In this document: piece by piece, positions 1-64,000 of the stretch
How the letters are laid out: the number at the start of each line of letters is the position of its first letter
How positions within the stretch are numbered: position 1 is the stretch's first letter
Assembly: GCA_002245135.1 (NCBI GenBank)
Contig: NGBS01001188.1
Location: 1-64,000, forward strand
Reading direction: 5' to 3'
DNA length: 64,000 bases
Source of the DNA: Proteromonas lacertae
Taxonomy: Eukaryota
Notes under the pieces: generated by a model
What the model saw: only the letters and a program-made list of their open reading frames with translations
Database searches by the model: none
Told to the model about the DNA's origin: nothing
Position numbers and translations under genes: made by a program

Positions 1-826
1 TGTAACAATGAAGAGTAATAGTTTAAGTGGAGGAACATTAAATATAGGTACAATCGAAAGTAGTGGTGGATCAAGTGATAAAATTAGTATATTGAGTAAT
101 GTGGATATGTCCAATCTAGTATTAAGTGCTGGAACAATCGAAGTTGTAACAATGAAGAGTAATAGTTTAAGTGGAGAACATTAAATATAGGTACAATCGA
201 AAGTAGTGGTGGATCAAGTGGTAAAATTGCGATAATGAATAACCTAGATATGAATGGTAAAAATGTAAATAATATAGGACAATTTGATTCAGAAGAACTA
301 TCTGGAAATACTTTAAGTATAAACAATATAAAAGTGTTAAGTGGTGGTTCAATAAAAATGTTGAGTAATGTGGATATGTCCAATCTAGTATTAAGTGCTG
401 GAACAATCGAAGTTGTAACAATGAAGAGTAATAGTTTAAGTGGAGGAACATTAAATATAGGTACAATCGAAAGTAGTGGTGGATCAAGTGATAAAATTAG
501 TATATTGAGTAATGTGGATATGTCCAATCTAGTATTAAGTGCTGGAACAATCGAAGTTTAACAATGAAGAGTAATAGTTTAAGTGGAGGAACATTAAATA
601 TAGGTACAATCGAAAGTAGTGGTGGATCAAGTGATAAAATTAGTATATTGAGTAATGTGGATATGTCCAATCTAGTATTAAGTGCTGGAACAATCGAAGT
701 TGTAACAATGAAGTAATAGTTTAAGTGGAGGAACATTAAATATAGGTACAATCGAAAGTAGTGGTGGATCAAGTGATAAAATTAGTATATTGAGTAATGT
801 GGATATGTCCAATCTAGTATTAAGTA
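1..826 (+). repeat. Coding tandem repeat, 144-nt unit, about 5 near-identical copies with one ~126-nt interruption
   Basis: tgtaacaatgaagagtaatagtttaagtgg recurs at 1, 145, 414, ~558 and 701; copies differ mostly by 1-2 nt deletions. Confidence 0.9.
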
Positions 827-1125
827 CTGGTACTCTTAATGTTGGTAATGTTAATGTTAATACAATTAGTGGAGGTTTTTTGAATGTTGATAATATTAGT
901 GTTGGTAGTATATCAATATGAATGTTAATGTTAATGAATTACTTTAAGCTTCCAATAATAGAACCTAGTTGTAATGAAAATGATGAAGGTGCAATATATT
1001 TTGATAAAAATAGTGGTGAAGTAAAGATATGTCACAATAAACAGTTTGTAGTATTAGCATTTACTCAACCAACCAATTCTCCTACTCCCACTACTAATCC
1101 AACTCCAACTAATATCAAACCATAG
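1..1125 (+). CDS. 3' part of a fibre-like repeat surface protein (family member 0); 5' end lies outside the window; several frameshifts
   Basis: Tandem 48-aa repeats (TMKSNSLSGGTLNIGTIESSGGSSDKISILSNVDMSNLVLSAGTIEVV). Segment NNLDMNGKNVNNI..LSGNTLSINNIKVLSGGS is homologous to gene A. Ends in cap FKLPIIEPSCNENDEGAIYFDKNSGEVKICHNKQF plus a Pro/Thr tail; stop TAG at 1123-1125. Confidence 0.75.
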
Positions 1126-1280
1126 TGTTTTAGTTTATATTTTAATATATGTCTTATTATTTTTATTATTTGATTTTTTGTTACAAAACTATTTAATGAA
1201 ATTTATCAAATATTTTACAAAATTATTTCTTTTTATTATGTTTGTTCTATTAATTTTAATAGAAAAACAGTATATTTTAA

Positions 1281-2175
1281 AATAAGATTGGTTGAAATTA
1301 TATAAATATCTATTCTGATTAATTAAAATTCATCTGCAAACTACTCAATAGTGATATTTAACATATTTATAAACAACTTGTTATTTTGATGATTAATTTA
1401 TATTGATTACTATCTCTAAAAAACAATTATAAATGATTTGTCTTCAATAAGTCTCTTACTTTCTCAGTTTCTGAAAATAAATAATTATTATAAACCTCTC
1501 TTCGAGTTATACTATATCCTAGTATGAATCAAAACCTTCTAAATTCTGGTGAGTCTAATATAGTGGTACTGACTGCATTGAAGGTTATGAATTTAAATAG
1601 ATCTTTGTTGACAGAATCTGAATTGACTTTGGCTTTTACAATATGCAATAATCTGAATATTTTATATTAAACATGTTTTTACAAAACATTTTGGAGTAGT
1701 TAAGATTTTTATGAAACATTTTATAATTGAATAAAATCACAACTCTTTTGATGCGGTAGGGGGTAATGTGATATCCCTATAGTTTCATATATTATAAAGT
1801 CTTATAAATATTGAGTAATTATACATTTAAATGATATAAATCTTAAAAAATAAAGATTAACTTAGTCAAACCATCAAGCTTGATGTTTTTTTCTTTTATT
1901 TTTTTATTCTATAATTAATTCATTATTATGCTAATAATATGTTATTGTGAGTCATCATTGAGAAATAGATCAAAATAATAGTAATATAAAAAGTGAATCA
2001 ACCGACTGTCAAATTTGATATTTGAAAGATGATGAATAAAGCTTATATTTTGTATTTGTGGTTAGATAATATGCTTGTTAACTCATGTTCAATAGGAGGT
2101 CAACTAATAGTTAGTATAAGGAAGGTAAAGGTCAAGCTAAAGATATAGGTTTTGACCTATATGTAAACCTATAAT
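1281..2175 (-). mobile_element. Degenerate, end-truncated inverted copy of the hAT-like element at 62657-63753
   Basis: 1281-2106 is the diverged reverse complement of ~62690-63553 (e.g. cttagtcaaaccatcaagcttgatgttttt vs aaaaacatcaagcttgatggtttgactaag). TATAGGTT/AACCTATA motifs at ~2144-2173. No CAG-type TIR or TSD found. Confidence 0.85.
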
Positions 2176-2303
2176 TAAATTTCAAAAATACTCATTTGAG
2201 TATTTATAAACTTCAGCTCTTTTAATATTCTAGTTTTCATTATATTATAAACTAACAAAGTAAATGATAAATCATTAGTTAATATAAACATATCAAGTGT
2301 AAA

Positions 2304-2995
2304 GTGGTGGTTCAATCAATGTATACAATGATATTGATATGTTCAATAAAAATATATATCGTGAATAGTGTGACATGTTCAACACTGAATATAGGAACAA
2401 TTCAAAGTTTAAGTGGTACAACTGGAACAGTGAAAGTGTATATTAATTTAGATATGATTGGTGAAAACATAGTAAATGTAGGTACATTCAGTGGTACAAA
2501 TGGGGCGAGTTTCACAATAATGATGAATAGCAATTTGAATTTATTAGGTAAAAGCATTAGAAATATAAATACTATCAGTAGTGGTATAGATAATGTAGAT
2601 AATTTCAGTAGTGGAACAATGAAAGTTGAAAGTTTTTTTAAATTACCAACAAAATCTCCTACATGCAATGCAACAAATATAGGAACTTTGTGGTATGATA
2701 GTACTAATGGTCAAATTAAATATGTAATGGATCAACATTTAATGTCGTTGCATTTATTGGTGATCAATCATTAAATTTAGGAAATACTGGAACAATAACT
2801 GCTGGTAGTATGACAGTTGGAACGTTGACTGTAATTAACACATTTTCAGCTCCAAATTTAGCTGTAACTGGTGTCTTTAAAATACCTACATCATCAGTTA
2901 CTTGTAATACAGCAAATATAGGTGCTATGTATTTATCTGGAAGTAGTATTGGTGTTTGTACTAGTTCAGGAATGAAATCTATTAATTTTTACTAG
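2304..2995 (+). pseudogene. 5'-truncated chimeric fragment of the fibre-like family carrying two C-terminal caps in tandem
   Basis: TLNIGTIQSLSGTTGTVKVYINLDMIGENIVNV repeat, then cap FFKLPTKSPTCNATNIGTLWYDSTNGQIK (frameshift ~2720). From 2759 it is an exact copy of the gene A 3' end. No N-terminal or TM exons upstream. Confidence 0.7.
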
Positions 2996-3913
2996 TATAT
3001 ATATAAATTATTGTAATTATTTTAAATCATATAATTAATTATTAATATTATCAAAATTATATACTTATGAGATTGTAACATAAAACAAAATACATCATAC
3101 TCTAAAGTAGTAACAATTAATTAAAAATGTTTAATTAATTGAGTTTAGAATGATAGGAACGAACCATCTATGCTTTTAAGCATTTACAACCACAACTACA
3201 GTCGTTGTCATTCTTTATGCAGTTTTTACAACAAACACAATCACACTTACAACTTCGATCTTTACAGTAACAGCATTCTTTTCCACATTTACATTTCGTA
3301 TGACTTTCACAACTCTTCTTACAACAACTACAATCACACTCACATTTCGTTCCACATTTACAGCTTTCACAACTACAACTCTTGTCTTTACCACAACTAC
3401 ATACACCGTTTTCTTTACATGATGGATTATCGCATTTACCAGACATTTTCGACGATTATTTAGCTTCAAATAAGAAACTTCACAAAACAAAAATTCTTGA
3501 AAATAATATTAACGAAGTAAGAATATTCTCATTATCTTATTATTCTCACAACAATACAATATATTACATTGACATTGTATATCTTAATATATCTACTTTA
3601 CTTTTCACTTTCTTTGAAATATTCACCATAAACTTTGATATTACATCCATCTATCTATTTCAATATCATAATCACATTGTATATCAATTTGATGCATATT
3701 ACAAACAAAGTGACAAAAGATCTCTCCAACTACTACTCTAATCAACTATATCATTTTATCATCACTTTCTTCACTTCAATCTATAATCATATTAACAACA
3801 AATCACTTCCATATTATATCTATATAACAAATAACAACTAAAAACATCAATTCAAAATAGATTAACATAAACACATATAATTCAAATAGATAAACGATCA
3901 TTTTATTTTGACT
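2759..3913 (+). repeat. Segmental duplication, copy 1 (copy 2 is 8919-10073)
   Basis: Constant offset of 6160 nt; only 4 substitutions seen (3501, 3635, 3865, 3872). Contains the gene A tail, a metallothionein gene and the intergenic promoter region. Confidence 0.95.
3168..3446 (-). CDS. Metallothionein (MT1), 92 aa
   Basis: 29 Cys in 92 aa in CxC, CC and CxCxCxCC clusters; Lys/Ser-rich; a single aromatic residue. Confidence 0.9.
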   Translation of the reverse strand: MSGKCDNPSCKENGVCSCGKDKSCSCESCKCGTKCECDCSCCKKSCESHTKCKCGKECCYCKDRSCKCDCVCCKNCIKNDNDCSCGCKCLKA

Positions 3914-3972
3914 AACTAACTTATAATATTTATTTTATCTTTATTTTTAGTTGTTAAAGTATAAAAACAAAT

Positions 3973-6900
3973 ATGAGAAACCAATCAAATAGAACTCCTG
4001 TTCGTTCTCTAGGTATATAACTTATCATTATTTCTAAGTAGAAACTAATACACCAATTAGGGTAATGCCTAGAACTCCAGTTCGTTTTGATTCAAACCCA
4101 CAATATTCTAGTAAAAGAATGCCTGCGCCACCTATAGGTAAACCACGAAACGCAGACTCACTGAAATTAGAGTTTTTGGATGTTCCATCTCCATCTACTA
4201 GCTGTAGATCAAGTACCGTTGTACCATGTCCTTTAGAATCTGTAAATCAGAATAATACTTGTGGTAGTACAGAAAAAAGTAAAATAATTGTTGCAAACAA
4301 AACTAAACATGAGAAAGTTCGATCTTTTATTATAATGTTATGTTTACAATGTATAAAATAATAATAATAATGTAATTTGATAGTATTAATTAGTGTTTTA
4401 ATTCTCACAGTTTATACAATTGTGTTAGTGATTGTATGTAAATCCTATATAAAGAATCATTACAAAATCGAAATGAATGGTGATGTATTGAGTTTAAATT
4501 CATTAGAAGTTGGTCATTTTAATGGAGTTTACTCATTAGAGAATTTAAGGAAAGAATTAAAGAATGAAATAAAAGAAGAAGTGAAGAAAACAACATTAAA
4601 CCTTCGAAATATGAATGAAAATGAAGATAAAATAAAATCAAGTATATATTTATATGTTTTATTAATAATAATAATATAGAAAATGAATTATTTACAAATG
4701 CAGTGATTGATGAAAAGTCAAATCTGTATTTAAAAACAAAAGGATTATTAAGTGATGAAATAGAAATCGAAAAGAACAGTAATTTCAATGGAAATGTGAA
4801 ATTTGGAAGTGTAGGTAATGAAGCTGCTGTAGAAATCAATGGTAAATTAGAAGTGAAGAATGTAAAAGTGAAAGAAAAGATCGATTTGAGTGAAGCACGA
4901 TTTGAATATAATATAAATGATAAAAATCAAAATAGTCATGAGAAAGTCGAAATTGGTGAATTATCTGTTCATTCTTTGAACTATGCAACTGAATTCTGTA
5001 ATATCACATTAAATGATGAAACAAATATAAACAATATTCTATTAAAAGACAATACAATAAGTTCAACAAAGAATGATTTATACTTAAATACAATAGATCC
5101 AAAATGTAAAGTGATAATGAGTTCAAGTGAAATAAATGGTAATTTGAAGAGTAATTCAATCAGTGTAGATAAAATCGTAATCAATAATAATGAGATAAAT
5201 GGAATATCTTCAATCGATAGTGATAAAATCAATGTAAAAGTATTGAGTAACAATAAGAACTTAAATGAAAATGAAAATATAATATCTATAATCAACAATG
5301 TTGATATGAGTAACAAAGATATAAATAATATAAAAGAAATAAAAGCTAATACTATAAATAGTATAAACCTTAAAAGTGAAAATGAAGATATAAAAGTATT
5401 AAATAATTTCGATATATCAAATAAAAATATAAAAAATATAAAAGAAATAGTTTCAGAGCAAGTGAATGTAAAAGAATTGATAAATACCGATTTATTAATG
5501 AACTATATAAAAGTGAAGAACGATTTAAGTTTAGAGAATAACAACATAAAGAATGTTGATAATGTCATATCTTCAAATATTGAAGTTGATACTATAAGTG
5601 GTAAAGAAGGAGTAAAACCTATTGAAATAATAAACGATATGAATATCAAAGACAATACATTGAGTAGTAAAGTTATTCAAAGTACAACAGTTGGTGTATT
5701 GAATTTGAAAAATTATAATGATGATAATAGAAAGATAAATCTATTAAGTGAAATGGATGTAAATCAAAATGATATAAAGAATCTGAAATTATTGAATGTA
5801 AATACAATAGAGTTAGGAGAAATGAAGAGTAAAGACAATAGTGATATGAGAATGTTAAATAATTTAGATTTATTACAGAATAATATAAACAATGTAGAAA
5901 TATTAAATGTGAATAAAATCTCAAGCAAATTAGAAAGTATTGAAATTGGAAAATCATTAGATTTAAAAGAATCATCATTAACTAGTAAAAGTATAAAGAG
6001 TGAAGAGTTAAAAGTCAATACAATCAGTGTGAATTCACCAACAGCAAATAGTTTTATATCAATAAAAGACAATGTAGATATGAGTGAGAAATCATTAAAA
6101 CTGGATGAATTAAATGTGAAAAGATTAAATGGAATAGATGACACTGAAATTACTCTCTTAAGTGATATAAAAAGTGATAAAAAGTTATCCATAAATACAG
6201 TCGCAGTTAATAATCTACAATCGAATGGTAATGGCGATCCAATAAAAGTAAATTCCAATATAGATATGAGTGATAAAGAAATAAGAAATGTGAAAAACAT
6301 AGAAAGTGAAAGTTCAACAATCAATACAATTTATACCAATGTATTTACACCCAAAAATGGAAATGAAATTATTGTAAATAATAATTTAAGAGTTAAAGGC
6401 AAATTAATATCTTTAGATACCTCCAATGTAGCTGAATTAGGCAATGTAAGTTCTATCGTTGGTCCTTCTACTATCAATATAAAATCCAACTTAGATATGA
6501 ATGGTAAAAGTATTAATAATATTGAAAGTATTTATGTGCATAATATATACCCAAGAAATGGTAATGGATTGAGTGTATTTCTATATGGAACAGTTTCTAT
6601 GAATTCCTATCCAATAACAAATGTAGGAACAATAGAAGTAGCTAATGTAAAAAGTAAAGGTGTAAATTATGTTAAATATTTGAATAATATAGACATGAAT
6701 GGGAAAGATTTATATAATTTAATGAAATTGAATGTTGGTACAGTTGGTGGTTATTCAGATGGAAGTTCAATATCAATAGTAAGTAATGTTAATATGAACA
6801 ATAAAAATATACAAAATATAAATGAAGCTACTTCCAGGAAAACTTAATATTGGAACAATCAAAGCTGTAAATACAGCAATCAATATGGTTTCTTTATTAA

Positions 6901-9155
6901 ATATGAATAATAATGATATTGATAATATAAAATCAATCAAAGGAAATGGAAATGTAATAGCAGTTAATAGTAATATTAATATGAAGAATTGGTTAATGTC
7001 TATAGGTACAATTAAAGTAAATAATGAAATGTCTGTACCAAAAATCAGTAGTAATGTTAATGGAGGTAGTATAATGATAATGAATCATCTAACATCTAAT
7101 AATAAGAATATCAATAATGTTAATATCCTGACAGCTAATCAGATTAGTCCATCAACAATAAAACTAAGTAGTGGAGATATTAATATTGGAAGTGATTTAG
7201 ATTTTCATAATGATTATAAAGTTAAGAATCTAAAAGGATTAGAAATTAATTCTATTGATGCTGATTCATTGACAGTAGGTACGTTATCAGTAAAGAATCA
7301 ATTGAATATTGAAAGCATTAAGAGTATGACAAGTGGAACAATAACTGTTAGTAGTAATTTAAATCTTGATAATAATAAGATAATATATAATGTAAAAGAT
7401 ATAAAAACAGAAGATATTCATGTAAATAATGTTTTATATGTAGATAAAGTGAATTCTAAAGACCAAACTGTGAATGGATTTGTATCTATAGTAAGAGACA
7501 TAAATATGAATAGTAAAGATATTAAATCAATTAATGCAATGAGTAGTGGCAAAATGAATATAGGCACACTTCAAAGTAGTATAGGGAATACTGGTACAAT
7601 AAAGATAGATAGTAATTTAGATCTGTTAGGACATAATTTTGAGAATATAAACGGGTTTAAATCTACTAGTTTATCTGGTAATACGTTGAGTGTAAATAAT
7701 ATAAAAGTATTAACAGGTGGATCAGTTAATATAAAGGATAATATTGATATGACAAACAAAAATATATATAGAATAAACGAATTAAGTTCAGGAATAATCA
7801 ATGTAAATACAATAAATAGTGGTAATGGTGTAAGTGAAATTGTAGTTTCAAATAATGTTAAGTTGATATCAAATACTATGACAGCTGGTACTCTTACAGT
7901 AATTAATTCTATCACTACTGGAACAATAACAATTGGAACAGCATATGTTAATACAATCACATCAACAAGTGGTGAAATATCTGTAACAAAACCATTGAAT
8001 ATGAAATTAAATGAAATTAAATCAGTTAGTAAAGTAACTGCAACAACTGCTTCAATTAGCTATTTAGACTCTGATATTTCTACAATTACTGTACAAAAAG
8101 CATTGGATTTAGGAGTATATTCAATTTCTACTACAGGAACAGTGAATGCTGGAACAATAAATTTAGGAAATAATGGAGAAGTAACTACAGGATCATTTAG
8201 TGCAACAACTGCATCAATTAATACATTAACATCTGGTTCTGGTGAAATTACTGTTATTAAACCATTGAATGTAGGAACTAATAAAATAACATCTACAGGA
8301 GAAATATCTGCTAATGTATTAACAGGTACAACAGCAACAATAACAACAGCAACAATAACAACTGCCAAGATTAGTACTTTATCATCAATTGCAACAGGAA
8401 ATTCAATAAATGTTAATTCACCATTGAGTTTAGGAACTAATGGAATTACTTCTACAGGAACTATTACTGCATCATCAGTCTCAGCTACAACTGCAACAAT
8501 TAATACACTAACAACAAATGCTGCTGAAATTACAGTTAGTAAACCATTAAATTTAGGAAGTTATAAACTAACTGCAAATAATTTCCAAGCAACGTCTGCA
8601 ACAATTACAGCAGGAACAATTACAACTGGTACAATTAATACACTAACATCTAGTGGTAGTGAAATTACTGTTATTAAGCCATTGAATGTAGGAACTAATA
8701 AAATAACATCTACAGGAGAAATATCTGCTAATGTATTAACAGGTACAACAGCAACAATAACAACAGCAACAATAACAACTGCCAAGATTAGTACTTTATC
8801 ATCAATTGCAACAGGAAATTCAATAAATGTTAATTCACCATTGAGTTTAGGAACTAATGGAATTACTTCTACAGGAACTATTACAGCTGGGAAGTTGGTA
8901 ATAGGAGGAACAACAGTAGGTGATCAATCATTAAATTTAGGAAATACTGGAACAATAACTGCTGGTAGTATGACAGTTGGAACGTTGACTGTAATTAACA
9001 CATTTTCAGCTCCAAATTTAGCTGTAACTGGTGTCTTTAAAATACCTACATCATCAGTTACTTGTAATACAGCAAATATAGGTGCTATGTATTTATCTGG
9101 AAGTAGTATTGGTGTTTGTACTAGTTCAGGAATGAAATCTATTAATTTTTACTAG
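3973..9155 (+). CDS. Type II membrane fibre-like repeat protein A (~1700 aa)
   Basis: ATG 3973; introns 4013-4041, 4351-4383 and 4642-4679 join exons in frame. Pro/Ser/Thr-rich N-tail, TM FIIMLCLQLLISVLILTVYTIVLVIVC, many NxD[ML]xxKxIxN[VI] repeats, Thr/Gly-rich region, cap FKIPTSSVTCNTANIGAMYLSGSSIGVC. One frameshift near 6835. Confidence 0.85.
8244..8884 (+). repeat. Intragenic direct repeat of ~224 nt (8244-8467 and 8661-8884)
   Basis: Offset 417 nt (139 codons); one synonymous mismatch seen; encodes EITVIKPLNVGTNKITSTGEIS...GITSTGTIT. Confidence 0.9.
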
Positions 9156-10073
9156 TATATATATAAATTATTGTAATTATTTTAAATCATATAATTAATT
9201 ATTAATATTATCAAAATTATATACTTATGAGATTGTAACATAAAACAAAATACATCATACTCTAAAGTAGTAACAATTAATTAAAAATGTTTAATTAATT
9301 GAGTTTAGAATGATAGGAACGAACCATCTATGCTTTTAAGCATTTACAACCACAACTACAGTCGTTGTCATTCTTTATGCAGTTTTTACAACAAACACAA
9401 TCACACTTACAACTTCGATCTTTACAGTAACAGCATTCTTTTCCACATTTACATTTCGTATGACTTTCACAACTCTTCTTACAACAACTACAATCACACT
9501 CACATTTCGTTCCACATTTACAGCTTTCACAACTACAACTCTTGTCTTTACCACAACTACATACACCGTTTTCTTTACATGATGGATTATCGCATTTACC
9601 AGACATTTTCGACGATTATTTAGCTTCAAATAAGAAACTTCACAAAACAAAAATTCTTGAGAATAATATTAACGAAGTAAGAATATTCTCATTATCTTAT
9701 TATTCTCACAACAATACAATATATTACATTGACATTGTATATCTTAATATATCTACTTTACTTTTCACTTTCTTTGAAATATTCACCATAAACTCTGATA
9801 TTACATCCATCTATCTATTTCAATATCATAATCACATTGTATATCAATTTGATGCATATTACAAACAAAGTGACAAAAGATCTCTCCAACTACTACTCTA
9901 ATCAACTATATCATTTTATCATCACTTTCTTCACTTCAATCTATAATCATATTAACAACAAATCACTTCCATATTATATCTATATAACAAATAACAACTA
10001 AAAACATCAATTCAAAATAGATTAGCATAAATACATATAATTCAAATAGATAAACGATCATTTTATTTTGACT
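8919..10073 (+). repeat. Segmental duplication, copy 2 (copy 1 is 2759-3913)
   Basis: Direct sequence match at offset 6160. Confidence 0.95.
9328..9606 (-). CDS. Metallothionein (MT2), identical protein to MT1
   Basis: Same 92-aa Cys-rich ORF, inside the duplication. Confidence 0.9.
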   Translation of the reverse strand: MSGKCDNPSCKENGVCSCGKDKSCSCESCKCGTKCECDCSCCKKSCESHTKCKCGKECCYCKDRSCKCDCVCCKNCIKNDNDCSCGCKCLKA

Positions 10074-10324
10074 TTAAAAATTGTTTTAATAAACTCATTA
10101 GCAGGATGTTTGGAGAATTAATAGTTTATTATTATAAATATAGGATTAAACTATTGGTATTGTTAAATATAAATTTAACATCAAATTATGAAATTTCAAA
10201 TAGAATAGCTTTAGTTGCATTATTAATGGAATTTATAACAAGAAAAAAGAAACATGTATATTGAAAGAGTATAAATTAATAATTGTTTATATATTAATTA
10301 GTAGATAATAATGAAGAGAATGGT

Positions 10325-10603
10325 TTAAGCTTTTAAACATTTACACCCACAGCTGCAATCGTTATCATTCTTTATACTGTTTTTGCAGCACAAACAATCG
10401 CATTTACAATTTCTATCTTTACAATAACAGCAATATCTACCACATTTACACTTTGTATTACTTGCACGACTTTTTTTACAACAGTCACACTTACATTCAC
10501 ATTTTGCATCACATTTGCAGTCATCACAACTACATGTCTTATCCTTATCACATGTACACACTCCGTTTTCTTTACATGATGGATTGTCGCATTTACCAGA
10601 CAT
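10325..10603 (-). CDS. Metallothionein (MT3), diverged paralog
   Basis: 92 aa; same MSGKCDNPSC start and NDNDCSCGCKCLKA end; many synonymous changes relative to MT1. Confidence 0.9.
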   Translation of the reverse strand: MSGKCDNPSCKENGVCTCDKDKTCSCDDCKCDAKCECKCDCCKKSRASNTKCKCGRYCCYCKDRNCKCDCLCCKNSIKNDNDCSCGCKCLKA

Positions 10604-10646
10604 TTTTGATGATTCTATTGATTAACAGAGAAGAATTGTTATAAAA

Positions 10647-10672
10647 TAAGAATATTCTTAATCTTCTCAGAA
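10647..10672. promoter_or_regulatory. Candidate stress/metal response element upstream of MT3
   Basis: 14-bp palindrome TAAGAATATTCTTA (nGAAnnTTCn) plus TTCTCAGAA; related motifs lie upstream of the other three MT genes. Confidence 0.45.
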
Positions 10673-11036
10673 CAATCTGGAATGTTATGTTAATATTGTC
10701 TTATGTATTTTGTCTTATTATATATTTCCATACATGCATGCAATTAAAAATGTGTAGTTATCTGTCCATTTTGATTTTTCAATGATTACTATATAATAAA
10801 ATGAACATGCCATATCACAAAACTATATATTTCTAATTGATAAAGTGGGATATTACATTTTTATTGTATGAGTGTATTTTATTAATTGGAATTTACTATA
10901 CTCTATAGATATAGTAATGTAGGTTATAGTTATGTTATTATATAACAATCAATCTAACAATCAAACACAAAACATCATACATCGAGACAATGGTTATTAA
11001 TTAATACACTTAATTAACTGATAAGGATATTATCAT

Positions 11037-11318
11037 TTATGCTTTACAGCATACACAACCACAACTACAATCGTTATCATTCTCTATAGCTGTTTTACAG
11101 CAGATGCAATCACAAACACAACTTCGATCTTCACAATAGCAGCTCTCCTTTCCGCACTTACATTTAGTATGACTGTTAAGACTCTTTTCACAGCATTTAC
11201 AATCACATGCGCACTTTACATCACATTTGCATTTTTCACAACTAGAATCTACGCCTTTTACTCCACAATTACATACACCCTTCTCTTTGCATGAAGAATT
11301 ATCACATTTTCCTGACAT
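11037..11318 (-). CDS. Metallothionein (MT4), 93 aa
   Basis: Start placed at MSGKCDNSSC by homology with the paralogs; Cys pattern largely conserved. Confidence 0.9.
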   Translation of the reverse strand: MSGKCDNSSCKEKGVCNCGVKGVDSSCEKCKCDVKCACDCKCCEKSLNSHTKCKCGKESCYCEDRSCVCDCICCKTAIENDNDCSCGCVCCKA

Positions 11319-11717
11319 TTTTATCGGTAGATTTTGAAGAAATAGCAAAAGTTGATAAAAAGAGTTTTTGAGAAGAAAACAGAATAAAAAAGAACAAATA
11401 TATTCTCTTAATTATTCTCAGAAGGATAAAAAATATTACAGTTCTATACTCCATCTTATAATTTTTAGTTTAGTTAAACAATTAAACACAGATTCTCACT
11501 ATTCCACGAACCAATCTACTTCTGTACATTCATTCCATAAATGTATATTTACTGATTAAATAATGGGTCAGTTTTTTCATATGAATGATTACTTTTTAAA
11601 TTCTTTCAATAATTCCACGTTAACTTCACATGAGTTAGAATTATAATATTTAACGTAAGAACAACCATAAATTATACCCATAGCACATCTATATAATAAA
11701 CATCCAAAATATCTCTT

Positions 11718-11778
11718 GTCAAAATAGATTAGAATATGTGTTATTTACTAAAAATATATTCATAAATTCTATTTTGAC
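11718..11778. promoter_or_regulatory. Inverted motif pair GTCAAAATAGA...TCTATTTTGAC upstream of fibre-like gene B (also before A and C)
   Basis: Perfect 11-bp inverted repeat here; CAAAATAGATT/AATCTATTTTG at 15935-15991; TCAAAATAGA/TTTATTTTGA at 3852-3911. Confidence 0.55.
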
Positions 11779-11834
11779 TCAAGTGTCAGTTATATTGTTT
11801 TTTCTTTATAATTTCATCTATCTAACATAATATT

Positions 11835-14800
11835 ATGAAATCGTTTTATAAAAATAATCCTTCTGTCTCTTCCCTAAGTATGTTAGTTATTATTATATTG
11901 TAGCTCCAAAAACTCCAAATAGAATAGTAGTGAGGCAACCTGTACATTTTGAATCAGCACGATTTGATTCTGCAAGAAAAATCCCAATTCGTCAACCAAC
12001 TGCTCCACGAAACGCAGACTCACTGAAATTAGAGTTTTTGGATGTTCCATCTCCATCTACTAGCTGTAGATCAAGTACCGTTGTACCATGTCCTTTAGAA
12101 TCTGTAAATCAGAATAATACTTGTGGTAGTACAGAAAAAAGTAAAATAATTGTTGCAAACAAAACTAAACATGAGAAAGTTCGATCTTTTATTATAATGC
12201 TTATGTTTACAATGTATAAAATAATAATAATAATGTAATTTGATAGTATTAATTAGTGTTTTAATTCTCGCAGTTTATACAATTGTGTTAGTGGTTGTAT
12301 GTAAATCCTATATAAAGAATCATTACAAAATCGAAATGAATGGTGATGTATTGAGTTTAAATTCATTAGAAGTTGGTCATTTTAATGGAGTTTACTCATT
12401 AGAGAATTTAAGGAAAGAATTAAAGAATGAAATAAAAGAAGAAGTGAAGAAAACAACATTAAACCTTCGAAATATGAATGAAAATGAAGTATAAAATAAA
12501 ATCAAGTATATATTTATATGTTTTATTAATAATAATAATATAGAAAATGAATTATTTACAAATGCAGTGATTGATGAAAAATCAAATTTATATTTAAAAA
12601 CAAAAGGATTATTAAGTGATGAAATAGAAATCGAAAAGAACAGTAATTTCAATGGAAATGTGAAATTTGGAAGTGTAGGTAATGAAGCTGCTGTAGAAAT
12701 CAATGGTAAATTAGAAGTGAAGAATGTAAAAGTGAAAGAAAAGATCGATTTGAGTGAAGCTACGATTTGAATATAATATAAATGATAAAAATCAAAATAG
12801 TCATGAGAAAGTCGAAATTGGTGAATTATCTGTTCATTCTTTGAACTATGCAACTGAATTCTGTAATATCACATTAAATGATGAAACAAATATAAACAAT
12901 ATTCTATTAAAAGGCAATACAATAAGTTCAACAAAGAATGATTTATACTTAAATACAATAGATCCAAAATGTAAAGTGATAATGAGTTCAAGTGAAATAA
13001 ATGGTAATTTGAAGAGTAATTCAATCAGTGTAGATAAAATCGTAATTAATAATAATGAGATGAATGGAATATCTTCAATCGATAGTGATAAAATCAATGT
13101 AAAAGTATTGAGTAACAATAAGAACTTAAATGAAAATGAAAATATAATATCTATAATCAACAATGTTGATATGAGTAACAAAGATATAAATAATATAAAA
13201 GAAATAAAAGCTACCTCATTAAACAGTGTTTATTTAAAAGTGAAAATGAAGATATAAAAGTATTAAATAATTTCGATATATCAAATAAAAATATAAAAAA
13301 TATAAAAGAAATAGTTTCAGAGCAAGTGAATGTAAAATGAATTAATCAATACAAATGGATTGATAAATGTGAAGAACGATTTAAGTTTAGTAGAATAACA
13401 ACATAAAGATGTTGATAATGTCATATCTTCAGAAATATCGAAGTTGATACTATAAGTGGTAAAGAAGGAGTAATACAAACCTATTGAAATAATAAACGAT
13501 ATGAATATCAAAGATCAATACTCTGAGTAGTAAAGTTATTCTAAGTACAACAGTTGGTGTATTGAATTTGAAAAATTATAATGATGATAATAGAAAGATA
13601 AATCTATTAAGTGAAATGGATGTAAATCAAAATGATATAAAGAATCTGAAATTATTGAATGTAAATACAATAGAGTTAGGAGAAATGAAGAGTAAAGACA
13701 ATAGTGATATGAGAATGTTAAATAATTTAGATTTATTACAGAATAATATAAACAATGTAGAAATATTAAATGTGAATAAAATATCGAGTATTTTACAGAA
13801 AATCACAGTTGAAAAAGAATTAGATTTAAAAGACTCTTTAACCACCAGTAAAAGTTTAATAAGTAAAGAGTTAAAAGTCAATACAATCAGTGTAAACTCA
13901 CCAACAGCAAATAGTTTTATATCAATAAAAGACAATATAGATATGAGTGAGAAATCATTAAAACTGAATGAATTAAATGTGACTAGAATAAATGGTATAA
14001 ATGGAAAAGAAATAACTGTTTTAAGTGATATAAAAAGTGATAAAAAGTTATCCATAAATACAGTCGCAGTTAATAATCTACAATCGAATGGTAATGGCGA
14101 TCCAATAAAAGTAACTTCCAATATTGATATGACTAATAAAGACATTAAGAATGTAATAAATATTCAAAGTGAAACTTCAACAATTACCAAAATTAGTACC
14201 AATACAATAGAACCAAAAAGTGGCACTGATGTTGAAGTAAAAGGTAATTTATTAGTAAGAGGACATCAAATCCAACTTGGAACAGCAACTATTGACTCTT
14301 TATCTGATCTAAGGTCAATAGCTGGATATGAAGGTAATTTATTAGTTGAATCAGATTTAGATATGAATGGAAAGAATATAAAGAATGTATTAAATCTAAA
14401 TGTTGGTAAAATTGGTGTATATCCTGCAAGTAGTAAAATATCAGTTGTTAATGATATTTTAATGAATAGTAAAGATATTGGAAATATAAAAGAAATGACT
14501 GCTGGAATATTGAATATTGGAACAATCAAAGTGGTTGGTCCTGGTTCAATCAATATGATTTCTTCAATAAATATGAATAACAATGATATAGTAGATATAA
14601 AATCACTTAAAGGAAAAGCCAATACATTAACAGTAGAATCTGATATAAAAGTAAGTGATGCTTATAAATTAACTGCAAATACAATCAATGTAAAGACGAA
14701 TAGGAAGTATCCTATCATCTCCATTAACTATTGATAACAATGTAGAGATAACTAAAACATTAAAAGTTAATGATATTACTTTTCGTACAGGAAATACTGT

Positions 14801-15823
14801 AAAAATAGATAGCATTTTGGATTTAAATAATCACGAGTTAGCTAATGTTGGTTCATTTTCATTATCGAAAATAAATATTGCTGAAATTGAAAGTAAAGTT
14901 CTAGGTAGTGCTATTAAAGTATCATCGAATTTAGATTTTCAAGGAACAAAGAATATAGAAAAACTGAATGAAGTAACAGCTAATACAGTGAATGTAAAAA
15001 CAAGTTTAAAATTGATGAAAATAGAATCATCAGATAATTCAAATAAAGTGATTAATGTTTATGGTGTTTTAAACTGTCAAAATAACGATGTAAAGAATAT
15101 AAATATATTAGAAACAACTACATTGAAAGTAAATACACTTCAATCTAAATCTTCATCACCAGTGAATGTCAATAATAATTTGGATTTAGGAAGTAATGAT
15201 ATTAATAATGTGAAAAGTTTATATGTAGATGCATTATATTCAAAATCAAATAATCTTATTACAATCAATCATGATATTCAATTCGTTTCAGGTAAAGGAA
15301 TAACTTCCTTACCAAAGTTAGTAGTTAGTGAAATAGCGAATAATGGAAATAATGTAAATGTTAAAGATGATATTAATATGAATAGTAAAGATATTAAACA
15401 GTGAATCAATTATCAGCTGCTTCTATTATTTTATCTCAAAGTATTCAAGTTCCAACTATTACTAATGGAGCTAGCGCTGTAGTGTTTAATAGTAAAGTAA
15501 ATATGAATAGTAATAGTATAGAAGGAGTTAATACTCTAACAACTACTAATGTAGAATGTAATCAAATGAAGGTAACAAATATTGCAACTACTGACCCTTC
15601 TATTTTATTTTCAAATGATTTGAATTTAGACAATAGCAGGAATATAGTAAATGCCAATAAAATTAATGCAAATGAAATCTCAGCAACAACAATGAAACCG
15701 TCTAAATTGGTTATTCCAGCATGTAATTCGGCTGAGAATAATGTTTTATGTTTTGATGGTGGTAGATTAGTTTATTATAATGGTTCTACAAAAATGTACA
15801 TTTCTACTAGTACAATTCCTTAA
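11835..15823 (+). CDS. Type II membrane fibre-like repeat protein B; multiple frameshifts (assembly errors or pseudogene)
   Basis: ATG 11835; intron 11878-11903 in frame. ~12004-13780 is nearly identical to 4143-5918 of gene A; unique first exon and distal half; cap KLVIPACNSAENNVLCFDGGRLVYYNGS. Indels near 12200, 12490, 12760, 13240-13560, 14700 and 15400. Confidence 0.75.
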
Positions 15824-16057
15824 ATATCTTAAAATGTATAAATTACATATAGTCTATTTAATTTATTATATTTTTTTACTATTGCTTGTTGTTTTAAATG
15901 TTTTTAAAAAGAAAATATTTGAAACGGTAAAAATCAAAATAGATTTTATCACTTTAATATAAATACCTATTTTTCTTTGAAATCTATTTTGGAAGTCGGT
16001 TATTTTTTCTTTTTCATCTTGTTAATTAATTAGTTAAAATCTGTTAATATAATAAAC

Positions 16058-18553
16058 ATGGATTCTCGTAATTGTGATACACCTAAAAGGTTTTCGAGTA
16101 TTTTATATAGAATATTATAAAATATAGATAATAGCCCTTCCGTTAGTTGCAAAGCTAGATCTGGGTATGGTTTACAAACTATTAAAGTAAGTCCTGCTCC
16201 AACAAATTCTCAACCTCCAATTGTTATGATTACCCCAAAGAAGGATGATGTAGATTTTCTTGATGTTGAAACACCTCGTAAAGCTAGTAATGCTAATGCT
16301 TCAACTAATATATTTTACTATAACGATAAAGGAATAGGAACTGAAGATAATACAAAGAAGCCATTTGACAAGGAAAAGTTCAAGAAATTTTGTTGTATAG
16401 GATGGTTAATATGTATATAATAGATATATTGCTATATTCTCAATAGTTTTTTTAATAATCGTAATATTAGTAATCTACACATTTATACTCTATGCCATAG
16501 CTACAGCATTCTTAAGATCTAACTACAAAATATCAATCGATGGAAATGTACTTCATTTAAACTCATTAGATGTTGAAAGGTATTATAGCAACTATATTGA
16601 TGCAACTCAACATCAACAAACCAGCAGAATATTAGAAACAACAGGAAATGAATCAAAAACAAAGAATATTAGAGAAGAGAAAAAATCAAATTTCAATCCA
16701 AAGCTTGTCAAATCTTCAAATCGTCAGCATAATAGACTTATTATTGATAATGACAATGAATTGCATTTAAAAACAAAAAGTATAGAAAGCCAAAATGCAT
16801 ATGTGGATGGTAATACTGAATTTTTTGGAGATGTAAAATTCGGTAATTCAACAAAACCAGTAAATGTAGCAATCGATAATGGAGATTTGAAAGTAAAGAG
16901 TTTAAAAGTAACTGATACAATTAATTTAGAAAAAGCAAAATTTGTATGGGATGCTGAAGATCAATTTACAGGTGAACAATATAAGAATGTAAAATTAGGT
17001 GAAATGAGTATAAAAACGTTGAATATAGAGAGTAAAGTATGTAGTGTAGATGCAAGTAGTGTTACAAAGATTAACGGTGTATTATTTACATCTCCAAATA
17101 AGATATCAAGTGATGGTGATTTAACAATTGAACCAAGTGATGTTAATACTAAAAGAGTGATTATTAACGGAGAAACAGAAATGCAAACTATCAGTTTAGG
17201 AGCTGTTACTGATGGTGGAAAGATTTACGTTGGATTAAAAGATAGAACATTTTATGATAGGGATTCATCAATTATGAAATTATATATAAACGAAAATAAA
17301 CAATCAGTTGTTGATACTTATGCTGTTGATGTTCAAAGTACAATTAAAACTTTATCAATATATACTGATACTATTGGAGTTAGAACAACTACAGCTACTC
17401 CTGAAAATGATATAATTAAAGTATTGAATTCTATAAATGCAGATGGTCAAACAATATTTTCAAAAACTATAGATGCAAATAATGTAAGAATGAATAGTAT
17501 TGAATGTCGAGAAGCTGATAGAAATAATGATGGTATAAGATGTAAAGATAGTGTCATGTTGAGTGTTAATGAAATTGTTAATATGAATGATTACAGTATA
17601 AGAAATGTTAATGAATTACATGTAAAATCAATTGTTAGTAGTTCTACTTCAATAGCTTTGAAGAATGACTTGGATTTAGGTAATAAAAATATAAATAATG
17701 TAAAGACTATTACTGTTGAAAAAATCCAATCAACAGGAGATGATATTAATATTCTTAGCAATATTAAGGCTGATGGTAAAACAATGACAGCTAAATCAAT
17801 TGAATTAACTGATTCTATTTCAACACCGAAAATAGAAACAACTGCTATTTCTATAACAATTAAAAATGATTTAGATCTTGGAGGTAATAGTATAAAATCA
17901 GCAAATGAAATTACTTCAACAACATTGTCAGTTAATTCATTATTGACAAATAATATTTCAGGAAAAGTCCCAGCCAATCCAATTAATGTTAAGAACGATT
18001 TAAATCTTGGAGTTAATAGTATTACAGCCAAATCAATTATTTTGACTGATTTAAAAACTTTAGAAATATCAGGAAATGGTGGTGATGTTAAAGTTAAGAG
18101 CAATTTAGATCTTCAAAATAAAAATATTGTAAATACAGGTGAAATAAAAGCATCAAAAATGTCAATTACTGGAGTTACTACTACAAATACATTATCTGCA
18201 ACTACATCTATATCTACACCAAAAATTGATACAGTTGCTGACAAAAATTACTGTTGGAAAAACATTAGATCTTGGTGTAAACGATTTAGAAACAGCAGGT
18301 GAAGTAAAAGCTAATATTTTATCTGCATCTACATGCAATAACATCAGATTATACACCAGCAACATAACTGTTACGGTAAAGCAGTAGTTAATAGTATTGT
18401 TGTGGTAGATTCAATTAAAACTTCCATGTAGTATCATCTGTAGCTTGCTACAACTGCGCAGGATAAGAGAATACAATATTTTATTCTGGTAAATGAAATG
18501 TATATATGTATTGGAATATGCGCTAAAAATAGTAAATCAGAAATTCCCCTTAA
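16058..18553 (+). CDS. Type II membrane fibre-like repeat protein C (divergent paralog); 3' end frame-disrupted
   Basis: ATG 16058; introns 16098-16127 and 16413-16446 at the same positions and phase as in gene A. TM WLIFFLIIVILVIYTFILYAIATAFL, then NYKISIDGNVLHLNSLDVE (A: HYKIEMNGDVLSLNSLEVG); KNDLDLGNKNINNV repeats. Cap recognisable only through indels after ~18240, so the end is approximate. Confidence 0.75.
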
Positions 18554-18651
18554 ATTTGATTTATATAATTATATAATTTTTTATATTAATTTTTTTATTT
18601 ATGTATTTATTTTACAAAACAAAATATAAAATATATATAATTATCTCCATC

Positions 18652-20831
18652 TTATATTGGACAACTCATTCTTCTCTTTTCATTCCTCTTCACACTTCTA
18701 TTCATCAACAAATTCTCATTAAACAATCCATTATTCATAATCAAAGGATTATTATTTACTCCATCTGATGATGTATATTGTCTAAAACTCTGAAATCCTT
18801 TTACAGATTTCATATTATTAATTCCATAGTATTGATGAATAGAATCACTTATTATAATATCACTCATTTCATTAGATTCACCTTCTTCATCATTCCTATT
18901 CTCTTTCTCTTTCATTTTCTTCTCACATTCATCTTTATTCTTCAACAAATTATCCATTAAAAACGATAAACAAGTAAAAAATGAAGTGATTGGCATTAAA
19001 AATGGTTCAACAACAAATTTAATGAAATCTAAATTCATCTTTTCACTTGGAATGTTATTATTTCTATCACAAAGTGGAGTTACACTCTTTCCATTATTTC
19101 TCAATATATCTCCTTGAATATACATTTCTTTTTGTAATAAAGATGACCACATTGATGATATATCATTTGGTTTATAATTATTATTAATATCAGCACTCTT
19201 TATTATATAACACATCAATAAATCAACATCATTTTCATTATACTTTATATTACTTAAATTACAGTGGTTATTGAGATTGATAGGTGAATCAGAATTACTA
19301 ATTGGTAATTTTGATGGAGTATTAGAGAGAGATGGAGATAGTGTATTACTGTTGTTGTTAGTATTATTATTATCAAAAAAATCAGGAGATAATATCTTCA
19401 AAGTAAAGTTTTCCACAAATTCATTATGTTTTCCCATATCAGTCGCTAATATTAACTTTTGAACTTTTCTTATTACATATTCTTGATCATCTAATGTCAA
19501 TCCACTAATGATAGATGAAGAAATTGAAGATGATGGAGTTTGAGGAGTTTGAGGAGTTTGAGGTGTAGTTACTGCAGTTGTAGTTGGTGATGATGATATA
19601 TCAGTGTTTATTGTATCATCTTCATAATTATTAATAAGTAAATCAGTAGCAATATGAGCGTGCATCATTTCCAACGTTGGATGGTTTTTGTATAAGATTG
19701 CAATAGGATGAGAAAGTTCTATATAATAATAAAAATAATAATAATCCATACCAACTAATGTTGAATTATTCAATCCAAAATGTCCAACATCATGACAAAT
19801 AGCTGCTACAAATAATGAGAATAAATCAATGTAACTTATATATTTCAATAAGTTCATTTGTTTATGTATAATATAAAGAAAGTGGACTACATCAAATCCA
19901 TGTATAAAACTATGATACGGTGTGGTTGTATATCGATTATATACTTTTATAATGAAGCTTTTCATTGTATTATGTCGAATAAAGAATTTTTCTAAAAATC
20001 CTAAATTTTCAAAGATGTATAATATATCTTCGATTAAATCAGTTATATTATATAACCATGGATTGAAATAGATAGAACTTAATACTTTTTCCCATCTAAA
20101 GTGGAGATTATTGTTAATTTTACTCTTTTTAGTGTCTGCACTAATAGCTATTGGTTTTATTACATTAATTTCTGTTTGAAGAGGTGCAAATGGCTGTTGG
20201 TGGGTTTATGCTATCATTGATTCTATCGAATTTCTTATAAATTGCTTCATTAGAAGGAATTTTTGGCTTATTATCATTTGACATACATGCTGAAAATATA
20301 ATAGAGTTATTATTCATAGTATTAACCGGTGATATTGTATCTATACGCTTTTCGTGTAAAATCTTTGTTTTATCATCGTATGTTGTATTATCTAAACTAT
20401 TTTCACCTAAATCCTCTTCTTCATCAGAATCTACATAGTCTTCATCAATATATCCATCTAAATGCAAGTCATTTAAACCAACTCCAGTTGCAGGCAATAA
20501 TTGGTTAAATCTTCCAGTGTCTATATATTTATATCAATGAAATAAATACATGGAGACCTTGTAGATATATCAGTGACCAGGCTTGACGATCTTGAGCGTA
20601 ATGAGGCTACTGGACATGCTGGAAGTAAGGGTGAAGTGAAATCTGCACAAATTTTCTCTGTAAAGTTGTTAAGAGCATAGTACTTTAAGCACACAGAATT
20701 TCTATGACCATTTCTATTTTTTTATAATTTTTAGTTCATATACTTGTCCTTATTGAGGTAAGCGTATTTATTAAGGTGACATCTAGTGAAATAGATCACT
20801 ATACAGAAAAATACTCGATAAAAGACGACAT
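18652..20831 (-). CDS. Class I 3',5'-cyclic nucleotide phosphodiesterase
   Basis: PYHSFIHGFDV, HDVGHFG, EMMH, ATDMGKH, KSADIN and QGD motifs. Introns 20783-20814, 20714-20743, 20521-20549 and 19719-19751; one frameshift near 20190. Confidence 0.93.
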
Positions 20832-20924
20832 ACTCGCCTCGAATAATTTGTGGGTTTTGTTTTTTGAATCAAAATTTTTATATCCCCAACAGTTTAAAAA
20901 GCTAATAACTTAAGATACAGTTGC

Positions 20925-23055
20925 TCAACAACTCGGCTTTCTAGCTCTCACTAAGTCAAAAGGACAGGGTGACTCAGGAGAGAGAGTTTTAGCAATATTT
21001 CTAAACACAGACAATTCTTTTTCATAATATTCCTTCTCAGAGAAATAAAATGCAGCTTTCTCTTCCATTATCTTCAAATACTTAATAGGAATCAGCCCTC
21101 CAAATTCATCCAAATTGATTTCTCCAACTTTGTCATTATTCTTGTTTATTTTGCTATTTCCTTCTTTTATTCCTTTTAATTCCATTTCAGCTTTGAGTAA
21201 AAGCTTGTCACTTTCTCTTTTCCCTTCAATTTTATTGATTTCTTTTACTAACTCATCATATTTACATCTTTTTTTATCTATTTCTTTAATTAGCTCAATT
21301 AATGTACAGCATAAATCAACTTCTTTGGATTTACTATGATTTAATCTCTTTTCTAATTCCTCATAGTATTTAATAATATAATTATAATCGTTTAATAATC
21401 CATTGTATTTCTTACTCAATACTAAATATTCTACTTTTATTTTTTCTAAATCATTATTTAATTCGTATAATATATTACATTCATTTATATCATTATATTT
21501 CCTATTTCTATTATTATAATAATCAGTAAAATCTAACTGTATTTTGGTGAAATTCTTCTTTAAATCGATTATTGTTTCATATGATTTGATTATTTCTTCT
21601 ATTAGTGGTTTTGATGATTCTTTATATTCTAATAATTGATTTAATTTATGAGTTATTTCATCCATCTTTTGATCATATTCTGCTATTAATTGTTTTATTT
21701 CTTCACATAATTTCACATATTTTTCGTATAATTTATTTCGTTTTTCTTCTTCTTCTATACTTTTTCCTTCAATACCAAATATCTGAAATCGCATTTTATC
21801 ACACTTTAATTCATCACTCTATATTATATAAATAATAATTTCATTAGAATATACACTTTTATTATAATTCAATATACAACACATATAATACCTCATTTGT
21901 CTCCTAATTAACTTTTCATTAAATCTCAAACATTCATTATTAATAGTTGGATAACATTTGATTGTAGAAATATCTTTTACTATACTCAATATTGAATCAC
22001 TTTCTATTGGTGAATAAGGTTGAATAACTCCAACAATTATTATATTACTATTACCACCAAGTGTTTCATCTGTTAATGCGACTAATGAGCTATATTCTGG
22101 ATCATCACATTCAATAGTATTATCAGCTATAATTCTCTCAACTCGACTAATCAAGCTTCTTATATTGAAGTGATTTAGACTGGATTTGGAGGGAGAATAT
22201 AATTCATTTAATAATACTTCATTTACTAAATAATAATAATAATAATAATTAAAATACATTCAAAATAGATTACTCTATAATAATTATGATATTTACATTT
22301 CTGATTGTTAATAATTTCAGTTATATCACTTACAATATCAAATATTATTGTACCATATCTTATAAATTTGTTTAATTCTTTATGGAGATCATATAACAGA
22401 TTTTCTCTTGAATCAACACTCACATCAAATCTATTTTCATTTATTATTATAAATATATATTAATACTTTCTTTCTTTTAATCCACTTACTTTATATCCTT
22501 CATCTGTATCAAATATCATATTTGGAAGTGCAGCTTCCATTGAAAATATATCCTTAATTCTGTCTTTAAATAGATTGTAACAATGAATCTTTCCATTATA
22601 TTCGTATGTGCTATTCTTTGACTTATATTTTTCTATATTCTCGAATATTGAAGTGTGAATCTATTGGATGATAATAAAATTGTGATTATAATACGTTATA
22701 TAATAAGCCGTTTTTATTGTTACTTAATAAATGATCCAATTTGTTGCCTTCTGAAGAATTAATCATAAATATAGTTTCATTACTACCTCGAATATATTTA
22801 TTAACAGATTCATCTACTTTCTATAAACATAATTCATAAAAAACAATACACTCTGAACATTCTGAATATTTCTCACAATATTACCGAAGTAATAAGTATG
22901 AACATCATCAGCTTCAGCTGTAATTGAAATAGAGTCTTCTGTAATTTGATATTGCTGTTCATTGATATTATCATCATCAAAATTACTCAGTACAACTATT
23001 TCCTGTTCAATAATAAAAAAAATAATTATACAGTGGGTTTACAAATTTCATTCAT
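20925..23055 (-). CDS. Divergent kinesin-like protein with a degenerate motor domain and C-terminal coiled coil
   Basis: Multi-exon. VNKYIRGSNETIFMI (kinesin GxNxTIF), YNLFKDRIKDIF, GYKVSGLKE and LTDETLGGNSNIIIVGVIQP (LxxSLGGNSxT) occur in kinesin order; long coiled-coil tail. Confidence 0.65.
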
Positions 23056-23128
23056 TAAAATACTAAATTATACTATAAATACAGTGTATTAATGTATTTA
23101 TTTGGATTTTTCATTTTTTGAATAAAGA

Positions 23129-23312
23129 ATGGATATAAATAGTATGGAAAGAATGTGAAATACTATAGTTACAGACGAATGATCTAAATTCAGTAAAAAA
23201 ATTTAATATAATGTATAGAAAAATAAAATCTGTGTTTGCTTAACTGTTTGTTGTTAATTTTGTCTAGATAAAGAAATTAAAATCGAAGCTGAAAAAAATA
23301 GAATATAAATCA
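23129..23312 (+). pseudogene. Decayed partial duplicate of the first exons of the downstream gene
   Basis: acagacgaatgatctaaattcagtaaaaaaatttaatataatgt matches acagacaaatgatctaaattcagtagaaagtttcaatataatgt at ~23775; cgaagctgaa...gaatataaat is also shared. Confidence 0.7.
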
Positions 23313-23735
23313 TTTATACGAATATATCTAAGAAGATATAAACAATTCACAGTTAAAATCATTTACAGATGTGTTTTCATCAATTGATAATATTAAAATA
23401 AATGATAATTCAGAAGAAGAAGAAGAAGAAGAAAGATGCTAATAAAGATATGAAAAAAGAAGAAAAAAAATGAAAGAAACTTTAACAAAGGATAGAAAAT
23501 CATGCTGTATATTATGTTAATGATAGTTTAACTCTTTTAACATTCCATTCACCATATTTCAGTTTTTGTTTTATTTTTTTAATTGGCTTATATCTTTTCA
23601 AGTAATTATATGTTTAAAATAATGATACAATTTGGCTTTTATAACATTTAAAAATTAGAGAAACGAATATATTTTAAAGTAATTATTACATTGACAATGT
23701 CAATTAATGGTATAACAGTTTTTTAAATTGAAAAA

Positions 23736-25905
23736 TGGATATGAAAAATATTAAAGAATATGAAAAACTACAACTACAGACAAATGATCTAAATTCAGTA
23801 GAAAGTTTCAATATAATGTCCAGAAAAATGAAATCAGTATCTGTGTTACTTTTTATTATTAGATTCGTCCAGGTGGAGAAATTAAGATCGAAGAGCCTAT
23901 AGTAAACGAAGCTGAAGAAGAATTGAATATAAATTATCAAGTATAGTTTATAGTAATATGTTTTATATAAATAGAGGTTATTTGAATTGTTATACCCTTG
24001 GGATACATTGAAATTAAACGATAATACACTCGATCCAAGAATAAATGAGTATGAAATTTAGAAAATATAATATTAATGAATAGAAGACTTCACGATCGTT
24101 TATACAATCGAATAGTGAAATATTTAAAACATGAATTTGATGTGCACGACAAGGATTTGAAGTATTTGAACAATCATTCACTTCTTTCACCTTCTTCAAA
24201 TGAAATTCGAGCAGTTAGTCGTTTGAGAATCAGATTGTATCATAAATTGGATATAAAAAGAATTCGAGAAGACGAAATCAAAAAGTTATTAAAAGAAGAA
24301 GAAATAATAAAAAATGAATTGATAAAAAGTGGAAATAGAGGAAGAATGTTTGAAAGATTAACAGATTTTGTTGAAGATGTAAAAGATGGGAAAAATATAG
24401 AAGAAAATTTCCCACCATCGGTTGAACTAGAAAGTGAAAAATACCACAAAGGAATAGCAAAATGGAAATCTACATTTAACAAACGTCAATGGTACGGGTT
24501 AAAAGACAGTGATGATCCAAATAAAAATAAGATTCAAACTAGAAGAATGATAAAACTTTTACCTAATATTCAATTACCAGCAAGATATGGAAGTTTAAAT
24601 GATTGGATTGAATGGTATAAAAGAGAAAATAAAGAAATAGAAAGTGATATATATCTAGCAAGTGATATAGAACCATTAACAAAAGAAGAAGTAGAAAATC
24701 ATCGAAGTAATTTGATAGGGAAAAAAGACTTATTAAATAATTATAAAGTTTCTGATAATATTCAAAGAGAAGTGGAAGAAAATGGAGTAATAATCAATAG
24801 TCCAAAATTTAAAGGGAATGTTGGTGGTCCAAGAAATGAATATTTATATACATCTTCTCCAGAATATGATTACTTTTATATGGATGATATTATCTATAAT
24901 TCAATACCAAAATGTAATTCTAAATTAATTTATAAATATCCATTAAACAATAAGAATAATATGTGTGAAAATAAAGAATGTGTTTGTAATAAATGTATAT
25001 TTTATGAAAGACATAATATAGAAAGAGATGCTGGATCTATATTTGAAACAACACACGAATTATTCGTAAAATATTGTGAAAATGAATTGTATAATTTAAA
25101 CGACTTTGGAAGTGAGAATGAAGTGAAAAGAATGTTATCTTATAAGTTAGAATTATATCCAGATTATGATTTACATCATTTAACTGAAAAACCAAAACCT
25201 TCTATCGTTTGGAAAGATGAAAGACCAATAAAATATGTAATATTTAATCCTAAAGAACTATTGGATATTTTAAAATTTGAATATTCTCCAATTCTTACTA
25301 CAATTATTAATAATTATAAAAATATAATGAAAACACCTCAATATAAAGTTCAAAAAGGAATTCCAATGGAATATTTAAAAAGAATGGAAGTATTATTTAG
25401 GAAATTGTCTATGCCAAGACAACAGAGAGTTCATTATTTATCGCAATTCGCAGGTCAAAATTTCTCTTACAGTGTTAAATATTGCATTCAGAGTTGGGAA
25501 AAGGCTTTAATCAATATAATGCAAAGAGAGAAATTAATGATGAAAATAAAGAAATTAGTAGAAGAAAAAGATGAAGATACAACAAGTACCGGAGCAGTAA
25601 TAACTCAAAAGAAGTTTGAAATTTGGACATTTATTAAACAGAGATATATTCCAAGTGTAAATGTATGTGTTGATGATACTATCAAGTTATATAAAATGTT
25701 TAAAATATATCTAAGTCTTGGAAGTAGTCTTTACATAGAGAGATTAAATGCTGATAATGATTGGATCAGAAATCGTGTGGATTTTACATTAGATGATGTG
25801 ACAAAAGAAGCACTAAGAAAGAAAGAGAAAGAGGATATGATTAGAAAGAGAGAGAATGAGAAACAAGCTAAATTGTTGAAAGAACAGAAGAGTAAAAAGA
25901 AGTAA
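23736..25905 (+). CDS. Hypothetical protein with a CCDC87-like C-terminal helical domain
   Basis: Three short 5' introns (~23837-23862, 23941-23974, ~24048-24082) link MDMKNIKEY.. in frame to the 609-aa ORF. RMEVLFRKLSMPRQQRVHYLSQF..SWEKALINIMQREKLM resembles my recollection of the CCDC87 C-terminus. Start uncertain. Confidence 0.6.
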
Positions 25906-26072
25906 ATTTAATTCATTATTTATTTTATGTTGTTATTTGATTAATAATTTAAAAAAACATATATAATCTTATAATAGAATATAAATGGTTATTCTGTTAA
26001 AATTAGAAATAATATTTCAAAATTCATTAAAATCATTTTCTTTCTTTTTCATTTACCCTCTTTATCACTTCT

Positions 26073-26658
26073 TTAAGCTGAAACAGCTTCAGTCATATTT
26101 ATATTATTATTTTTTATATTATCATTGTATATTATACTATCAGTATTATTGTCATTATCATTATCAAGTGGTCCATCACCATCTATTACAGGTTTTGGAT
26201 CTAATGAAGGTAAAGGTTCATTTCCTGAAGCAGATGGAGCTTTAGGAATGCTCTTTTTATTGGATTTGTTTGTGCTATTATTATCATTATCTTCAAGATC
26301 AATATCCACATCACCAAGTTCATCATCATCATCATCATCATCATCTAAATTTTCATGGTTTTCACCATCTTCTAAATTGTATAATTCATTATCATCATTA
26401 TCTTCATCACTCAATTGTACTTCTTCTTCTTCTTCATTGTTATTATCATTGTTATTATCATTATCATCACTTAATTCATTAGTATTAGTTGATTCTACTG
26501 GTTCAGGTTTAGTAGTCTCCTTCTTTTTAATTGCTTTCTTTGCTACTTTCTTTACTTCATTTGGCTTGCTCTTTGGTGCTGGCATTTCATCATCATCCTG
26601 TTGTTGTTGTTGTTGTTGATTTTCTTCTTCTTCTTCTGGTTGTGGTTCAACTAATCTT

Positions 26659-26689
<31 letters not shown>

Positions 26690-29183
26690 CATTTTGTTGT
26701 TGACTTCTGCTACTATTCTTCTTACTCTTTCGTTTATTATTTTGATTATTCTTTTTATTCTTATGTTTTGGTGTAGTATAAGATTCAGGTTTAAATGAAC
26801 AATTCTCTACTTCCAATTGTTTCTTTCTTTCTTCTAATTCCTTGTAATCTTTAGGTTTTGATAATTGACTCCATACATCACTTCTATTCTGAGTAACTTT
26901 ATCATATTTTGATTGTTTAGTATTAGGTGTAAATGGACAATCTTTCTTTAAATATTCTTGAGCCTTTTGTTCTCTCTTTTCCATTATTCGCTTATAATCA
27001 TTAGTTCTCTTCCATATTGGAGTATTCTCTTTATCATATGGATTAATCTCAGGGTGGAAAGTACATTCTTCATATCCTTTATATTCTAACTCCTGCTTAC
27101 GTTGTTCCATTTGATTCTGTATATTTTCATTACGATTATTACTGATAGAGAATAATCTGTCAAATACAGATTCTTCATTCCTACTTTCATCTAATGGAAT
27201 ATTCTCATTAATCTCAGGATGGAATGAAGGGACTTCTTTGTAGGAGTAATCTATATGTTCAGGTTGCGCTAAATATAATCTTTCATAAACATTCTTACCT
27301 GCTCGAATATGTAGATTTTTGGCTTTATTAACTCTTGGATGGAAAGTGCAATCTTCAATTTCTTTATTGGCTTTTTCTTTCTTTTTTTCTTCTAATCTCT
27401 TCTTATATTCTTTAGCAGCTTCAAAATTACGTTCAGCTACATCTTTATCTGTCTTTAAATACCTTCCACTACCATTTGTTTCATTTACTGATTTAATATA
27501 ATAATCATCGTTAATTTCTGGTGTAAAAGTACATTCTTCTAATTCAAATTCCATTTTAGTTTCTTCTAAATCATCATAATTCTTTCTACATTTATTCTGT
27601 CTTTCTTGAAAGTTGTCTTTGCCTTTTAGTAATTGTTTTGTCTTCTTTTTATTAGTTTGAGGCGTAAAACTAGGTTCTTCTGGTGGTTTAGGATTCTCAA
27701 TCTGTTTCATTGCTTTCTTATATAAATCAGCATATACATTCTTCTCTTTTCTATTTAAACTTTGGCTTCTCTTGTTAATCTGAGGATGAAATGTACCTTC
27801 ACTTCTTCCAGCATGAGAGTTATAATATTCATCGTAAAACTGATTACTATGAATTATATGACTTCTTTTAACACTTTGTTCAAGCCTTTGCTCGAAGGTA
27901 GTTGTTGGTGTGAATGATCTATTGATAGTTGGTGTATAACTGTTCTCAGTGTCTTTCATTCTAGCTATTTCTTCTGCTTCTATTTTGTTATGTTGAGATA
28001 TCTTTGCTTTCTCGTATAGTCTTACTCCTGCTGGTTTACCATCATCGTCATCTTCACTCATATGATATTCATTAATCTTTGGATGGAAAGTATATTCTTG
28101 TTCTGTTTGGGAATCTATATCATCTAATCTTTTGAATAAATCACTTCCTCTTGGCTTGTCTTTTAATACTTTTTCACGTTTTGGAACACTTAAATATCGT
28201 TTTTCTATTGGTATACGTGGTTTAGTGAATTTATAATTTACTGTAGTTGAAGGATGGTGAGTACATTCTAAATCTTCTAATTTCATTTGTAATTGTTTTC
28301 TTTTTTCTTCTTTTAATAATGCATTTTCGTATAAATCATTAGAAGCTTTCTATTGAAAGATTAATAATATTAAAAAAAATAATAAGTTTGTTATAAAGAA
28401 TAAAAATATAGTCGTTTCAGAAAACACAAGAGTTACGTTGATAATATGATGTATGTATAAAAATTAATAAGTATTATATATATAGAGAGTATATATACTT
28501 CTGGACTACGATTCTTTAACTTAGAACTGTTCACCTTTGGTTTAAAGGGTGTTTCATTCTTGATTTCTTGTTCTAACTTCTTTTGTCTGATTTTCTATTT
28601 TGATAAATATTAATTAAGCTATACTCTTGACATTTCTAATCTATGATGTAACTCTTCATATTCATTCTAATTAAATAATAAATAATGAAATTTAGATATA
28701 TACTCTTGTTATTTCGGATTTACAAGATGCTCTAGTCTTGGTTGTAGCATTCATAGTCACTGATGGAGATCTAAAATCATCATTATCATTAGACTGTCTT
28801 GTTAGATTCAATGGACTAGTCATAATTTTCTTCTTTTGAGCTGCTGGTGCAGTTACCTATACAATTAGAATCCTTATTATACAGATCTCTTAATGACGGT
28901 TGACTTTTTTGGTGAAGCCTAACGAAATATTATTGCAATGAATAATACATAATTGTTTTTAATAGGTGTCTGTTGTAGTTGTTGTGGATTATCACCTATA
29001 ACAGTTACAAAATTGGTTGATACTTTCTTCCTGGTTGTCAGGTCGTTGAATAGGTACATGCTGGTTATCTCTCTTGCCCTGATGTGGTCTTACAGCCATG
29101 TTTTCTTCCTCTCTATCAACAATTGGACTAGTTGATGGATTAGAAGCATCTTCTGAAGTCATGAGCTTATGAGGGGTTGGCAT
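26073..29183 (-). CDS. Repeat protein with [EC]xTF[HT]PxIN and VxERLY motifs and an acidic low-complexity tail; probably cytoskeletal
   Basis: About 9 copies of the motif (EYTFHPKIN, ECTFTPEIN, DCTFHPRVN, ECTFHPEIN, DCPFTPNT) in the 737-aa last exon. Several upstream exons start at MPTPHKL; exon boundaries only partly resolved. Confidence 0.75.
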
Positions 29184-29323
29184 TTCAAAAATTATAAATT
29201 ACAGTAAAATTAATTTGGAGAATGAACAAGGGGTTAGTAAGAATTGAAAATTTCAAAAAAATTCAGAATAACTCCCACTTGCATTAGTAAAAATCTATTC
29301 GTTTCAGGTCATTTAAAAAAATC

Positions 29324-30608
29324 ATGCTGAATAAACATTATTATATGACTCTATGCTTCATTATGTATGGTCTGGCATACATATCGAGGAAAAGCTTTAA
29401 CTCCCTCATACCAAAAATTGAAGAGGAGGTTGGAATTTCTACTCAATTTGTTGGTAGTGTGAGTCTTTACACTCATATTAGTTATGTTGTTAGCAAAGTT
29501 TTTGGCAATATTGTATCAGATTATTGTGATGCAAAACAGTCCATCATCCTTTATTTGTCAATGTCTCTCATATCGCACATATTAATCTACACAAAAATCA
29601 CCAATGAATCAATTGCATTGTTAGTGTATTTATCACTGAATTCGCTTTCAATTGGTGCATTATGGTCTTCTGTTCGAACTTTAATATTTAATTGGACAAA
29701 TAAATCAGGTATTTTTATTTAAAAATTCATAATTTCATAATATATAGAAAGAGGAATGTATACTGCATTAATGACTAATTCAACTTTAATTGGAAGTTTT
29801 ATCATAACATTTTTATTACATTTTAAATTTCTATTAGCTAAACAGATCTTTATGATTTATACATTTATTATATTGATTAATATAATTGTCTCTAGTTTAA
29901 TTGAATCTGAAGCCAAAAAAGAAAGAGAGTGAAGAAGATAAAAAAGAAAATGAAAAAGAGTCAACTCAAACGGACATCAAGCCTAATTATTATGTTTTGT
30001 TGATTCTGTTGATAGGTCATTCGATAGTTCATTTTCTAAAGACAATATGGTCTGATTGGCTTTCTTCTTTATTATTTAATTATTATAATTTCAATTCGAT
30101 TGATATAAGTAGTTTAATATTATCATATGATATAGGAAATATATTTGGAGGAATTTCAGCTGGTTATATCTCCGATTTAAAATCATATTCCAAAAATAGA
30201 TCCGTTATTATATTATATTATTGTGTAGTAGGTTTTATTCATTCATTATTTTATCAGTATATTTCAATATCAAATAATAATGAAGTTGATAATAATTCAT
30301 TTTTGTTTTATATAATTTTAATAATGTTATTTATTAGTGGTTTTTCCTTAGGAGGTCCTTTCTGTTTAGGTGGATTAGTAATAAGTGAATTTGATGTTAA
30401 AAATAAAGGTAAAATCAGTGCGTTAGCAAGTATTGCAGAATTATCACTAAGTCCTTTGAATATTGTGGTGAATAAATATATTCAAAGTTATGGATGGAAT
30501 ATTTTGCTTATTATTTATACATTATGTTTTGTAGTTATTTTCCTATTCTTTGTTCCTTATGTAGTTATTGTGAATAATAGTTTGAAGAAAGAGATTAAGA
30601 GGGATTGA
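29324..30608 (+). CDS. MFS transporter, organophosphate:Pi antiporter (OPA; GlpT/UhpC/SLC37-like) family
   Basis: YGLAYISRKSF, SKVFGNIVSDY, NWTNKS/ERG across intron 29709-29747, GNIFGGISAGYISDL; many hydrophobic segments. Confidence 0.85.
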
Positions 30609-30826
30609 GTAAATTTAAATTATATTTTAATATATTTAAATATTGTTGTATTGTATAAATAAAAATTGCGAAATTTAATATTTTTACATCTGTTATGATT
30701 ATTATCTAATATTATACACACTATTTTTTATTTAGGTTTGAATTATTGGTTTGAGTCTTCGTTTCTTCTCAGAACTTTTTCTACTAAATCCCAATAGTAT
30801 TTAGTATTATTAATAGCTAATAAACA

Positions 30827-31664
30827 ATGGATAATATATTCTTATGGTTGTCAGGAACTGCATTTGCCGGTGCGTATATAAAGAGTTGTGAATATTCTTT
30901 ATTTCATATAGTTTTAAATTTTTATATGATGGTTATGCATATAGTAGAACTGAAACAAATATAAGACATGTTGATGATGTTCCTGATACTATGCCTCACT
31001 ACCAGAAGATTAATGGAACAATTTTAGCTTCCAACCCATTGATGCATATGGGAGCTGATAATACCTTAGAACAATATGATAATACAATATATTTAGAAAC
31101 TAGAATTCAACAAATAGCAGAAGAACGAGAAGGAATAGTGAAAGACTTAAAATCGAATGAAAGTGTTTATTTATCCATTTCACCAGTATTTTCATTGAAA
31201 TTAATGAATAATGCTAAATGTACAGTATATACGAATGGAGTAAATCCTTATTTCTTATCATTAATGTCTCATCCGGTCAAATCTACTCCAATTATTACAG
31301 AGAAAGAAGAAATGATTGGCACTCCAATCCATCCACCAGTACCTACTACAATAGTGAAAGCTGGAAGTGAAAGAGTATATGGTGTTGGAGCTGGTGAAAA
31401 TGTGACAATTTATGGTGATTTAACGAGATATGAGAATGGATATTGTATTCAAGCATCTCCATATAGATTCTGTGTATAATCTTATATTGTATAATATCTT
31501 TAAAATAGCCTTTCTTGATTACTAATGGTAATAAACGTGAAGTAATTGAATATTTCCAGAATCAACAGTTTAATTCATACTTCATTGGCATGAGTTTATT
31601 AGCTGCTGGTGGTATATGTATGTTCTACAGACATAAACATCAAAAAAGTGTCCAAGTCTTATAA
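30827..31664 (+). CDS. GIDE-domain-like protein (MUL1/MAPL/SP1-like), two TM segments, no RING
   Basis: N-terminal hydrophobic exon, then ERVYGVGAGENVTIYGDL..CIQASPY..PFLITNG, then TM YFIGMSLLAAGGICMFY. Two short introns. Confidence 0.6.
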
Positions 31665-31798
31665 ATAGATTTTAAACATTTTCTAAACCATATACTAAAC
31701 TATTTTTGTATAAATTCTTCTACATATATCTTTATCTTCACAACAAAAATTCACTTTTAAAAAAAGTTGGGATTTCTTACACTTTACATTCATTTTGA

Positions 31799-34334
31799 AT
31801 GACTACAACCATTAATTTCCAAACAATCTATGGAGCCACTTCAGAAGGACCTATATGCTCTATTCTAAAGATTGATAATGTATGCTTTGTACTTTTCACT
31901 CATTATAGATATCTATATTATTGGATTGCGGTTGGGATGATAATTTTGATGTAAGTTTATTAGAACCATTACGTGAAATAGTTCCAAATATCCAGCTGGT
32001 ATTAATATCACATCCTGATCTTGAACATCTTGGTGCTTTACCTTATATTCACAAGCACTTTAATTTAACAGCACGAATATACTGTACACAACCAATTTGT
32101 TCACTTGGTCGAATATGTCTGAAAGATATAGTTAAAACTCGTTCAAATTATGAAATTTTCGATATATTTACTGATGAAGATATTGATGAATGTTTCAATT
32201 CAATGGTCTCCTGTGGTTACGGAGTTCCATTACGATTTGAAGGAACAGATATCATAATTAAGGCATATCGAGCTGGTAGATTAATAGGTAGTTCAATCTG
32301 GGAAATTCGTAAAGAATATGACAAAATATATTACGCAATGGAATTCAATCCAAGACATAACAACCTTGTAGATGGTGCTGATATTAAATCCATCAAAAAT
32401 CCAACGTTATTCATAACGGATAGTTATAATTGGTCAAATTTTGATGGACAACCAGAGAGTAAAGACAAAAAACCGCTCAAACAGACAGAAATAGTAAAAG
32501 ATTTAGGAGATTCAATTTGGGAGATATTAAAAGTAGGTGGAAATGTCTTAATCCCATGCGATAATGTAGGTAAATGTTTGAGTATATTAATTGAATTAGA
32601 AAAAATCTGGAGAGAGAAATCATGGGGATTAAGTTACGATTTATATTTTCTACAAAGTTATAGTAAAAGTACAATAGATAGATGTATAGAATTTCCACAT
32701 TGGCTTAGAAAGAACAACGAATCAAATTTAGATTTTAATTATCTGCAGTTAATCGAAAATATGGATGAATTAAGAGTGGAAAATAAGGTGGATAATAGAA
32801 TATTATCATTAAATACTGAAAGAGTAAGGAGTAATGGACAAACAACAAATACAATTAAAGATTTCATCAAACCGATGGTAGTGGTTACACCAATGATATC
32901 ATTAAATACAAGTTTCGCACAATACCGTTTGGTAAATTGGGGCGCACCGAAAAGGGAGGAAAATCATAATTTATTATTAATGACTGAAAAACCACCAGAT
33001 TATACACTCTCCTATGAAATATTAAAATATAAATTAAATGAATCTGAAAATATAAGTAAATTCCATTATATACATAGACAGAAAGTGGTATTAAGAGATG
33101 ATGAATTGGAAGAATATAAACGAAAAACTGATGAAGAAAATGAATTGAAAAGAAAGAATAAATTATTAACCAATCAAATTGAAGAGATTGGAAATGAATC
33201 CAGTAGTGATGATGATGAAGAAATTGATGATATAAATAATGAAGATAATAATAGAGAATTAAGAAGAAAACGTAAATCAATAATATCTGAATTAGCACAT
33301 GGTAAATACACTATTCCTAAATATCCTATGTTTGATTATGTTGAAGATAATACAATTATTGATGACTATGGTGTAAGATATGATAATGTAATTATAGAAC
33401 CACCTGTTTTTAAATCAGTAAATCAAGAAAATAATAATAATAACGTTGCTACTAATTTTAATAACCTAAGTAGCAATATCGATGCTTTATCCAATCCAAC
33501 CTCAAACACTTCTCAAGCCACAAATAAAAATGTAAAAATAGATCCGTTACAATTTGAAAAAATGCCAATGAAGACTTTCCAAGAGGATCGAACAATGGAA
33601 ATTAATTGTAAAGTAAAATATATTCCATTTAATGACCATTGTGAACCTTATGATTCTTATAGTATTATCACTGGTTCAATTCAACCAAAGAAGTTAATTA
33701 TTGTGCATGGAAACGAAGTAGGAACTGAAAATATGGCAAATCATATAACCACTACTTTAATGAATAAAAATCCAACTTTTGAAGTGTATATCCCAAAAGA
33801 CACTGAAGTGGTTGAATTAAAAACACAGTCTACAATTATTAAGACAAAAATAGATAAACAATTAATATCTAAACCGTTGAAGTTTATAAAGAGTAGTAAG
33901 GATTGTTCATTAGGTTTTATAAGCTGTGAATTTGTTAATGAAAATGATGAAAATAGTAATAAAGAAATTATCTATGACAATAATAACAGTGATGATTATA
34001 GAAGTGAAAATGAGAATTTAACGATGATACCAACTCCTCAATTTATTGAAAGTATATTAATTATTAATTTATTTATTTTTATTATATAGCAAGTGATTGT
34101 GACTTATATGTAAGTGATGAAGATTTGTTGCTTCACAAATTAAACAAGTTATTACTTGATAATAAGATAAATGCTGAAATTAAGTATAATACAAAAGAAA
34201 AATCCGTGATTTTGTGTAATAAATTGATAAAAATACAGATATCTAATAAAAATTTGTTTTTAGATGGTCCAGTCTGTAAATTATATTATACAATTAAAGA
34301 TATCTTGTTTAGTCAATTACATCCATTGTTTTAG
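31799..34334 (+). CDS. CPSF2: Cleavage and polyadenylation specificity factor subunit 2 (CPSF100)
   Basis: LLDCGWDD, LISHPDLEHLGALPY (degenerate MBL motif), AGRLIGSSIW, GGNVLIPCD, YPMF, DDYG, PKKLIIVHG and LDGPVCKLYYTIKDILFSQ. Introns near 31880-31908 and 34052-34089. Confidence 0.95.
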
Positions 34335-34476
34335 AATTGTTTTTTTTGTTGATAACACATTATTATTATTATTATGTAGTTTATATTTGTTTGTTAGTTA
34401 TTAATAAAAGGATTTTAATAAATAAGAACTTGAGAAAAAGCTTGATAATTTATTCTTCTTTCAATAATTAGAAGCA

Positions 34477-35267
34477 ATGGCGAGTATTTTTCTGTATGCA
34501 TCAGGCGCATCTTTATTATGTGCGTATAAAATAATGAATTAACAGTCAATAGTGCGAAATACTATTTTGATGGTTATACTTACATGAAATATAGGCAGAA
34601 CATCATAGAAGCAGATGAAGGTCAGACAGGTTTACCTCATTTTACCAAAGTACAAGGCAAAGTAGTCAGTGCCAAAGGAATGCTTCACAAAATATCTGAG
34701 AGAATTCTTCTAGAGTTAGATGGTTTAGCATATGTAGAAACTCGAGATGATTATAATAAACCTGTTTATACATCACTAAATGAGAATTTTTCAATAGTCT
34801 TACCGTATTTTTTGAATTATTGTTATAATAATAGAAATACTCATGTTAACAAAACATGTGAAGTATATACCAGAGGTTTGATCACCAACAATTTATCTTC
34901 AATCTCCAAACAAGTTGTTGATATTCCAATTACAGTTGTATTCCTTTATATATTATACATAATAGGATGATTCGGTTAAAGAAAAGATATACGGTATTGG
35001 CTTATTAGATGATATCACAATATATGGTGATTTCACAGATACTGATCGAAGAATCTCCATTAAAAAATCACCATATTATTTATGTGTATATATTTAATCT
35101 TTAATTAATAGCCTTTCGTGATTACTGATGGCTCCAGTGATCAAGTACAAAGATATTTTGTTGGTCAAGAATTTAAGTCATATTTGATTGGAACTTGTTT
35201 TGCTGGACTTGGTGGATTGTTATTATACTCATGGAATCGTACTAGACGTGGTAATAAATCTCTATAA
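34477..35267 (+). CDS. GIDE-domain-like protein, paralog 2
   Basis: Homologous to 30827-31664: DGYTY, PHFTKVQG, EKIYGIGLLDDITIYGDF, SPY, PFVITDG, C-terminal TM. Three short introns. Confidence 0.6.
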
Positions 35268-35429
35268 TTAAAATATGAATGTTGTAATTTAGTTTCTTTT
35301 ACAGTTCTTTTTTAAATTTATAATATAATATATTGTTGATGTATATTTTGTTTAATTGATGCTTGTTAAGTTTATAAATTAAAAAGCTTGATAAGAGCTT
35401 GACAAATTCTTTTTTATATTTTGAATGAT

Positions 35430-35758
35430 ATGTCATTTTTTTCAAAGCGTGCATCTGCCGTTTCACTGTTGCTTGCGTATGTAGTGCTGAATAAAACGAA
35501 AATAGCGCCAAATTTTATTGTGATGGTTATACTAACAAAATATACAGATTAAATGTTAAAGAAGTTGATGAAGATAAAATGAGAATAGCAAACTTTACAA
35601 AATTACAAGGTAAGGTACTATGTGCTGATATAATTCAACATAAAATATCAAATAGTATTAAAATCGAAATAGACAGTTATGCTTACTTAGAAACTCGTGA
35701 TAATGATTTTAAACCTGTATATACATCTTTAAATACAATTTTCTCAATATTAAATTAA
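35430..35758 (+). pseudogene. 3'-truncated third GIDE-like paralog (absent from the ORF track)
   Basis: After a 29-nt intron it reads FYCDGYTNKIYRLNVKEVDE..FTKLQGKV..AYLETRDNDFKPVYTSLN, colinear with paralog 2, then stops at TAA 35756-35758. Confidence 0.75.
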
Positions 35759-35794
35759 TACAAGTTTTTGCTTGAACTAAAAATCAGTTTCAAA

Positions 35795-37056
35795 ATGGGT
35801 GGTTGTATTACGAAGGTATGATCCATTGTTGTTATGTTTAGGATAATTATTATAGTCCTATATTCACATATATACCTCCCAAAAACGTATATAAAATAGA
35901 AATTGATATTTTATCAAATAGAATAGCACAATATCTTATATAACATATGCTTCATGTACAAGTATCGGGTACATGCATATGAAAAATGAAAATCAGGATA
36001 GAGGAGGAGTTTCACTAAATCCAGGAGGAGGAGGCACCAGATTTGTTGCATTTGTGTTTGATGGTCATGGTGAATTTGGTAGTGCTGTAGTAGAATACGC
36101 ACTAGAAGAATTCCCAGAAATTTTACACAAACATATCCAGCTTAGTTCAGTTAGACCACAATTTTATTTGCCACAAAAAGAAGTAAGGCCTCGTGAAGAA
36201 TCGCATAGTAGCATGGGAGTATATTAACAAAATTATTAATTATACTTAGGATTATTCGTCACTTAGTCAGAAATATACAAACCAAGATAGTAGCTGTAGA
36301 TTAAGCAGTAAAATAACCAATTCAACTCATATTTTGCCACTTAATAGTAATTTAGTCAATCCTTTACAAACTACTAACATCTCTGTATTACCTGCAAAAC
36401 CAAGAGCATTATCAACTCAAACCTTATCAAACTCATATACAGTTTCACCATCCAACAAACAAGAAAATACAAAAAATAAAAGATTAGAGAAAAGTATAAG
36501 TATAGATAAAAGAAACAAAAGCAAAAAAAGTATTTTACATGAATCATCATCATCATCAGGAGCAGCAGCAGGAGGAGGAGGAGAACATATAAAATATAAA
36601 GAAAGTCATCGATATCTATCACTAGATCGAGTAGTTCATCAAAGCAGTGGGAAATATCTACGAAATGACTTTAACACTGCATTTGAAACAGGTTCAAATG
36701 GAAGAAATTACAACAATCACAATCTATCTCCATCAGATTCAGTGAATAATTTGAATAATAACATCAGTTGTAACAATGAATATATGTATAATAATAATAA
36801 TAATACAATCAATGGAGATATTTTATGTGAGATAATGAAACATAGTTTTTTAGATTTACATAATAATATGATAGAAAATAGCAATGAAAATTGTTCATTA
36901 GAAATGAGCGGTTGTACAGCTACTTCTATCATGATTGAAGGAAATACGTTAATAAGTAGTAATGTAGGTGATAGTCGTGCTTTGCTATGTAGGAGAAATA
37001 ATGAAAATAAATATTTTGGTGTTCAAATAACAACTGATCATCGAGTGAGTGTACCA

Positions 37057-37090
<34 letters not shown>

Positions 37091-37686
37091 AAGGATTTAT
37101 TGAAAATTCACATCGATTTCCATCAAATGAAGGAGATATTATTATTGAGGATTAAAAAAAATGATCATTCAATAATATCTCCTTCATTTGATGGAAATCG
37201 ATGTGAATTTTCAATAAATCCTTTATTGTCAAATGATTTATATATATATTTATTTATATTATAAAATAGAAAGAAAGAGCTCGAATAGAAGAATGTGGTG
37301 GTTGTGTTTTTAAAGCTCCACATAAAGGAATAAAAGGTGAAGATCGAATGTGGGTAAAAGATTGCTTATATCCCGGTTTAATGGTTAGTAGAAGTTTAGG
37401 TGATTCAATAGCTCATGAAATTGGTAATATCACAATGCCAGATACTGTCAAAATGGAATTGACAGTTAATGATGATATCATTATTATAGGAAGCGATGGA
37501 ATTTGGGATGTATTGGATAATGATCAAGTTATTGATATTATTAATACATTGAGGAGTGAAGGAAGTGATGTTAGTGTGTATTGTAAAGAATTATTGAAAT
37601 TTTGTTTAGAAGGATGGAAAATAAGGAACGCAAGTGATAATATTTATATTACCGTTGTTATGTTGCATCATAATCAACTTATTTAA
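35795..37686 (+). CDS. Protein phosphatase 2C (PPM family), probably N-myristoylated
   Basis: MGGCITK start; ENQD, VFDGHG, SGCTA, SNVGDSRA, TDH..P/KERARIEECGG, GLMVSRSLGD, GSDGIWD and DNI motifs. Several introns, including 37057-37269. Confidence 0.95.
37087..37227. repeat. Perfect 57-bp inverted repeat with a 27-nt loop inside a PP2C intron
   Basis: 37087-37143 is the exact reverse complement of 37171-37227; preceded by a (TA)n run at 37058-37087. Confidence 0.97.
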
Positions 37687-37815
37687 TATCATTTTGTTGT
37701 CATTGTTGTTGTAATTGTGTTTTTTAGGATATTTTAACCAATAATAGCTTGAATTCCTATTTCTAAGGCTTGAAACCGTTTTATTTTATAATCTTAAAAT
37801 AGAGAGATTGGTGAA

Positions 37816-38653
37816 ATGTTTTTACATACTGGCCATGTAAAGCATCAAGCCTTAGCAACTATTCCTTCAGAATTCATCAAAGATACTATAGATCGTCAAG
37901 ATTAGTATATTCCATAGCTTTATACTTAATAATGTAGTTATGATGCTAGAAGTAGATTAAATTACGAGACATGGCTAAAAAGAAAATGTCAAACAGAAGG
38001 AAAGAGAGTATAAATAATTCAGATAATTCTGTTAATAGTATCTTCCTCAAATTCGTAAAATAGAAGAACTAAATAAAAAAACTAATGAAACCAATTAGTC
38101 CAATATGTTCTCGTCCATCCACAACAACAGGAACAACCAGAAGAATCAAATTTCAACCAGTTCCACCATCCTATTCTCCAATGAAAACAACTCGATTTTT
38201 TGAAGTTGAAAAACAAGATGATATAAATCCAATACCTATGATCAATGAAGGAGATCATTTACCGCCAGCAGCTGCGTGGATGATTCCTCGTAAAACACCA
38301 ACAATCAGTAAAAAATATTCATATGAAAAATTCAATTATAAAATAAACAATCATTTAATTCCAGCAAATAAAACTAAAACTATGAACAATGTTCAAACAG
38401 ATTATAGAAAGAATTTATATGAAAGTCAATATGATGATGAAGCTGATGAAAGATTGATATTACAAATGAGAAAAGAAGAAATAGAATGTGAAATGAGATT
38501 GTTGAATAATCAAATAGAAGAATTGAATTTGAAGAAAAGAAATAGATCCACACAAAGAGAAGTATATTTTTGTTTTATTTATTTATTTATTAGTTTAATG
38601 AAACTCATAGAAAACCAGAAAGAAGATCTCCTTATATAAATACAATGTTTTAG
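37816..38653 (+). CDS. Hypothetical protein, multi-exon, short C-terminal coiled coil
   Basis: MFLHTGHVKH start; three ~31-33 nt GT-AG introns; needs one indel in the A-run at ~38075. Confidence 0.6.
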
Positions 38654-38794
38654 TTCATTATTAATAAAATGAATTTGTAATTTATTAAATATAATATATA
38701 TATATATTTATGATTTGTTTATTTAAATAATGAAAAGAATTATAAAAAGAAATGTATATATAATTTATATATTATTATTATTTATACTGTTATC

Positions 38795-39269
38795 TTAAAT
38801 ACTCTCTACTTTTGGATTTAATATTTTTGGATTATTTACACTAAGAATAGTTTTACTTTCACTTCTATAATCATATGCGCAATCATGCTTATCAAAATCT
38901 CGATGTTCATTACAATATATATTTCCACATTTACATTTAAAACCTAGATATCCAACCTTTTTATGACATTTTTCACATCTTGTTTTTATGCTTTGTTTTT
39001 CTTTCTCGCTTTCAGTATTTTTATTATCCTTAGACGTTTCAGGTTTGAATTCACTATGTGCTTCTAACAAAATTTATACATATAATGAAATACTTAAATA
39101 TTCATTATAACAAACAGAACAATAGTTCATTTTACTTGGATCACTATTTATAATAGAATAAATATATGTCTTACCCGAAAAAGTTACACTTTTCATTCAA
39201 ACATTTCACAGGAACAGCAACTACCTTTGCTTTATCTTCTATTGGGGCTTTATTAGATTCAGTTGACAT
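38795..39269 (-). CDS. A20/AN1 zinc-finger stress-associated protein (ZFAND5/6-like)
   Basis: A20-like CLNEKCNFFG/DPSKMNYCSVCY split by an intron; AN1 RCEKCHKKVGYLGFKCKCGNIYCNEHRDFDKHDCAYDY..NNPKI..KV. Confidence 0.93.
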
Positions 39270-39631
39270 TTTGTATATAATAAAAAGTGATATAAAAATG
39301 TTATCGAAGTAAAAAACAAAAAAATCACTTTGGAGCGAAACGAATATATTTTAAAATTTTGATCAGTTATACAACACTTTTAAGATATTACCATAAAAAT
39401 GGTTATTACTTACAGAGTAACAACTATAATTGTTGTATAGATTAAATAAATATGATTGGCTTATTTGCTACTCACTTCTTGTAGGTATTTCAACTAATAT
39501 TATGAATGTTTGCATAATTGAATGAAGTAATATACCATTTTTAAATAAAAATAACATCTTCATATATCTCAAAAATAAAAATTAAAAAAAATCGAGCTTG
39601 AAGGTTTGATAAGTTTATTTCTGATTTTAGT

Positions 39632-40081
39632 ATGGAAGGACTGCCTCCTGTCACTTGCATTGGTTCTCTAGCAGAACAATTGAATAGTATTTATGTAATA
39701 GTGATATTTGTGTAGAAAGAGTAATTGTTGTTTTGAAAGATGGAAGACATATTGTTGGAATAATGAGAAATTTTGACCAATATAGTATAAATTAATTGAA
39801 TATATTTATAATTAGGTAATATTACTATCGAAGATGCTTATGAAAGAAGATACGCCGATAATTATTATGGAGACTCTCCAGCTGGGATTTATATTCTTAG
39901 AGGTGAAAATATTGTATTAGTAGGAGAATTAGTATTTTGATGAAATATAATTTGTTAGGATGAAGAAATAGAAGCTCACCATCCAGTATTGACTCGTTTG
40001 ACAGGCAATTCAATACTAGATTATCAAGCTAATATGTGTGCTCCTGATTATCCAGTAGGTTGGAAGATAGAAGATGATTAA
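39632..40081 (+). CDS. LSM1: Sm-like protein LSm1 (absent from the ORF track; 3 introns)
   Basis: GSLAEQLN/KRVIVVLKDGRHIVGIMRNFDQY/.NITIEDAYERRY..YGD..GIYILRGENIVLVGEL. Confidence 0.9.
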
Positions 40082-40102
40082 TTATTCTAATTTACCTTTA
40101 GT

Positions 40103-40110
40103 TGTTTGTT
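40103..40110 (+). terminator. TGTTTGTT putative 3'-end processing motif downstream of LSM1
   Basis: Exact match to the Blastocystis polyadenylation-associated motif 21 nt after the stop; another copy at 34388-34395 after CPSF100. Confidence 0.5.
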
Positions 40111-40264
40111 TTCAAGTTATCAATCTGCATAAATGAGATGTAAATATTATAATTAATAACAAATAATAGTAATATGTATTCTCAATCAAGAGAAAATTGA
40201 AATACAAGTAAAGACAAGTGTATTTGTTTGTATTTTATTCATTTCTCTAAAAAGTCTTCTATCG

Positions 40265-41476
40265 ATGAATTTTTTGAATAAAATACATTTAAATCAATTA
40301 ATTAAATGCAGAAGTACCAGAATTACTGTTTGCTCGTTTCATTCATTCAATAATTCAAATAGAATGTTGAAAAGACCAGTTTTAAATATGTTACAGAAAA
40401 GAAGTATGAGTTTTTTAGAAGGTGGTCAATTTTTTAAATCCAAAGCAGACAGAAACATGTTTATCTTTTATTCAACTGCAGGTGTACTGATATTAGCATC
40501 TATCAGTTGTATTGCTACATGGTCAAGAAAAGTATGAATTATGTATTATTATATGATATAGCAAAATCCAGTATATGAACAGAGTTTCACCAGTATTGGA
40601 TCTCATCCAGAAATAGCCAAACGTTTAGGCACTCCTCTATTTCGTAATAGTAGAACCAAAGGTGGAGATGTGATGGGAATATGTGAATATGAATATGTAA
40701 TAAAAGGTCCATTTGGAAATGCTGTAGTAAAAGTAGAAGGTAAAAAAGATAAAGATACAAATACATGGTCAATTACTAACCAAGTAGTAGAATTTAAAGA
40801 AACAAATGAAGCTTATTTATTATATGAAAATGGTAAGAAATTATTTATCGAAGAAGTAGAAGAAGATATTAATGGTGAAATACCTAAACAAAATCAACCA
40901 ATTAGAATTGAAGATATTCCTGAAAGAGAAGTATATTATTTATATTTTATTTAATATTTTTAAAATAGAGACCTGTCATAGTATTAAATGGTAAAAATTC
41001 AGATGGTAAAGAAATACTCCAACAAGGAAAATCTGTTACTTTAGATGAAAGTCCTTGGTATTATAAAGTAGGAATAATGTTATTGATGGGTATTACTGTT
41101 GGTTTGATTAGTGGAAGGTGTTTTGTCCATTTTCAGAATTTGAAATTCAGAAATAGCACATTAGTGAAAAATGCATTGGTTAAAGTGACTAATAATAAGA
41201 GAGTATGTGATATTATTGGTCAGCCAGTATATATACTGCTATATAAACTATTGTATATAGATCAAACTGAAAGGTAAGAGTGATGGTGTATTAAAGAAGG
41301 AATATGGAAAATTAACTCAAATGATTCAAGGCCCAAAAGGAGTTGGTCAAATTCATTTACAAGCTATTCCTTTTAGAACGAAACAAGATCAGAGTAATGT
41401 TTGGAGGATTACTGATTTATATGTAAGTTTTGAAGGTAGAAACAATGTTAAAATTGATTGTAGCGATGATTTTTAA
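40265..41476 (+). CDS. Mitochondrial-type inner membrane protein with two TM + Tim21/Coa1-like modules
   Basis: Arg/Lys-rich, acid-free N-terminal presequence. Module 1: HPEIAKRLGTPL..IKGPFGNAVV..W. Module 2: NKRVCDIIGQPI..IQGPKGVGQIHL..WRITDLYV. Introns at ~40532-40561, 40931-40968 and 41227-41260 keep one frame. Confidence 0.75.
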
Positions 41477-41582
41477 ATTATAATTCCTTCTATCCTGTTT
41501 ATATGAGCTGCATTTTCATTTTCTAAAAATTAATCAAAAAATATATTCGTTTTAGATTTTTATTTGTGTTTATTTTTGATTA

Positions 41583-44331
41583 ATGGAGGATTCAATCGAC
41601 AATTTGAGTGGTATAGAAAATGTATGGTTATAGAAATATATCATCTTGTTAATACCTTGTAGGTTAATATATCGTTGACTGATAACTCGTTTGAAGATCC
41701 TGTTTTAGTGGCTGTAACATCACCAGATCCTGTAGATACTTCGAATAATATAGATACTATGAGAAGAGGATCTATTGCTTATGAAGAATCACATCATACT
41801 CCAGTCTATTGGTGGGGTAAGATACCAGATGGTTTAGGTGAAATAAAAAATAAACCTACAATAGTCTCAGAATTTGACAACAAAATAATTGTTCAAGTTT
41901 CAGCAAGAGCTCAAAATGCCTTATTTTTATCAGATACAGGTGATGTGTATATGTGTGGTGAAGGATTCACTGATGAAAAGTCATATGAAAAACCTCAGTT
42001 ACTAAATTCATTTATATTAGAAAAAGCATTAAAAGGAATAAGAATCAATTATGTTTGTTGTGGAATGAGTCATGCATTAGCATTAAGTGAAGATGGAAAA
42101 GTATACAGTTGGGGAAACAACAATAATGGAGAACTAGGACATGGGAATAGTAACAATATAAACAGTAACAAACCGGAAATCATCAAAGGATTATTAAAGC
42201 ACACAATACGAAGAATTGGTTGTGGTGCTGAATTTTCAATAGCTATTAGTGATCGTGGTTATGTTTACAGTTGGGGAAATGGTAAATATGGTGTATTAGG
42301 TCATGGAAATGAATTGAATAAATACAGTCCATGTGAAATAAGTGGTTTTCATGTTTTATTACCATGTATGATAAGCTGTGGTTGGTCATTTACTGTATTA
42401 GTTGATGGAAGTGGTAATGTTTATACATGGGGTAGAGGAAGTGAAGGACAATGTGGAAATGGTGATTTGAATAATAATTTAACTCCTAAATATATTGATT
42501 TATTATATAGTAAAGAAAGTAGTCAAAATATAATTGGAGTTGCTTGTGGTTATTTCCACTGTTTAGCTTTGAATGGTGAAGGTGCTGTGTTTAGTTGGGG
42601 ATTAGGAAATAACGGTCAATTAGGTCTAGATTTCTTAAGTGATTTAGAATGTAACAGTAATGACTTTTATCATCCTTTACCAACCAGAATAAAACTGGAT
42701 AAAGAGATAAAAATGATTTCAGCAGGAAGTTTTCATTCAATGTTTGTAAGTAAAGACAATGATGTTTACTTATGTGGTAAAAATGATAATAAACAGTTGA
42801 TATATAATAACAATAACGATATTATATGGACACCTGAAAAATTGAAATTGAATGAATGTCTAAGTGAAGAAGAATTAACAGAAATGGAAAATCTTTCAAT
42901 ATCAAATGTTAGTTCTGGTTTAGAATATAATATATTAATAACTAAAAGAAAAGATGATATTGAGGAATTAAACAATAATAGCAATAGTAATATACCACGA
43001 CAAAGAACTTTTAGTGATATTTTATCAGCTTCTAATAATATCAACTATGCAATGATGAAATTACCATCTTTAAGAGCAATAAAGAAACAATATTTATTAT
43101 ATAGTCAAATTCCATTGAAGAATAATCCATTTACAAAAAATACAGAATCAGATACTACTGCTACCACTAATAATAATAAAAATAATACTTTGAATCAAAT
43201 GGAAATAGATTATAATATGTGGAAAGAGATTATTGAATATTGGAGTATTAAAAAGAATGATAAAAAAGTAAAACAACTTTTTACAAAAGGAATTCCAGCA
43301 CAGTATATATATAATGATAATAATATATTTATATGTTTATAGTTTAAGAAGTATGGTATATCCAATCGTTATAGGAAATCATTTACAAATTACACCATCA
43401 TTGTATGAAATGTTAAAAGAAAGATTAGAAACAAGCCGAAGGCTTGAATCATTACTGAATAAAATGAAAAAAGGTAATAATAATGATGTTAATTTAGATA
43501 TTGATATTGATGTTGATGAAGAAAAAAGTGGAGATTTTACTTCAAATGATGAATATAACAGCAGATCTTATAATAAATCAAGTATTTCATTTGTTTCTGA
43601 CGATTCTATCAGATTAATTCGTTCAGATTTGCCTAGGACATTTCCCTATTTATCTTATTTTGGTGATAATCAACCATTATACAATCAAATGAAAGAAATG
43701 TTGGAAATATTTGTATGTTATAGACCTGATATTGGATATGTTCAAGGAATGAGTTATATTGCTGGAATGTTATGTTTATACTGTCTAAATGATAATTATA
43801 TATTATTCCAATGTTTTAGTAACTTGTTATTAAATCGACATATGTTTGGTTTTTTGAGATTAGAAAGTAAAATATTAGAATATTATTGGGACGCTTTTAA
43901 AATAGCATTAAAGAATAAGAATAAAGCTTTAAGTGAACATTTAGAGAAGATAGATCTTAGTCCTGGTATGTATTTGTTACAGTGGATGGAGACTTTATTC
44001 TTACAGTGTTTACCATTCGAATTAGCTTGTAGATTATTTGATGGGTATATTTATGAAGGAACTAGTTATTTATATAAAGCTGCTTTGTGTATTTTGGAGT
44101 TATTAAGTTCAGAATTGATTGATCAACCATTAGAGTATATTTTAATTGTATATTTATAGTGTATGTGCTCAAATATTGACAAGTTCTCCTGGAACATTTG
44201 AAATATGGAGTAAATATGTGAATGAAGATAATTTAATTCCAAAAATAATGAAATGTTCACTTCCTAATAGCGTAAATCAAATGTTGGATAGCCTTTGTCA
44301 AGATGTGTATGTGTTTAAGGAAAGTGAGTAG
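41583..44331 (+). CDS. RCC1-repeat and TBC (Rab-GAP) domain protein
   Basis: Repeated CG..H.LAL..G.VYSWG..GQLG RCC1 blades; TBC GIP..LR, IRSDLPRTFP (R finger) and YVQGM (Q finger). Introns near 41622-41663, 43303-43341 and ~44128-44159. Confidence 0.92.
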
Positions 44332-44444
44332 AATTTGTTTATAATTAATTCCTATTATACTTTTAATCATTCATTTTTTTGATTTTTAGGATTTTATTTC
44401 AAACCAAATGCTTGTTCAAAATAGTTTTATATTAATTGAAAAAT

Positions 44445-45259
44445 ATGTCTATTAAAGACTACAATGAGCAAATAAACAGTATAATTCAAATCTATAATGC
44501 AATATAGAATTAACTTCTAGAAATGGTGAGAGTTGGACTTCAATACTGTCTGAAAAAGAAGAAGAAGAAGATAATGCTCATTTGTATTACTGTTTGATTA
44601 TTTATATGAATATAAATAGATTAGACACATTATATTCAAAGAAATATGTATAATTTATAGTTTTAGTGACTAGACTTGTACAGACATTCTTAATGTAAAT
44701 CCTTTAAATTATTCGTCGAATGTAGTAAGATGTAATAATTGTAAAAGAGTAGTTCATGTATATTCACAAATATCAAGTTCTGTATAGATATTATCTGCTA
44801 AAACTCATATGATGAATTGCCAAAACAATCAAGCATCAAAACCACATAATGTAGTGTATAGTTCATTATTTTAAATATTATTAATTGAATAGAAAAGAAA
44901 CAATAAGGAAAGAAATAGACTATATTCCAGATTCATCTATTGATCCATTGATTAATCCATTTTTAAATGATTTCAAAGAAAAATTAGAACAACCTAAGAA
45001 ATATGAAACATCATTTGATTCAAATAATTCTGTAAAATATGAAATTAGATCAGGCGAATAATCACAGTCAACAGATATATTATTTACTGTAAGTTTTTAT
45101 AATTATTCCATTTTTATAATGATATATAGAAAAGCTGAAAGTTCAATTAATGTAGATTCTTTTTTGACTAAGCCAGATGTAATTAATTCAAATACAAATA
45201 GTAGAGTTGTTACACAACGTAGATCTCAACAAAACTACAGAAATGTGACTCCTTTTTAA
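44445..45259 (+). CDS. Small multi-exon protein with an Sgf73/ataxin-7 (or Sgf11)-like C2HC zinc finger
   Basis: About six ~30-nt introns; spliced NVNPLNYSSNVVRCNNCKRVVH/ILSAKTHMMNC gives Cx2C-x11-H-x3-C. Absent from the ORF track. Confidence 0.5.
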
Positions 45260-45501
45260 ATAATATAAAAATATTCTTCTTTTTGTGATTAAGAAATTAT
45301 TTTTATATTTATTATCACATAATGAAATAATTCTTCTTTAAATCAAGTGACTGGATGTGAGTCTCATTCATTATCGTAAATTACACCACCAACTTTCTTT
45401 GTCCAGTCCTTGTAGAACACATATCATTTGTGTAATGAGACTGATACAATATTTTTTATTTTCAAGACCAGAAAACCGAAAATCCAACATAACATTTTTA
45501 A

Positions 45502-48500
45502 ATGAACTATTTCTTCATATTCTTTTTGTCTATATGTATAAATTCAGTAAATATTGTTATAATAGGTATTACTGCTTCGATTGAGCAGAATGCAGAAAAG
45601 AACTCAACTGAAAGAGGTATAAAACAGAAAATGAAAGGATCTGGATTGAATATAGAATTACCAATCGGTGAGAATGAGGTTGTAAATGATGAAGCGACAA
45701 ATAGAATCGTCTCAGCTTGTGATGGTTCAGATCATATAGTTTCCCTTTATTATGAGACAGAAAATAGGTAATAGATTACTTCCTGACAAGATGAATGAAA
45801 ATATGAAAATTGAAGAATTCAGTTTATATTTAGGTGAAAAGAAGATTGACTTGTCAAAGCTGTTTAAATCAGAAGTAAAGGATGGTAGACAATCTACTAC
45901 AATATGTCTTGAAGAAGGTATTTATGAAATTAGTAAGAAGTGAAGAAAGAAAAGAAAGATGGTCATTAGATATTCTGAGGATTGAAATTGAAAGGTAAAA
46001 CCATTGCAGCAATAAATATGAATGATTTGAAGGAAGGAGAGGTTGTGAAAGTAAATATAGGAAGTTCTAAAGAAAAGAAGTCTTCTGTAAGACAATTAGT
46101 TAGCTATATTGTATTAGCAGAAAGTAGTGAATGGGGATATTCGTTTAAATCACAAGATGGTATTTCTTGGAATAATGAAGAGAATGATTGGATAAGTTAT
46201 ATTCCAACAGGTTATCCGATCAAAACCGCAATTACCACTTATTATCGAACTAAATTCATTCTTCCTGATATATCAGCAATGAATGGTCCAATCTTGAAAG
46301 TGAAATATACTGATGGTTTAATAGTTTATGTAAATGGAATAGAAATCTTTCGAAAGAACATGCCGATTAGGAGAAATAACTTCAGAAACCAAAGCCATCA
46401 AATCATTTTCTACAGTTATTGAATCAACAATAACAATTCCTCAATCAATAATCAAAAGTTTTGACAATTTTCATAGGAATAGAAATTCATAAAAGTGAAT
46501 CAAGTCCATTTAATCAAGAAGACAAATTCTCAGCTTCAATTGAAACAGTTGATAGAGGATTGTATTCACAAACAACAGCATCTAATGTAGATATAACAGT
46601 AAGATCACAAGCTGGAAATGTACCTACGATAGGAAATCTTCTAACTAACATGTTTTCTATAAATACAGGTTCATTGTGGAGTTACTTTAGATAGATTAGG
46701 AGCAGCAAAGTGGTTTCCAATGAATTTCAATTTTACATTTAGAAATCATGTAGCTAAGTATGTAAATCAATTTAGAATAAGTGGATGTTCAAATAATGAT
46801 TTTACTCATCCACAGAACATAAAGATATATGGTTCAGTTGATAGTGAGAATATAAATTGGATATTACTTTTTGAAAATACAAATTTGGGTTTATCAGTAA
46901 AAGATTGTAGTACTCTTTCAACTTATGCATTAAATCCGGTTAATAAAGCTTTTGAAAGTTATAGATTGGAAGTTATAACTACAAATCAATATACTACAGG
47001 TGAAACGCAATGGGGACATTATATTCAATTCAAATTATTTATATTAGATGAAAAACCACTTTCCATATGTCAAGCAAATGAGAATTATCCTTCTACTAAT
47101 ATTGGAATGACTTCAATTGCTTATTGTGGAAGTGGATATAAAGAAGTAACATGTGGAAATGGTGGATCATTTGAAGCTGAAGATGATCATGGATGTGATA
47201 ATGATTTAATCAAAAGTGAATGGCAATATACTGATTCTGCACCATCTTCTGATAAATGGAATAATGAATATATCGATGGAGATAATGGGTGGATAAAGAA
47301 ATCTTCATCATTTCCTGATTTTACATCATCTATTAGATATTATCGAAATTATTTTATGATAAATGATTTATCAGTAAGTGGATCACCCAAACTGAAAATC
47401 ACATATCAAGATGGTATAAAGATATATATAAATGGAAATGAAATATTCAAACGAAATTTGAATGGAAATATAATAGTTCCATTTGCTTCAGCAACTGAAG
47501 AAACAATATTAATTCCTTTACCTGTTTTATTGAATGGAAGAAACATAATTGGAATAGAAATCCATAAATCTGATTCATCAGGTGTAGATCCGATTGATTG
47601 TTTCATTAGAATATATGAAATTGACAATAAGTACAGTAACAACATTAGATACAGTAAATGTGGATGAAATTGGTTTAGAATCTCTGAAAACGGGAAAAAC
47701 ATGTATAGATAAAGAGATTTGGATAGAGTATTAGTATTTAGTGATGTTAAGCACTGATCAAAATCGTGATTTTTGTAGTATTACAATAGAAGAGGCGAAA
47801 AAAAGGAGAGTATTTTCCATTTTATATAACATACAAATTCAATGAATATAATGCTTTTTATTTCAATGAATTTAAGATAAGTGGTTGTAGTAATAATTAT
47901 GATAATCATCCAAAGAATATAAAGATATTAGGAGCAACAGATAAAGATCATCCAGAATGGGAAGAACTATATTCCAATACTGAATTTAGGATTAAAGGTA
48001 CAGCAAAATTAGAACAGTGTAATGAAATTAAAACCTTTCCATTAAGAAATGTAAGAAAATCATATGAAAGTTACAGATTAGAGGTTGTTGATACACTGAA
48101 AATTATGATGCAGAATTGTATGGAAATTACATTCAATATAGATTGTTTATATTAAATTCAATTTCACTTCCTGTTTGTTATAGTTATGATGGTTTTGAAA
48201 AAGTATTTGCTGGTGAAACATCAATAATGAAATGCCAAAGTGGATATAAAGAAAGAAGATGTTTAGAGAATGGAATATGGGAAGATGCAATAACAGATCA
48301 TGAATGTAAAATGGTAAATTATTATATCTCAACCAAACCATATCATCAAAATAGTATTACATTAGAAAAAGAAATAAAATCCTTATCAATAACAATCCCA
48401 GGATTAACATATAGTGGAAATACACTTACATTGAAAAGTGATGAAGAATTAGAATATGTTAAAACAACAATCATAACCTTCAAAGATGATTCAACAGCTG

Positions 48501-51500
48501 CTGTTTATGTGAGTGTATTGAGAAATGAAGTGAAATGTGATTATGGATTTGAATCAATCAATTTATTTGAGATGGAATATGATTTGAGATTGAAATGTAA
48601 TATTCAACCATTTGTAAGTAAAATAGAAAATTTACCTAGTGGATTGAAATATGGTAATAATGGGAGAATAACAGGCCGAATAACCGATGTAAGTAAAGAA
48701 ATAACAACGAGAGTGATTCTTCAATCTAATAAAGAGTTTGATATAACAATAGAATGGAAAAAAGGAGGTAGTTTAGAAAAAGGATTAGAATTTGTATTAT
48801 GGAGTAGATCAGAACAAGATGGAATGACTGTTGATAATGATTTTAAAAGTAAAAGTTTAAATGAAATGTGGTTAAAATTTGAAAATGGTTATTATGATGT
48901 AAAAGATCCAATGACAATAACAAATGCAGAAATTACATATTCTAATACTGCGCCTTCATGTTTAACAGATTATTGGATTCCATGTCAAAGAGTTGTAGCA
49001 AGAATAAGAGGTTATTTATATATTGATGAAGAAGGTGATTATGTATTATCTGGAAAATCTGATGATAGTCAAAAATTTGCTTATGGAAATTTTGAAGTAG
49101 AAAGATATACAACAAATAATTGGGATGATGAAATAGACTTTCCAATTCATTTAGCCAAAGGATATCACACCGTTGGATATTTATCATGGGGTGGAGATTA
49201 TGGAAATGGTTTTATAGCAAATTACAAAAAGTCAGGAGGAAGTAAGTCAAATATTAATAATATAATGTTTAGTGGTGGATTTCTATTAACTCATTTATCA
49301 TATGGAGTTAATACAATAATATATGAAAAAGGAGTGAGTAAAACATTAATACCATCTTATGAAGGATATCCATCAAAATGGTCAATGAATCCTTCAATAG
49401 CTGGTTTAAGTTTGAGATTAGATGGAGCATTAATTGGATTTCCAACAACATGTGATAATGAGTTTAAATCAATTGAGATAAGTTCGAATGGTGAAATTGA
49501 TATTTCAAAAACAAATATTCAAATAATCTGTTATAATGAAAATGACAAATTGAATAAAATAAATGGATTATTAGTGAAATATTATACTGCGAGTAGTGTG
49601 AAAATTGATGTATTTGAAGAACCAGAATCAGCTGTTGATTCAAAATTGATGTTAGAAAGAATAGAAACTTCATCATTATTCCTTTCAAAGAATGAAGAAT
49701 TATGGAATCATTTATTTATAGCAGATTATGTAGGATATTTATATATAGAAAGAAGTGGAAGTTATAAACTGAGATTGAAATGTTATGACTATTGTAAAAT
49801 GATATTAGGATCTGATATAGTGTTTGAAGGAATAGGAAGTGGTTTACATGAAATAGATAAAGCAATGGAATTAACAAACCAACTATACAAATTAAGAATA
49901 GTTTATAGCAAAAGTGGAAATGATAATATGAAAGAATTAGAATTATTATATGAAGAAGATGGATTATATAAATCAATTCCAAAAGAATGGTATTACACTG
50001 ATCAACCATATCCATTCATTTATTCATCAATAAATAGTAAATATTACATTAATGATGAAATATCAAATACAATAATTAATCAAAATGTTGTATTAGAAGG
50101 ATATAAATATTCAATTGAACCATCATTACCAATTGGATTATCAATATCTGAATTGACAGGTGAAATCTCAGGAGTAGTAAGTGAAATAGACAAACAGAAA
50201 GCTTATACAATAACAGCTGAGAAAGATTCCTCAAAATATTATTCAGAAATAATAATGGAAGTAAATGAACAAGTAAAACCACAAATTGCATATCCAAATA
50301 ATGGTTTGAGAGGAATAGTTGGTAATAGTATTACATTATCACCATCCTCATCCAATGTAGTATGTGATATATTATCTATATTAACACCAATTGAGAGTAT
50401 ATCTATTGATTCACAAGGTGTTATAACAGGTAGAAGTGATGAACCATATTCTGGAACAATGCAAGTAAAATGTACAACTTATAATACAATGACTATTGAT
50501 GTGAAAATTGAAATAGCTTGTGGTGAAGGAGAAGACTTTCTAATAATGGATTATTTAATCAAAAGTCAACCAGAGAGTGTGGAATCTAGAAATATTGAAT
50601 GGAGAAAGATCAATATATTCATCTTCAAGTGAAAAATCATTAGAAGCTGATAAGATTTATACATTTATGAAATGTATTACAAAAGAGAATAATCAATTAA
50701 AAATAACCTCAAATTCCTATTTAGGTGGTTGGTATAAATTGTTTTATGAAAATCGAAATATGTTTAAATATTCCTCATTCTTCAGAGATGAAACACTTGC
50801 AATTAATATGATTCATTCAAGTAATAAACCAGAATTAAGTTACGAATCAAGCTTATTTGAATTGAGCAATGAAATCTATTATGAGTTTTATCCATCAATT
50901 AAAAATGGAGGAAAGATATTTGAAATAACAAATGAAGATAATTTACCAGTTGGAATGAAATTTGATAAAGAAAGTGGTTTAATATCTGGAATTCCAACAG
51001 AACCATCTGAATCAAAACAAATCAAAATAAGAGTGAAGAATATGCCAAGTGGAGAAGTGAGTGATGAATTAACATTGACATTTTCAAGTGATGTTTGTAA
51101 GAAAGTATTCTTTGAAGTAAATTTATTCATTCGAAGTGGTGATGAAGGATTTATAACATACAAGATGAAGAATGGAGAAAAAGAAATTCAATTATTTGAT
51201 AAGAAAGTTGGTGAGAATAAGAAATATTTCTGTGAAGATGGAAGAACATATGAATTGAGTTTAGGAAGCACAGGAAATGAAATATGGGAATATAGTGAAA
51301 TGAGATTACAAATATTACATGATGGAGTAGTGTTATTTAGAGGAAGAAATATGGATGGAAAAAGTGAATCTACAGTGAAAATAAATACAAAAAATCTAAT
51401 TCCATTTAAAAATCCAATGAAATATAGTGAAGAAATTCAACAAAATAATGATTGGAATGAATTATCCTATGATTCAAGTAAATGGATAAGTGTGAATGAT

Positions 51501-54500
51501 TTACCCTCATTTAATGCTGATAAATTGGTGAGATATTATATTGAATCATTTGAATTTAATGAAGATGTAAGTGATTTATCAATGTTTTATTTATCATTTA
51601 CATTTTCAAATGGAGGAATTCGAATGTTTATGAATGGAATAGAATTTTACAATAAATATTTACCAAAAGAAGTGAGAAGTGAAACAGTAGGAAATTCTTA
51701 TACAAAGAGTGAAAGAAAATATTTTGTAACAGCTCCAATAACATTATTAGATAAGAATGGAAATAATATTCTGGGAATAGAATTTCATAAATCTGATAAA
51801 AGTTCAACCGAAATAGATGAATTTAAAATAAATGAAATGTATTTATTATCTGGAATAGATAAATGTTATTTTGATAAATATAGCTATTTTGAAGTTGGAA
51901 GAGTAAGTGAGCAATATCCATCACTTGATGGAGAAAAAGTTGAAAATGCTTTTAATTATATTTTAGACAATAATAAGAAAGCATCATGGAGTGAAACATC
52001 TCCTTTATATTTTCAATATTCATTCTATCCTGAAGAATCAAGATGGTTTAATGGATTACAATATCGAACAGGTGATAATGCCAATCGTCTGGTCAAAACA
52101 TTTGAAACATATGGAATTAAAACCTATTCAAATGAAGCTGATACTGAATTAATGAAATTATTTGATTATTCTGATACTACAACCAAAAGATTAGTTTCTG
52201 GTTTTAAATCACAATACTTTTCATTAGGAAGTGAAAATTCCCTATCATTCAATGGAATTAGAATTAAGATAAATGAAGGTGGATCTGAAGGTGTAGATAC
52301 AGGTGGTGTTTATCCATATAGTTGTCGATTATCCTGTTTTACAGATGGAGAATGGAAATCTGTTGCATATGGAGAATATAGAAAAATCAAATGTGGAGTT
52401 TTACCAAATGCATTTATAACCCGAAAATGTGGAGATAATGGAGAATGGGAAGAAAAAATAGATGATAGTAGTTGTGGAAAGAAATGTCAAGTGAGATTTT
52501 ATAATAAGCTAGTCGAAACATATCAAGGTAGATATGCTGAAATAAAATGTCCAAATAGAGAAAATAAGAAATGGAGAGGATATTGTCCATTTGCAGAATC
52601 ACCAGAATTTATTGATATAATAGATGAATGTGTTAATATTAAATATCCAGATAATTATGTTACTCAAAGTGGAAAAGAAGTCAATATAACTCCAGAAATA
52701 TCAGAAAATGGACCAAAATTATCATTTAGTATAGAATCTGGTTATAGCATTTTTGAGATAGATTCATCAACAGGTGTTATAAGTGGAAGAATTCCATCTG
52801 ATATATTAGAAGGAAAAGAATATGGAATAGTAATAACAGTAATGCCATTTGATGAAAAATATATAATAACGATTAAAATAAAAGAAGAATCAAATAATGA
52901 AGAATTTTTGAAATTGATAAGTGAAGGAAATGAAATAGCTGAAATAACCAAAACATATAAAATTGATATGAGTAAATGGAAAATTCCTGAATCTTTATCA
53001 TTCAAGAAATTAACGACACTTGGTGATTATTCAGTGATAATGAAGAATTATATAAAAGAAAATGAGAATAATATATTGAGTTTATTTGGTTTATTAGAAG
53101 ATAAAAGAATAGAACATTTACATTTGATAATCGAATCTTATGATGGAAAAGAGAATAATCCATTACTTAAAACCTCAAATGATGGAATATTTTTAGAATT
53201 GAAAAATTGTTATCTGTATGATGTAAAATTGAAATTAAATCCAAATATCGAAATGAATCAAGATGAAGATAAAACATTTGGATTATTAAGCAACTCAATG
53301 GAGAATATGATAATGATTCATGTCGGAATCTATTTTGAAGGAAAGATCTCAATAAATTCAATGAATTATATCTCAACATTTGGTTTAATAAGTGGAATGA
53401 TAAAGAATAAAGAGGGAAAAGAAGTGAGTGGATTATTTGTGAAAGGAAATGAATATAGTTTTACATCTACCAGAAATGATAATAATCATGTAGTTCATGA
53501 AGGTTTAATGTTTGGATCAAGTGATAATTTGATAATTTCATACAGTTATAGTGATATAAATATTCATGGTAATATAGATAATAAATTGGAACATAGTCAG
53601 CTAGTCTTGACATGTAGCTCATTACTACAACAACATCATCATATTATGAAGTTGTTATCGATGTTTTGTTATTGTTAGAGAAATCGTGAATATTAAATCA
53701 GATAGTTGGACATTCTTTAGTCCATTTGTTTGCCGTGGAAATAATCCAGTTTACATAGATGAATGTTGGAGTGATATAAAATTTGGTAAATTAGATGGAA
53801 CAATGGATGTTATAGGATTTAGAGGTCATTTTGAAGATGATGGTAGTGATGCAAAGTTGGAATTATTTAACAGTTATAATAACTGGGAATTTACACAATC
53901 AACAATTGATGAAGTAAAAATAAATTGTTTAGCAAGATATTCAACCAGTAGTACAATAATGAAGAATGTATATGTTTCAATATCAGTTAATTCTGATGAA
54001 ATAACAGTTAATAGAATGGTAAAAATAGGTGAAGGAAATAGTCCAGATGTAATTAATAATGTATATATTCAAAGACCAAATAGAATTGATGTAGATGGAA
54101 TAGATTTAATAAAACTACTTGATGAAACATCTGATATAAAAGAAAAACCATATAAATATTTGAATGGATTTTATATAAATAAAGAAAAATCAAGATTATA
54201 TTATTCCATATTACCTCAATATGATGGAAGTAGAATAATTGATGAGTATGGAATATTAGAGAATGTTGATATAACATTTGATGAAAATAATAATCCATTT
54301 TATGCCAAAGGCAAATCAATTTGGTATAGAAATGAGATAAATTTAAATATAATATACAAAGATAATATGAAAGATAGTTATAAGTTATATTTATTATTAA
54401 AAGAAGGAAATGAAGAAATTAACGTCTCAATAAGTGAAAATGAGTGTATAACTGTAGGAGACGAAACAACAGTGAAAAGTTGGTCAAGTATTGATTCATC

Positions 54501-57500
54501 TGTTAATTCAATTACTCAAACACTGAATAAAGATTCATGTAGTTTAAAAGCATATAATAAATTCAATTATGATATAAATGGAATAACAAATGATAAATCT
54601 GAAATAATCGAAATAATAAATGCTGAAATAGAACCAGAATATGAAACTGATTTAAAAGAGAATATCGATTTAGAGAGTGAATTTTATATTCAATTCTCAT
54701 TACCATATCCATCTAAAATAGAATTAACCAAAGTAACAAATAAAGATACAAATGAAGTAGGCAATGGTTTAATAACTGTAGAAGGAGAAGTTGAAATGAA
54801 ATATGAATTGAATAATTATTTATACAAAATGAAATTGAAAAGTGGAAATGTTTTAATTCCAACCAATGTTGAATTTATATTAAAAGTGATATTTGATTAT
54901 AATGGAAATAAAAACAAAGAAATAGAATATACAATCAAAACAATTATTCAACCAATATGTGCAAGTTCATTTAAATATCCAGAGAAGAAGAATGTAATGA
55001 TAATAGGTAAAGAAATAAATATATCTCCTGAATATGAAGGCTATGGAGGTATATTTTCAATCATAGATGATTCAATAAAATCAAAATTAGAATCTTATGG
55101 AATTACATTTGATGAAAAGACTGGAAAATTATCTGGAAAAGCAAATTCAATATTTGCTGAAATAGAGATAGAAGTAAAAATGAAGAATAATAAATATGAA
55201 TCAACCACAAAATTATCAATAGAAGTAATATATCCAAAACCGAGTGAATTAGAATATAAAGACGAATATAATGTATTGACAGTAGGAATAGAAGTAAGAA
55301 TAGAACCATTAAAATGGGATAAATCAGTTGATGCCAAATTTTCATATGAATCATCAATGAAATTAGAAGATTATAATTTAAGATTGAATGTTGAAAATGG
55401 TATAATAAGTGGAATTCCAAGTAAAGATTTAGCTAAATCAACTGATGTGAAAATAATCTTGAAGAATAAAGCTGGAAGTATATCATTTCCATTGAAACTG
55501 ATGATAGAAAAAGAACCTGATTATTCTTTTAATCGATTAATAAAATCTGATGTAAAATCAATCATATTAGAAAGATCTTATGTTGTTGATATGAAATATT
55601 GGGAAATACCAAAAGATATAAAATGGAGTTTATTAGAAGGTAAAAATGAAGAAACAAGAATCACAATCGAATGTCGAAATTCCAATGAAATTCAATTATT
55701 TAATGAATTGGATGGTGTGGTTCTAAAACATTTGAGATTTGTTATAAAACTAAAAGGAGATATTAATGGAATGAGTGCAATATCAATAAAATCTAATTCG
55801 ATGTTTAAATCCATGTCAAACAGTTATTTGTATGATATAGAAGTGAAAATAGAAAATGATTTAACATTTGAAACAGTTAATAATGATGAGAATATAAATG
55901 GATTATTATTGAATTCCATAATAGATTCAACTTTATTACATGTTGGAATAATAAGTTCAAAAGAAATGATAATCAAAACTACTGGTAATGAAATGAAATT
56001 TGGTTTAATAAGTGGAAAATTGTATAATAATATAAATGTAAATAAAGTAGTGAGTGGATTGTTTATAAAGTTGAATAAATATTCCTTTGAATCAACAAAT
56101 GGTAATATGAAAAGTGGTTTATTATTTGGTGAAGTAAAAGATAAAAGATTATTTTATAGTTATATTGATGTAAATGAAATGAATTTGAATGTTAAAAATG
56201 GAATTCATAGTTTGATGATTGGAAATAGTGATAGTGATTATGAAATAAGTAAAAGTTTTGTAATAGTGAGAAATTCTTTGAATATAAATAATTATGAAGA
56301 TGTTGAAATTAATGTTTATAATGGAAATGAAAATATAAAAATGAAAGAATGTTTCAGTGATATAAAAATAGGTGAAATGAAAGGATTATATTCATCATCA
56401 TTATTAACAATGAATATGAATGGAAAAGAACTTGTTAATAGTTATAACTATATTGAAATAATGAAAGATATTCCAAATAATGTGAAAATATATTTAATAT
56501 CCAAAGATTCCATTTCATCAATTATTAACATCTTCATATCAATAAGTAAATCAGAAAATGTTAAAATCAATGATGATGTTATAATAACAATGAATAGTAA
56601 ATCTGTTGGTGAAATTGAAAATGTATATATTGAAAAATCTAAAGATGTAAAAATAAAGAATGATGAAAATAAGATTGAATTGATTGATGATAAATCTGAT
56701 GTGAAAGAAAAGCCATATAAATATTTGAATGGATTTTATGTGAAGAATGATAGATTCTATTATTCAAAAATGCCTAGATATGAGAATGGAAGAATAATTG
56801 ATGAATATAGAATATTAGAGAATGTTGATATAACATTTGATGAAAATAATAATCCAAAATATAGCAAATCAAATGATATATTGTATTTGAGTGATATTCC
56901 ATTATCAAGAATATACAAAGATTACATTCCTGATGATGGATTTAATCTTCATTTATTATCAAAAGAAAATGAGAATAAAATATCAATTGATGTAAAACCA
57001 TCTTGTTTTAAAATAGATAAAGATTTCATACTGGAAATCAATACATTAGAATCAATAAACAATATAAAAATATCAGAAGATTGTTTAACTGGAATGTCAA
57101 ATCATATTGAATTGAAAATAACATCAAATGAAAAGACAATAATAATTCCAATGAATATAATTGATATTAGTAAAGAAGCTGTTATAAAAACAGAACCAGA
57201 AATAATTGAAGAGAATTCTCAATTCTATTTGATATTTGATGATATTACATGTAATGCAACCAGTTTGAAAGGAAAATCTGAAATAATGAGTTTAAATAAT
57301 AATATAGAAATCAATGATGAAATCGATAATACTTATAGTAAAATTGAAATTTCAATAAGTAAAATTTCCACAACTAATCAATATTATGATAAAACCGAAG
57401 AAATATGTTTGGATTATTATTTTAATGGATATGAAGAAATGAAGAATAGATGTATGAATTTCACAATAAGAATTGAACATAAATTCCAACCAACTCTTCC

Positions 57501-60251
57501 TCCTCCTCCTTTAATATTAACTGAATTACCATCTTATCATATTGAAATAGTGGAGACAATAAATGAAATAATACCTGATTCAATCTGTACAGTTCAAAGC
57601 ATGAATGAAGAAGCAAAAGAATTGAATTTCAAACCATCTATAAAGAATCACATACAAATTGAAAATACAATTCTAAAAGATAAAGCAATCAATTTAAATT
57701 CAATTCCATTTGCAACAGAATCTTTAACATCTGAATTTACTTCCAAAATCTTAGCAGAATCAGAGAATGAAGTTATTTCGTTTAGTGAATCTTATTCAAT
57801 GATAATGGAAAAATATGAAATACCAACAATCAACAATATATATAAGAATAGATTTTGGAAATAACAAATTGAATTTACAATTTTCAATATATAAATTAAG
57901 AGAAAGATTATTGAATGAAGAAGATAAAAATAAATATTCAATGAGATTATTTGGTGATTTGAATAATGTGATAATTGAAAATGCTGAAATCAATATTTAT
58001 ATGAAAGAAAATACAAATGAGATAGTAATAAGAGAATGTGGAATATTTGGTTCATTAAAGAATTCAATATTAAAGAATATAAGATTAAAATTCTTGAACA
58101 ATATTCGATTTGATTGTAATTTTAATTCGACATTTAATGGCTTAATCAGTGGTAAAAGTGAAAATGTGACATTTGAGAATGTTGAAATAGAGTTTTATAA
58201 AGATAACATCAGAACCTTGGCAATCGAGAATCAAGATTCAAACATATTTGGAATGATAGTTGGTGTTGGAAATGATATAAGAATGATAAATTGTTTTGTA
58301 TTTGGTGATATAATGACAGTGATAAATAATGGAAATAATACCAAAGGCAATAGTAGTATATTTGGTGGATTAATAGGAAAATGTGAAGGAAGTTGTGAAA
58401 TAGATAAATCTTATATTCAAGTGAATAATATTCTATTGTATCAAAGTATGATATTTGGTGGATTAATTGGTTCATTAGAGAATGATAATGGTGAAATGAA
58501 AATAATAGAATCATTTGTATATATTGAAGATGGTTTAAGAATAGGAGTAGATAAAAATCAAAAAGAATTTGTTTATGGTAGTTTAATTGGTGATTCCAAC
58601 ATATGTAAAGTATTGATAGATAATAGTTGGGCAATATTCATAACAATGGGAATAGAAATAAACACAACAAATACTAATTTTGGTGGAATGATAGGACGAA
58701 TAGGTGATATTAGTGTTGAAAATACAATAACCATAACAAATTCTTCAATTCAAATGCCAATTGGTCATAATACATTTATATTCAGAAAAGGAAAAGATGA
58801 AATAGAAGAATCTCCAAATATTGGATTTATATTTGGAACAAATATAACAGAAAATAAATCTTATAGATTAGATCATACAATGGCTTATATAGAATCATGT
58901 AATAGTAGTAGTGAATTCTATTGTATTTCTCCACAAATGTATTATCAACCAAAAGGAAAATATCCATATATTCCTCTAAAAAGAGTATTATCTCCAACAG
59001 AATATAATTATTGTGGTGGATCTGGAGCATTAAGATCAGGTGGTGTATTTGTAACTCTTGAAGCTCAAGGAAATGATTTCTGTAACTCATTAGGTAAAAC
59101 AACATGTGAAGGATATAATGGAATATGTTATGATGATTTATCTTATAGTCCATGTAAATTACCAAAAGAAAGAAGTGAATTAAGATTATCAAAAGATCCA
59201 ATATATATCTCATCAAGTAAATTATTATGTCCAAATAACTGTTCAAAACATGGAGTATGTGTATATGGAGAATGTCGATGTTATCCTGGTTTTACTTCAT
59301 TTGATTGTAAATATCGAAGTTGTCCATTTGGAAGTCCAATATCTAATCCATCAAATGAATATGATAAAGATGATCGATTATATTATGAATGTTCAAATCA
59401 AGGAAGATGTAATAGTGAGAATGGATTATGTGAATGTTATAGTGGATTTGAAGGAAATGCTTGTCAAAGAACGAAATGTGCAAATGAATGTTCAAATCAT
59501 GGAATATGTATGACATTAAATGAAGTTGAATTAAGTAAAGAAAAAGGAAATATAAATGATAATGATGAAAACAATTATGATATAAATTATATAAAGAAAT
59601 ATGAGAAATGGGATAAAGAATCAATTCAAGTATGTGTTTGTGATAAAGAATATCGAGGAGTTGATTGTTCAATTCGAAAATGTCCTTATGGATATTTGAG
59701 TGAAAGTGAATGTGATTCTGTTGCTCAAAGTGAAATAACAATTACATATTCTCAAACAACATCTAAAATTTCCACAATTGATGATAAAGTATATGTGAAA
59801 ATATACAGATCCATTTAATCGAGTATGGTTTACAAAGAGTTTTAGTATAAGTTCAAGTGAAGAATGGTTAAATGCTTTAGGATCATTACCTCCAGAAACA
59901 TTATCAATAGATGAATTAACAGCTAATAATGGTGGAAATGAAATAATAATTCATATTATATTCTCAAAACATCAAACAGGAAGACAATATCCAATCCAGA
60001 TAATTGGAAGTAAAGAAATAAAAGAAATTCCAGAATTGAAAGATAAAAAGAATGGATATTATCATTGGATAAATCCAAATTTGAATAATATTCTTAATAC
60101 TGAAAATGGAATATTTAAATATGAAATGGATTATACTCAAAGATCATCTGAATGTAGTAATAATGGAATTTGTAATACAAAGAGTGGAATATGCAATTGT
60201 TTTGATGGTTTTAGTGGAATATCTTGTTCTGAAGTGAATGAAAGTTATTAA
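45502..60251 (+). CDS. Giant secreted multidomain protein (~4900 codons): galactose-binding-like jelly rolls, F5/8-like, PA14-like, He_PIG-type Ig repeats, GLUG-like region, C-terminal mastigoneme-type EGF module; about a dozen frame breaks
   Basis: Signal-like MNYFFIFFLSICINS. YYRTKF..YTDGLIVYVNGIEI..IGIEIH three times; ARIRGYLYIDEEGDY..SDD and ADYVGYLYIERSGSYKLRL (PA14-like); LPxGL..TGEISG/SGLISGIP Ig repeats; FGGLIG repeats; CPNNCSKHG..ECSNQGRC..CSNHGIC..ECSNNGIC. ORFs abut on one strand and no introns were recognised. Confidence 0.8.
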
Positions 60252-61266
60252 ATATTATTGATTATATTATTATTATCTTATATAAATCATTTATCTTGTA
60301 TTGTCCTTTTCTATAACATAATAGAATGAATCTAAGATTAATCTTCGATTGAGTTTGATTCTATTTGTTTCTATTGTTTTATTGCTTTTATACCTGTTAC
60401 TATGACTTTTCACCAGAATCCCTTACTGTAATATGTTTTATTGTAGACATGAACAATTTTGATTATTTTTTATTTCTTATTCTCATATATACACTCTCTT
60501 TTCTATTTTTATATAAACACTTTATATCATACAAATTATGAGTTTATAAAAACAAAATAAATAACATATATATCCATTCATGTTTTTATTATTCTATCTA
60601 TGCTTAATGATGATTTAAAGAGAAAAATTAAAAATGATGAAAGAAACGGCTAAATATTTATAAATAGAAAAGTATTTTTGCTAAATTTACTTGTAAATGA
60701 TGTATTATGATGATAGTTAATAGATGATCGTGAAGTATGGTGATGGTTTTATTATTACAGAATGATTAAATGCAGAAAGAAACATATTTCAAGTGTAATT
60801 CATACTAGACTTGCATGATGATAATATGAAGATGTCTAAATGATATGTAAATTAATAATGATATGATTTGTTAGTAATTATGATGATAACCTGAAATTGT
60901 TAATTTGTGTAAGATGGTGTGAGAATATGAATGATCAAATATTCTATTTAAGATGTATTAAAATTAGAGTATAATATGTGTTATTTTTGTAAAGTAAATA
61001 ATTTGTTAAGACATTTTGATTATCTATACCATTTCTTCAATGTTATTGGAAAAATAACACCTATAATTACGTAACATTCAATTAAGATGAAAAATACAAA
61101 AACAGGTCGAAATTATTCTGAATCATTATCTGTTGCATATAGTAGTGTAGAATAATTAGTAGAAGAACTTTTGTATTGTTTAATTTTCTTATGTTTTATA
61201 TAGGTGAAAAGAAGAAGGTTATAAAAGAAGTACTTATTGCAAATATGTAATTATAGGTTCATTTGG

Positions 61267-62336
61267 TAATAATATTGACAGGTTATGGTGCTTTAAATAA
61301 GTTAATGGGTAAAACAGTTTATACTTCAAATAATCAATTAGGTGGTTCAAGTATAATGTATAGCAATGGTCTATCTCATTTGGTAGTAAATAATGATTTA
61401 GAAGGTGTAGAAAAAGTAATTGAATGGTTAGAATTTGTTCCAAAAACCAAAGAAGATCAATTAGTTCCATATATTTTGAATGATAAAATTGAAAGAGAAA
61501 TAGAATATGAAATTCCCTCAATTCCATCAGATCCTCGTTTAATGTTAACTGGTGTAGAAACAGAATCAGGTTTTAAAAGTGGATTCTTTGATAAAGATAC
61601 TTTTATAGAAACATTAGGAGGTTGGGCAAAGACTGTAATATGTGGAAGAGCGAGATTAGGTGGATATGCATGTGCTATAATTGCAACAGAAAATCGTACA
61701 ATTGACTGTATAATCCCAGCTGATCCAGCTACACTTCAATCACAAGAATAAATAATCCATCAAGCTGGTGGAGTATGGTATCCAGATAGTGCATTTAAAA
61801 CAGCAACAGCTATTAATGATTTTAATAGTGAGAATTTACCATTATTTATATTTGCGAATTGGCGAGGCTTTAGTGGTGGTGATCATGATATGTTTGAAGA
61901 AATCTTGAAATATGGTTCTCAAATAGTTGATGCTCTTGTTCATTATAAATATCCAATTATAATTTATTTACCACCACATAGTGAATTAAGAGGTGGAGCT
62001 TGGGTGGTATTAGATTCAACAATTAACAGTGATATGATTGAAATGTATGCTGACACATCGTCAAGAGGTGGAGTATTAGAACCAGCTGGTACAACTGAGA
62101 TAAAATATCGTATTGGTGATATATTGAAAACAGCTCATCGTTTAGATAAAACTTTACAAGAATATGATTTAGAATTATGTAATAATACAGAATTGAAAGA
62201 AGAAGAAAAGAAAGTGATATTAGAAAAGATAAAAAGTCGTGAAGAGCTATTATTAACTACTTATAGACATATCGCAGAATCATTTGCTGATTTACATGAT
62301 ACTCTAGGTAGAATGTGTGAGAAAGGAGCAATAAAT
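61267..62336 (+). pseudogene. ACC: Acetyl-CoA carboxylase carboxyltransferase fragment, truncated at both ends, with an in-frame stop
   Basis: IILTGYGALNKLMG, SNNQLGG, GFFDKDTF, WAKTVICGRARLGG, IPADPA, QAGGVWYPDSAFKTA, FANWRGFSGG, ELRGGAWVV, RGGVLEP and FADLHDT. TAA at 61749-61751. No ACC sequence upstream, and homology stops after KGAI. Confidence 0.9.
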
Positions 62337-62656
62337 AGTCGTTTTAATGGTATTAGAAAGAAGTTTATAACGAAGAATGTAGAATCCAATGCTAGTGAAG
62401 ACACTAAAACATCAATTGATAGTCTTTTTAATGTTGTTAATCATTTAAATAAGAATTCAATGGAAGTTAATATTGTTAATATAAGAAATGCTTTAAGAAA
62501 GAAATTTACATTTCAATAATTAAAATTATTGTTATTATTATTTCCAGATTTTCATTTTTTTTGTTATTAAATTTACTCTTTTTTCTTTTTTAAATTAATT
62601 CAAAAAAAACAAATAAAAATGTTTAAGTGAAGATTTATTAATAAAATGGTAATAAA

Positions 62657-63753
62657 CAGTGTTGTATTTTTCGGTCAAAAAATATAGGTTTAGTTGACCT
62701 CCTATTGAACATGAGTTAAGAAGCATATAATCTAACCATATATACAAAATTAATGTTTTATACATCATCTTTCAAATATCAAATTTGACAGTCGGTCGAT
62801 GCGCTTTTTATATTACTATTATTTTGATGTAATTCTCAATGATGACTCACAGTAACATATAATCAACATAATATTAAATTAATTATAGAATAAAAAAAAT
62901 AAAAGAAAAAACATCAAGCTTGATGGTTTGACTAAGTAAATCTTTATTTTTTAAGATTTAGATCATTTAAATGTATAATTACTCAATATTTATAAGACTT
63001 TATAATATATGAAACTATAGGGATATCACATTACCCCCTATCGCATCAAAAGAGTTGTGCATTTATTCAATTGTTGTATGTTAGAGAAGTAACATTTTAA
63101 CTACTTCAAAATGTTTTGGAAAACGTGATTAAAATAAAATATTCAGATTATTACATATGGTAAAAGCCAAAGTCAATTCAGATTCCGTCAACAAAGATCT
63201 ATTTAAATTAATAACCTTCAATGCAGTCAGTACAATATTAGACTTACCAGAATTTAGAAGGTTTTGCTTCAAACTAGGATATATTATACCTCTAAGAGAG
63301 TTTTATAATGCTTATTTATTTTCAGAAACTGAGAAAGTAAGAGACTTATTGAAGACAAATCATTAATATCCAAAAATAGATATCTATTATTATAATTACA
63401 ATAATATTTGTTTTTTAGAGATAGTAATCAATATAAATTAATCATCAAAATAACTTGTTGTTTATAAATATGTTAAATATCACTATTGAGTAGTTTGTAG
63501 ATGAATTTTAATATATTAGTATAGATATTTATATAATTTCAACCAATCTTATTCTAACTATGGTAATTAAAGTAAAACAAGAAGCAGGAATAATATTTTA
63601 TATAGTATGATAGTTTGTATTAAACAAATGTTACTCAGTATGTAATTAAAATAGATTTTAACAAAATAATGCTCAAGGTTTGACCGACCGTCAGTCAAAG
63701 CTAGATTATAGGTTTTACCTATAACCTATAGGTTACCTATTTATACAACCCTG
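62657..63753 (+). mobile_element. Non-autonomous hAT-superfamily DNA transposon, 1097 bp
   Basis: TIRs CAGTGTTGTAT (62657) and ATACAACCCTG (ends 63753) match 10/11. Exact 8-bp TSD GTAATAAA at 62649-62656 and 63754-63761. Subterminal TATAGGTT/AACCTATA repeats; internal remnant STILDLPEFRRFCFKLGYIIPLR resembles a hAT transposase N-terminal region. Confidence 0.92.
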
Positions 63754-64000
63754 GTAATAAATGAAAAAAATATCAATATTTCTATCTTTCTACTATTTCA
63801 TTTTTTATTTAACTGTAGATTATCATACTTATATTTCACATTACATTACCATATTCTTTTACAAATTTTAACATAAGATACTCATTCTGGAATAATCTAT
63901 TATATTTCTTGTAGATATAATAATAATTTACACTTTTAAATGGAGTATTTCTTATTTTTTCTATATCCACATATCTTACATCATCATCTAAATAATACAA

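What the first reader, a model, noticed from the sequence alone, without database searches (positions are those of the whole stretch)
1..18553. Array of membrane-anchored fibre-like proteins (phage tail fibre/adhesin-like repeats) with variable caps
Seen: at least four paralogs plus a fragment. The three complete ones have a Pro/Ser/Thr-rich N-tail, one TM with a conserved intron in it, hundreds to ~1500 aa of NxD[ML]xxKxIxN[VI] beta-type repeats, and a C-terminal cap with pattern [FL]K[LI]P..C...G..[YF]..G...C that differs in every gene. Knowledge: similar LDMxxxKIxNV repeats and C..N.G.I.Y..G..C modules occur in phage tail fibres and bacterial trimeric adhesin-like proteins. Inference: a possibly laterally acquired, now intron-bearing family of trimeric surface fibrils with variable tips, a candidate protist surface-coat or adhesion system I cannot assign to a described family.
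Basis: partly seen in the sequence, partly recalled or inferred. Interest (0 to 1): 0.85.

Follow-up and report, generated by a model that had tools for sequence, protein, structure and literature searches.

The report
Virus-style surface fibres of a protist
An AT-rich single-celled eukaryote carries a tandem cluster of intron-split genes for long membrane-anchored proteins whose repeats match proteins encoded beside virophage capsid genes; they likely form three-chain fibres on the cell surface, and I found no description of the family.

Summary
The cluster is real: three whole genes (B about 1,690 aa, C about 1,300, D about 810), one gene cut by the window edge, and one fragment. B, C and D share two intron positions, a short N-tail, one membrane helix, a conserved proximal region, irregular beta repeats and a cap of about 45 aa. 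All carry frame breaks; the assembly shows errors elsewhere, so most are probably artefacts. The C-terminal parts avoid N-glycosylation sites (7 seen, 86 expected), while anchor-less relatives with the same repeat do not; this points to passage through the ER. Close relatives exist only in unnamed contigs. The repeat also matches anchor-less proteins encoded near Sputnik-type capsid genes (2 of 14 loci), plus one membrane-anchored Paulinella protein. The cap weakly resembles the collagen XV/XVIII trimerisation domain and the ends of phage spikes, so it more likely assembles the trimer than binds a ligand. The trimer itself was not modelled, no fold match is significant, and neither expression nor a donor is shown. 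This scan noted similar protist fibres on other DNA (two notes, unchecked). Verdict: an undescribed family, analogous to sarcoglycans and MAT fibres.

The parts
1..1125 (+). Gene A, 3' part only (cut by the window edge): near-identical repeats of about 143 nt, cap at about 940-1062, then a short Pro/Thr tail; several frame breaks
   Evidence: (families D2, D3)
1277..2107 (.). Dispersed repeat, 87.6% identical to an inverted copy at 62690-63557; no ORF over 77 aa; probably a decayed mobile element; lies just upstream of fragment F
2240..2995 (+). Fragment F: a few repeats, its own cap (about 2634-2757), then a copy of gene B's last repeats and cap (2759-2995); no start or membrane helix found upstream
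2759..3913 (+). 1,155-nt block 99.65% identical to 8919-10073 (B cap, 3' flank and one metallothionein-like gene): recent unequal crossover or mis-assembly
3973..9155 (+). Gene B, about 1,690 codons. Predicted exons 3973-4012, 4042-4350, 4384-4641, 4680-9155; membrane helix at about aa 110-135; one frame break near 6830-6845; Thr-rich distal repeats; cap at about 9033-9152
11835..15823 (+). Gene C, about 1,300 codons. Predicted exons 11835-11877, 11904-12213, 12247-12505, 12544-15823; 5' half 94% identical to B, distal half its own; at least 12 frame breaks; divergent cap at about 15704-15820
16058..18553 (+). Gene D, about 810 codons. Predicted exons 16058-16097, 16128-16412, 16447-about 18553; open to 18302, frame breaks in the last 300 nt; 56-59% identical to P0001-P0005
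3168..3446 (-). Metallothionein-like ORF, 92 aa with 29 Cys (label from composition and recall; a longer reading frame over the 11037-11318 paralogue had no Pfam match); same protein as 9328-9606
9328..9606 (-). Metallothionein-like ORF, 92 aa, 29 Cys
10325..10603 (-). Metallothionein-like ORF, 92 aa, 27 Cys
11037..11318 (-). Metallothionein-like ORF, 93 aa, 26 Cys

Best explanation
These are intron-split host genes for single-pass membrane proteins with a short N-tail and a long repeat region that likely passes through the ER to the cell surface, where three chains are predicted to wind into a beta-stranded fibre whose assembly would start at the small C-terminal cap. Shown: gene layout, one hydrophobic helix, repeats, cap, avoidance of glycosylation sites, conservation in related organisms. 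Inferred: type II topology; trimer; cap as a trimerisation module of the collagen XV/XVIII or phage-spike-end type; fibres of roughly 25-100 nm depending on the gene; a role as fibrillar surface coat or adhesin for bacteria, host mucus or other cells. The proximal region is conserved and the distal shaft is exchanged or diversified between paralogues, which would vary the exposed surface. The repeat module probably shares ancestry with virus fibre proteins; direction and donor are open.
For: One KD19 peak of about 3.0 after a 96-103 aa tail, none in the distal 777 aa of B. N-x-S/T sites: 7 seen in 2,958 aa of in-frame ectodomain against 85.7 by shuffling, with 81 reversed sites and D-x-S/T at 31 against 31.2 expected. 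Five non-secretory-looking ORFs of the window are not depleted. Twenty-six anchor-less repeat relatives are not depleted either (583 sites against 635 reversed; my sum rows), whereas the anchored Paulinella protein has 0 against 9. Relatives at 26-59% identity keep the whole layout in one open frame. Monomer model of B's last 163 aa: mean pLDDT 67.8, pTM 0.30, no intrachain sheet in the repeats, cap at 81-89, as expected (own knowledge) for one strand of an intertwined oligomer. The P0001 model matches collagen XV/XVIII trimerisation domains over 27-28 columns (3n3f_B prob 0.98, rmsd 1.1 A; 9bnb, 3hsh prob 0.96; E 1.8-2.6), which I take to be the cap. For the B model, 10 of 27 VIA rows are, by entry title, trimerisation domains, spikes, tail fibres, tailspikes or spike-like proteins, all at Z 2.1-3.1. 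The cap profile's one near-full-length PDB match is the C-terminus of a phage protein, 7chu_A 479-516 of 519, E 1.9. A repeat model built from the window alone scores 13 ORFs on 12 of 14 fetched loci; 2 of the 14 carry a Sputnik-type major capsid gene above Pfam's cut-off. Among 10 close relatives, 8 columns vary in aa 1-400 and 31 in aa 401-572.
Against: No fold match is significant: none at E<=0.001 in PDB or the viral library, and best Z 3.1 for the B model, below the tool's own noise level. The full-length P0001 model is poor (pLDDT 44.8) and folds its distal repeats as a single-chain beta-helix. Foldseek did not list the collagen domain for B's own cap among the rows shown, where small protease inhibitors ranked as high. 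No cap matched a Pfam trimerisation family. One extracellular-looking EGF ORF of the window is not sequon-depleted (10 against 9.3), so the test is not universal, and it cannot tell the cell surface from an organelle lumen. All window copies are frame-broken as assembled. The distant hits were first picked with a profile that included window sequence, so their later scores are not independent; shuffles and reversals control only for composition.
Confidence: 0.55

Rival explanations
1. Each chain folds on its own into a parallel beta-helix rod (autotransporter, tapirin or tailspike type), as a monomer or as three side-by-side helices held by the cap.
For: The P0001 monomer model aligns residues about 457-664 to single-chain beta-helices: tapirin 6n2b Z 13.8, rmsd 2.7 A, 170 aligned; 4om9 Z 13.5, rmsd 2.4 A.
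Against: Left-handed LpxD-type helices score as high (Z 15.3, rmsd 12 A), so the model's hand is not defined; mean pLDDT is 44.8. The second model shows no intrachain sheet. Repeat spacing is irregular, 18-84 aa between anchors.
Confidence: 0.2
2. The cap is a variable ligand-binding tip under diversifying selection, as in Bdellovibrio MAT fibres, and the array is a repertoire of specificities.
For: The four window caps compared are only 13-34% identical to one another. Variation among close relatives rises towards the tip, 13 of the last 45 columns. B and C share a base and differ distally, like the exchanged MAT C-termini (PMC10769870 section 12).
Against: The cap is only about 45 aa, keeps one pattern across the family and resembles trimerisation modules. 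The distal shaft diverges as much as the cap (D against P0001: 47-58 differences per 100 aa from residue 201). The two roles are not exclusive.
Confidence: 0.15
3. The fibres are structural parts of an internal or stage-specific structure (Golgi or vesicle lumen, cyst wall, hair or extrusome precursor), not a standing surface coat.
For: Sequon avoidance shows only lumenal passage. The host lineage is not established.
Against: Lengths of 570-1,690 aa, paralogue expansion and tip-biased variation fit an exposed protein better (inference).
Confidence: 0.08
4. The array is decaying debris of an integrated virophage or Polinton-like virus with no host function.
For: Many frame breaks, a truncated copy beside a mobile-like repeat, and virus-encoded relatives.
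Against: Shared spliceosomal introns, a membrane anchor, sequon avoidance, open-framed relatives at 26-59% identity, and no viral family among the 23 window ORFs scanned. An essential gene (acetyl-CoA carboxylase) also has an in-frame stop where an 85% identical relative has Gln.
Confidence: 0.02

Closest known systems
Beta-, gamma- and delta-sarcoglycan (animal dystrophin-glycoprotein complex)
   Same: Type II single-pass proteins whose extracellular C-termini of repeating beta strands form a triple-stranded beta-helix resembling phage tail fibres; a phage or bacterial origin has been suggested (PMC13478489, passages; PMC12750041, passages).
   Different: No Pfam or PDB sequence match. These proteins are 570-1,690 aa against about 300 (recalled), have irregular repeats and vary distally; partners are unknown.
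Fibre-like proteins of virophages and Polinton-like viruses
   Same: Same repeat: in L001 the repeat gene lies between a Sputnik-like minor capsid gene (3j26_N, E 4.7e-20) and major capsid gene (3j26_A, E 1.7e-45). PLV fibres are described as homotrimers on the penton (PMC12220804, passages).
   Different: The viral proteins have no N-terminal membrane helix, keep their glycosylation sites, and lack this cap and proximal region. Their role as fibres is inferred from position, not tested.
Bdellovibrio MAT (mosaic adhesive trimer) fibres
   Same: Paralogue family with a conserved base, beta-helical shaft and exchanged C-termini, displayed on the cell (PMC10769870, abstract and sections 10 and 12).
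   Different: Bacterial, with a signal peptide, an S74 chaperone or large beta-sandwich tips. Here: eukaryotic, introns, internal membrane anchor, 45-aa cap, no S74 match.
Collagen XV/XVIII trimerisation domain
   Same: Small C-terminal beta module; weak structural match.
   Different: No Gly-X-Y region; no sequence match; the cap has a Cys pair in most members.
Paulinella micropora g59894.t1 (P0027, EukProt)
   Same: N-tail, hydrophobic helix, related repeat, no glycosylation sites (0 against 9 reversed).
   Different: No match to the proximal region or the cap profile; itself uncharacterised; possibly a separate capture.

Membership tests
Sarcoglycan (beta/gamma/delta) | Type II single-pass topology with short N-tail | tested here: met
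   One hydrophobic helix after about 100 aa; C-terminal sequon avoidance; topology predicted, not measured
Sarcoglycan (beta/gamma/delta) | Sequence homology to the sarcoglycan family | tested here: not met
   No sarcoglycan family in Pfam scans of window ORFs (E<=0.1) or of 5 relatives (E<=10); no PDB sequence hit with profiles A1 and A2
Sarcoglycan (beta/gamma/delta) | Intertwined triple-stranded beta-helix | tested here: inconclusive
   Only monomer models, which disagree
Sarcoglycan (beta/gamma/delta) | Heterotrimer bound to alpha-sarcoglycan and dystroglycan | not testable with these tools
   No whole genome held
Virophage/PLV virion fibre | Shared fibre repeat | tested here: met
   Window-only repeat model scores the L001 protein 18.4 bits (best of 20 shuffles 4.3) and P0025 90.8 bits (3.9); 13 ORFs on 12 of 14 loci
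Virophage/PLV virion fibre | Encoded in a viral genome beside capsid and packaging genes, no membrane anchor | tested here: not met
   Window genes have introns and a membrane helix; no viral family among 23 window ORFs scanned; not every ORF of the window was scanned
Bdellovibrio MAT | Signal peptide followed by a conserved beta domain of about 130 aa | tested here: not met
   Anchor lies after about 100 aa of polar tail; no PDB sequence match to MAT entries
Bdellovibrio MAT | S74 chaperone or beta-sandwich tip | tested here: not met
   No Peptidase_S74 match; cap is about 45 aa
Trimeric autotransporter adhesin (YadA type) | YadA head/stalk domains and C-terminal membrane beta-barrel (definition recalled) | tested here: not met
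   No YadA family in Pfam scans; the anchor is an N-terminal helix
Collagen XV/XVIII-type trimerisation module | Small beta fold at the C-terminus | tested here: inconclusive
   Prob 0.96-0.98, rmsd 1.1-1.3 A over 27-28 columns but E 1.8-2.6; Z 2.6-2.7, rmsd 2.7-3.5 A, 38-42 aligned
Collagen XV/XVIII-type trimerisation module | Drives trimer formation | not testable with these tools
   Needs a trimer model or a bench test

The most novel reading that the evidence does not exclude
A protist lineage captured the virion fibre of a virophage or Polinton-like virus, fused it to a membrane anchor, purged it of glycosylation sites so that it folds in the ER, and expanded it into a recombining repertoire of surface fibrils; the Paulinella protein and perhaps animal sarcoglycans would be parallel captures, making virus-fibre domestication a recurring source of eukaryotic cell coats.
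Probability: 0.25. Interest if true: 0.85.

Novelty: new variant of a known kind. Interest (0 to 1): 0.62.

Why it matters
Sarcoglycans are the one eukaryotic case of a membrane-anchored triple beta-helix that I found in print, and their suggested viral or bacterial origin rests on shape. This family has a similar layout and a detectable sequence link to proteins of virophage-like viruses, so virus-to-host capture can be tested. If the host is of the Blastocystis kind (not proven), it also offers named candidate proteins for a surface coat described as loose fibrils associated with bacteria and poorly studied (PMC6115916, passages). The contrast in glycosylation sites between anchored and anchor-less relatives is a cheap marker for finding more domesticated fibres.

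Tried and rejected
Sequencing runs: none was listed for 9500-19400, which says nothing on expression. No whole genome is held, so family size is unknown. Pfam gave no real match for the fibre ORFs; PHROGs only weak rows (phrog_3269 tail protein E 0.012, phrog_8516 E 0.01-0.05). tblastn of P0001 and of window:13505-14731 against 50,697 phage records found nothing at E<=1. The ESM Atlas gave a best score of 0.83, a lead only. Sarcoglycan chains were not among the rows shown by any fold search, which does not exclude them. PDB hits of the cap profile to beta-propellers and TcdA repeats cover 9-19 residues and were rejected. Six of seven scans of viral contigs found no locus (one search found one). 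Rfam: no match in the window. Host lineage: CPSF100 and ACC searches gave close hits only in unnamed contigs (82% and 46%; 85%), no named close relative among the best 120 shown of each, and the ACC tree (36 rows picked by me from 120 listed: the window, the first 19 hits, and 16 named ones further down) puts the window with three unnamed rows and has no starred link to a named group. Literature searches that found no description of such a family: 0 papers; 1, a classification review; 0; 4, one relevant, on sarcoglycan; listings only, nothing relevant seen. Most subscription journals are not searched, and no supplements were read. I considered introns as the cause of the frame breaks: candidates exist at the B junction (55 nt) and the last C junction (32 nt), but they would remove repeat-like coding sequence, and none exists at the C1/C2 junction.
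Full report
Host. The window is eukaryotic and AT-rich (21-32% GC per kb). It encodes CPSF100-like, RCC1, TBC, phosphodiesterase and acetyl-CoA carboxylase domains and a very large gene with He_PIG, PA14 and EGF domains. The introns predicted in the fibre genes are 26-38 nt and start GTAT. This fits the AT-rich, short-intron end of the Blastocystis/Proteromonas group as described in PMC12129017 (parts 2-4 of 9 read) and PMC5608401 (passages), but it is not proven: CPSF100 and ACC have close relatives only in unnamed contigs, and the ACC tree gives no supported link to a named group. I treat the host as an unplaced protist.

Anatomy. Three whole genes lie head to tail on the + strand: B (3973-9155, about 1,690 codons), C (11835-15823, about 1,300) and D (16058-about 18553, about 810). 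Each has a phase-1 intron after codon 13 or 14 and a phase-1 intron inside the membrane helix; B and C have a third. After the helix comes a conserved proximal region of about 250 aa, then repeats with the consensus GGTINVKSNLDMNNNNIKNVKSIKSNTINVNTI (35 non-redundant of 39 units) at irregular spacing of 18-84 aa, then a cap of about 45 aa. A loose repeat motif matches 17 times on the + strand, all in the first 18.6 kb. Gene A is cut by the window edge. Fragment F has its own cap followed by a 99.65% copy of B's end, 3' flank and a metallothionein-like gene. B and C are 94% identical over 2.3 kb from the N-tail on and diverge beyond. This is the pattern of tandem duplication with exchange of distal parts, although the F duplication may be a mis-assembly.

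Frame breaks. B has one, D at least two near its end, C at least twelve. Against B, C has 10 frame-breaking indels and 25 substitutions over 1.5 kb, and 8 of the 10 are extra bases (my count). ACC has an in-frame TAA where an 85% identical relative has Gln, and 3 of 4 junctions in the large 46-60 kb gene have no intron candidate. Relatives of D are open from the helix to the cap. I put about 65% on most breaks being sequence errors; C, A and F could also be decaying copies.

Topology. The C-terminal parts are 11-18% Asn and rich in Ser and Thr, yet hold 7 N-x-S/T sites in 2,958 aa, against 85.7 by shuffling; the reversed site occurs 81 times and D-x-S/T at the expected rate. Four relatives show the same depletion (2-5 against 13-18). 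Five non-secretory-looking ORFs do not; three He_PIG ORFs do; one EGF ORF does not. The key control is that 26 anchor-less relatives with the same repeat keep their sites (583 against 635 reversed, my sum over; I left out 4 pieces of the family itself and 4 proteins with an N-terminal hydrophobic peak above 1.8). So the avoidance is not a by-product of the repeat. The simplest reading is that the long C-terminal part enters the ER lumen and that glycans on it are harmful, as they would be on a tightly wound beta rod (inference).

Relatives. A word-based search with D found 7 proteins among 7,995 candidates scored, all from unnamed Logan contigs, at 26-59% identity with the same layout. A full HMMER scan of 1.84 billion representatives gave 37 hits at E<=0.001: 3 full-length members, 3 whose best stretch is in the proximal region, and 31 whose best stretch is in the repeats. 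Of the 34 non-full-length hits, 27 have no Pfam family; weak rows include Gp53-like tail-fibre C-terminus and Peptidase_S74, both below cut-off. One hit is a named eukaryotic protein, Paulinella micropora g59894.t1, with an N-tail, a hydrophobic helix and no glycosylation sites. Context was found for two groups of the anchor-less hits. In L001 the repeat gene lies between Sputnik-like minor and major capsid genes. Of 14 loci, 12 carry repeat-positive ORFs; L001 and L014 have a Sputnik major capsid gene above Pfam's cut-off, L012 an A32 packaging ATPase and L009 a D5 helicase above cut-off, L004 both below cut-off (17 ORFs scanned of 157 extracted). Other hits look like phage-tail or archaeal proteins by my reading, untested. 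The repeat is therefore a widespread fibre-type motif. It links the family to virophage- and Polinton-like viruses but does not identify a donor, and I built no tree of repeats.

Fold. The full-length model of P0001 (56% identical to D) is poor, pLDDT 44.8, better only in the helix and the last 200 aa. Its distal repeats collapse into a single-chain beta-helix that matches right- and left-handed helices equally. The model of B's last 163 aa is better (67.8) and leaves the repeats extended with no intrachain sheet, pTM 0.30. The cap is the best-predicted part in both. Foldseek matches the P0001 model to collagen XV and XVIII trimerisation domains over 27-28 columns (prob 0.96-0.98, E 1.8-2.6). 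VIA lists the same domains, ends and parts of phage spikes and fibres, and a P2 central spike for the repeats, all at Z 2.1-3.1 and mixed with SH2 domains and other unrelated rows. Each of these is below significance. Together they lean towards a trimer with a C-terminal assembly module. A trimer model could not be run.

Variation. Among 10 close relatives, 8 columns vary in aa 1-400 and 31 in aa 401-572, 13 of them in the last 45; P0006 against P0007 differ at 13-15 per 100 aa up to residue 500 and 25-34 beyond. The exposed end changes fastest, but shaft and cap change together.

Mechanism (committed, 0.55). The helix inserts the protein with the N-tail in the cytosol (predicted). The fibre is displayed on the surface; at 0.38 A per residue, as in the Bd2133 tip (142 A for 370 aa), B would reach about 60 nm and D about 26 nm, and up to about 100 nm for a pure triple beta-helix (own estimate). 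Paralogues of different length and distal sequence would form a fibrillar coat that binds bacteria, mucus or other cells (inferred, least certain).

Comparison. It works like sarcoglycan in layout (PMC13478489 and PMC12750041, passages) and like Bdellovibrio MAT fibres in family structure (PMC10769870, abstract and sections 10 and 12), but fails the sequence tests for both. It shares its repeat with proteins of virophage-like viruses, whose fibres are described as homotrimers (PMC12220804, passages), but it is a host gene. My searches found no description of this family. Two earlier notes of this scan describe similar protist fibres on other DNA, and one gave me the sarcoglycan lead; I did not check their sequences.

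Verdict. A real, undescribed family; a new variant of a known kind. Surface or lumenal routing is well supported, the trimeric fibre is probable, the cap's role and the viral origin are open. Interest 0.62.

Noticed in passing
window 3168-3446, 9328-9606, 10325-10603, 11037-11318 (- strand): Four intronless metallothionein-like ORFs (92-93 aa, 26-29 Cys) interleaved with the fibre genes; two encode the same protein. No Pfam match for the one reading frame scanned.
   Followed up: partly
window about 45,900-60,300 (+): A very large gene, or run of genes, with He_PIG, PA14/GLEYA and teneurin-like EGF domains; three of its ORFs also strongly avoid N-glycosylation sites (0, 1 and 4 seen against 8.5, 12.4 and 19.3 expected). 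A second candidate surface protein of several thousand residues.
   Followed up: partly
window 1277-2107 and 62690-63557: Inverted dispersed repeat, 87.6% identical, with similar short TATAGGTT-type motifs near its ends; probably a non-autonomous transposon.
   Followed up: partly
window 61749-61751: In-frame TAA in acetyl-CoA carboxylase where an 85% identical relative has Gln; read as a base error, although a single case cannot exclude a recoded stop.
   Followed up: partly
P0027 (Paulinella micropora g59894.t1): Membrane-anchored protein with near-perfect tandem copies of a related repeat and no N-glycosylation sites; a possible independent capture in Rhizaria.
   Followed up: partly
L004 (17.3 kb), L009, L012: Polinton-like virus-type contigs (A32-like ATPase and/or D5-like helicase) whose presumed capsid ORFs had no Pfam match, and for L004 no PDB sequence match; each has a 900-1,200 aa repeat protein.
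   Followed up: partly
window 18652-20533 (-): A cyclic-nucleotide phosphodiesterase gene lies directly downstream of gene D on the opposite strand (Pfam PDEase_I, E 3.5e-46).
   Followed up: no
window 26073-28349 (-): 758-aa ORF with recurring ECTFxPxIN-like motifs and an acidic tail; no Pfam match.
   Followed up: no

Follow-up and report, generated by a model that had tools for sequence, protein, structure and literature searches.

An array of metallothionein-like genes among fibre-like genes in Proteromonas lacertae, and the probable single origin of its head-to-head pairs

In the tandem arrays of yeast CUP1, pieces of a neighbouring gene (RSC30) ride in the repeat, as described in the available part of one account (PMC4232551). 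A different arrangement is found in C. elegans, where mtl-2 and T08G5.1 form a head-to-head pair, are co-induced and depend on one HZA enhancer, according to the accessible text of that report (PMC12239621). The mechanism proposed for the present locus in an earlier note, a promoter shared by a metallothionein (MT) gene and its neighbour, would therefore be of a known kind, to the extent that this text describes it. As a regulatory module the locus is probably ordinary, since both passenger-carrying MT arrays and MT genes in head-to-head pairs are already known; no literature on an MT/surface-fibre gene pair was found by title or abstract.

Gene content of the window

The window analysed here is the whole 64,000-nt stretch of Proteromonas lacertae contig NGBS01001188.1 (positions 1 to 64,000). 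It has a GC content of 22-29%, carries eukaryotic housekeeping genes and contains short GT-AG introns, which measure 26-38 nt in the fibre genes. An AT-rich lineage resembling Blastocystis, as characterized in the accessible part of PMC10690189, would fit the low GC, the short introns and the ordinary stop codons. The TGTTTGTT motif occurs 10 times in the 64 kb, approximately once per 6.4 kb, and is rarer than the approximately one per ~3 kb reported, in the text available, for human Blastocystis subtypes. A scan of the 64 kb against Rfam gave no match.

From left to right the locus comprises the fibre tail W, a dispersed repeat (1277-2107), the fibre fragment X, MT1, fibre gene A, MT2, MT3, MT4, and fibre genes B and C, where "fibre" is a fair working label for the repeat proteins and not a result. 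The fibre genes are all on the plus strand and the MTs (4/4) all on the minus strand, so that an MT with a fibre gene on its right is head to head with it by construction. Fibre sequence was found only within 1-18.6 kb of the window, and the four MTs are the only small Cys-rich ORFs in its whole length.

MT1 (3168..3446, minus) encodes a metallothionein-like protein of 92 aa with 29 Cys, and the coding sequence of MT2 (9328..9606, minus), which has no fibre gene upstream, is identical to it. MT3 (10325..10603, minus; 92 aa, 27 Cys) and MT4 (11037..11318, minus; 93 aa, 26 Cys) are 82% and 74% identical to MT1, respectively. Operationally, metallothioneins are defined by a length of at most 300 aa, 15-35% Cys, less than 10% aromatic residues and CxC or CC motifs, in the portion of PMC7216689 that was available. 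By that published definition the four proteins qualify in size (92-93 aa), in Cys (26-29, or 28-32%) and aromatic content (1-2 residues), and in CxC/CC motifs that are kept among the copies. Each protein is Lys-rich and has 13-14 CxC, 3 CC and 0 CCC, MT1 has two CxCCK, and 25 Cys are common to MT1, MT3 and MT4. They differ in this from both Tetrahymena subfamilies as given in the accessible text of PMC1808422, because subfamily 7a has mostly CC or CCC clusters and subfamily 7b essentially no CC clusters. The dN/dS ratios of 0.04 (MT1/MT3) and 0.11 (MT1/MT4) are rough because dS is near saturation; judged by these values, the MTs are real coding genes under purifying selection. Metallothioneins also bind metal in thiolate clusters and are metal-inducible; for the present proteins the composition suggests metal binding, and they would act in the cytosol as metal-thiolate proteins, buffering Zn, Cd or Cu. 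Searches for relatives, which are weak for short Cys-rich proteins, gave no match in Pfam, NCBIfam or PDB and a best Atlas lead of 0.82; a word-seeded search of the 50-161 aa members of a 5.8-billion protein set gave none, and a metagenome contig scan with the MT alignment gave 66 pattern matches, none of them confirmed, and no syntenic locus.

Three of the fibre genes have their 5′ ends inside the window. Gene A (3973..9155, plus), as modelled from the sequence, encodes approximately 1690 aa and has introns at 4013-4041, 4351-4383 and 4642-4679 and one frame break near 6836. Gene B (11835..15823, plus) has many one-base indels, and its positions 12005-14262 are 94% identical to A; this 2.2-kb tract, whose first kilobase differs by only 6 substitutions, is likely a conversion tract. 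Gene C (16058..18629, plus) is 28% identical to A, and its 3′ end is uncertain, with frame breaks after 18230. Of W (1..1125, plus) only the 3′ part, with the repeat and the Cys-containing tail of A and with several frame breaks, lies in the window, the 5′ end being beyond it. X (2283..2995, plus) has frame breaks and no 5′ part, and at 2759 its own tail domain runs into a copy of the A tail. Near-identical internal repeat expansions are present in W (1-833, unit of ~138 nt) and in A (8205-8887, 266 nt at 96%), which shows that the fibres have recently grown longer through duplication of units.

Other features of the window were also recorded. The dispersed repeat has two inverted copies (1277-2107 and 62690-63557) that are 87.6% identical, contain no long ORF and have palindromic AGGTT/AACCT-rich ends nearby; the left copy stands directly before the 5′-truncated X, and the element is possibly a non-autonomous transposon. 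At 46018-59818 the plus strand carries a series of very long ORFs, whose domains include PA14/GLEYA, putative Ig and teneurin-like EGF; they form a second set of likely surface proteins, and part of the series is duplicated internally (54048-54405 / 56610-56967, 73%). A self-complementary stretch of approximately 200 nt (37058-37259, 86%) lies in the region of a PP2C phosphatase gene.

Origin of the head-to-head pairs and of the 1155-bp duplicate

Head-to-head starts less than approximately 1 kb apart are one mark of bidirectional promoter pairs, and both pairs of the window have this spacing when it is counted from the start codons. The earlier note had placed the pairs correctly, MT1 (3168-3446, minus) with the ATG of A at 3973 (plus) and MT4 (11037-11318, minus) with the ATG of B at 11835 (plus), and its approximate gaps between start codons are exactly 526 nt (MT1/A) and 516 nt (MT4/B). 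It had left out MT2 and MT3, which stand between both pairs and neither of which faces a head-to-head fibre gene, as well as a 1155-bp repeat and the MT-less fibre gene C. Thus, pairing involves 2/4 MT genes and 2/3 of the fibre genes whose 5′ end is inside the window.

The MT1-A spacer (3447..3972, 526 nt) and the MT4-B spacer (11319..11834, 516 nt) align from end to end, with a global z of 7.6 (0/300 dinucleotide shuffles reached the score), and the MT-proximal, middle and fibre-proximal parts gave z of 6.2, 4.1 and 3.5, scores reached by 0, 0 and 4 of 1000 shuffles, respectively. Identity is low, at 69.5% of the aligned columns versus 65.4% in shuffles, and yet the spacers, which had been described as diverged, are collinear homologues. 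The ATGs of A and B each open a first exon that is followed by a short GT-AG intron, phase 1 in both genes, and the 5′ ends of the two genes are homologous as well (z 7.1). Together with the synonymous sites of MT1 and MT4, which are near saturation (pS 0.66), these results support the suggestion of an old duplicated unit. Because the spacers are homologous, the similar gap is an inherited length; it reflects one event and not two, and is no independent sign of function. The 3′ flanks of the MTs are also homologous, with z of 2.0-3.0 for 130 nt, a level per length similar to that of the spacer, which indicates no clear excess of constraint in the middle of the spacer over that in other non-coding flank.

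Passive co-duplication, which the earlier note had named as the alternative to its shared promoter, fits these data better, since the pairs are one event and both gene types also occur unpaired. We consider it rather probable that the pairs descend from one ancestral MT-spacer-fibre block in a tandem array and were passively co-duplicated, with two separable back-to-back promoters in the spacer. Unequal recombination and gene conversion would have copied and trimmed the block. No remnants of lost fibre tails were found between the MTs (z -1.4 and 1.2).

The most recent copying is visible in the 1155-bp duplicate, whose copies at 2759..3913 and 8919..10073 are 99.65% identical and differ by 4 transitions and 0 gaps, with all differences in the spacer. 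Each contains the last 237 nt of the gene A coding tail, an MT and 467 nt of spacer, and the 5-kb body of gene A stands between them. The left copy runs on naturally into gene A and the right copy continues naturally from the gene A body, and the outer junctions are new, where the tail domain of X is joined to the tail of A at 2759 and where the spacer is cut at 10073. This junction pattern would be the expected remains of a trimmed tandem array or of a conversion tract. The duplication made MT2 and brought with it a fibre tail and most of the spacer, but no fibre gene. MT2 has indeed kept nearly the whole spacer (467 nt), yet faces no fibre gene.

Near-identical copies in an error-prone assembly might also mean that misassembly produced the repeat, and hence MT2 or the MT1/A junction. 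We regard this as extremely unlikely, because the four differences are all transitions without an indel, unlike the one-base indels elsewhere, and the MT1-spacer-A junction is collinear with MT4-spacer-B. For the latter reason the pairs are independent of whether the 1155-bp repeat is real.

With the newest duplicate a complete MT was gained but only the tail of a fibre gene, and the MTs are intact, with the low dN/dS given above, whereas all five fibre loci (W, X, A, B and C) have frame breaks. These two observations would be explained if selection for MT dosage drove the array by CUP1-like amplification and most of the fibre sequence were passenger debris, X and possibly B being pseudogenes. 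The state of the fibre genes makes this very unlikely as a full account. Gene C has a full-length relative, P0012 on a 3.1-kb contig, which is 57% identical over 605 residues, and in gene A stretches of 719 and 770 codons are still open. In addition, the single-copy acetyl-CoA carboxylase gene of the window is broken by an in-frame TAA (61749-61751), which falls inside a region matching P0278 at 83% identity. As TAA serves as the stop codon of other genes in the window, this one is likely an assembly error, and with a single-copy gene broken in this way the frame breaks of the fibre genes are likely assembly errors as well. The dosage explanation is partly compatible with descent from one block with separable promoters.

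An inverted repeat before the fibre genes

An inverted repeat, CAAAATA(GATT) ... TATTTTG, lies upstream of 3/3 fibre genes with a visible start. Before A it occupies 3853..3910 and starts 120 nt upstream of the ATG, before B it occupies 11720-11776, within the MT4-B spacer, and starts 115 nt upstream, and before C, with perfect 12-nt arms, it occupies 15935..15991 and starts 123 nt upstream with no MT nearby. An orphan copy (10013..10070) with no fibre gene after it is found near MT2, and the right copy of the 1155-bp duplicate ends 3 nt past its right arm. The pattern CAAAATA-N40-46-TATTTTG, which was chosen post hoc after inspection of the data, occurs 4 times in 64 kb (at these same sites) versus 0.05 expected. 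The inverted repeat is absent upstream of MT3, and the upstream region of C is otherwise unrelated to both spacers (z 0.3 and -1.1). Since C is a distant and MT-less gene with unrelated upstream DNA, the inverted repeat goes with the fibre genes and is not specific to the paired arrangement. It is likely a promoter element of the fibre-gene family, and would probably consist of two inverted protein-binding half-sites. An RNA hairpin was considered and is not favoured, as the sequence of the arms is preserved, with no compensatory changes, and A folds only weakly; the values, folding energies taken without shuffle control, are -4.9 (A), -18.0 (B) and -12.9 (C) kcal/mol.

On the other side of the spacer, the MT promoter may lie within the first 130 nt upstream of each MT. 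The upstream regions of MT3 and MT1 are alike in the MT-proximal 130 nt (z 3.7), which includes a loose block containing TGAGAA, and share nothing further away (z 0.0). This proposal rests on a loose alignment, given that the homology of MT3 and MT4 in their first 130 nt is not significant (z 1.5) and that no exact 8-mer is common to the three MT upstream regions. The metal-response motif of animals, TGCRCNC, occurs in neither spacer, a negative of little weight beyond animals.

These results bear on the possibility that the spacer contains one shared, orientation-independent element, through which metal or oxidative stress induces the MT and the fibre gene together, and that the pair is kept by selection. 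Several observations favour such an element and count against separable promoters: the start codons are only ~520 nt apart; the spacers are alignable throughout, including the middle 260 nt, and are 10 nt apart in length despite near-saturated synonymous sites; the fibre-side inverted repeat is dyad-symmetric and could act both ways; and it is whole in the MT2 copy, where the recent duplicate stops just beyond it, as if MT2 needed the element. Precedents are the C. elegans pair (PMC12239621) and the bidirectional CUP1 promoter (PMC5486974), each as presented in the available portion of its source. Nevertheless, we judge a shared element to be unlikely, because the pairs have a single independent origin, 2/4 MTs are unpaired, and the inverted repeat is ~400 nt from the MT start versus 115-123 nt from the fibre start. 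The shared bidirectional promoter of the earlier note is not supported either, since MTs and fibre genes are each found without the other and the most strongly conserved element stands before the MT-less C and is missing at MT3. If co-regulation were true, a protist would link the remodelling of its cell surface to the sensing of metals. The locus has built-in controls in C, which is without an MT, and in MT2 and MT3, which are without a fibre gene. The preferred explanation remains one block with two separable promoters.

Fibre proteins and comparison with known systems

The plan of the A protein is an N-terminus of approximately 115 residues, one hydrophobic segment, a long repeat stretch and a short Cys-containing end. 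A, B and C each have one hydrophobic 19-mer (mean 2.6-3.2) at a distance of approximately 115-130 residues from the N-terminal end; hydrophobicity outside it is at most 1.15 in A and C. The fibre genes thus likely encode type II membrane proteins with a repeat ectodomain, an orientation deduced from this plan. The products would be membrane-anchored rod-like surface proteins, probably intertwined beta-strand trimers. The repeat is ~31-39 residues long where regular (~35), and a profile of it (A3, made from 36 window repeats) matched 209 of 1.84 billion proteins at E<=0.001, with 28 at 1e-10; P0012, the relative of C, is among the matches. Peptidase_S74 is present in 7 of the best 150 of these 209, most being without annotation, and 7 of the best 30 matched PHROG tail or tail-fibre families, a match that may lie outside the repeat.

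The window fibre proteins themselves had no direct significant match in PHROG, Pfam, NCBIfam, PDB or phage genomes, and their Atlas leads were below 0.9. A Pfam search of the C-terminal parts of A, B, W and X gave no S74 chaperone, a search among longer proteins with the gene A residues from 4682-6838 gave no homologue, and a metagenome scan with gene C gave 114 pattern matches, 0 confirmed, and no syntenic locus. A single-sequence model was uninformative (pLDDT 36.5), and an alignment-based monomer model (pLDDT 60.8) was extended with almost no intrachain sheet; Foldseek found nothing at E<=0.001. In VIA all rows were insignificant (Z at most 2.6); 3/5 were phage or injection-system spike or baseplate chains, and the best was the Mu central spike (Z 2.6, rmsd 5.3, 79 aligned). 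The insignificant rows of both comparisons speak against none of the families listed. Phage and injection-system spikes are trimeric beta-helices. No description of this fibre family was found by title or abstract, and supplementary gene tables may list such genes.

The window repeat is shared with phage and giant-virus tail-fibre-like proteins, including fibres that bear Peptidase_S74. Unlike the phage proteins, the window proteins have introns, a predicted cytoplasmic N-terminus and one membrane segment, and no S74 domain. Architecture gives a second likeness, to the beta-, gamma- and delta-sarcoglycans, which are type II proteins with a beta-rich ectodomain that co-fold as a triple beta-helix, as stated in the available part of PMC12871233. 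Type II single-pass topology, a beta-rich ectodomain and a Cys-containing C-terminal end are features of both as far as that part describes them, the first two as predictions for the window proteins, and for these the triple beta-helix is only a prediction as well. These are several times longer, built of repeats and without Sarcoglycan_1 (PF04790; at E<=10 neither the window pieces nor P0012 matched), and a repeat-sharing protein, P0066, scored 29.7 against this family, below the cut-off of 32.5, so that the analogy is one of architecture only. The fibre family is a candidate for a structural component of the surface coat of a protist, with a repeat that is otherwise found in metagenomic and phage-like proteins, and together with its putative promoter element it is a more interesting outcome than the MT pairing. 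That surface fibres of intron-bearing, membrane-anchored trimers, of at most ~1700 residues and with a phage-fibre-like beta repeat, are in addition switched together with metal stress through the symmetric element is quite unlikely.

With mtl-2/T08G5.1, within what the accessible text of that report covers, the locus shares the head-to-head position of an MT and an unrelated gene; it differs in that co-induction is hypothetical here and in that the conserved element is also present at an unpaired fibre gene. The likeness to CUP1, for the part of that literature available, is closer. MT genes have been multiplied locally with flanking DNA in both, the piece of the neighbour being RSC30 there and a fibre tail here, and the near-identical copies MT1 and MT2 carry a fragment of the neighbouring gene as in a CUP1-type array. 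Unlike CUP1, the repeats are not contiguous head to tail, and the MT copies differ in age (74-100% protein identity) and are interspersed with complete long genes for surface proteins. In a CUP1-type array, copy number also varies and determines metal resistance. On this comparison, drawn from one stretch of DNA, the locus would behave as a CUP1-type array with passengers, without the contiguous repeat.

Follow-up and report, generated by a model that had tools for sequence, protein, structure and literature searches.

Gene content and setting of the locus

The window, by which we mean the whole 64-kb stretch of DNA that was analysed, has a GC content of about 26%, carries predicted introns of about 30 nt with GTAT...TAG ends, and harbors He_PIG Ig-like genes and a Coa1 domain, a combination compatible with Blastocystis or with its relative Proteromonas; the GC content suits Proteromonas lacertae equally well. 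With reference to the literature, introns of about 30 nt are described in Blastocystis (PMC5608401, PMC3129679), and cadherin-like and Coa1 domains appear in the lists of Blastocystis as well as of Proteromonas (PMC12129017 Table S5). The Blastocystis downstream motif was noticed near only 2 of the 27 predicted gene ends in the window, which makes a human-type subtype improbable, and this motif of the human subtypes is described as likewise rare in tortoise strains and other stramenopiles (PMC12129017). From 36000 to 64000 the window displays a strong one-sided GC skew, with nearly all of the predicted genes there on the plus strand. At 45566-60248 (plus strand) lies a very large gene region for a surface protein, with He_PIG, PA14 and EGF domains; it is read in several frames and has no canonical introns at the shifts, suggesting either a gene in decay or errors from indels. 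CPSF2 is flanked by three paralogues of a short gene to which no family was assigned (30855-31660, 34470-35260 and 35420-35760, plus strand); two of them are 69% identical in DNA, and the third, apparently truncated, lies just before the PP2C gene. The CPSF2 of the window has relatives at 81% and 46%.

The feature under study is a long hairpin inside an intron of a PP2C protein phosphatase gene (Table 1). The two exons bordering this intron match adjoining positions of the Pfam PP2C profile (69-143 and 146-248), and the limits of the intron (GT...TAG) were inferred from homology, as its excision restores the spacing between the DH and ERARIE motifs that is found in the intact PP2Cs P0135 and P0136. 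The preference of the gene finder was a parse with two introns, of 37 nt and of 42 or 50 nt, separated by a 134-nt exon. It was rejected on account of the damage to the PP2C, which it either truncates or extends by about 45 residues while deleting conserved ones, and it uses non-consensus sites.

Table 1. Coordinates of the PP2C gene, its hairpin intron and the parts of the insertion within the window.
Feature	Position	Strand	Remarks
PP2C protein phosphatase gene (host)	35795..37686	+	PF00481 on both main exons; start codon approximate (by eye)
Ordinary intron of the PP2C gene, 31 nt	36219..36249	+	Predicted
PP2C exon upstream of the hairpin intron	36250..37056	+	Relatives P0283-P0286 70-71% identical
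Hairpin intron, 213 nt, GT-AG, phase 0	37057..37269	+	Homology spacing; same site interrupted in relatives
(TA)15 tract	37058..37087	.	Extends from the 5' splice site; no longer TA tract occurs in the window
Left arm, 57 nt	37087..37143	+	Putative fold-back copy, judged from the asymmetry
Cryptic AG	37092..37093	+	At an ordinary intron distance (37 nt) from the 5' splice site; stem predicted to bury it; its use truncates PP2C in most parses
Candidate fold-back priming microhomology, 9 nt	37140..37148	+	Complementary to 37169-37177, register shifted by 3 nt
Spacer (loop), 27 nt, single-copy	37144..37170	+	A8 run; imperfect internal pairing
Right arm, 57 nt	37171..37227	+	Part of the putative 95-nt captured segment 37144-37238
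One-sided tail, 11 nt	37228..37238	+	Cryptic GT, non-consensus, at its start
TA-rich 3' flank with TAG acceptor	37239..37269	+	Putative ancestral intron = flank plus leading G
Last PP2C exon	37270..37686	+	Relatives P0133 and P0287 at 78-79%; P0134, P0288 and P0289 at 52-53%

The protein search with the upstream exon returned one cluster, P0283-P0286. All four of these proteins break at the same codon as the PP2C of the window and end in Val plus a stop, one codon past the splice site. The intron is therefore present in this relative, without a long TA tract at its start, and so predates the long TA tract of the window. Short-read contigs would normally be broken by a perfect hairpin that exceeds the assembly word in length. 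The upstream exon was found on 8 (P0283) plus 17 (P0284) contigs and the last exon (P0133) on 25, with a longest contig of 5688 nt common to all, which suggests that both exons of the relative lie on the same unbroken short-read contigs. As the counts and the longest contig agree and the contigs are apparently unbroken, this close relative, which has its intron at the same site, probably lacks the hairpin, as judged indirectly. The 80 PP2C loci kept from metagenomes were all 32-47% identical, with no orthologue among them, and no PP2C locus was found in the prokaryote or viral contigs searched.

Structure of the hairpin intron

The original prediction of a perfect 57-bp stem with a 27-nt loop in a 213-nt PP2C intron was borne out by the inverted-repeat scan of the 64 kb. 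The inverted repeat is mismatch-free, whereas the runner-up perfect repeats with spacers of at most 300 nt reach 15 bp (the TA tract itself) and 14 bp (the longest non-TA repeat). The fold of the 213-nt intron has a free energy of -102.6 kcal/mol (z = -20.6), and none of 200 dinucleotide shuffles was as stable. The hairpin is real in the assembly and well beyond chance. A further claim, that the TA-rich flanks could extend the stem, did not hold, since the left tract is predicted to pair mostly with itself (9.7 expected pairs within itself versus 3.4 with the right flank).

The shortness of the other introns was confirmed on ab initio gene-finder predictions, which are not RNA-derived. Out of 114 introns predicted in the window, 34 passed a filter of GTAT...TAG ends and a GC content of at most 22%. 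These have a median length of 33.5 nt, and 32 of them measure 25-40 nt, the other two being 149 nt and 214 nt long. The 214-nt prediction is probably intergenic, because a stop codon lies inside its span. The 149-nt prediction (28350-28498, minus strand) has no internal AG and no stable stem, only a small TA hairpin at its start, and the same repeat family lies on both sides of it.

Read from 5' to 3', the hairpin intron consists of a G, (TA)15, the left arm, the spacer, the right arm, the 11-nt tail and a 31-nt TA-rich flank ending in TAG. The tail lies beyond the right arm only, and an 11-nt TA run borders the arms-plus-tail unit on each side. Since arms and tail together are bounded by TA, and the arms alone are flanked by no duplication, the natural unit is a 95-nt single-copy segment (spacer, right arm and tail) joined to a reverse copy, 57 nt long, of its middle part. 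Together with one G, the 3' flank amounts to 32 nt, as against the local intron median of 33.5 nt. A reading of the A8 run in the spacer as a poly(A) tail was dropped, as the 9 nt after it and the 11-nt tail stay unexplained. No exact C or D box of a box C/D snoRNA occurs on either strand, and the Rfam snoRNA matches fell far below threshold.

Composition and probable coding origin of the arm

The arm is richer in GC (24.6%) than the short introns (13.6%), and its G+C content is unevenly spread over the codon positions, at 8, 6 and 0 of 19 (permutation p = 0.0038). This pattern matches that of the ORFs of the window (0.35/0.31/0.145). The codon-position score of the arm was reached by 11 of 3000 dinucleotide shuffles and by 2 of 99 non-coding windows; for the 95-nt unit, 5 of 3000 shuffles and 1 of 46 non-coding windows scored as high, and the unit ranks at the 16th percentile among coding windows, themselves part of the training set. 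The arm does read open, as had been noted, and this is no evidence by itself, since 71% of shuffled arms are open in some frame; for this reason it is the codon periodicity, not the open frame, that is informative. The suggestion that the arm was captured from another gene thus gains support from its coding-type codon signature, and a coding origin is fairly well supported on these compositional grounds. The coding strand is ambiguous, as nearly equal scores (-107.7 and -105.9) were obtained for the two frames with common third positions.

The source of this sequence was sought in several collections. It has no match elsewhere in the 64-kb window, exact arm patterns gave no match in metagenome, viral and prokaryote contigs, and blastn of 37087-37240 against phages and plasmids gave chance-level matches only (E of at least 0.01).

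A lead to the possible source came from the Ig-like genes, by way of a motif, after the peptide was already in view. No stop interrupts the plus-strand frame in the 31 codons that make up spacer, arm and tail, and this frame scores best against a profile of the eight Ig repeats of the window, at 6.3 bits. This score was reached by 14 of 3000 shuffles, by 17 of 1518 overlapping coding windows and by 5 of 252 non-overlapping ones. The sum of the best Ig scores was reached in 6 of 600 trials for the plus-strand frame and in 303 of 600 for the other frame, and pairwise comparison of the insert peptide with the Ig repeats gave E values of 0.005 and 0.063. When the profile was enlarged with bacterial repeats, the score of the insert fell to 3.5 bits, a value reached by 14 of 252 windows. 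The top-three Ig test was not significant (59/600), and the best single match in the window lies outside the defined repeats. The insert peptide has no Pfam match to an Ig domain and no usable Atlas match; the Ig gene itself, as an Atlas query, returned He_PIG clusters, all under 0.9. Taken as a whole, the resemblance of the arm to the He_PIG repeats is weak, with p of about 0.005-0.06 depending on the control, and we regard an Ig-like gene as source of the insert as a lead with about even odds.

Proposed origin of the insertion

We read the geometry of the insert (two arms around a spacer, a tail on one side only, and TA bordering the whole at either end), its coding-type composition and its short inner complementarity as the mark of a recent, one-off event in which a TA tract received about 95 nt of coding DNA and a 57-nt fold-back copy, now carried as a tolerated passenger; this is the reading that we favour, with moderate confidence. 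A break would have arisen in the TA tract with which an intron of 32 nt, an ordinary size, began. Templated synthesis on another gene, perhaps one for an Ig-like surface protein, would have copied in about 95 nt of coding DNA, after which the new strand would have snapped back on the short inner pairing (37140-37148 / 37169-37177) and primed a reverse copy of 57 nt, before microhomology in the TA tract allowed the ends to be rejoined. What snap-back priming should leave behind is present in the DNA, namely a 9-nt inner complementarity, a 27-nt single-copy spacer and a copy ending inside the templated segment, with the 11-nt tail uncopied. The identity of the arms over 57 nt indicates that the copy is either young or homogenised. 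In the pre-mRNA the stem is predicted to form, to conceal the inserted AG sites and to reduce the distance between the splice sites from 213 nt to 72 nt, and the insertion may have been tolerated for this reason.

Snap-back priming is described for alternative end joining (PMC5728401). In SD-MMEJ, or polymerase theta-mediated end joining, a short inverted repeat likewise primes a fold-back that yields a longer repeat, and the ends are rejoined by microhomology; its products are nevertheless short and copied from beside the break, whereas in the present case another gene seems to have supplied about 95 nt, and the copy measures 57 nt (PMC5728401). Four-point template-switch mutations similarly give a perfect hairpin in a single event and without selection, but that model covers local rearrangement only, and the sequence folded here is foreign to a 30-nt intron (PMC5453318). 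As for the repair machinery, Ku70/80 domains are absent from all eight Blastocystis proteomes listed and Ku is kept in P. lacertae (PMC12129017 Table S5), and a polymerase theta-like domain is reported in four of the eight and also in P. lacertae (PMC12129017). The absence of Ku would favour microhomology repair if the organism were a Blastocystis. The hairpin probably belongs to a known kind of mutation, as a young passenger, with one addition that is partly demonstrated, namely that the sequence which folds was captured from coding DNA. As such, it would be a record of how sequence is gained in a short-intron genome, by capture of foreign coding DNA at a TA tract followed by fold-back.

Alternative explanations

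Against templated insertion, it should be noted that Penelope-like retroelements yield the same geometry. The insert could be the stub of such an element, or a piece of host mRNA moved by its reverse transcriptase (RT), in which a tailed truncated copy follows an inverted truncated copy at a (TA)n target. An inverted copy, a one-sided tail and a (TA)n preference are described for these elements, and the Naiad/Chlamys stubs share all three with the insert (PMC8557442). The 11-nt TA run on either side of the unit agrees with this, and RT domains are reported in five and GIY-YIG domains in three of eight Blastocystis proteomes (PMC12129017). However, the tail measures 11 nt as against the 30-40 nt described, and, unlike those stubs, the insert has neither a second copy nor an RT in the window (PMC8557442); the RT scan covered 33 ORFs. 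There is no hammerhead core on either strand and no Rfam hammerhead match, although Naiads are also without one, and the words 'Blastocystis' and 'stramenopile' do not occur in PMC8557442. We consider this explanation unlikely.

A working intronic hairpin-RNA locus, in which the spliced intron would be diced into siRNAs that silence the gene of origin of the arm, seems very unlikely. The predicted fold does place a long stable RNA duplex in a region that is presumably transcribed from the host gene, and the 57-bp perfect duplex fits two or three siRNAs. The coding origin of the arm recalls the young hpRNAs of Drosophila, whose arms match their target genes; in those of Drosophila simulans the arms derive from the coding DNA of another gene and lie inside an existing transcript, as here, but small RNAs, Dicer dependence and a target are features described for them, and the present stem is shorter and intronic (PMC10317233). 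RNase III is found in all eight, and PAZ and Piwi in seven, of the eight Blastocystis proteomes, and P. lacertae has all three; however, one RNase III domain does not necessarily amount to a Dicer, and RdRP is absent from all eight Blastocystis proteomes. The word 'Dicer' has no occurrence in the first 12 of the 33 supplements of PMC5608401, 9 of these 12 being without text. There is also no sign of conservation, as judged indirectly, and no second such locus in the 64 kb. Rfam gave no family at gathering score; its matches to miRNA models of plants and animals lie below threshold, depend on structure only and are of a generic hairpin type, and literature searches on RNAi in this lineage returned no paper. 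The fuller version, a newborn hpRNA gene of a Blastocystis-like gut protist in which a mirrored piece of an Ig-like surface-protein gene sits in a housekeeping intron, with siRNAs that would silence that large family and a stem that would aid splicing, is in our judgement of very low probability. If small RNAs are made from the stem, they would point to endogenous RNAi acting on surface-protein genes in this lineage.

TA tracts and hairpins are error-prone, and one arm might have been added by template switching during amplification or sequencing. This artefact reading is in keeping with the several frame shifts, without canonical introns, of the nearby large gene, and with the protein collection, in which none of the 10 window proteins tested is present. 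Nevertheless, an exact return to the gene on both sides requires two switches, the 95-nt foreign unit would still have to be explained, and the surrounding long ORFs are unbroken, which leaves such an artefact highly doubtful.

It was also proposed that the fold-back shortens the effective length of the intron. This holds only in part, as 213 nt are reduced to 72 nt in the predicted structure and three of the four internal AGs are hidden inside the left arm. Internal stems are likewise described in the long introns of other short-intron genomes, those of diplomonads and Trichomonas, and in Giardia they bring the splice sites to within 35-45 nt (PMC6679479). A stem selected to serve a short-distance spliceosome, as in Giardia, Spironucleus and Trichomonas, is nonetheless highly improbable. 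The residual distance between the splice sites (30 + 42 = 72 nt) is still about twice the local 25-40 nt, so that, unlike in those genomes, the norm is not restored, and the lineage is another one (PMC6679479). A self-hairpin predicted for the (UA)n tract would engage the 5' splice site in pairing (unpaired probability 0.02-0.2), and the perfection of the copy argues for a single event over gradual selection. Moreover, a fold of only -6.9 kcal/mol was obtained for the 149-nt intron predicted nearby, and since that intron is almost structureless, long introns here do not seem to need stems. Under the templated insertion that we favour, the effect of the stem on splicing would be a side effect and not a selected function. 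The intron is a natural test case for whether this spliceosome measures linear or folded distance.

Finally, a MITE with 57-bp terminal inverted repeats targeting TA, as the original prediction had offered, is extremely unlikely and not supported, for although the 141-nt size, the perfect inverted ends and the TA surroundings would suit it and Tc1-like and MULE transposase domains are reported in some Blastocystis proteomes (PMC12129017), the arms are not bordered by any duplication 2-11 nt long (...AT on the left, GT... on the right), the ends are asymmetric with a coding-like tail that prolongs one arm in frame, and the insert is a single copy in the 64 kb and has no similarity to the dispersed repeat of the window.

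Repeats and duplications in the window

Segmental duplicates were noticed at 2759-3913 / 8919-10073 and at 4143-6399 / 12005-14262, with 99.7% and 93.9% identity, respectively; they sit in a cluster of repetitive Asn-rich ORFs without a Pfam family. The dispersed repeat, of about 0.9 kb, is present in two inverted copies (1277-2107, minus strand, and 62690-63557, plus strand) that are 87.6% identical, and it contains a 77-aa ORF remnant without a Pfam match; it is possibly a decayed transposon, unrelated to the hairpin. Adjoining it is a C-terminal fragment of acetyl-CoA carboxylase (61257-62516, plus strand), which has an in-frame stop at 61749-61751 and is likely a piece of a pseudogene.

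Follow-up and report, generated by a model that had tools for sequence, protein, structure and literature searches.

The window, as we call the whole stretch of 64,000 nucleotides that was analyzed, encodes a module that is, on sequence comparison, a complete subunit of the tubular mastigoneme (Mas/Ocm) type and not a generic array of EGF repeats. The same comparisons place it in a separate Mas subfamily that could be assigned to none of the three shaft classes represented in the structure PDB 9UFE. The reading that we tentatively favor is that this module forms the C-terminus of a giant, likely secreted protein of ~4,900 residues and docks a sugar-binding stalk to Mas-type partners on a probably hairless, Blastocystis-like gut protist.

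All cysteine motifs that an earlier note on this DNA had quoted were indeed found on the plus strand between 59,225 and 60,251 (Table 1). They build four EGF units in the Mas order, of which units 2 to 4 are split, and what the earlier note had called a spacer before the last EGF unit is present but is actually a conserved domain inserted as a whole within the fourth unit, the first cysteine of which lies at 59,681 and the remaining five at 60,153–60,227. The 24 cysteines of the module are collinear with those of single-module Mas proteins. The stop codon (60,249–60,251) is reached seven residues past the last cysteine, exactly as in 38 of 38 rows from the Mas2, Mas3, extra-cysteine and own classes, and at position 6 of this tail the query carries a serine, compared with a hydrophobic residue in 22 of 22 Mas2 and Mas3 rows. 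No transmembrane segment follows the module, in agreement with the earlier note, and none was found outside the signal peptide in the whole protein (best 19-residue hydropathy 1.44). The motifs are all there, but the note had overlooked that the frame shifts by one base net near 59,800, and the module is carried by two overlapping open reading frames, 57,806–59,818 and 59,799–60,251. The break falls inside the motif Y.DPFGRVWF, which is uninterrupted in four related proteins (P0090, P0086, P0118, and P0141), and for alignment the module was read across it with X. Folding the module from its sequence alone gave a model too poor for use (pLDDT 40).

Table 1. Features along the giant gene and within its C-terminal module (window positions)
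Feature	Position	Strand	Basis or remark
Start codon and signal-peptide-like N-terminus, MNYFFIFFLSIC..	45,502–45,580	+	sequence and hydropathy only
Two tandem ~365-aa units (jelly-roll, F5/8-like, small Cys domain)	46,096–48,305	+	internal repeat alignment
Ig (He_PIG) domains and two PA14/GLEYA-like domains	48,341–51,099	+	Pfam; frameshift near 50,588
Third jelly-roll/F5-8-like/Cys unit	51,405–52,473	+	internal repeat
Beta-helix unit 1	52,911–54,430	+	repeat of units 2 and 3; frameshift region ~53,600–53,655
Ig-like stalk domains	54,490–55,510	+	weak He_PIG (E 0.002), remainder presumed
Beta-helix unit 2	55,525–56,992	+	internal repeat
Beta-helix unit 3, presumed GLUG/IgA1-protease-type parallel beta-helix	57,745–58,790	+	model; frameshift near 57,827 inside
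Cys-rich linker, 7 Cys	58,898–59,155	+	in frame with the module
Mas module, EGF units 1–3, 18 Cys, insertions in units 2 and 3	59,228–59,668	+	
Motif CPNNCSKHG	starts 59,228	+	read from sequence
Motif ECSNQGRC	near 59,387	+	read from sequence
Motif CSNHGIC	near 59,489	+	read from sequence
Motif WDKESIQVCVCD..DCSIRKCPYG	59,610–59,692	+	read from sequence
EGF unit 4, first Cys, extra Cys (59,711) and inserted spacer domain	59,681–60,150	+	frameshift near 59,800
Motif ECSNNGIC..SC	60,150–60,227	+	read from sequence
EGF unit 4, last five Cys, 7-residue tail and TAA stop	60,153–60,251	+	

That this stretch might instead be a separate gene, or a generic EGF array of the tenascin/teneurin kind beside unrelated reading frames, is suggested by the Pfam names for it, which comprise EGF_2 and teneurin EGF families only, and by a word-based and insensitive search of long proteins, in which the only matches were tenascins (2 among 109 candidates). 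Profile and structure-based comparisons make this very improbable. The front part of the module matches all six chains of 9UFE with E-values from 2e-35 (9ufe_EA, its strongest PDB match) to 2.5e-21, compared with 8.5e-7 for the best teneurin, and 9UFE chains rank top for the rear part as well. A profile of the four relatives (17–330) aligns end to end with residues 57–362 of 9ufe_BA, spacer included (E 4.4e-39), and the module scores 122–229 bits against class profiles compared with 67 against tenascin. When the 3,860 library hits were ranked and the top 150 considered, single stretches reach up to 128 bits in Mas-type proteins versus up to 51 in repeat-EGF proteins, and tenascin-like proteins stand high in this ranking only via the summing of many repeats. 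Tenascin and teneurin arrays have EGF_2-type cysteine spacing and Pfam hits in common with the module, but they consist of short repeats of uniform build and lack the split units, the WD..C.CD motif and the spacer that the module possesses, and their layout of uniform tandem EGF units with FN3/fibrinogen or NHL/YD domains was not found in the query protein. Against a separate gene speaks the frame 57,806–59,818, in which 440 residues of beta-helix and linker run into the module with neither a stop nor a hydrophobic signal segment between, and of which the beta-helix recurs in two units further 5'. With the generic-EGF test failed, the mastigoneme family call therefore stands.

The subunits in 9UFE share with the module its four EGF units and their insertions, a spacer in unit 4, the lack of a transmembrane segment and a stop right after the last EGF unit. 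They differ from it in being 209–748 aa long and in carrying the module at the N-terminus or close to it, whereas the query protein has ~4,575 residues in front, the extra cysteine and a polar tail; likewise, canonical Mas1–3 are short proteins, whereas at least 440 aa lie in frame upstream of the module and ~4,575 by read-through. The front part scores 80–126 bits against all six chains, compared with 260–430 for true class members against their own chains. Three of the chains are named OCM3, OCM5, and OCM6, and the other three, called "Tubular mastigoneme protein", we take to be Ocm1, 2, and 4 by order and length; the source organism is presumably Ochromonas danica, and we assume that Mas1 corresponds to OCM1/6, Mas2 to OCM2/5, and Mas3 to OCM3/4. 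The Phytophthora PnMas1–3 and brown-algal MAS1–3 proteins, likened to the module by description only, are EGF-containing secreted hair proteins that the accessible parts of the literature portray as stramenopile-specific, confined to flagellates and located on the hair shaft (10.64898/2026.09.11.750887; PMC13109109; 10.1101/2024.02.19.579948).

Phylogenetic trees were calculated from 96 and 51 selected rows out of 197 module-bearing sequences, leaving aside the 9UFE sequences and the tenascins, which are not alignable, and labeling clades by one representative each. In both, the module and its four closest relatives, all of them Logan proteins, form their own clade (SH-aLRT 100 and 100/100) on a long stem outside the OCM1/6, OCM2/5, and OCM3/4 clades. 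The assignment to the Ocm1/Sig1 family made by the earlier note thus holds as membership in the Mas/Ocm/Sig family, for which the 9UFE E-values and profiles speak, but in these trees the module is not nested in the Mas1, Mas2, or Mas3 clade. A topology that joins it to the OCM2/5 core was not rejected (p-AU 0.136), and the same holds for one that joins it to a group of long-N-terminus proteins carrying an extra cysteine (p-AU 0.248). This additional cysteine, ten residues past the last CP.G motif, is present in five of five subfamily rows, in 11 of 11 rows of the extra-cysteine group and in none of 65 others (the parsed rows of 76), the count and the grouping not being independent, as the group was taken from a tree that included the extra-cysteine column. 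The predicted starts of the four relatives fall after EGF unit 1 and resemble mis-called exon starts.

Beyond these relatives, a scan of metagenomes yielded 266 confirmed stretches, 80 of which were kept. Their best segments are 23–45% identical, and of the loci that entered the trees, none fell into the subfamily of the module. A word-based, insensitive homologue search gave one match among 273 candidates; no relative was found in 59 prokaryote genomes; one of 27 viral contigs contained a match, a 40-residue EGF stretch; and an Atlas search with the module found nothing. No relative with the same fusion appeared in the word-based searches and the metagenome scan. There are, however, environmental relatives that share a long N-terminal region, a single C-terminal module, the extra cysteine and the stop seven residues past the last cysteine with the query. 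Among them, the L012 open reading frame (2,508–10,385; at least 2,626 aa) and P0105 (1,677 aa) each end in one Mas module behind N-termini that are mutually related (E 1e-59), have no Pfam match and show no detectable kinship with the query protein; long N-termini are likewise present in L027, L029, and L031. Each of the six long fusions has a polar residue at position 6 of the tail. Since long fusions with unrelated N-termini exist in environmental relatives, the design is recurrent. The giant proteins L012 and P0105 are candidates for hair parts outside the shaft. Mas modules are also found fused to an intramolecular chaperone (Peptidase_S74), to NHL or to LDL-B repeats, or doubled, the latter in a large class with an Aphanomyces protein among its members (P0116, P0147, P0110, P0073, P0137, and P0022 for the whole set).

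Upstream of the module, a coding model run with six penalty settings returned one read-through path from 45,502 to 60,251, which comprises ~4,920 residues, 13–15 frameshifts and 0–1 stops; the ~4,575 residues in front of the module are obtained only if 12–14 further frameshifts are read across. The fusion to ~4500 aa of carbohydrate-binding and Ig domains that the earlier note had proposed is thus borne out at the DNA level by an in-frame junction and by lectin-like and Ig domains on a protein free of transmembrane segments, but the path is interrupted by the 13–15 frameshifts. The signal-like start lies 13.7 kb upstream of the module, is connected to it only across frameshifts and belongs to an N-terminus that is interrupted by a 30-nt GT..AG intron (45,536–45,565). 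Several frameshifts break the first two tandem units, and the sugar-binding-type label comes from an Atlas lead to the third jelly-roll copy that is weak (0.77–0.79, below 0.9). In the adjoining region Pfam recognizes PA14 (E 1.9e-6), GLEYA (8.2e-6) and He_PIG (1.9e-5 and 1.6e-6), the PA14 copies taken separately reaching E 0.002 and 0.016. Internal repeats align across nine of the 16 breaks of one read-through path, including the break at 57.8 kb, and no repeat spans the one near 50,588 or any of the three that lie furthest 5'.

The AlphaFold model of beta-helix unit 3 (pTM 0.59) was matched by VIA-align to 7uvk_A (Z 19.1, rmsd 3.2, 240 aligned) and 3n6z_A (Z 15.1), and a Foldseek search with it gave no match at E 0.001; the name GLUG for this helix is our assumption. 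The fold is shared with M26 IgA1 protease, but the zinc motif HExxH of that enzyme is absent along the whole read-through path. A search with the upstream region among 5,779 proteins of 1,820–5,000 aa, again word-based and insensitive, revealed no relative. By description, the closest counterparts are the candidate adhesins of Blastocystis with IPR008009 (He_PIG), which have He_PIG and bacterial-type domains in common with the query; 26 such genes with a proposed role in adhesion are reported in PMC3129679, in the main text of which the word EGF does not occur. Our literature search, whose reach ended short of the main Mas papers and their supplements, found nothing on this fusion, on Mas genes in Blastocystis or on 9UFE.

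Between residues 30 and 4,100 only seven glycosylation sequons are present where 50 are expected, whereas six housekeeping-type open reading frames are near expectation; between residues 4,100 and 4,575, nine are present and 6.5 expected. Together with the signal-like N-terminus, this strong avoidance suggests that the protein enters the endoplasmic reticulum. The edge of the avoidance is sharp, at ~57,800, and separates the first ~4,100 residues from the last beta-helix. Such an end at about residue 4,100 allows for a chimeric history, and the boundary may mark two evolutionary layers. Sequons are also avoided by an array of Asn/Ile-rich repeat genes without a Pfam match within window positions 1–18,300 (4,631–6,847, 6,822–9,155, and 16,410–18,302; two observed and 20 expected, none and 28, and three and 13, respectively).

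The frameshifts are likely to be assembly errors. Between 12 and 13 of the 13–15 shifts have the same sign; the break near 53.6 kb probably comprises two shifts of opposite sign. Near-identical repeats at window positions 1–830 differ by more gaps than mismatches, much like a noisy long-read consensus. A different view would be that the fusion once existed and was selected, that the frameshifts are real and that this copy is a decaying pseudogene. This is unlikely in the light of the shared sign and the gap-rich repeats, and also because 0–1 nonsense codons are present although 6.7% of single-base changes in the giant gene would create a stop, and third-position GC is still 0.09–0.14 along its entire length. 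Decay is nevertheless made possible by the absence of any frameshift from ~10.2 kb of housekeeping exons within the window, compared with 13–15 breaks in 14.7 kb of the giant gene, a contrast to be read with the bias of a sample chosen as long open reading frames, and by a broken neighbor: the giant gene adjoins a truncated fragment for an acetyl-CoA carboxylase carboxyl-transferase (61,257–62,519), which contains an in-frame TAA (61,749) and is preceded by candidate introns of 27 and 31 nt. It also draws on a 2.2-kb gene block within window positions 1–18,300 that is duplicated at 95% identity and frameshifted in one copy. Introns were considered and rejected as a cause of the breaks: candidates are lacking at 57,827, those at 59,800 are loose and would delete the conserved motif, and strict intron rules gave no candidate at six of 15 break sites. 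A reassignment of TAA is unlikely because it is with this codon that the module stops, at the conserved position.

The genomic setting bears on the kind of organism in which such a protein would work. This is a eukaryote, for which Mas proteins suggest a stramenopile, probably Blastocystis and less probably Proteromonas. With a GC content of ~26%, the window is nearer to Proteromonas (27%) than to tortoise Blastocystis (21–23%), as given in the accessible part of PMC12129017. Its introns of 29–41 nt and the He_PIG proteins fit Blastocystis (PMC12129017; PMC3129679), the introns of which have thirty bases according to PMC12129017 (sections 5–6), with greater length and variability in isolates rich in AT. 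A cyclic-nucleotide phosphodiesterase gene at 18,652–20,205 on the minus strand (PF00233, E 3.5e-46) would be odd in Blastocystis, for which a loss of nucleotide cyclases has been reported. The window further contains a non-coding 680-bp element, possibly a transposon remnant, as an inverted pair with 91% identity (1,428–2,107 and 62,690–63,368), and a small, cysteine-rich, metallothionein-like open reading frame (11,037–11,411, minus strand) with diverged copies near 3,169, 9,329, and 10,326. In the portions of the literature at hand, Blastocystis is described as lacking flagella and hairs, and its surface coat is thought to trap bacteria; excerpts of further sources served as background (PMC5608401; PMC3745665; PMC11412368; PMC5795050; PMC8924772; 10.64898/2026.10.13.758971).

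On the reading that we favor, the giant protein would enter the endoplasmic reticulum and be secreted, and its distal PA14, jelly-roll, and beta-helix domains would bind glycans. The module would take the place of a membrane anchor by docking onto other Mas-type subunits in the surface coat, acting as a cap or decoration rather than as bulk tube; it is the polar tail that suggests capping or decorating over the building of bulk tube. An expressed fusion with a module that no longer assembles with anything, and would instead cap the end of a released adhesin or lectin, locked by disulfides, or bind a ligand there, appears rather doubtful. The polar tail and the long stem branch would suit it, Mas modules also occur with S74, NHL, and LDL-B domains and are thus used in many settings, and no partner gene was found in the window. 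It has to contend, however, with the retention of 24 of 24 cysteines, of the spacer motifs and of the exact tail length, and with the consideration that a protein without a transmembrane segment would need some other means of staying on the cell.

It is quite unlikely, in our estimation, that the protein is a true hair part, that is, a tip filament or somatoneme decoration built into the tube by its module in a flagellated opalinate such as Proteromonas. This organism has tubular tripartite body hairs, according to the part of PMC11603286 at our disposal, its GC content is close to that of the window, and the extra cysteine is common to the subfamily and the environmental relatives with long N-termini (16 of 16 versus none of 65 parsed rows). 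Yet the introns cluster near 30 nt, the He_PIG adhesin candidates have been reported from Blastocystis, and grouping with the clade of long N-termini, at a p-AU of 0.25, is neither supported nor rejected; that no flagellar Pfam family appeared among the window reading frames scanned is a weak point against it.

Returning to docking in a surface coat as the preferred reading, a more far-reaching version of it can be formulated, which we regard as possible but doubtful: a gut protist without flagella and hairs, both having been lost, would have kept a private subfamily of hair subunits as an assembly base for giant adhesins with bacterial-type domains, and the parallel class of L012 and P0105 would furnish the filaments at the tip or sides of the tripartite hair in free-living stramenopiles. 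The Mas family is in any case wider than Mas1–3, and its double-module, S74-, NHL-, and giant-fused classes are testable candidates for hair components outside the shaft. If our interpretation is true, with a Mas subfamily retained and fused to adhesins, a part of a defining organelle would clearly have been reused after loss of that organelle, and a candidate structural protein would have been named for the surface coat of Blastocystis.
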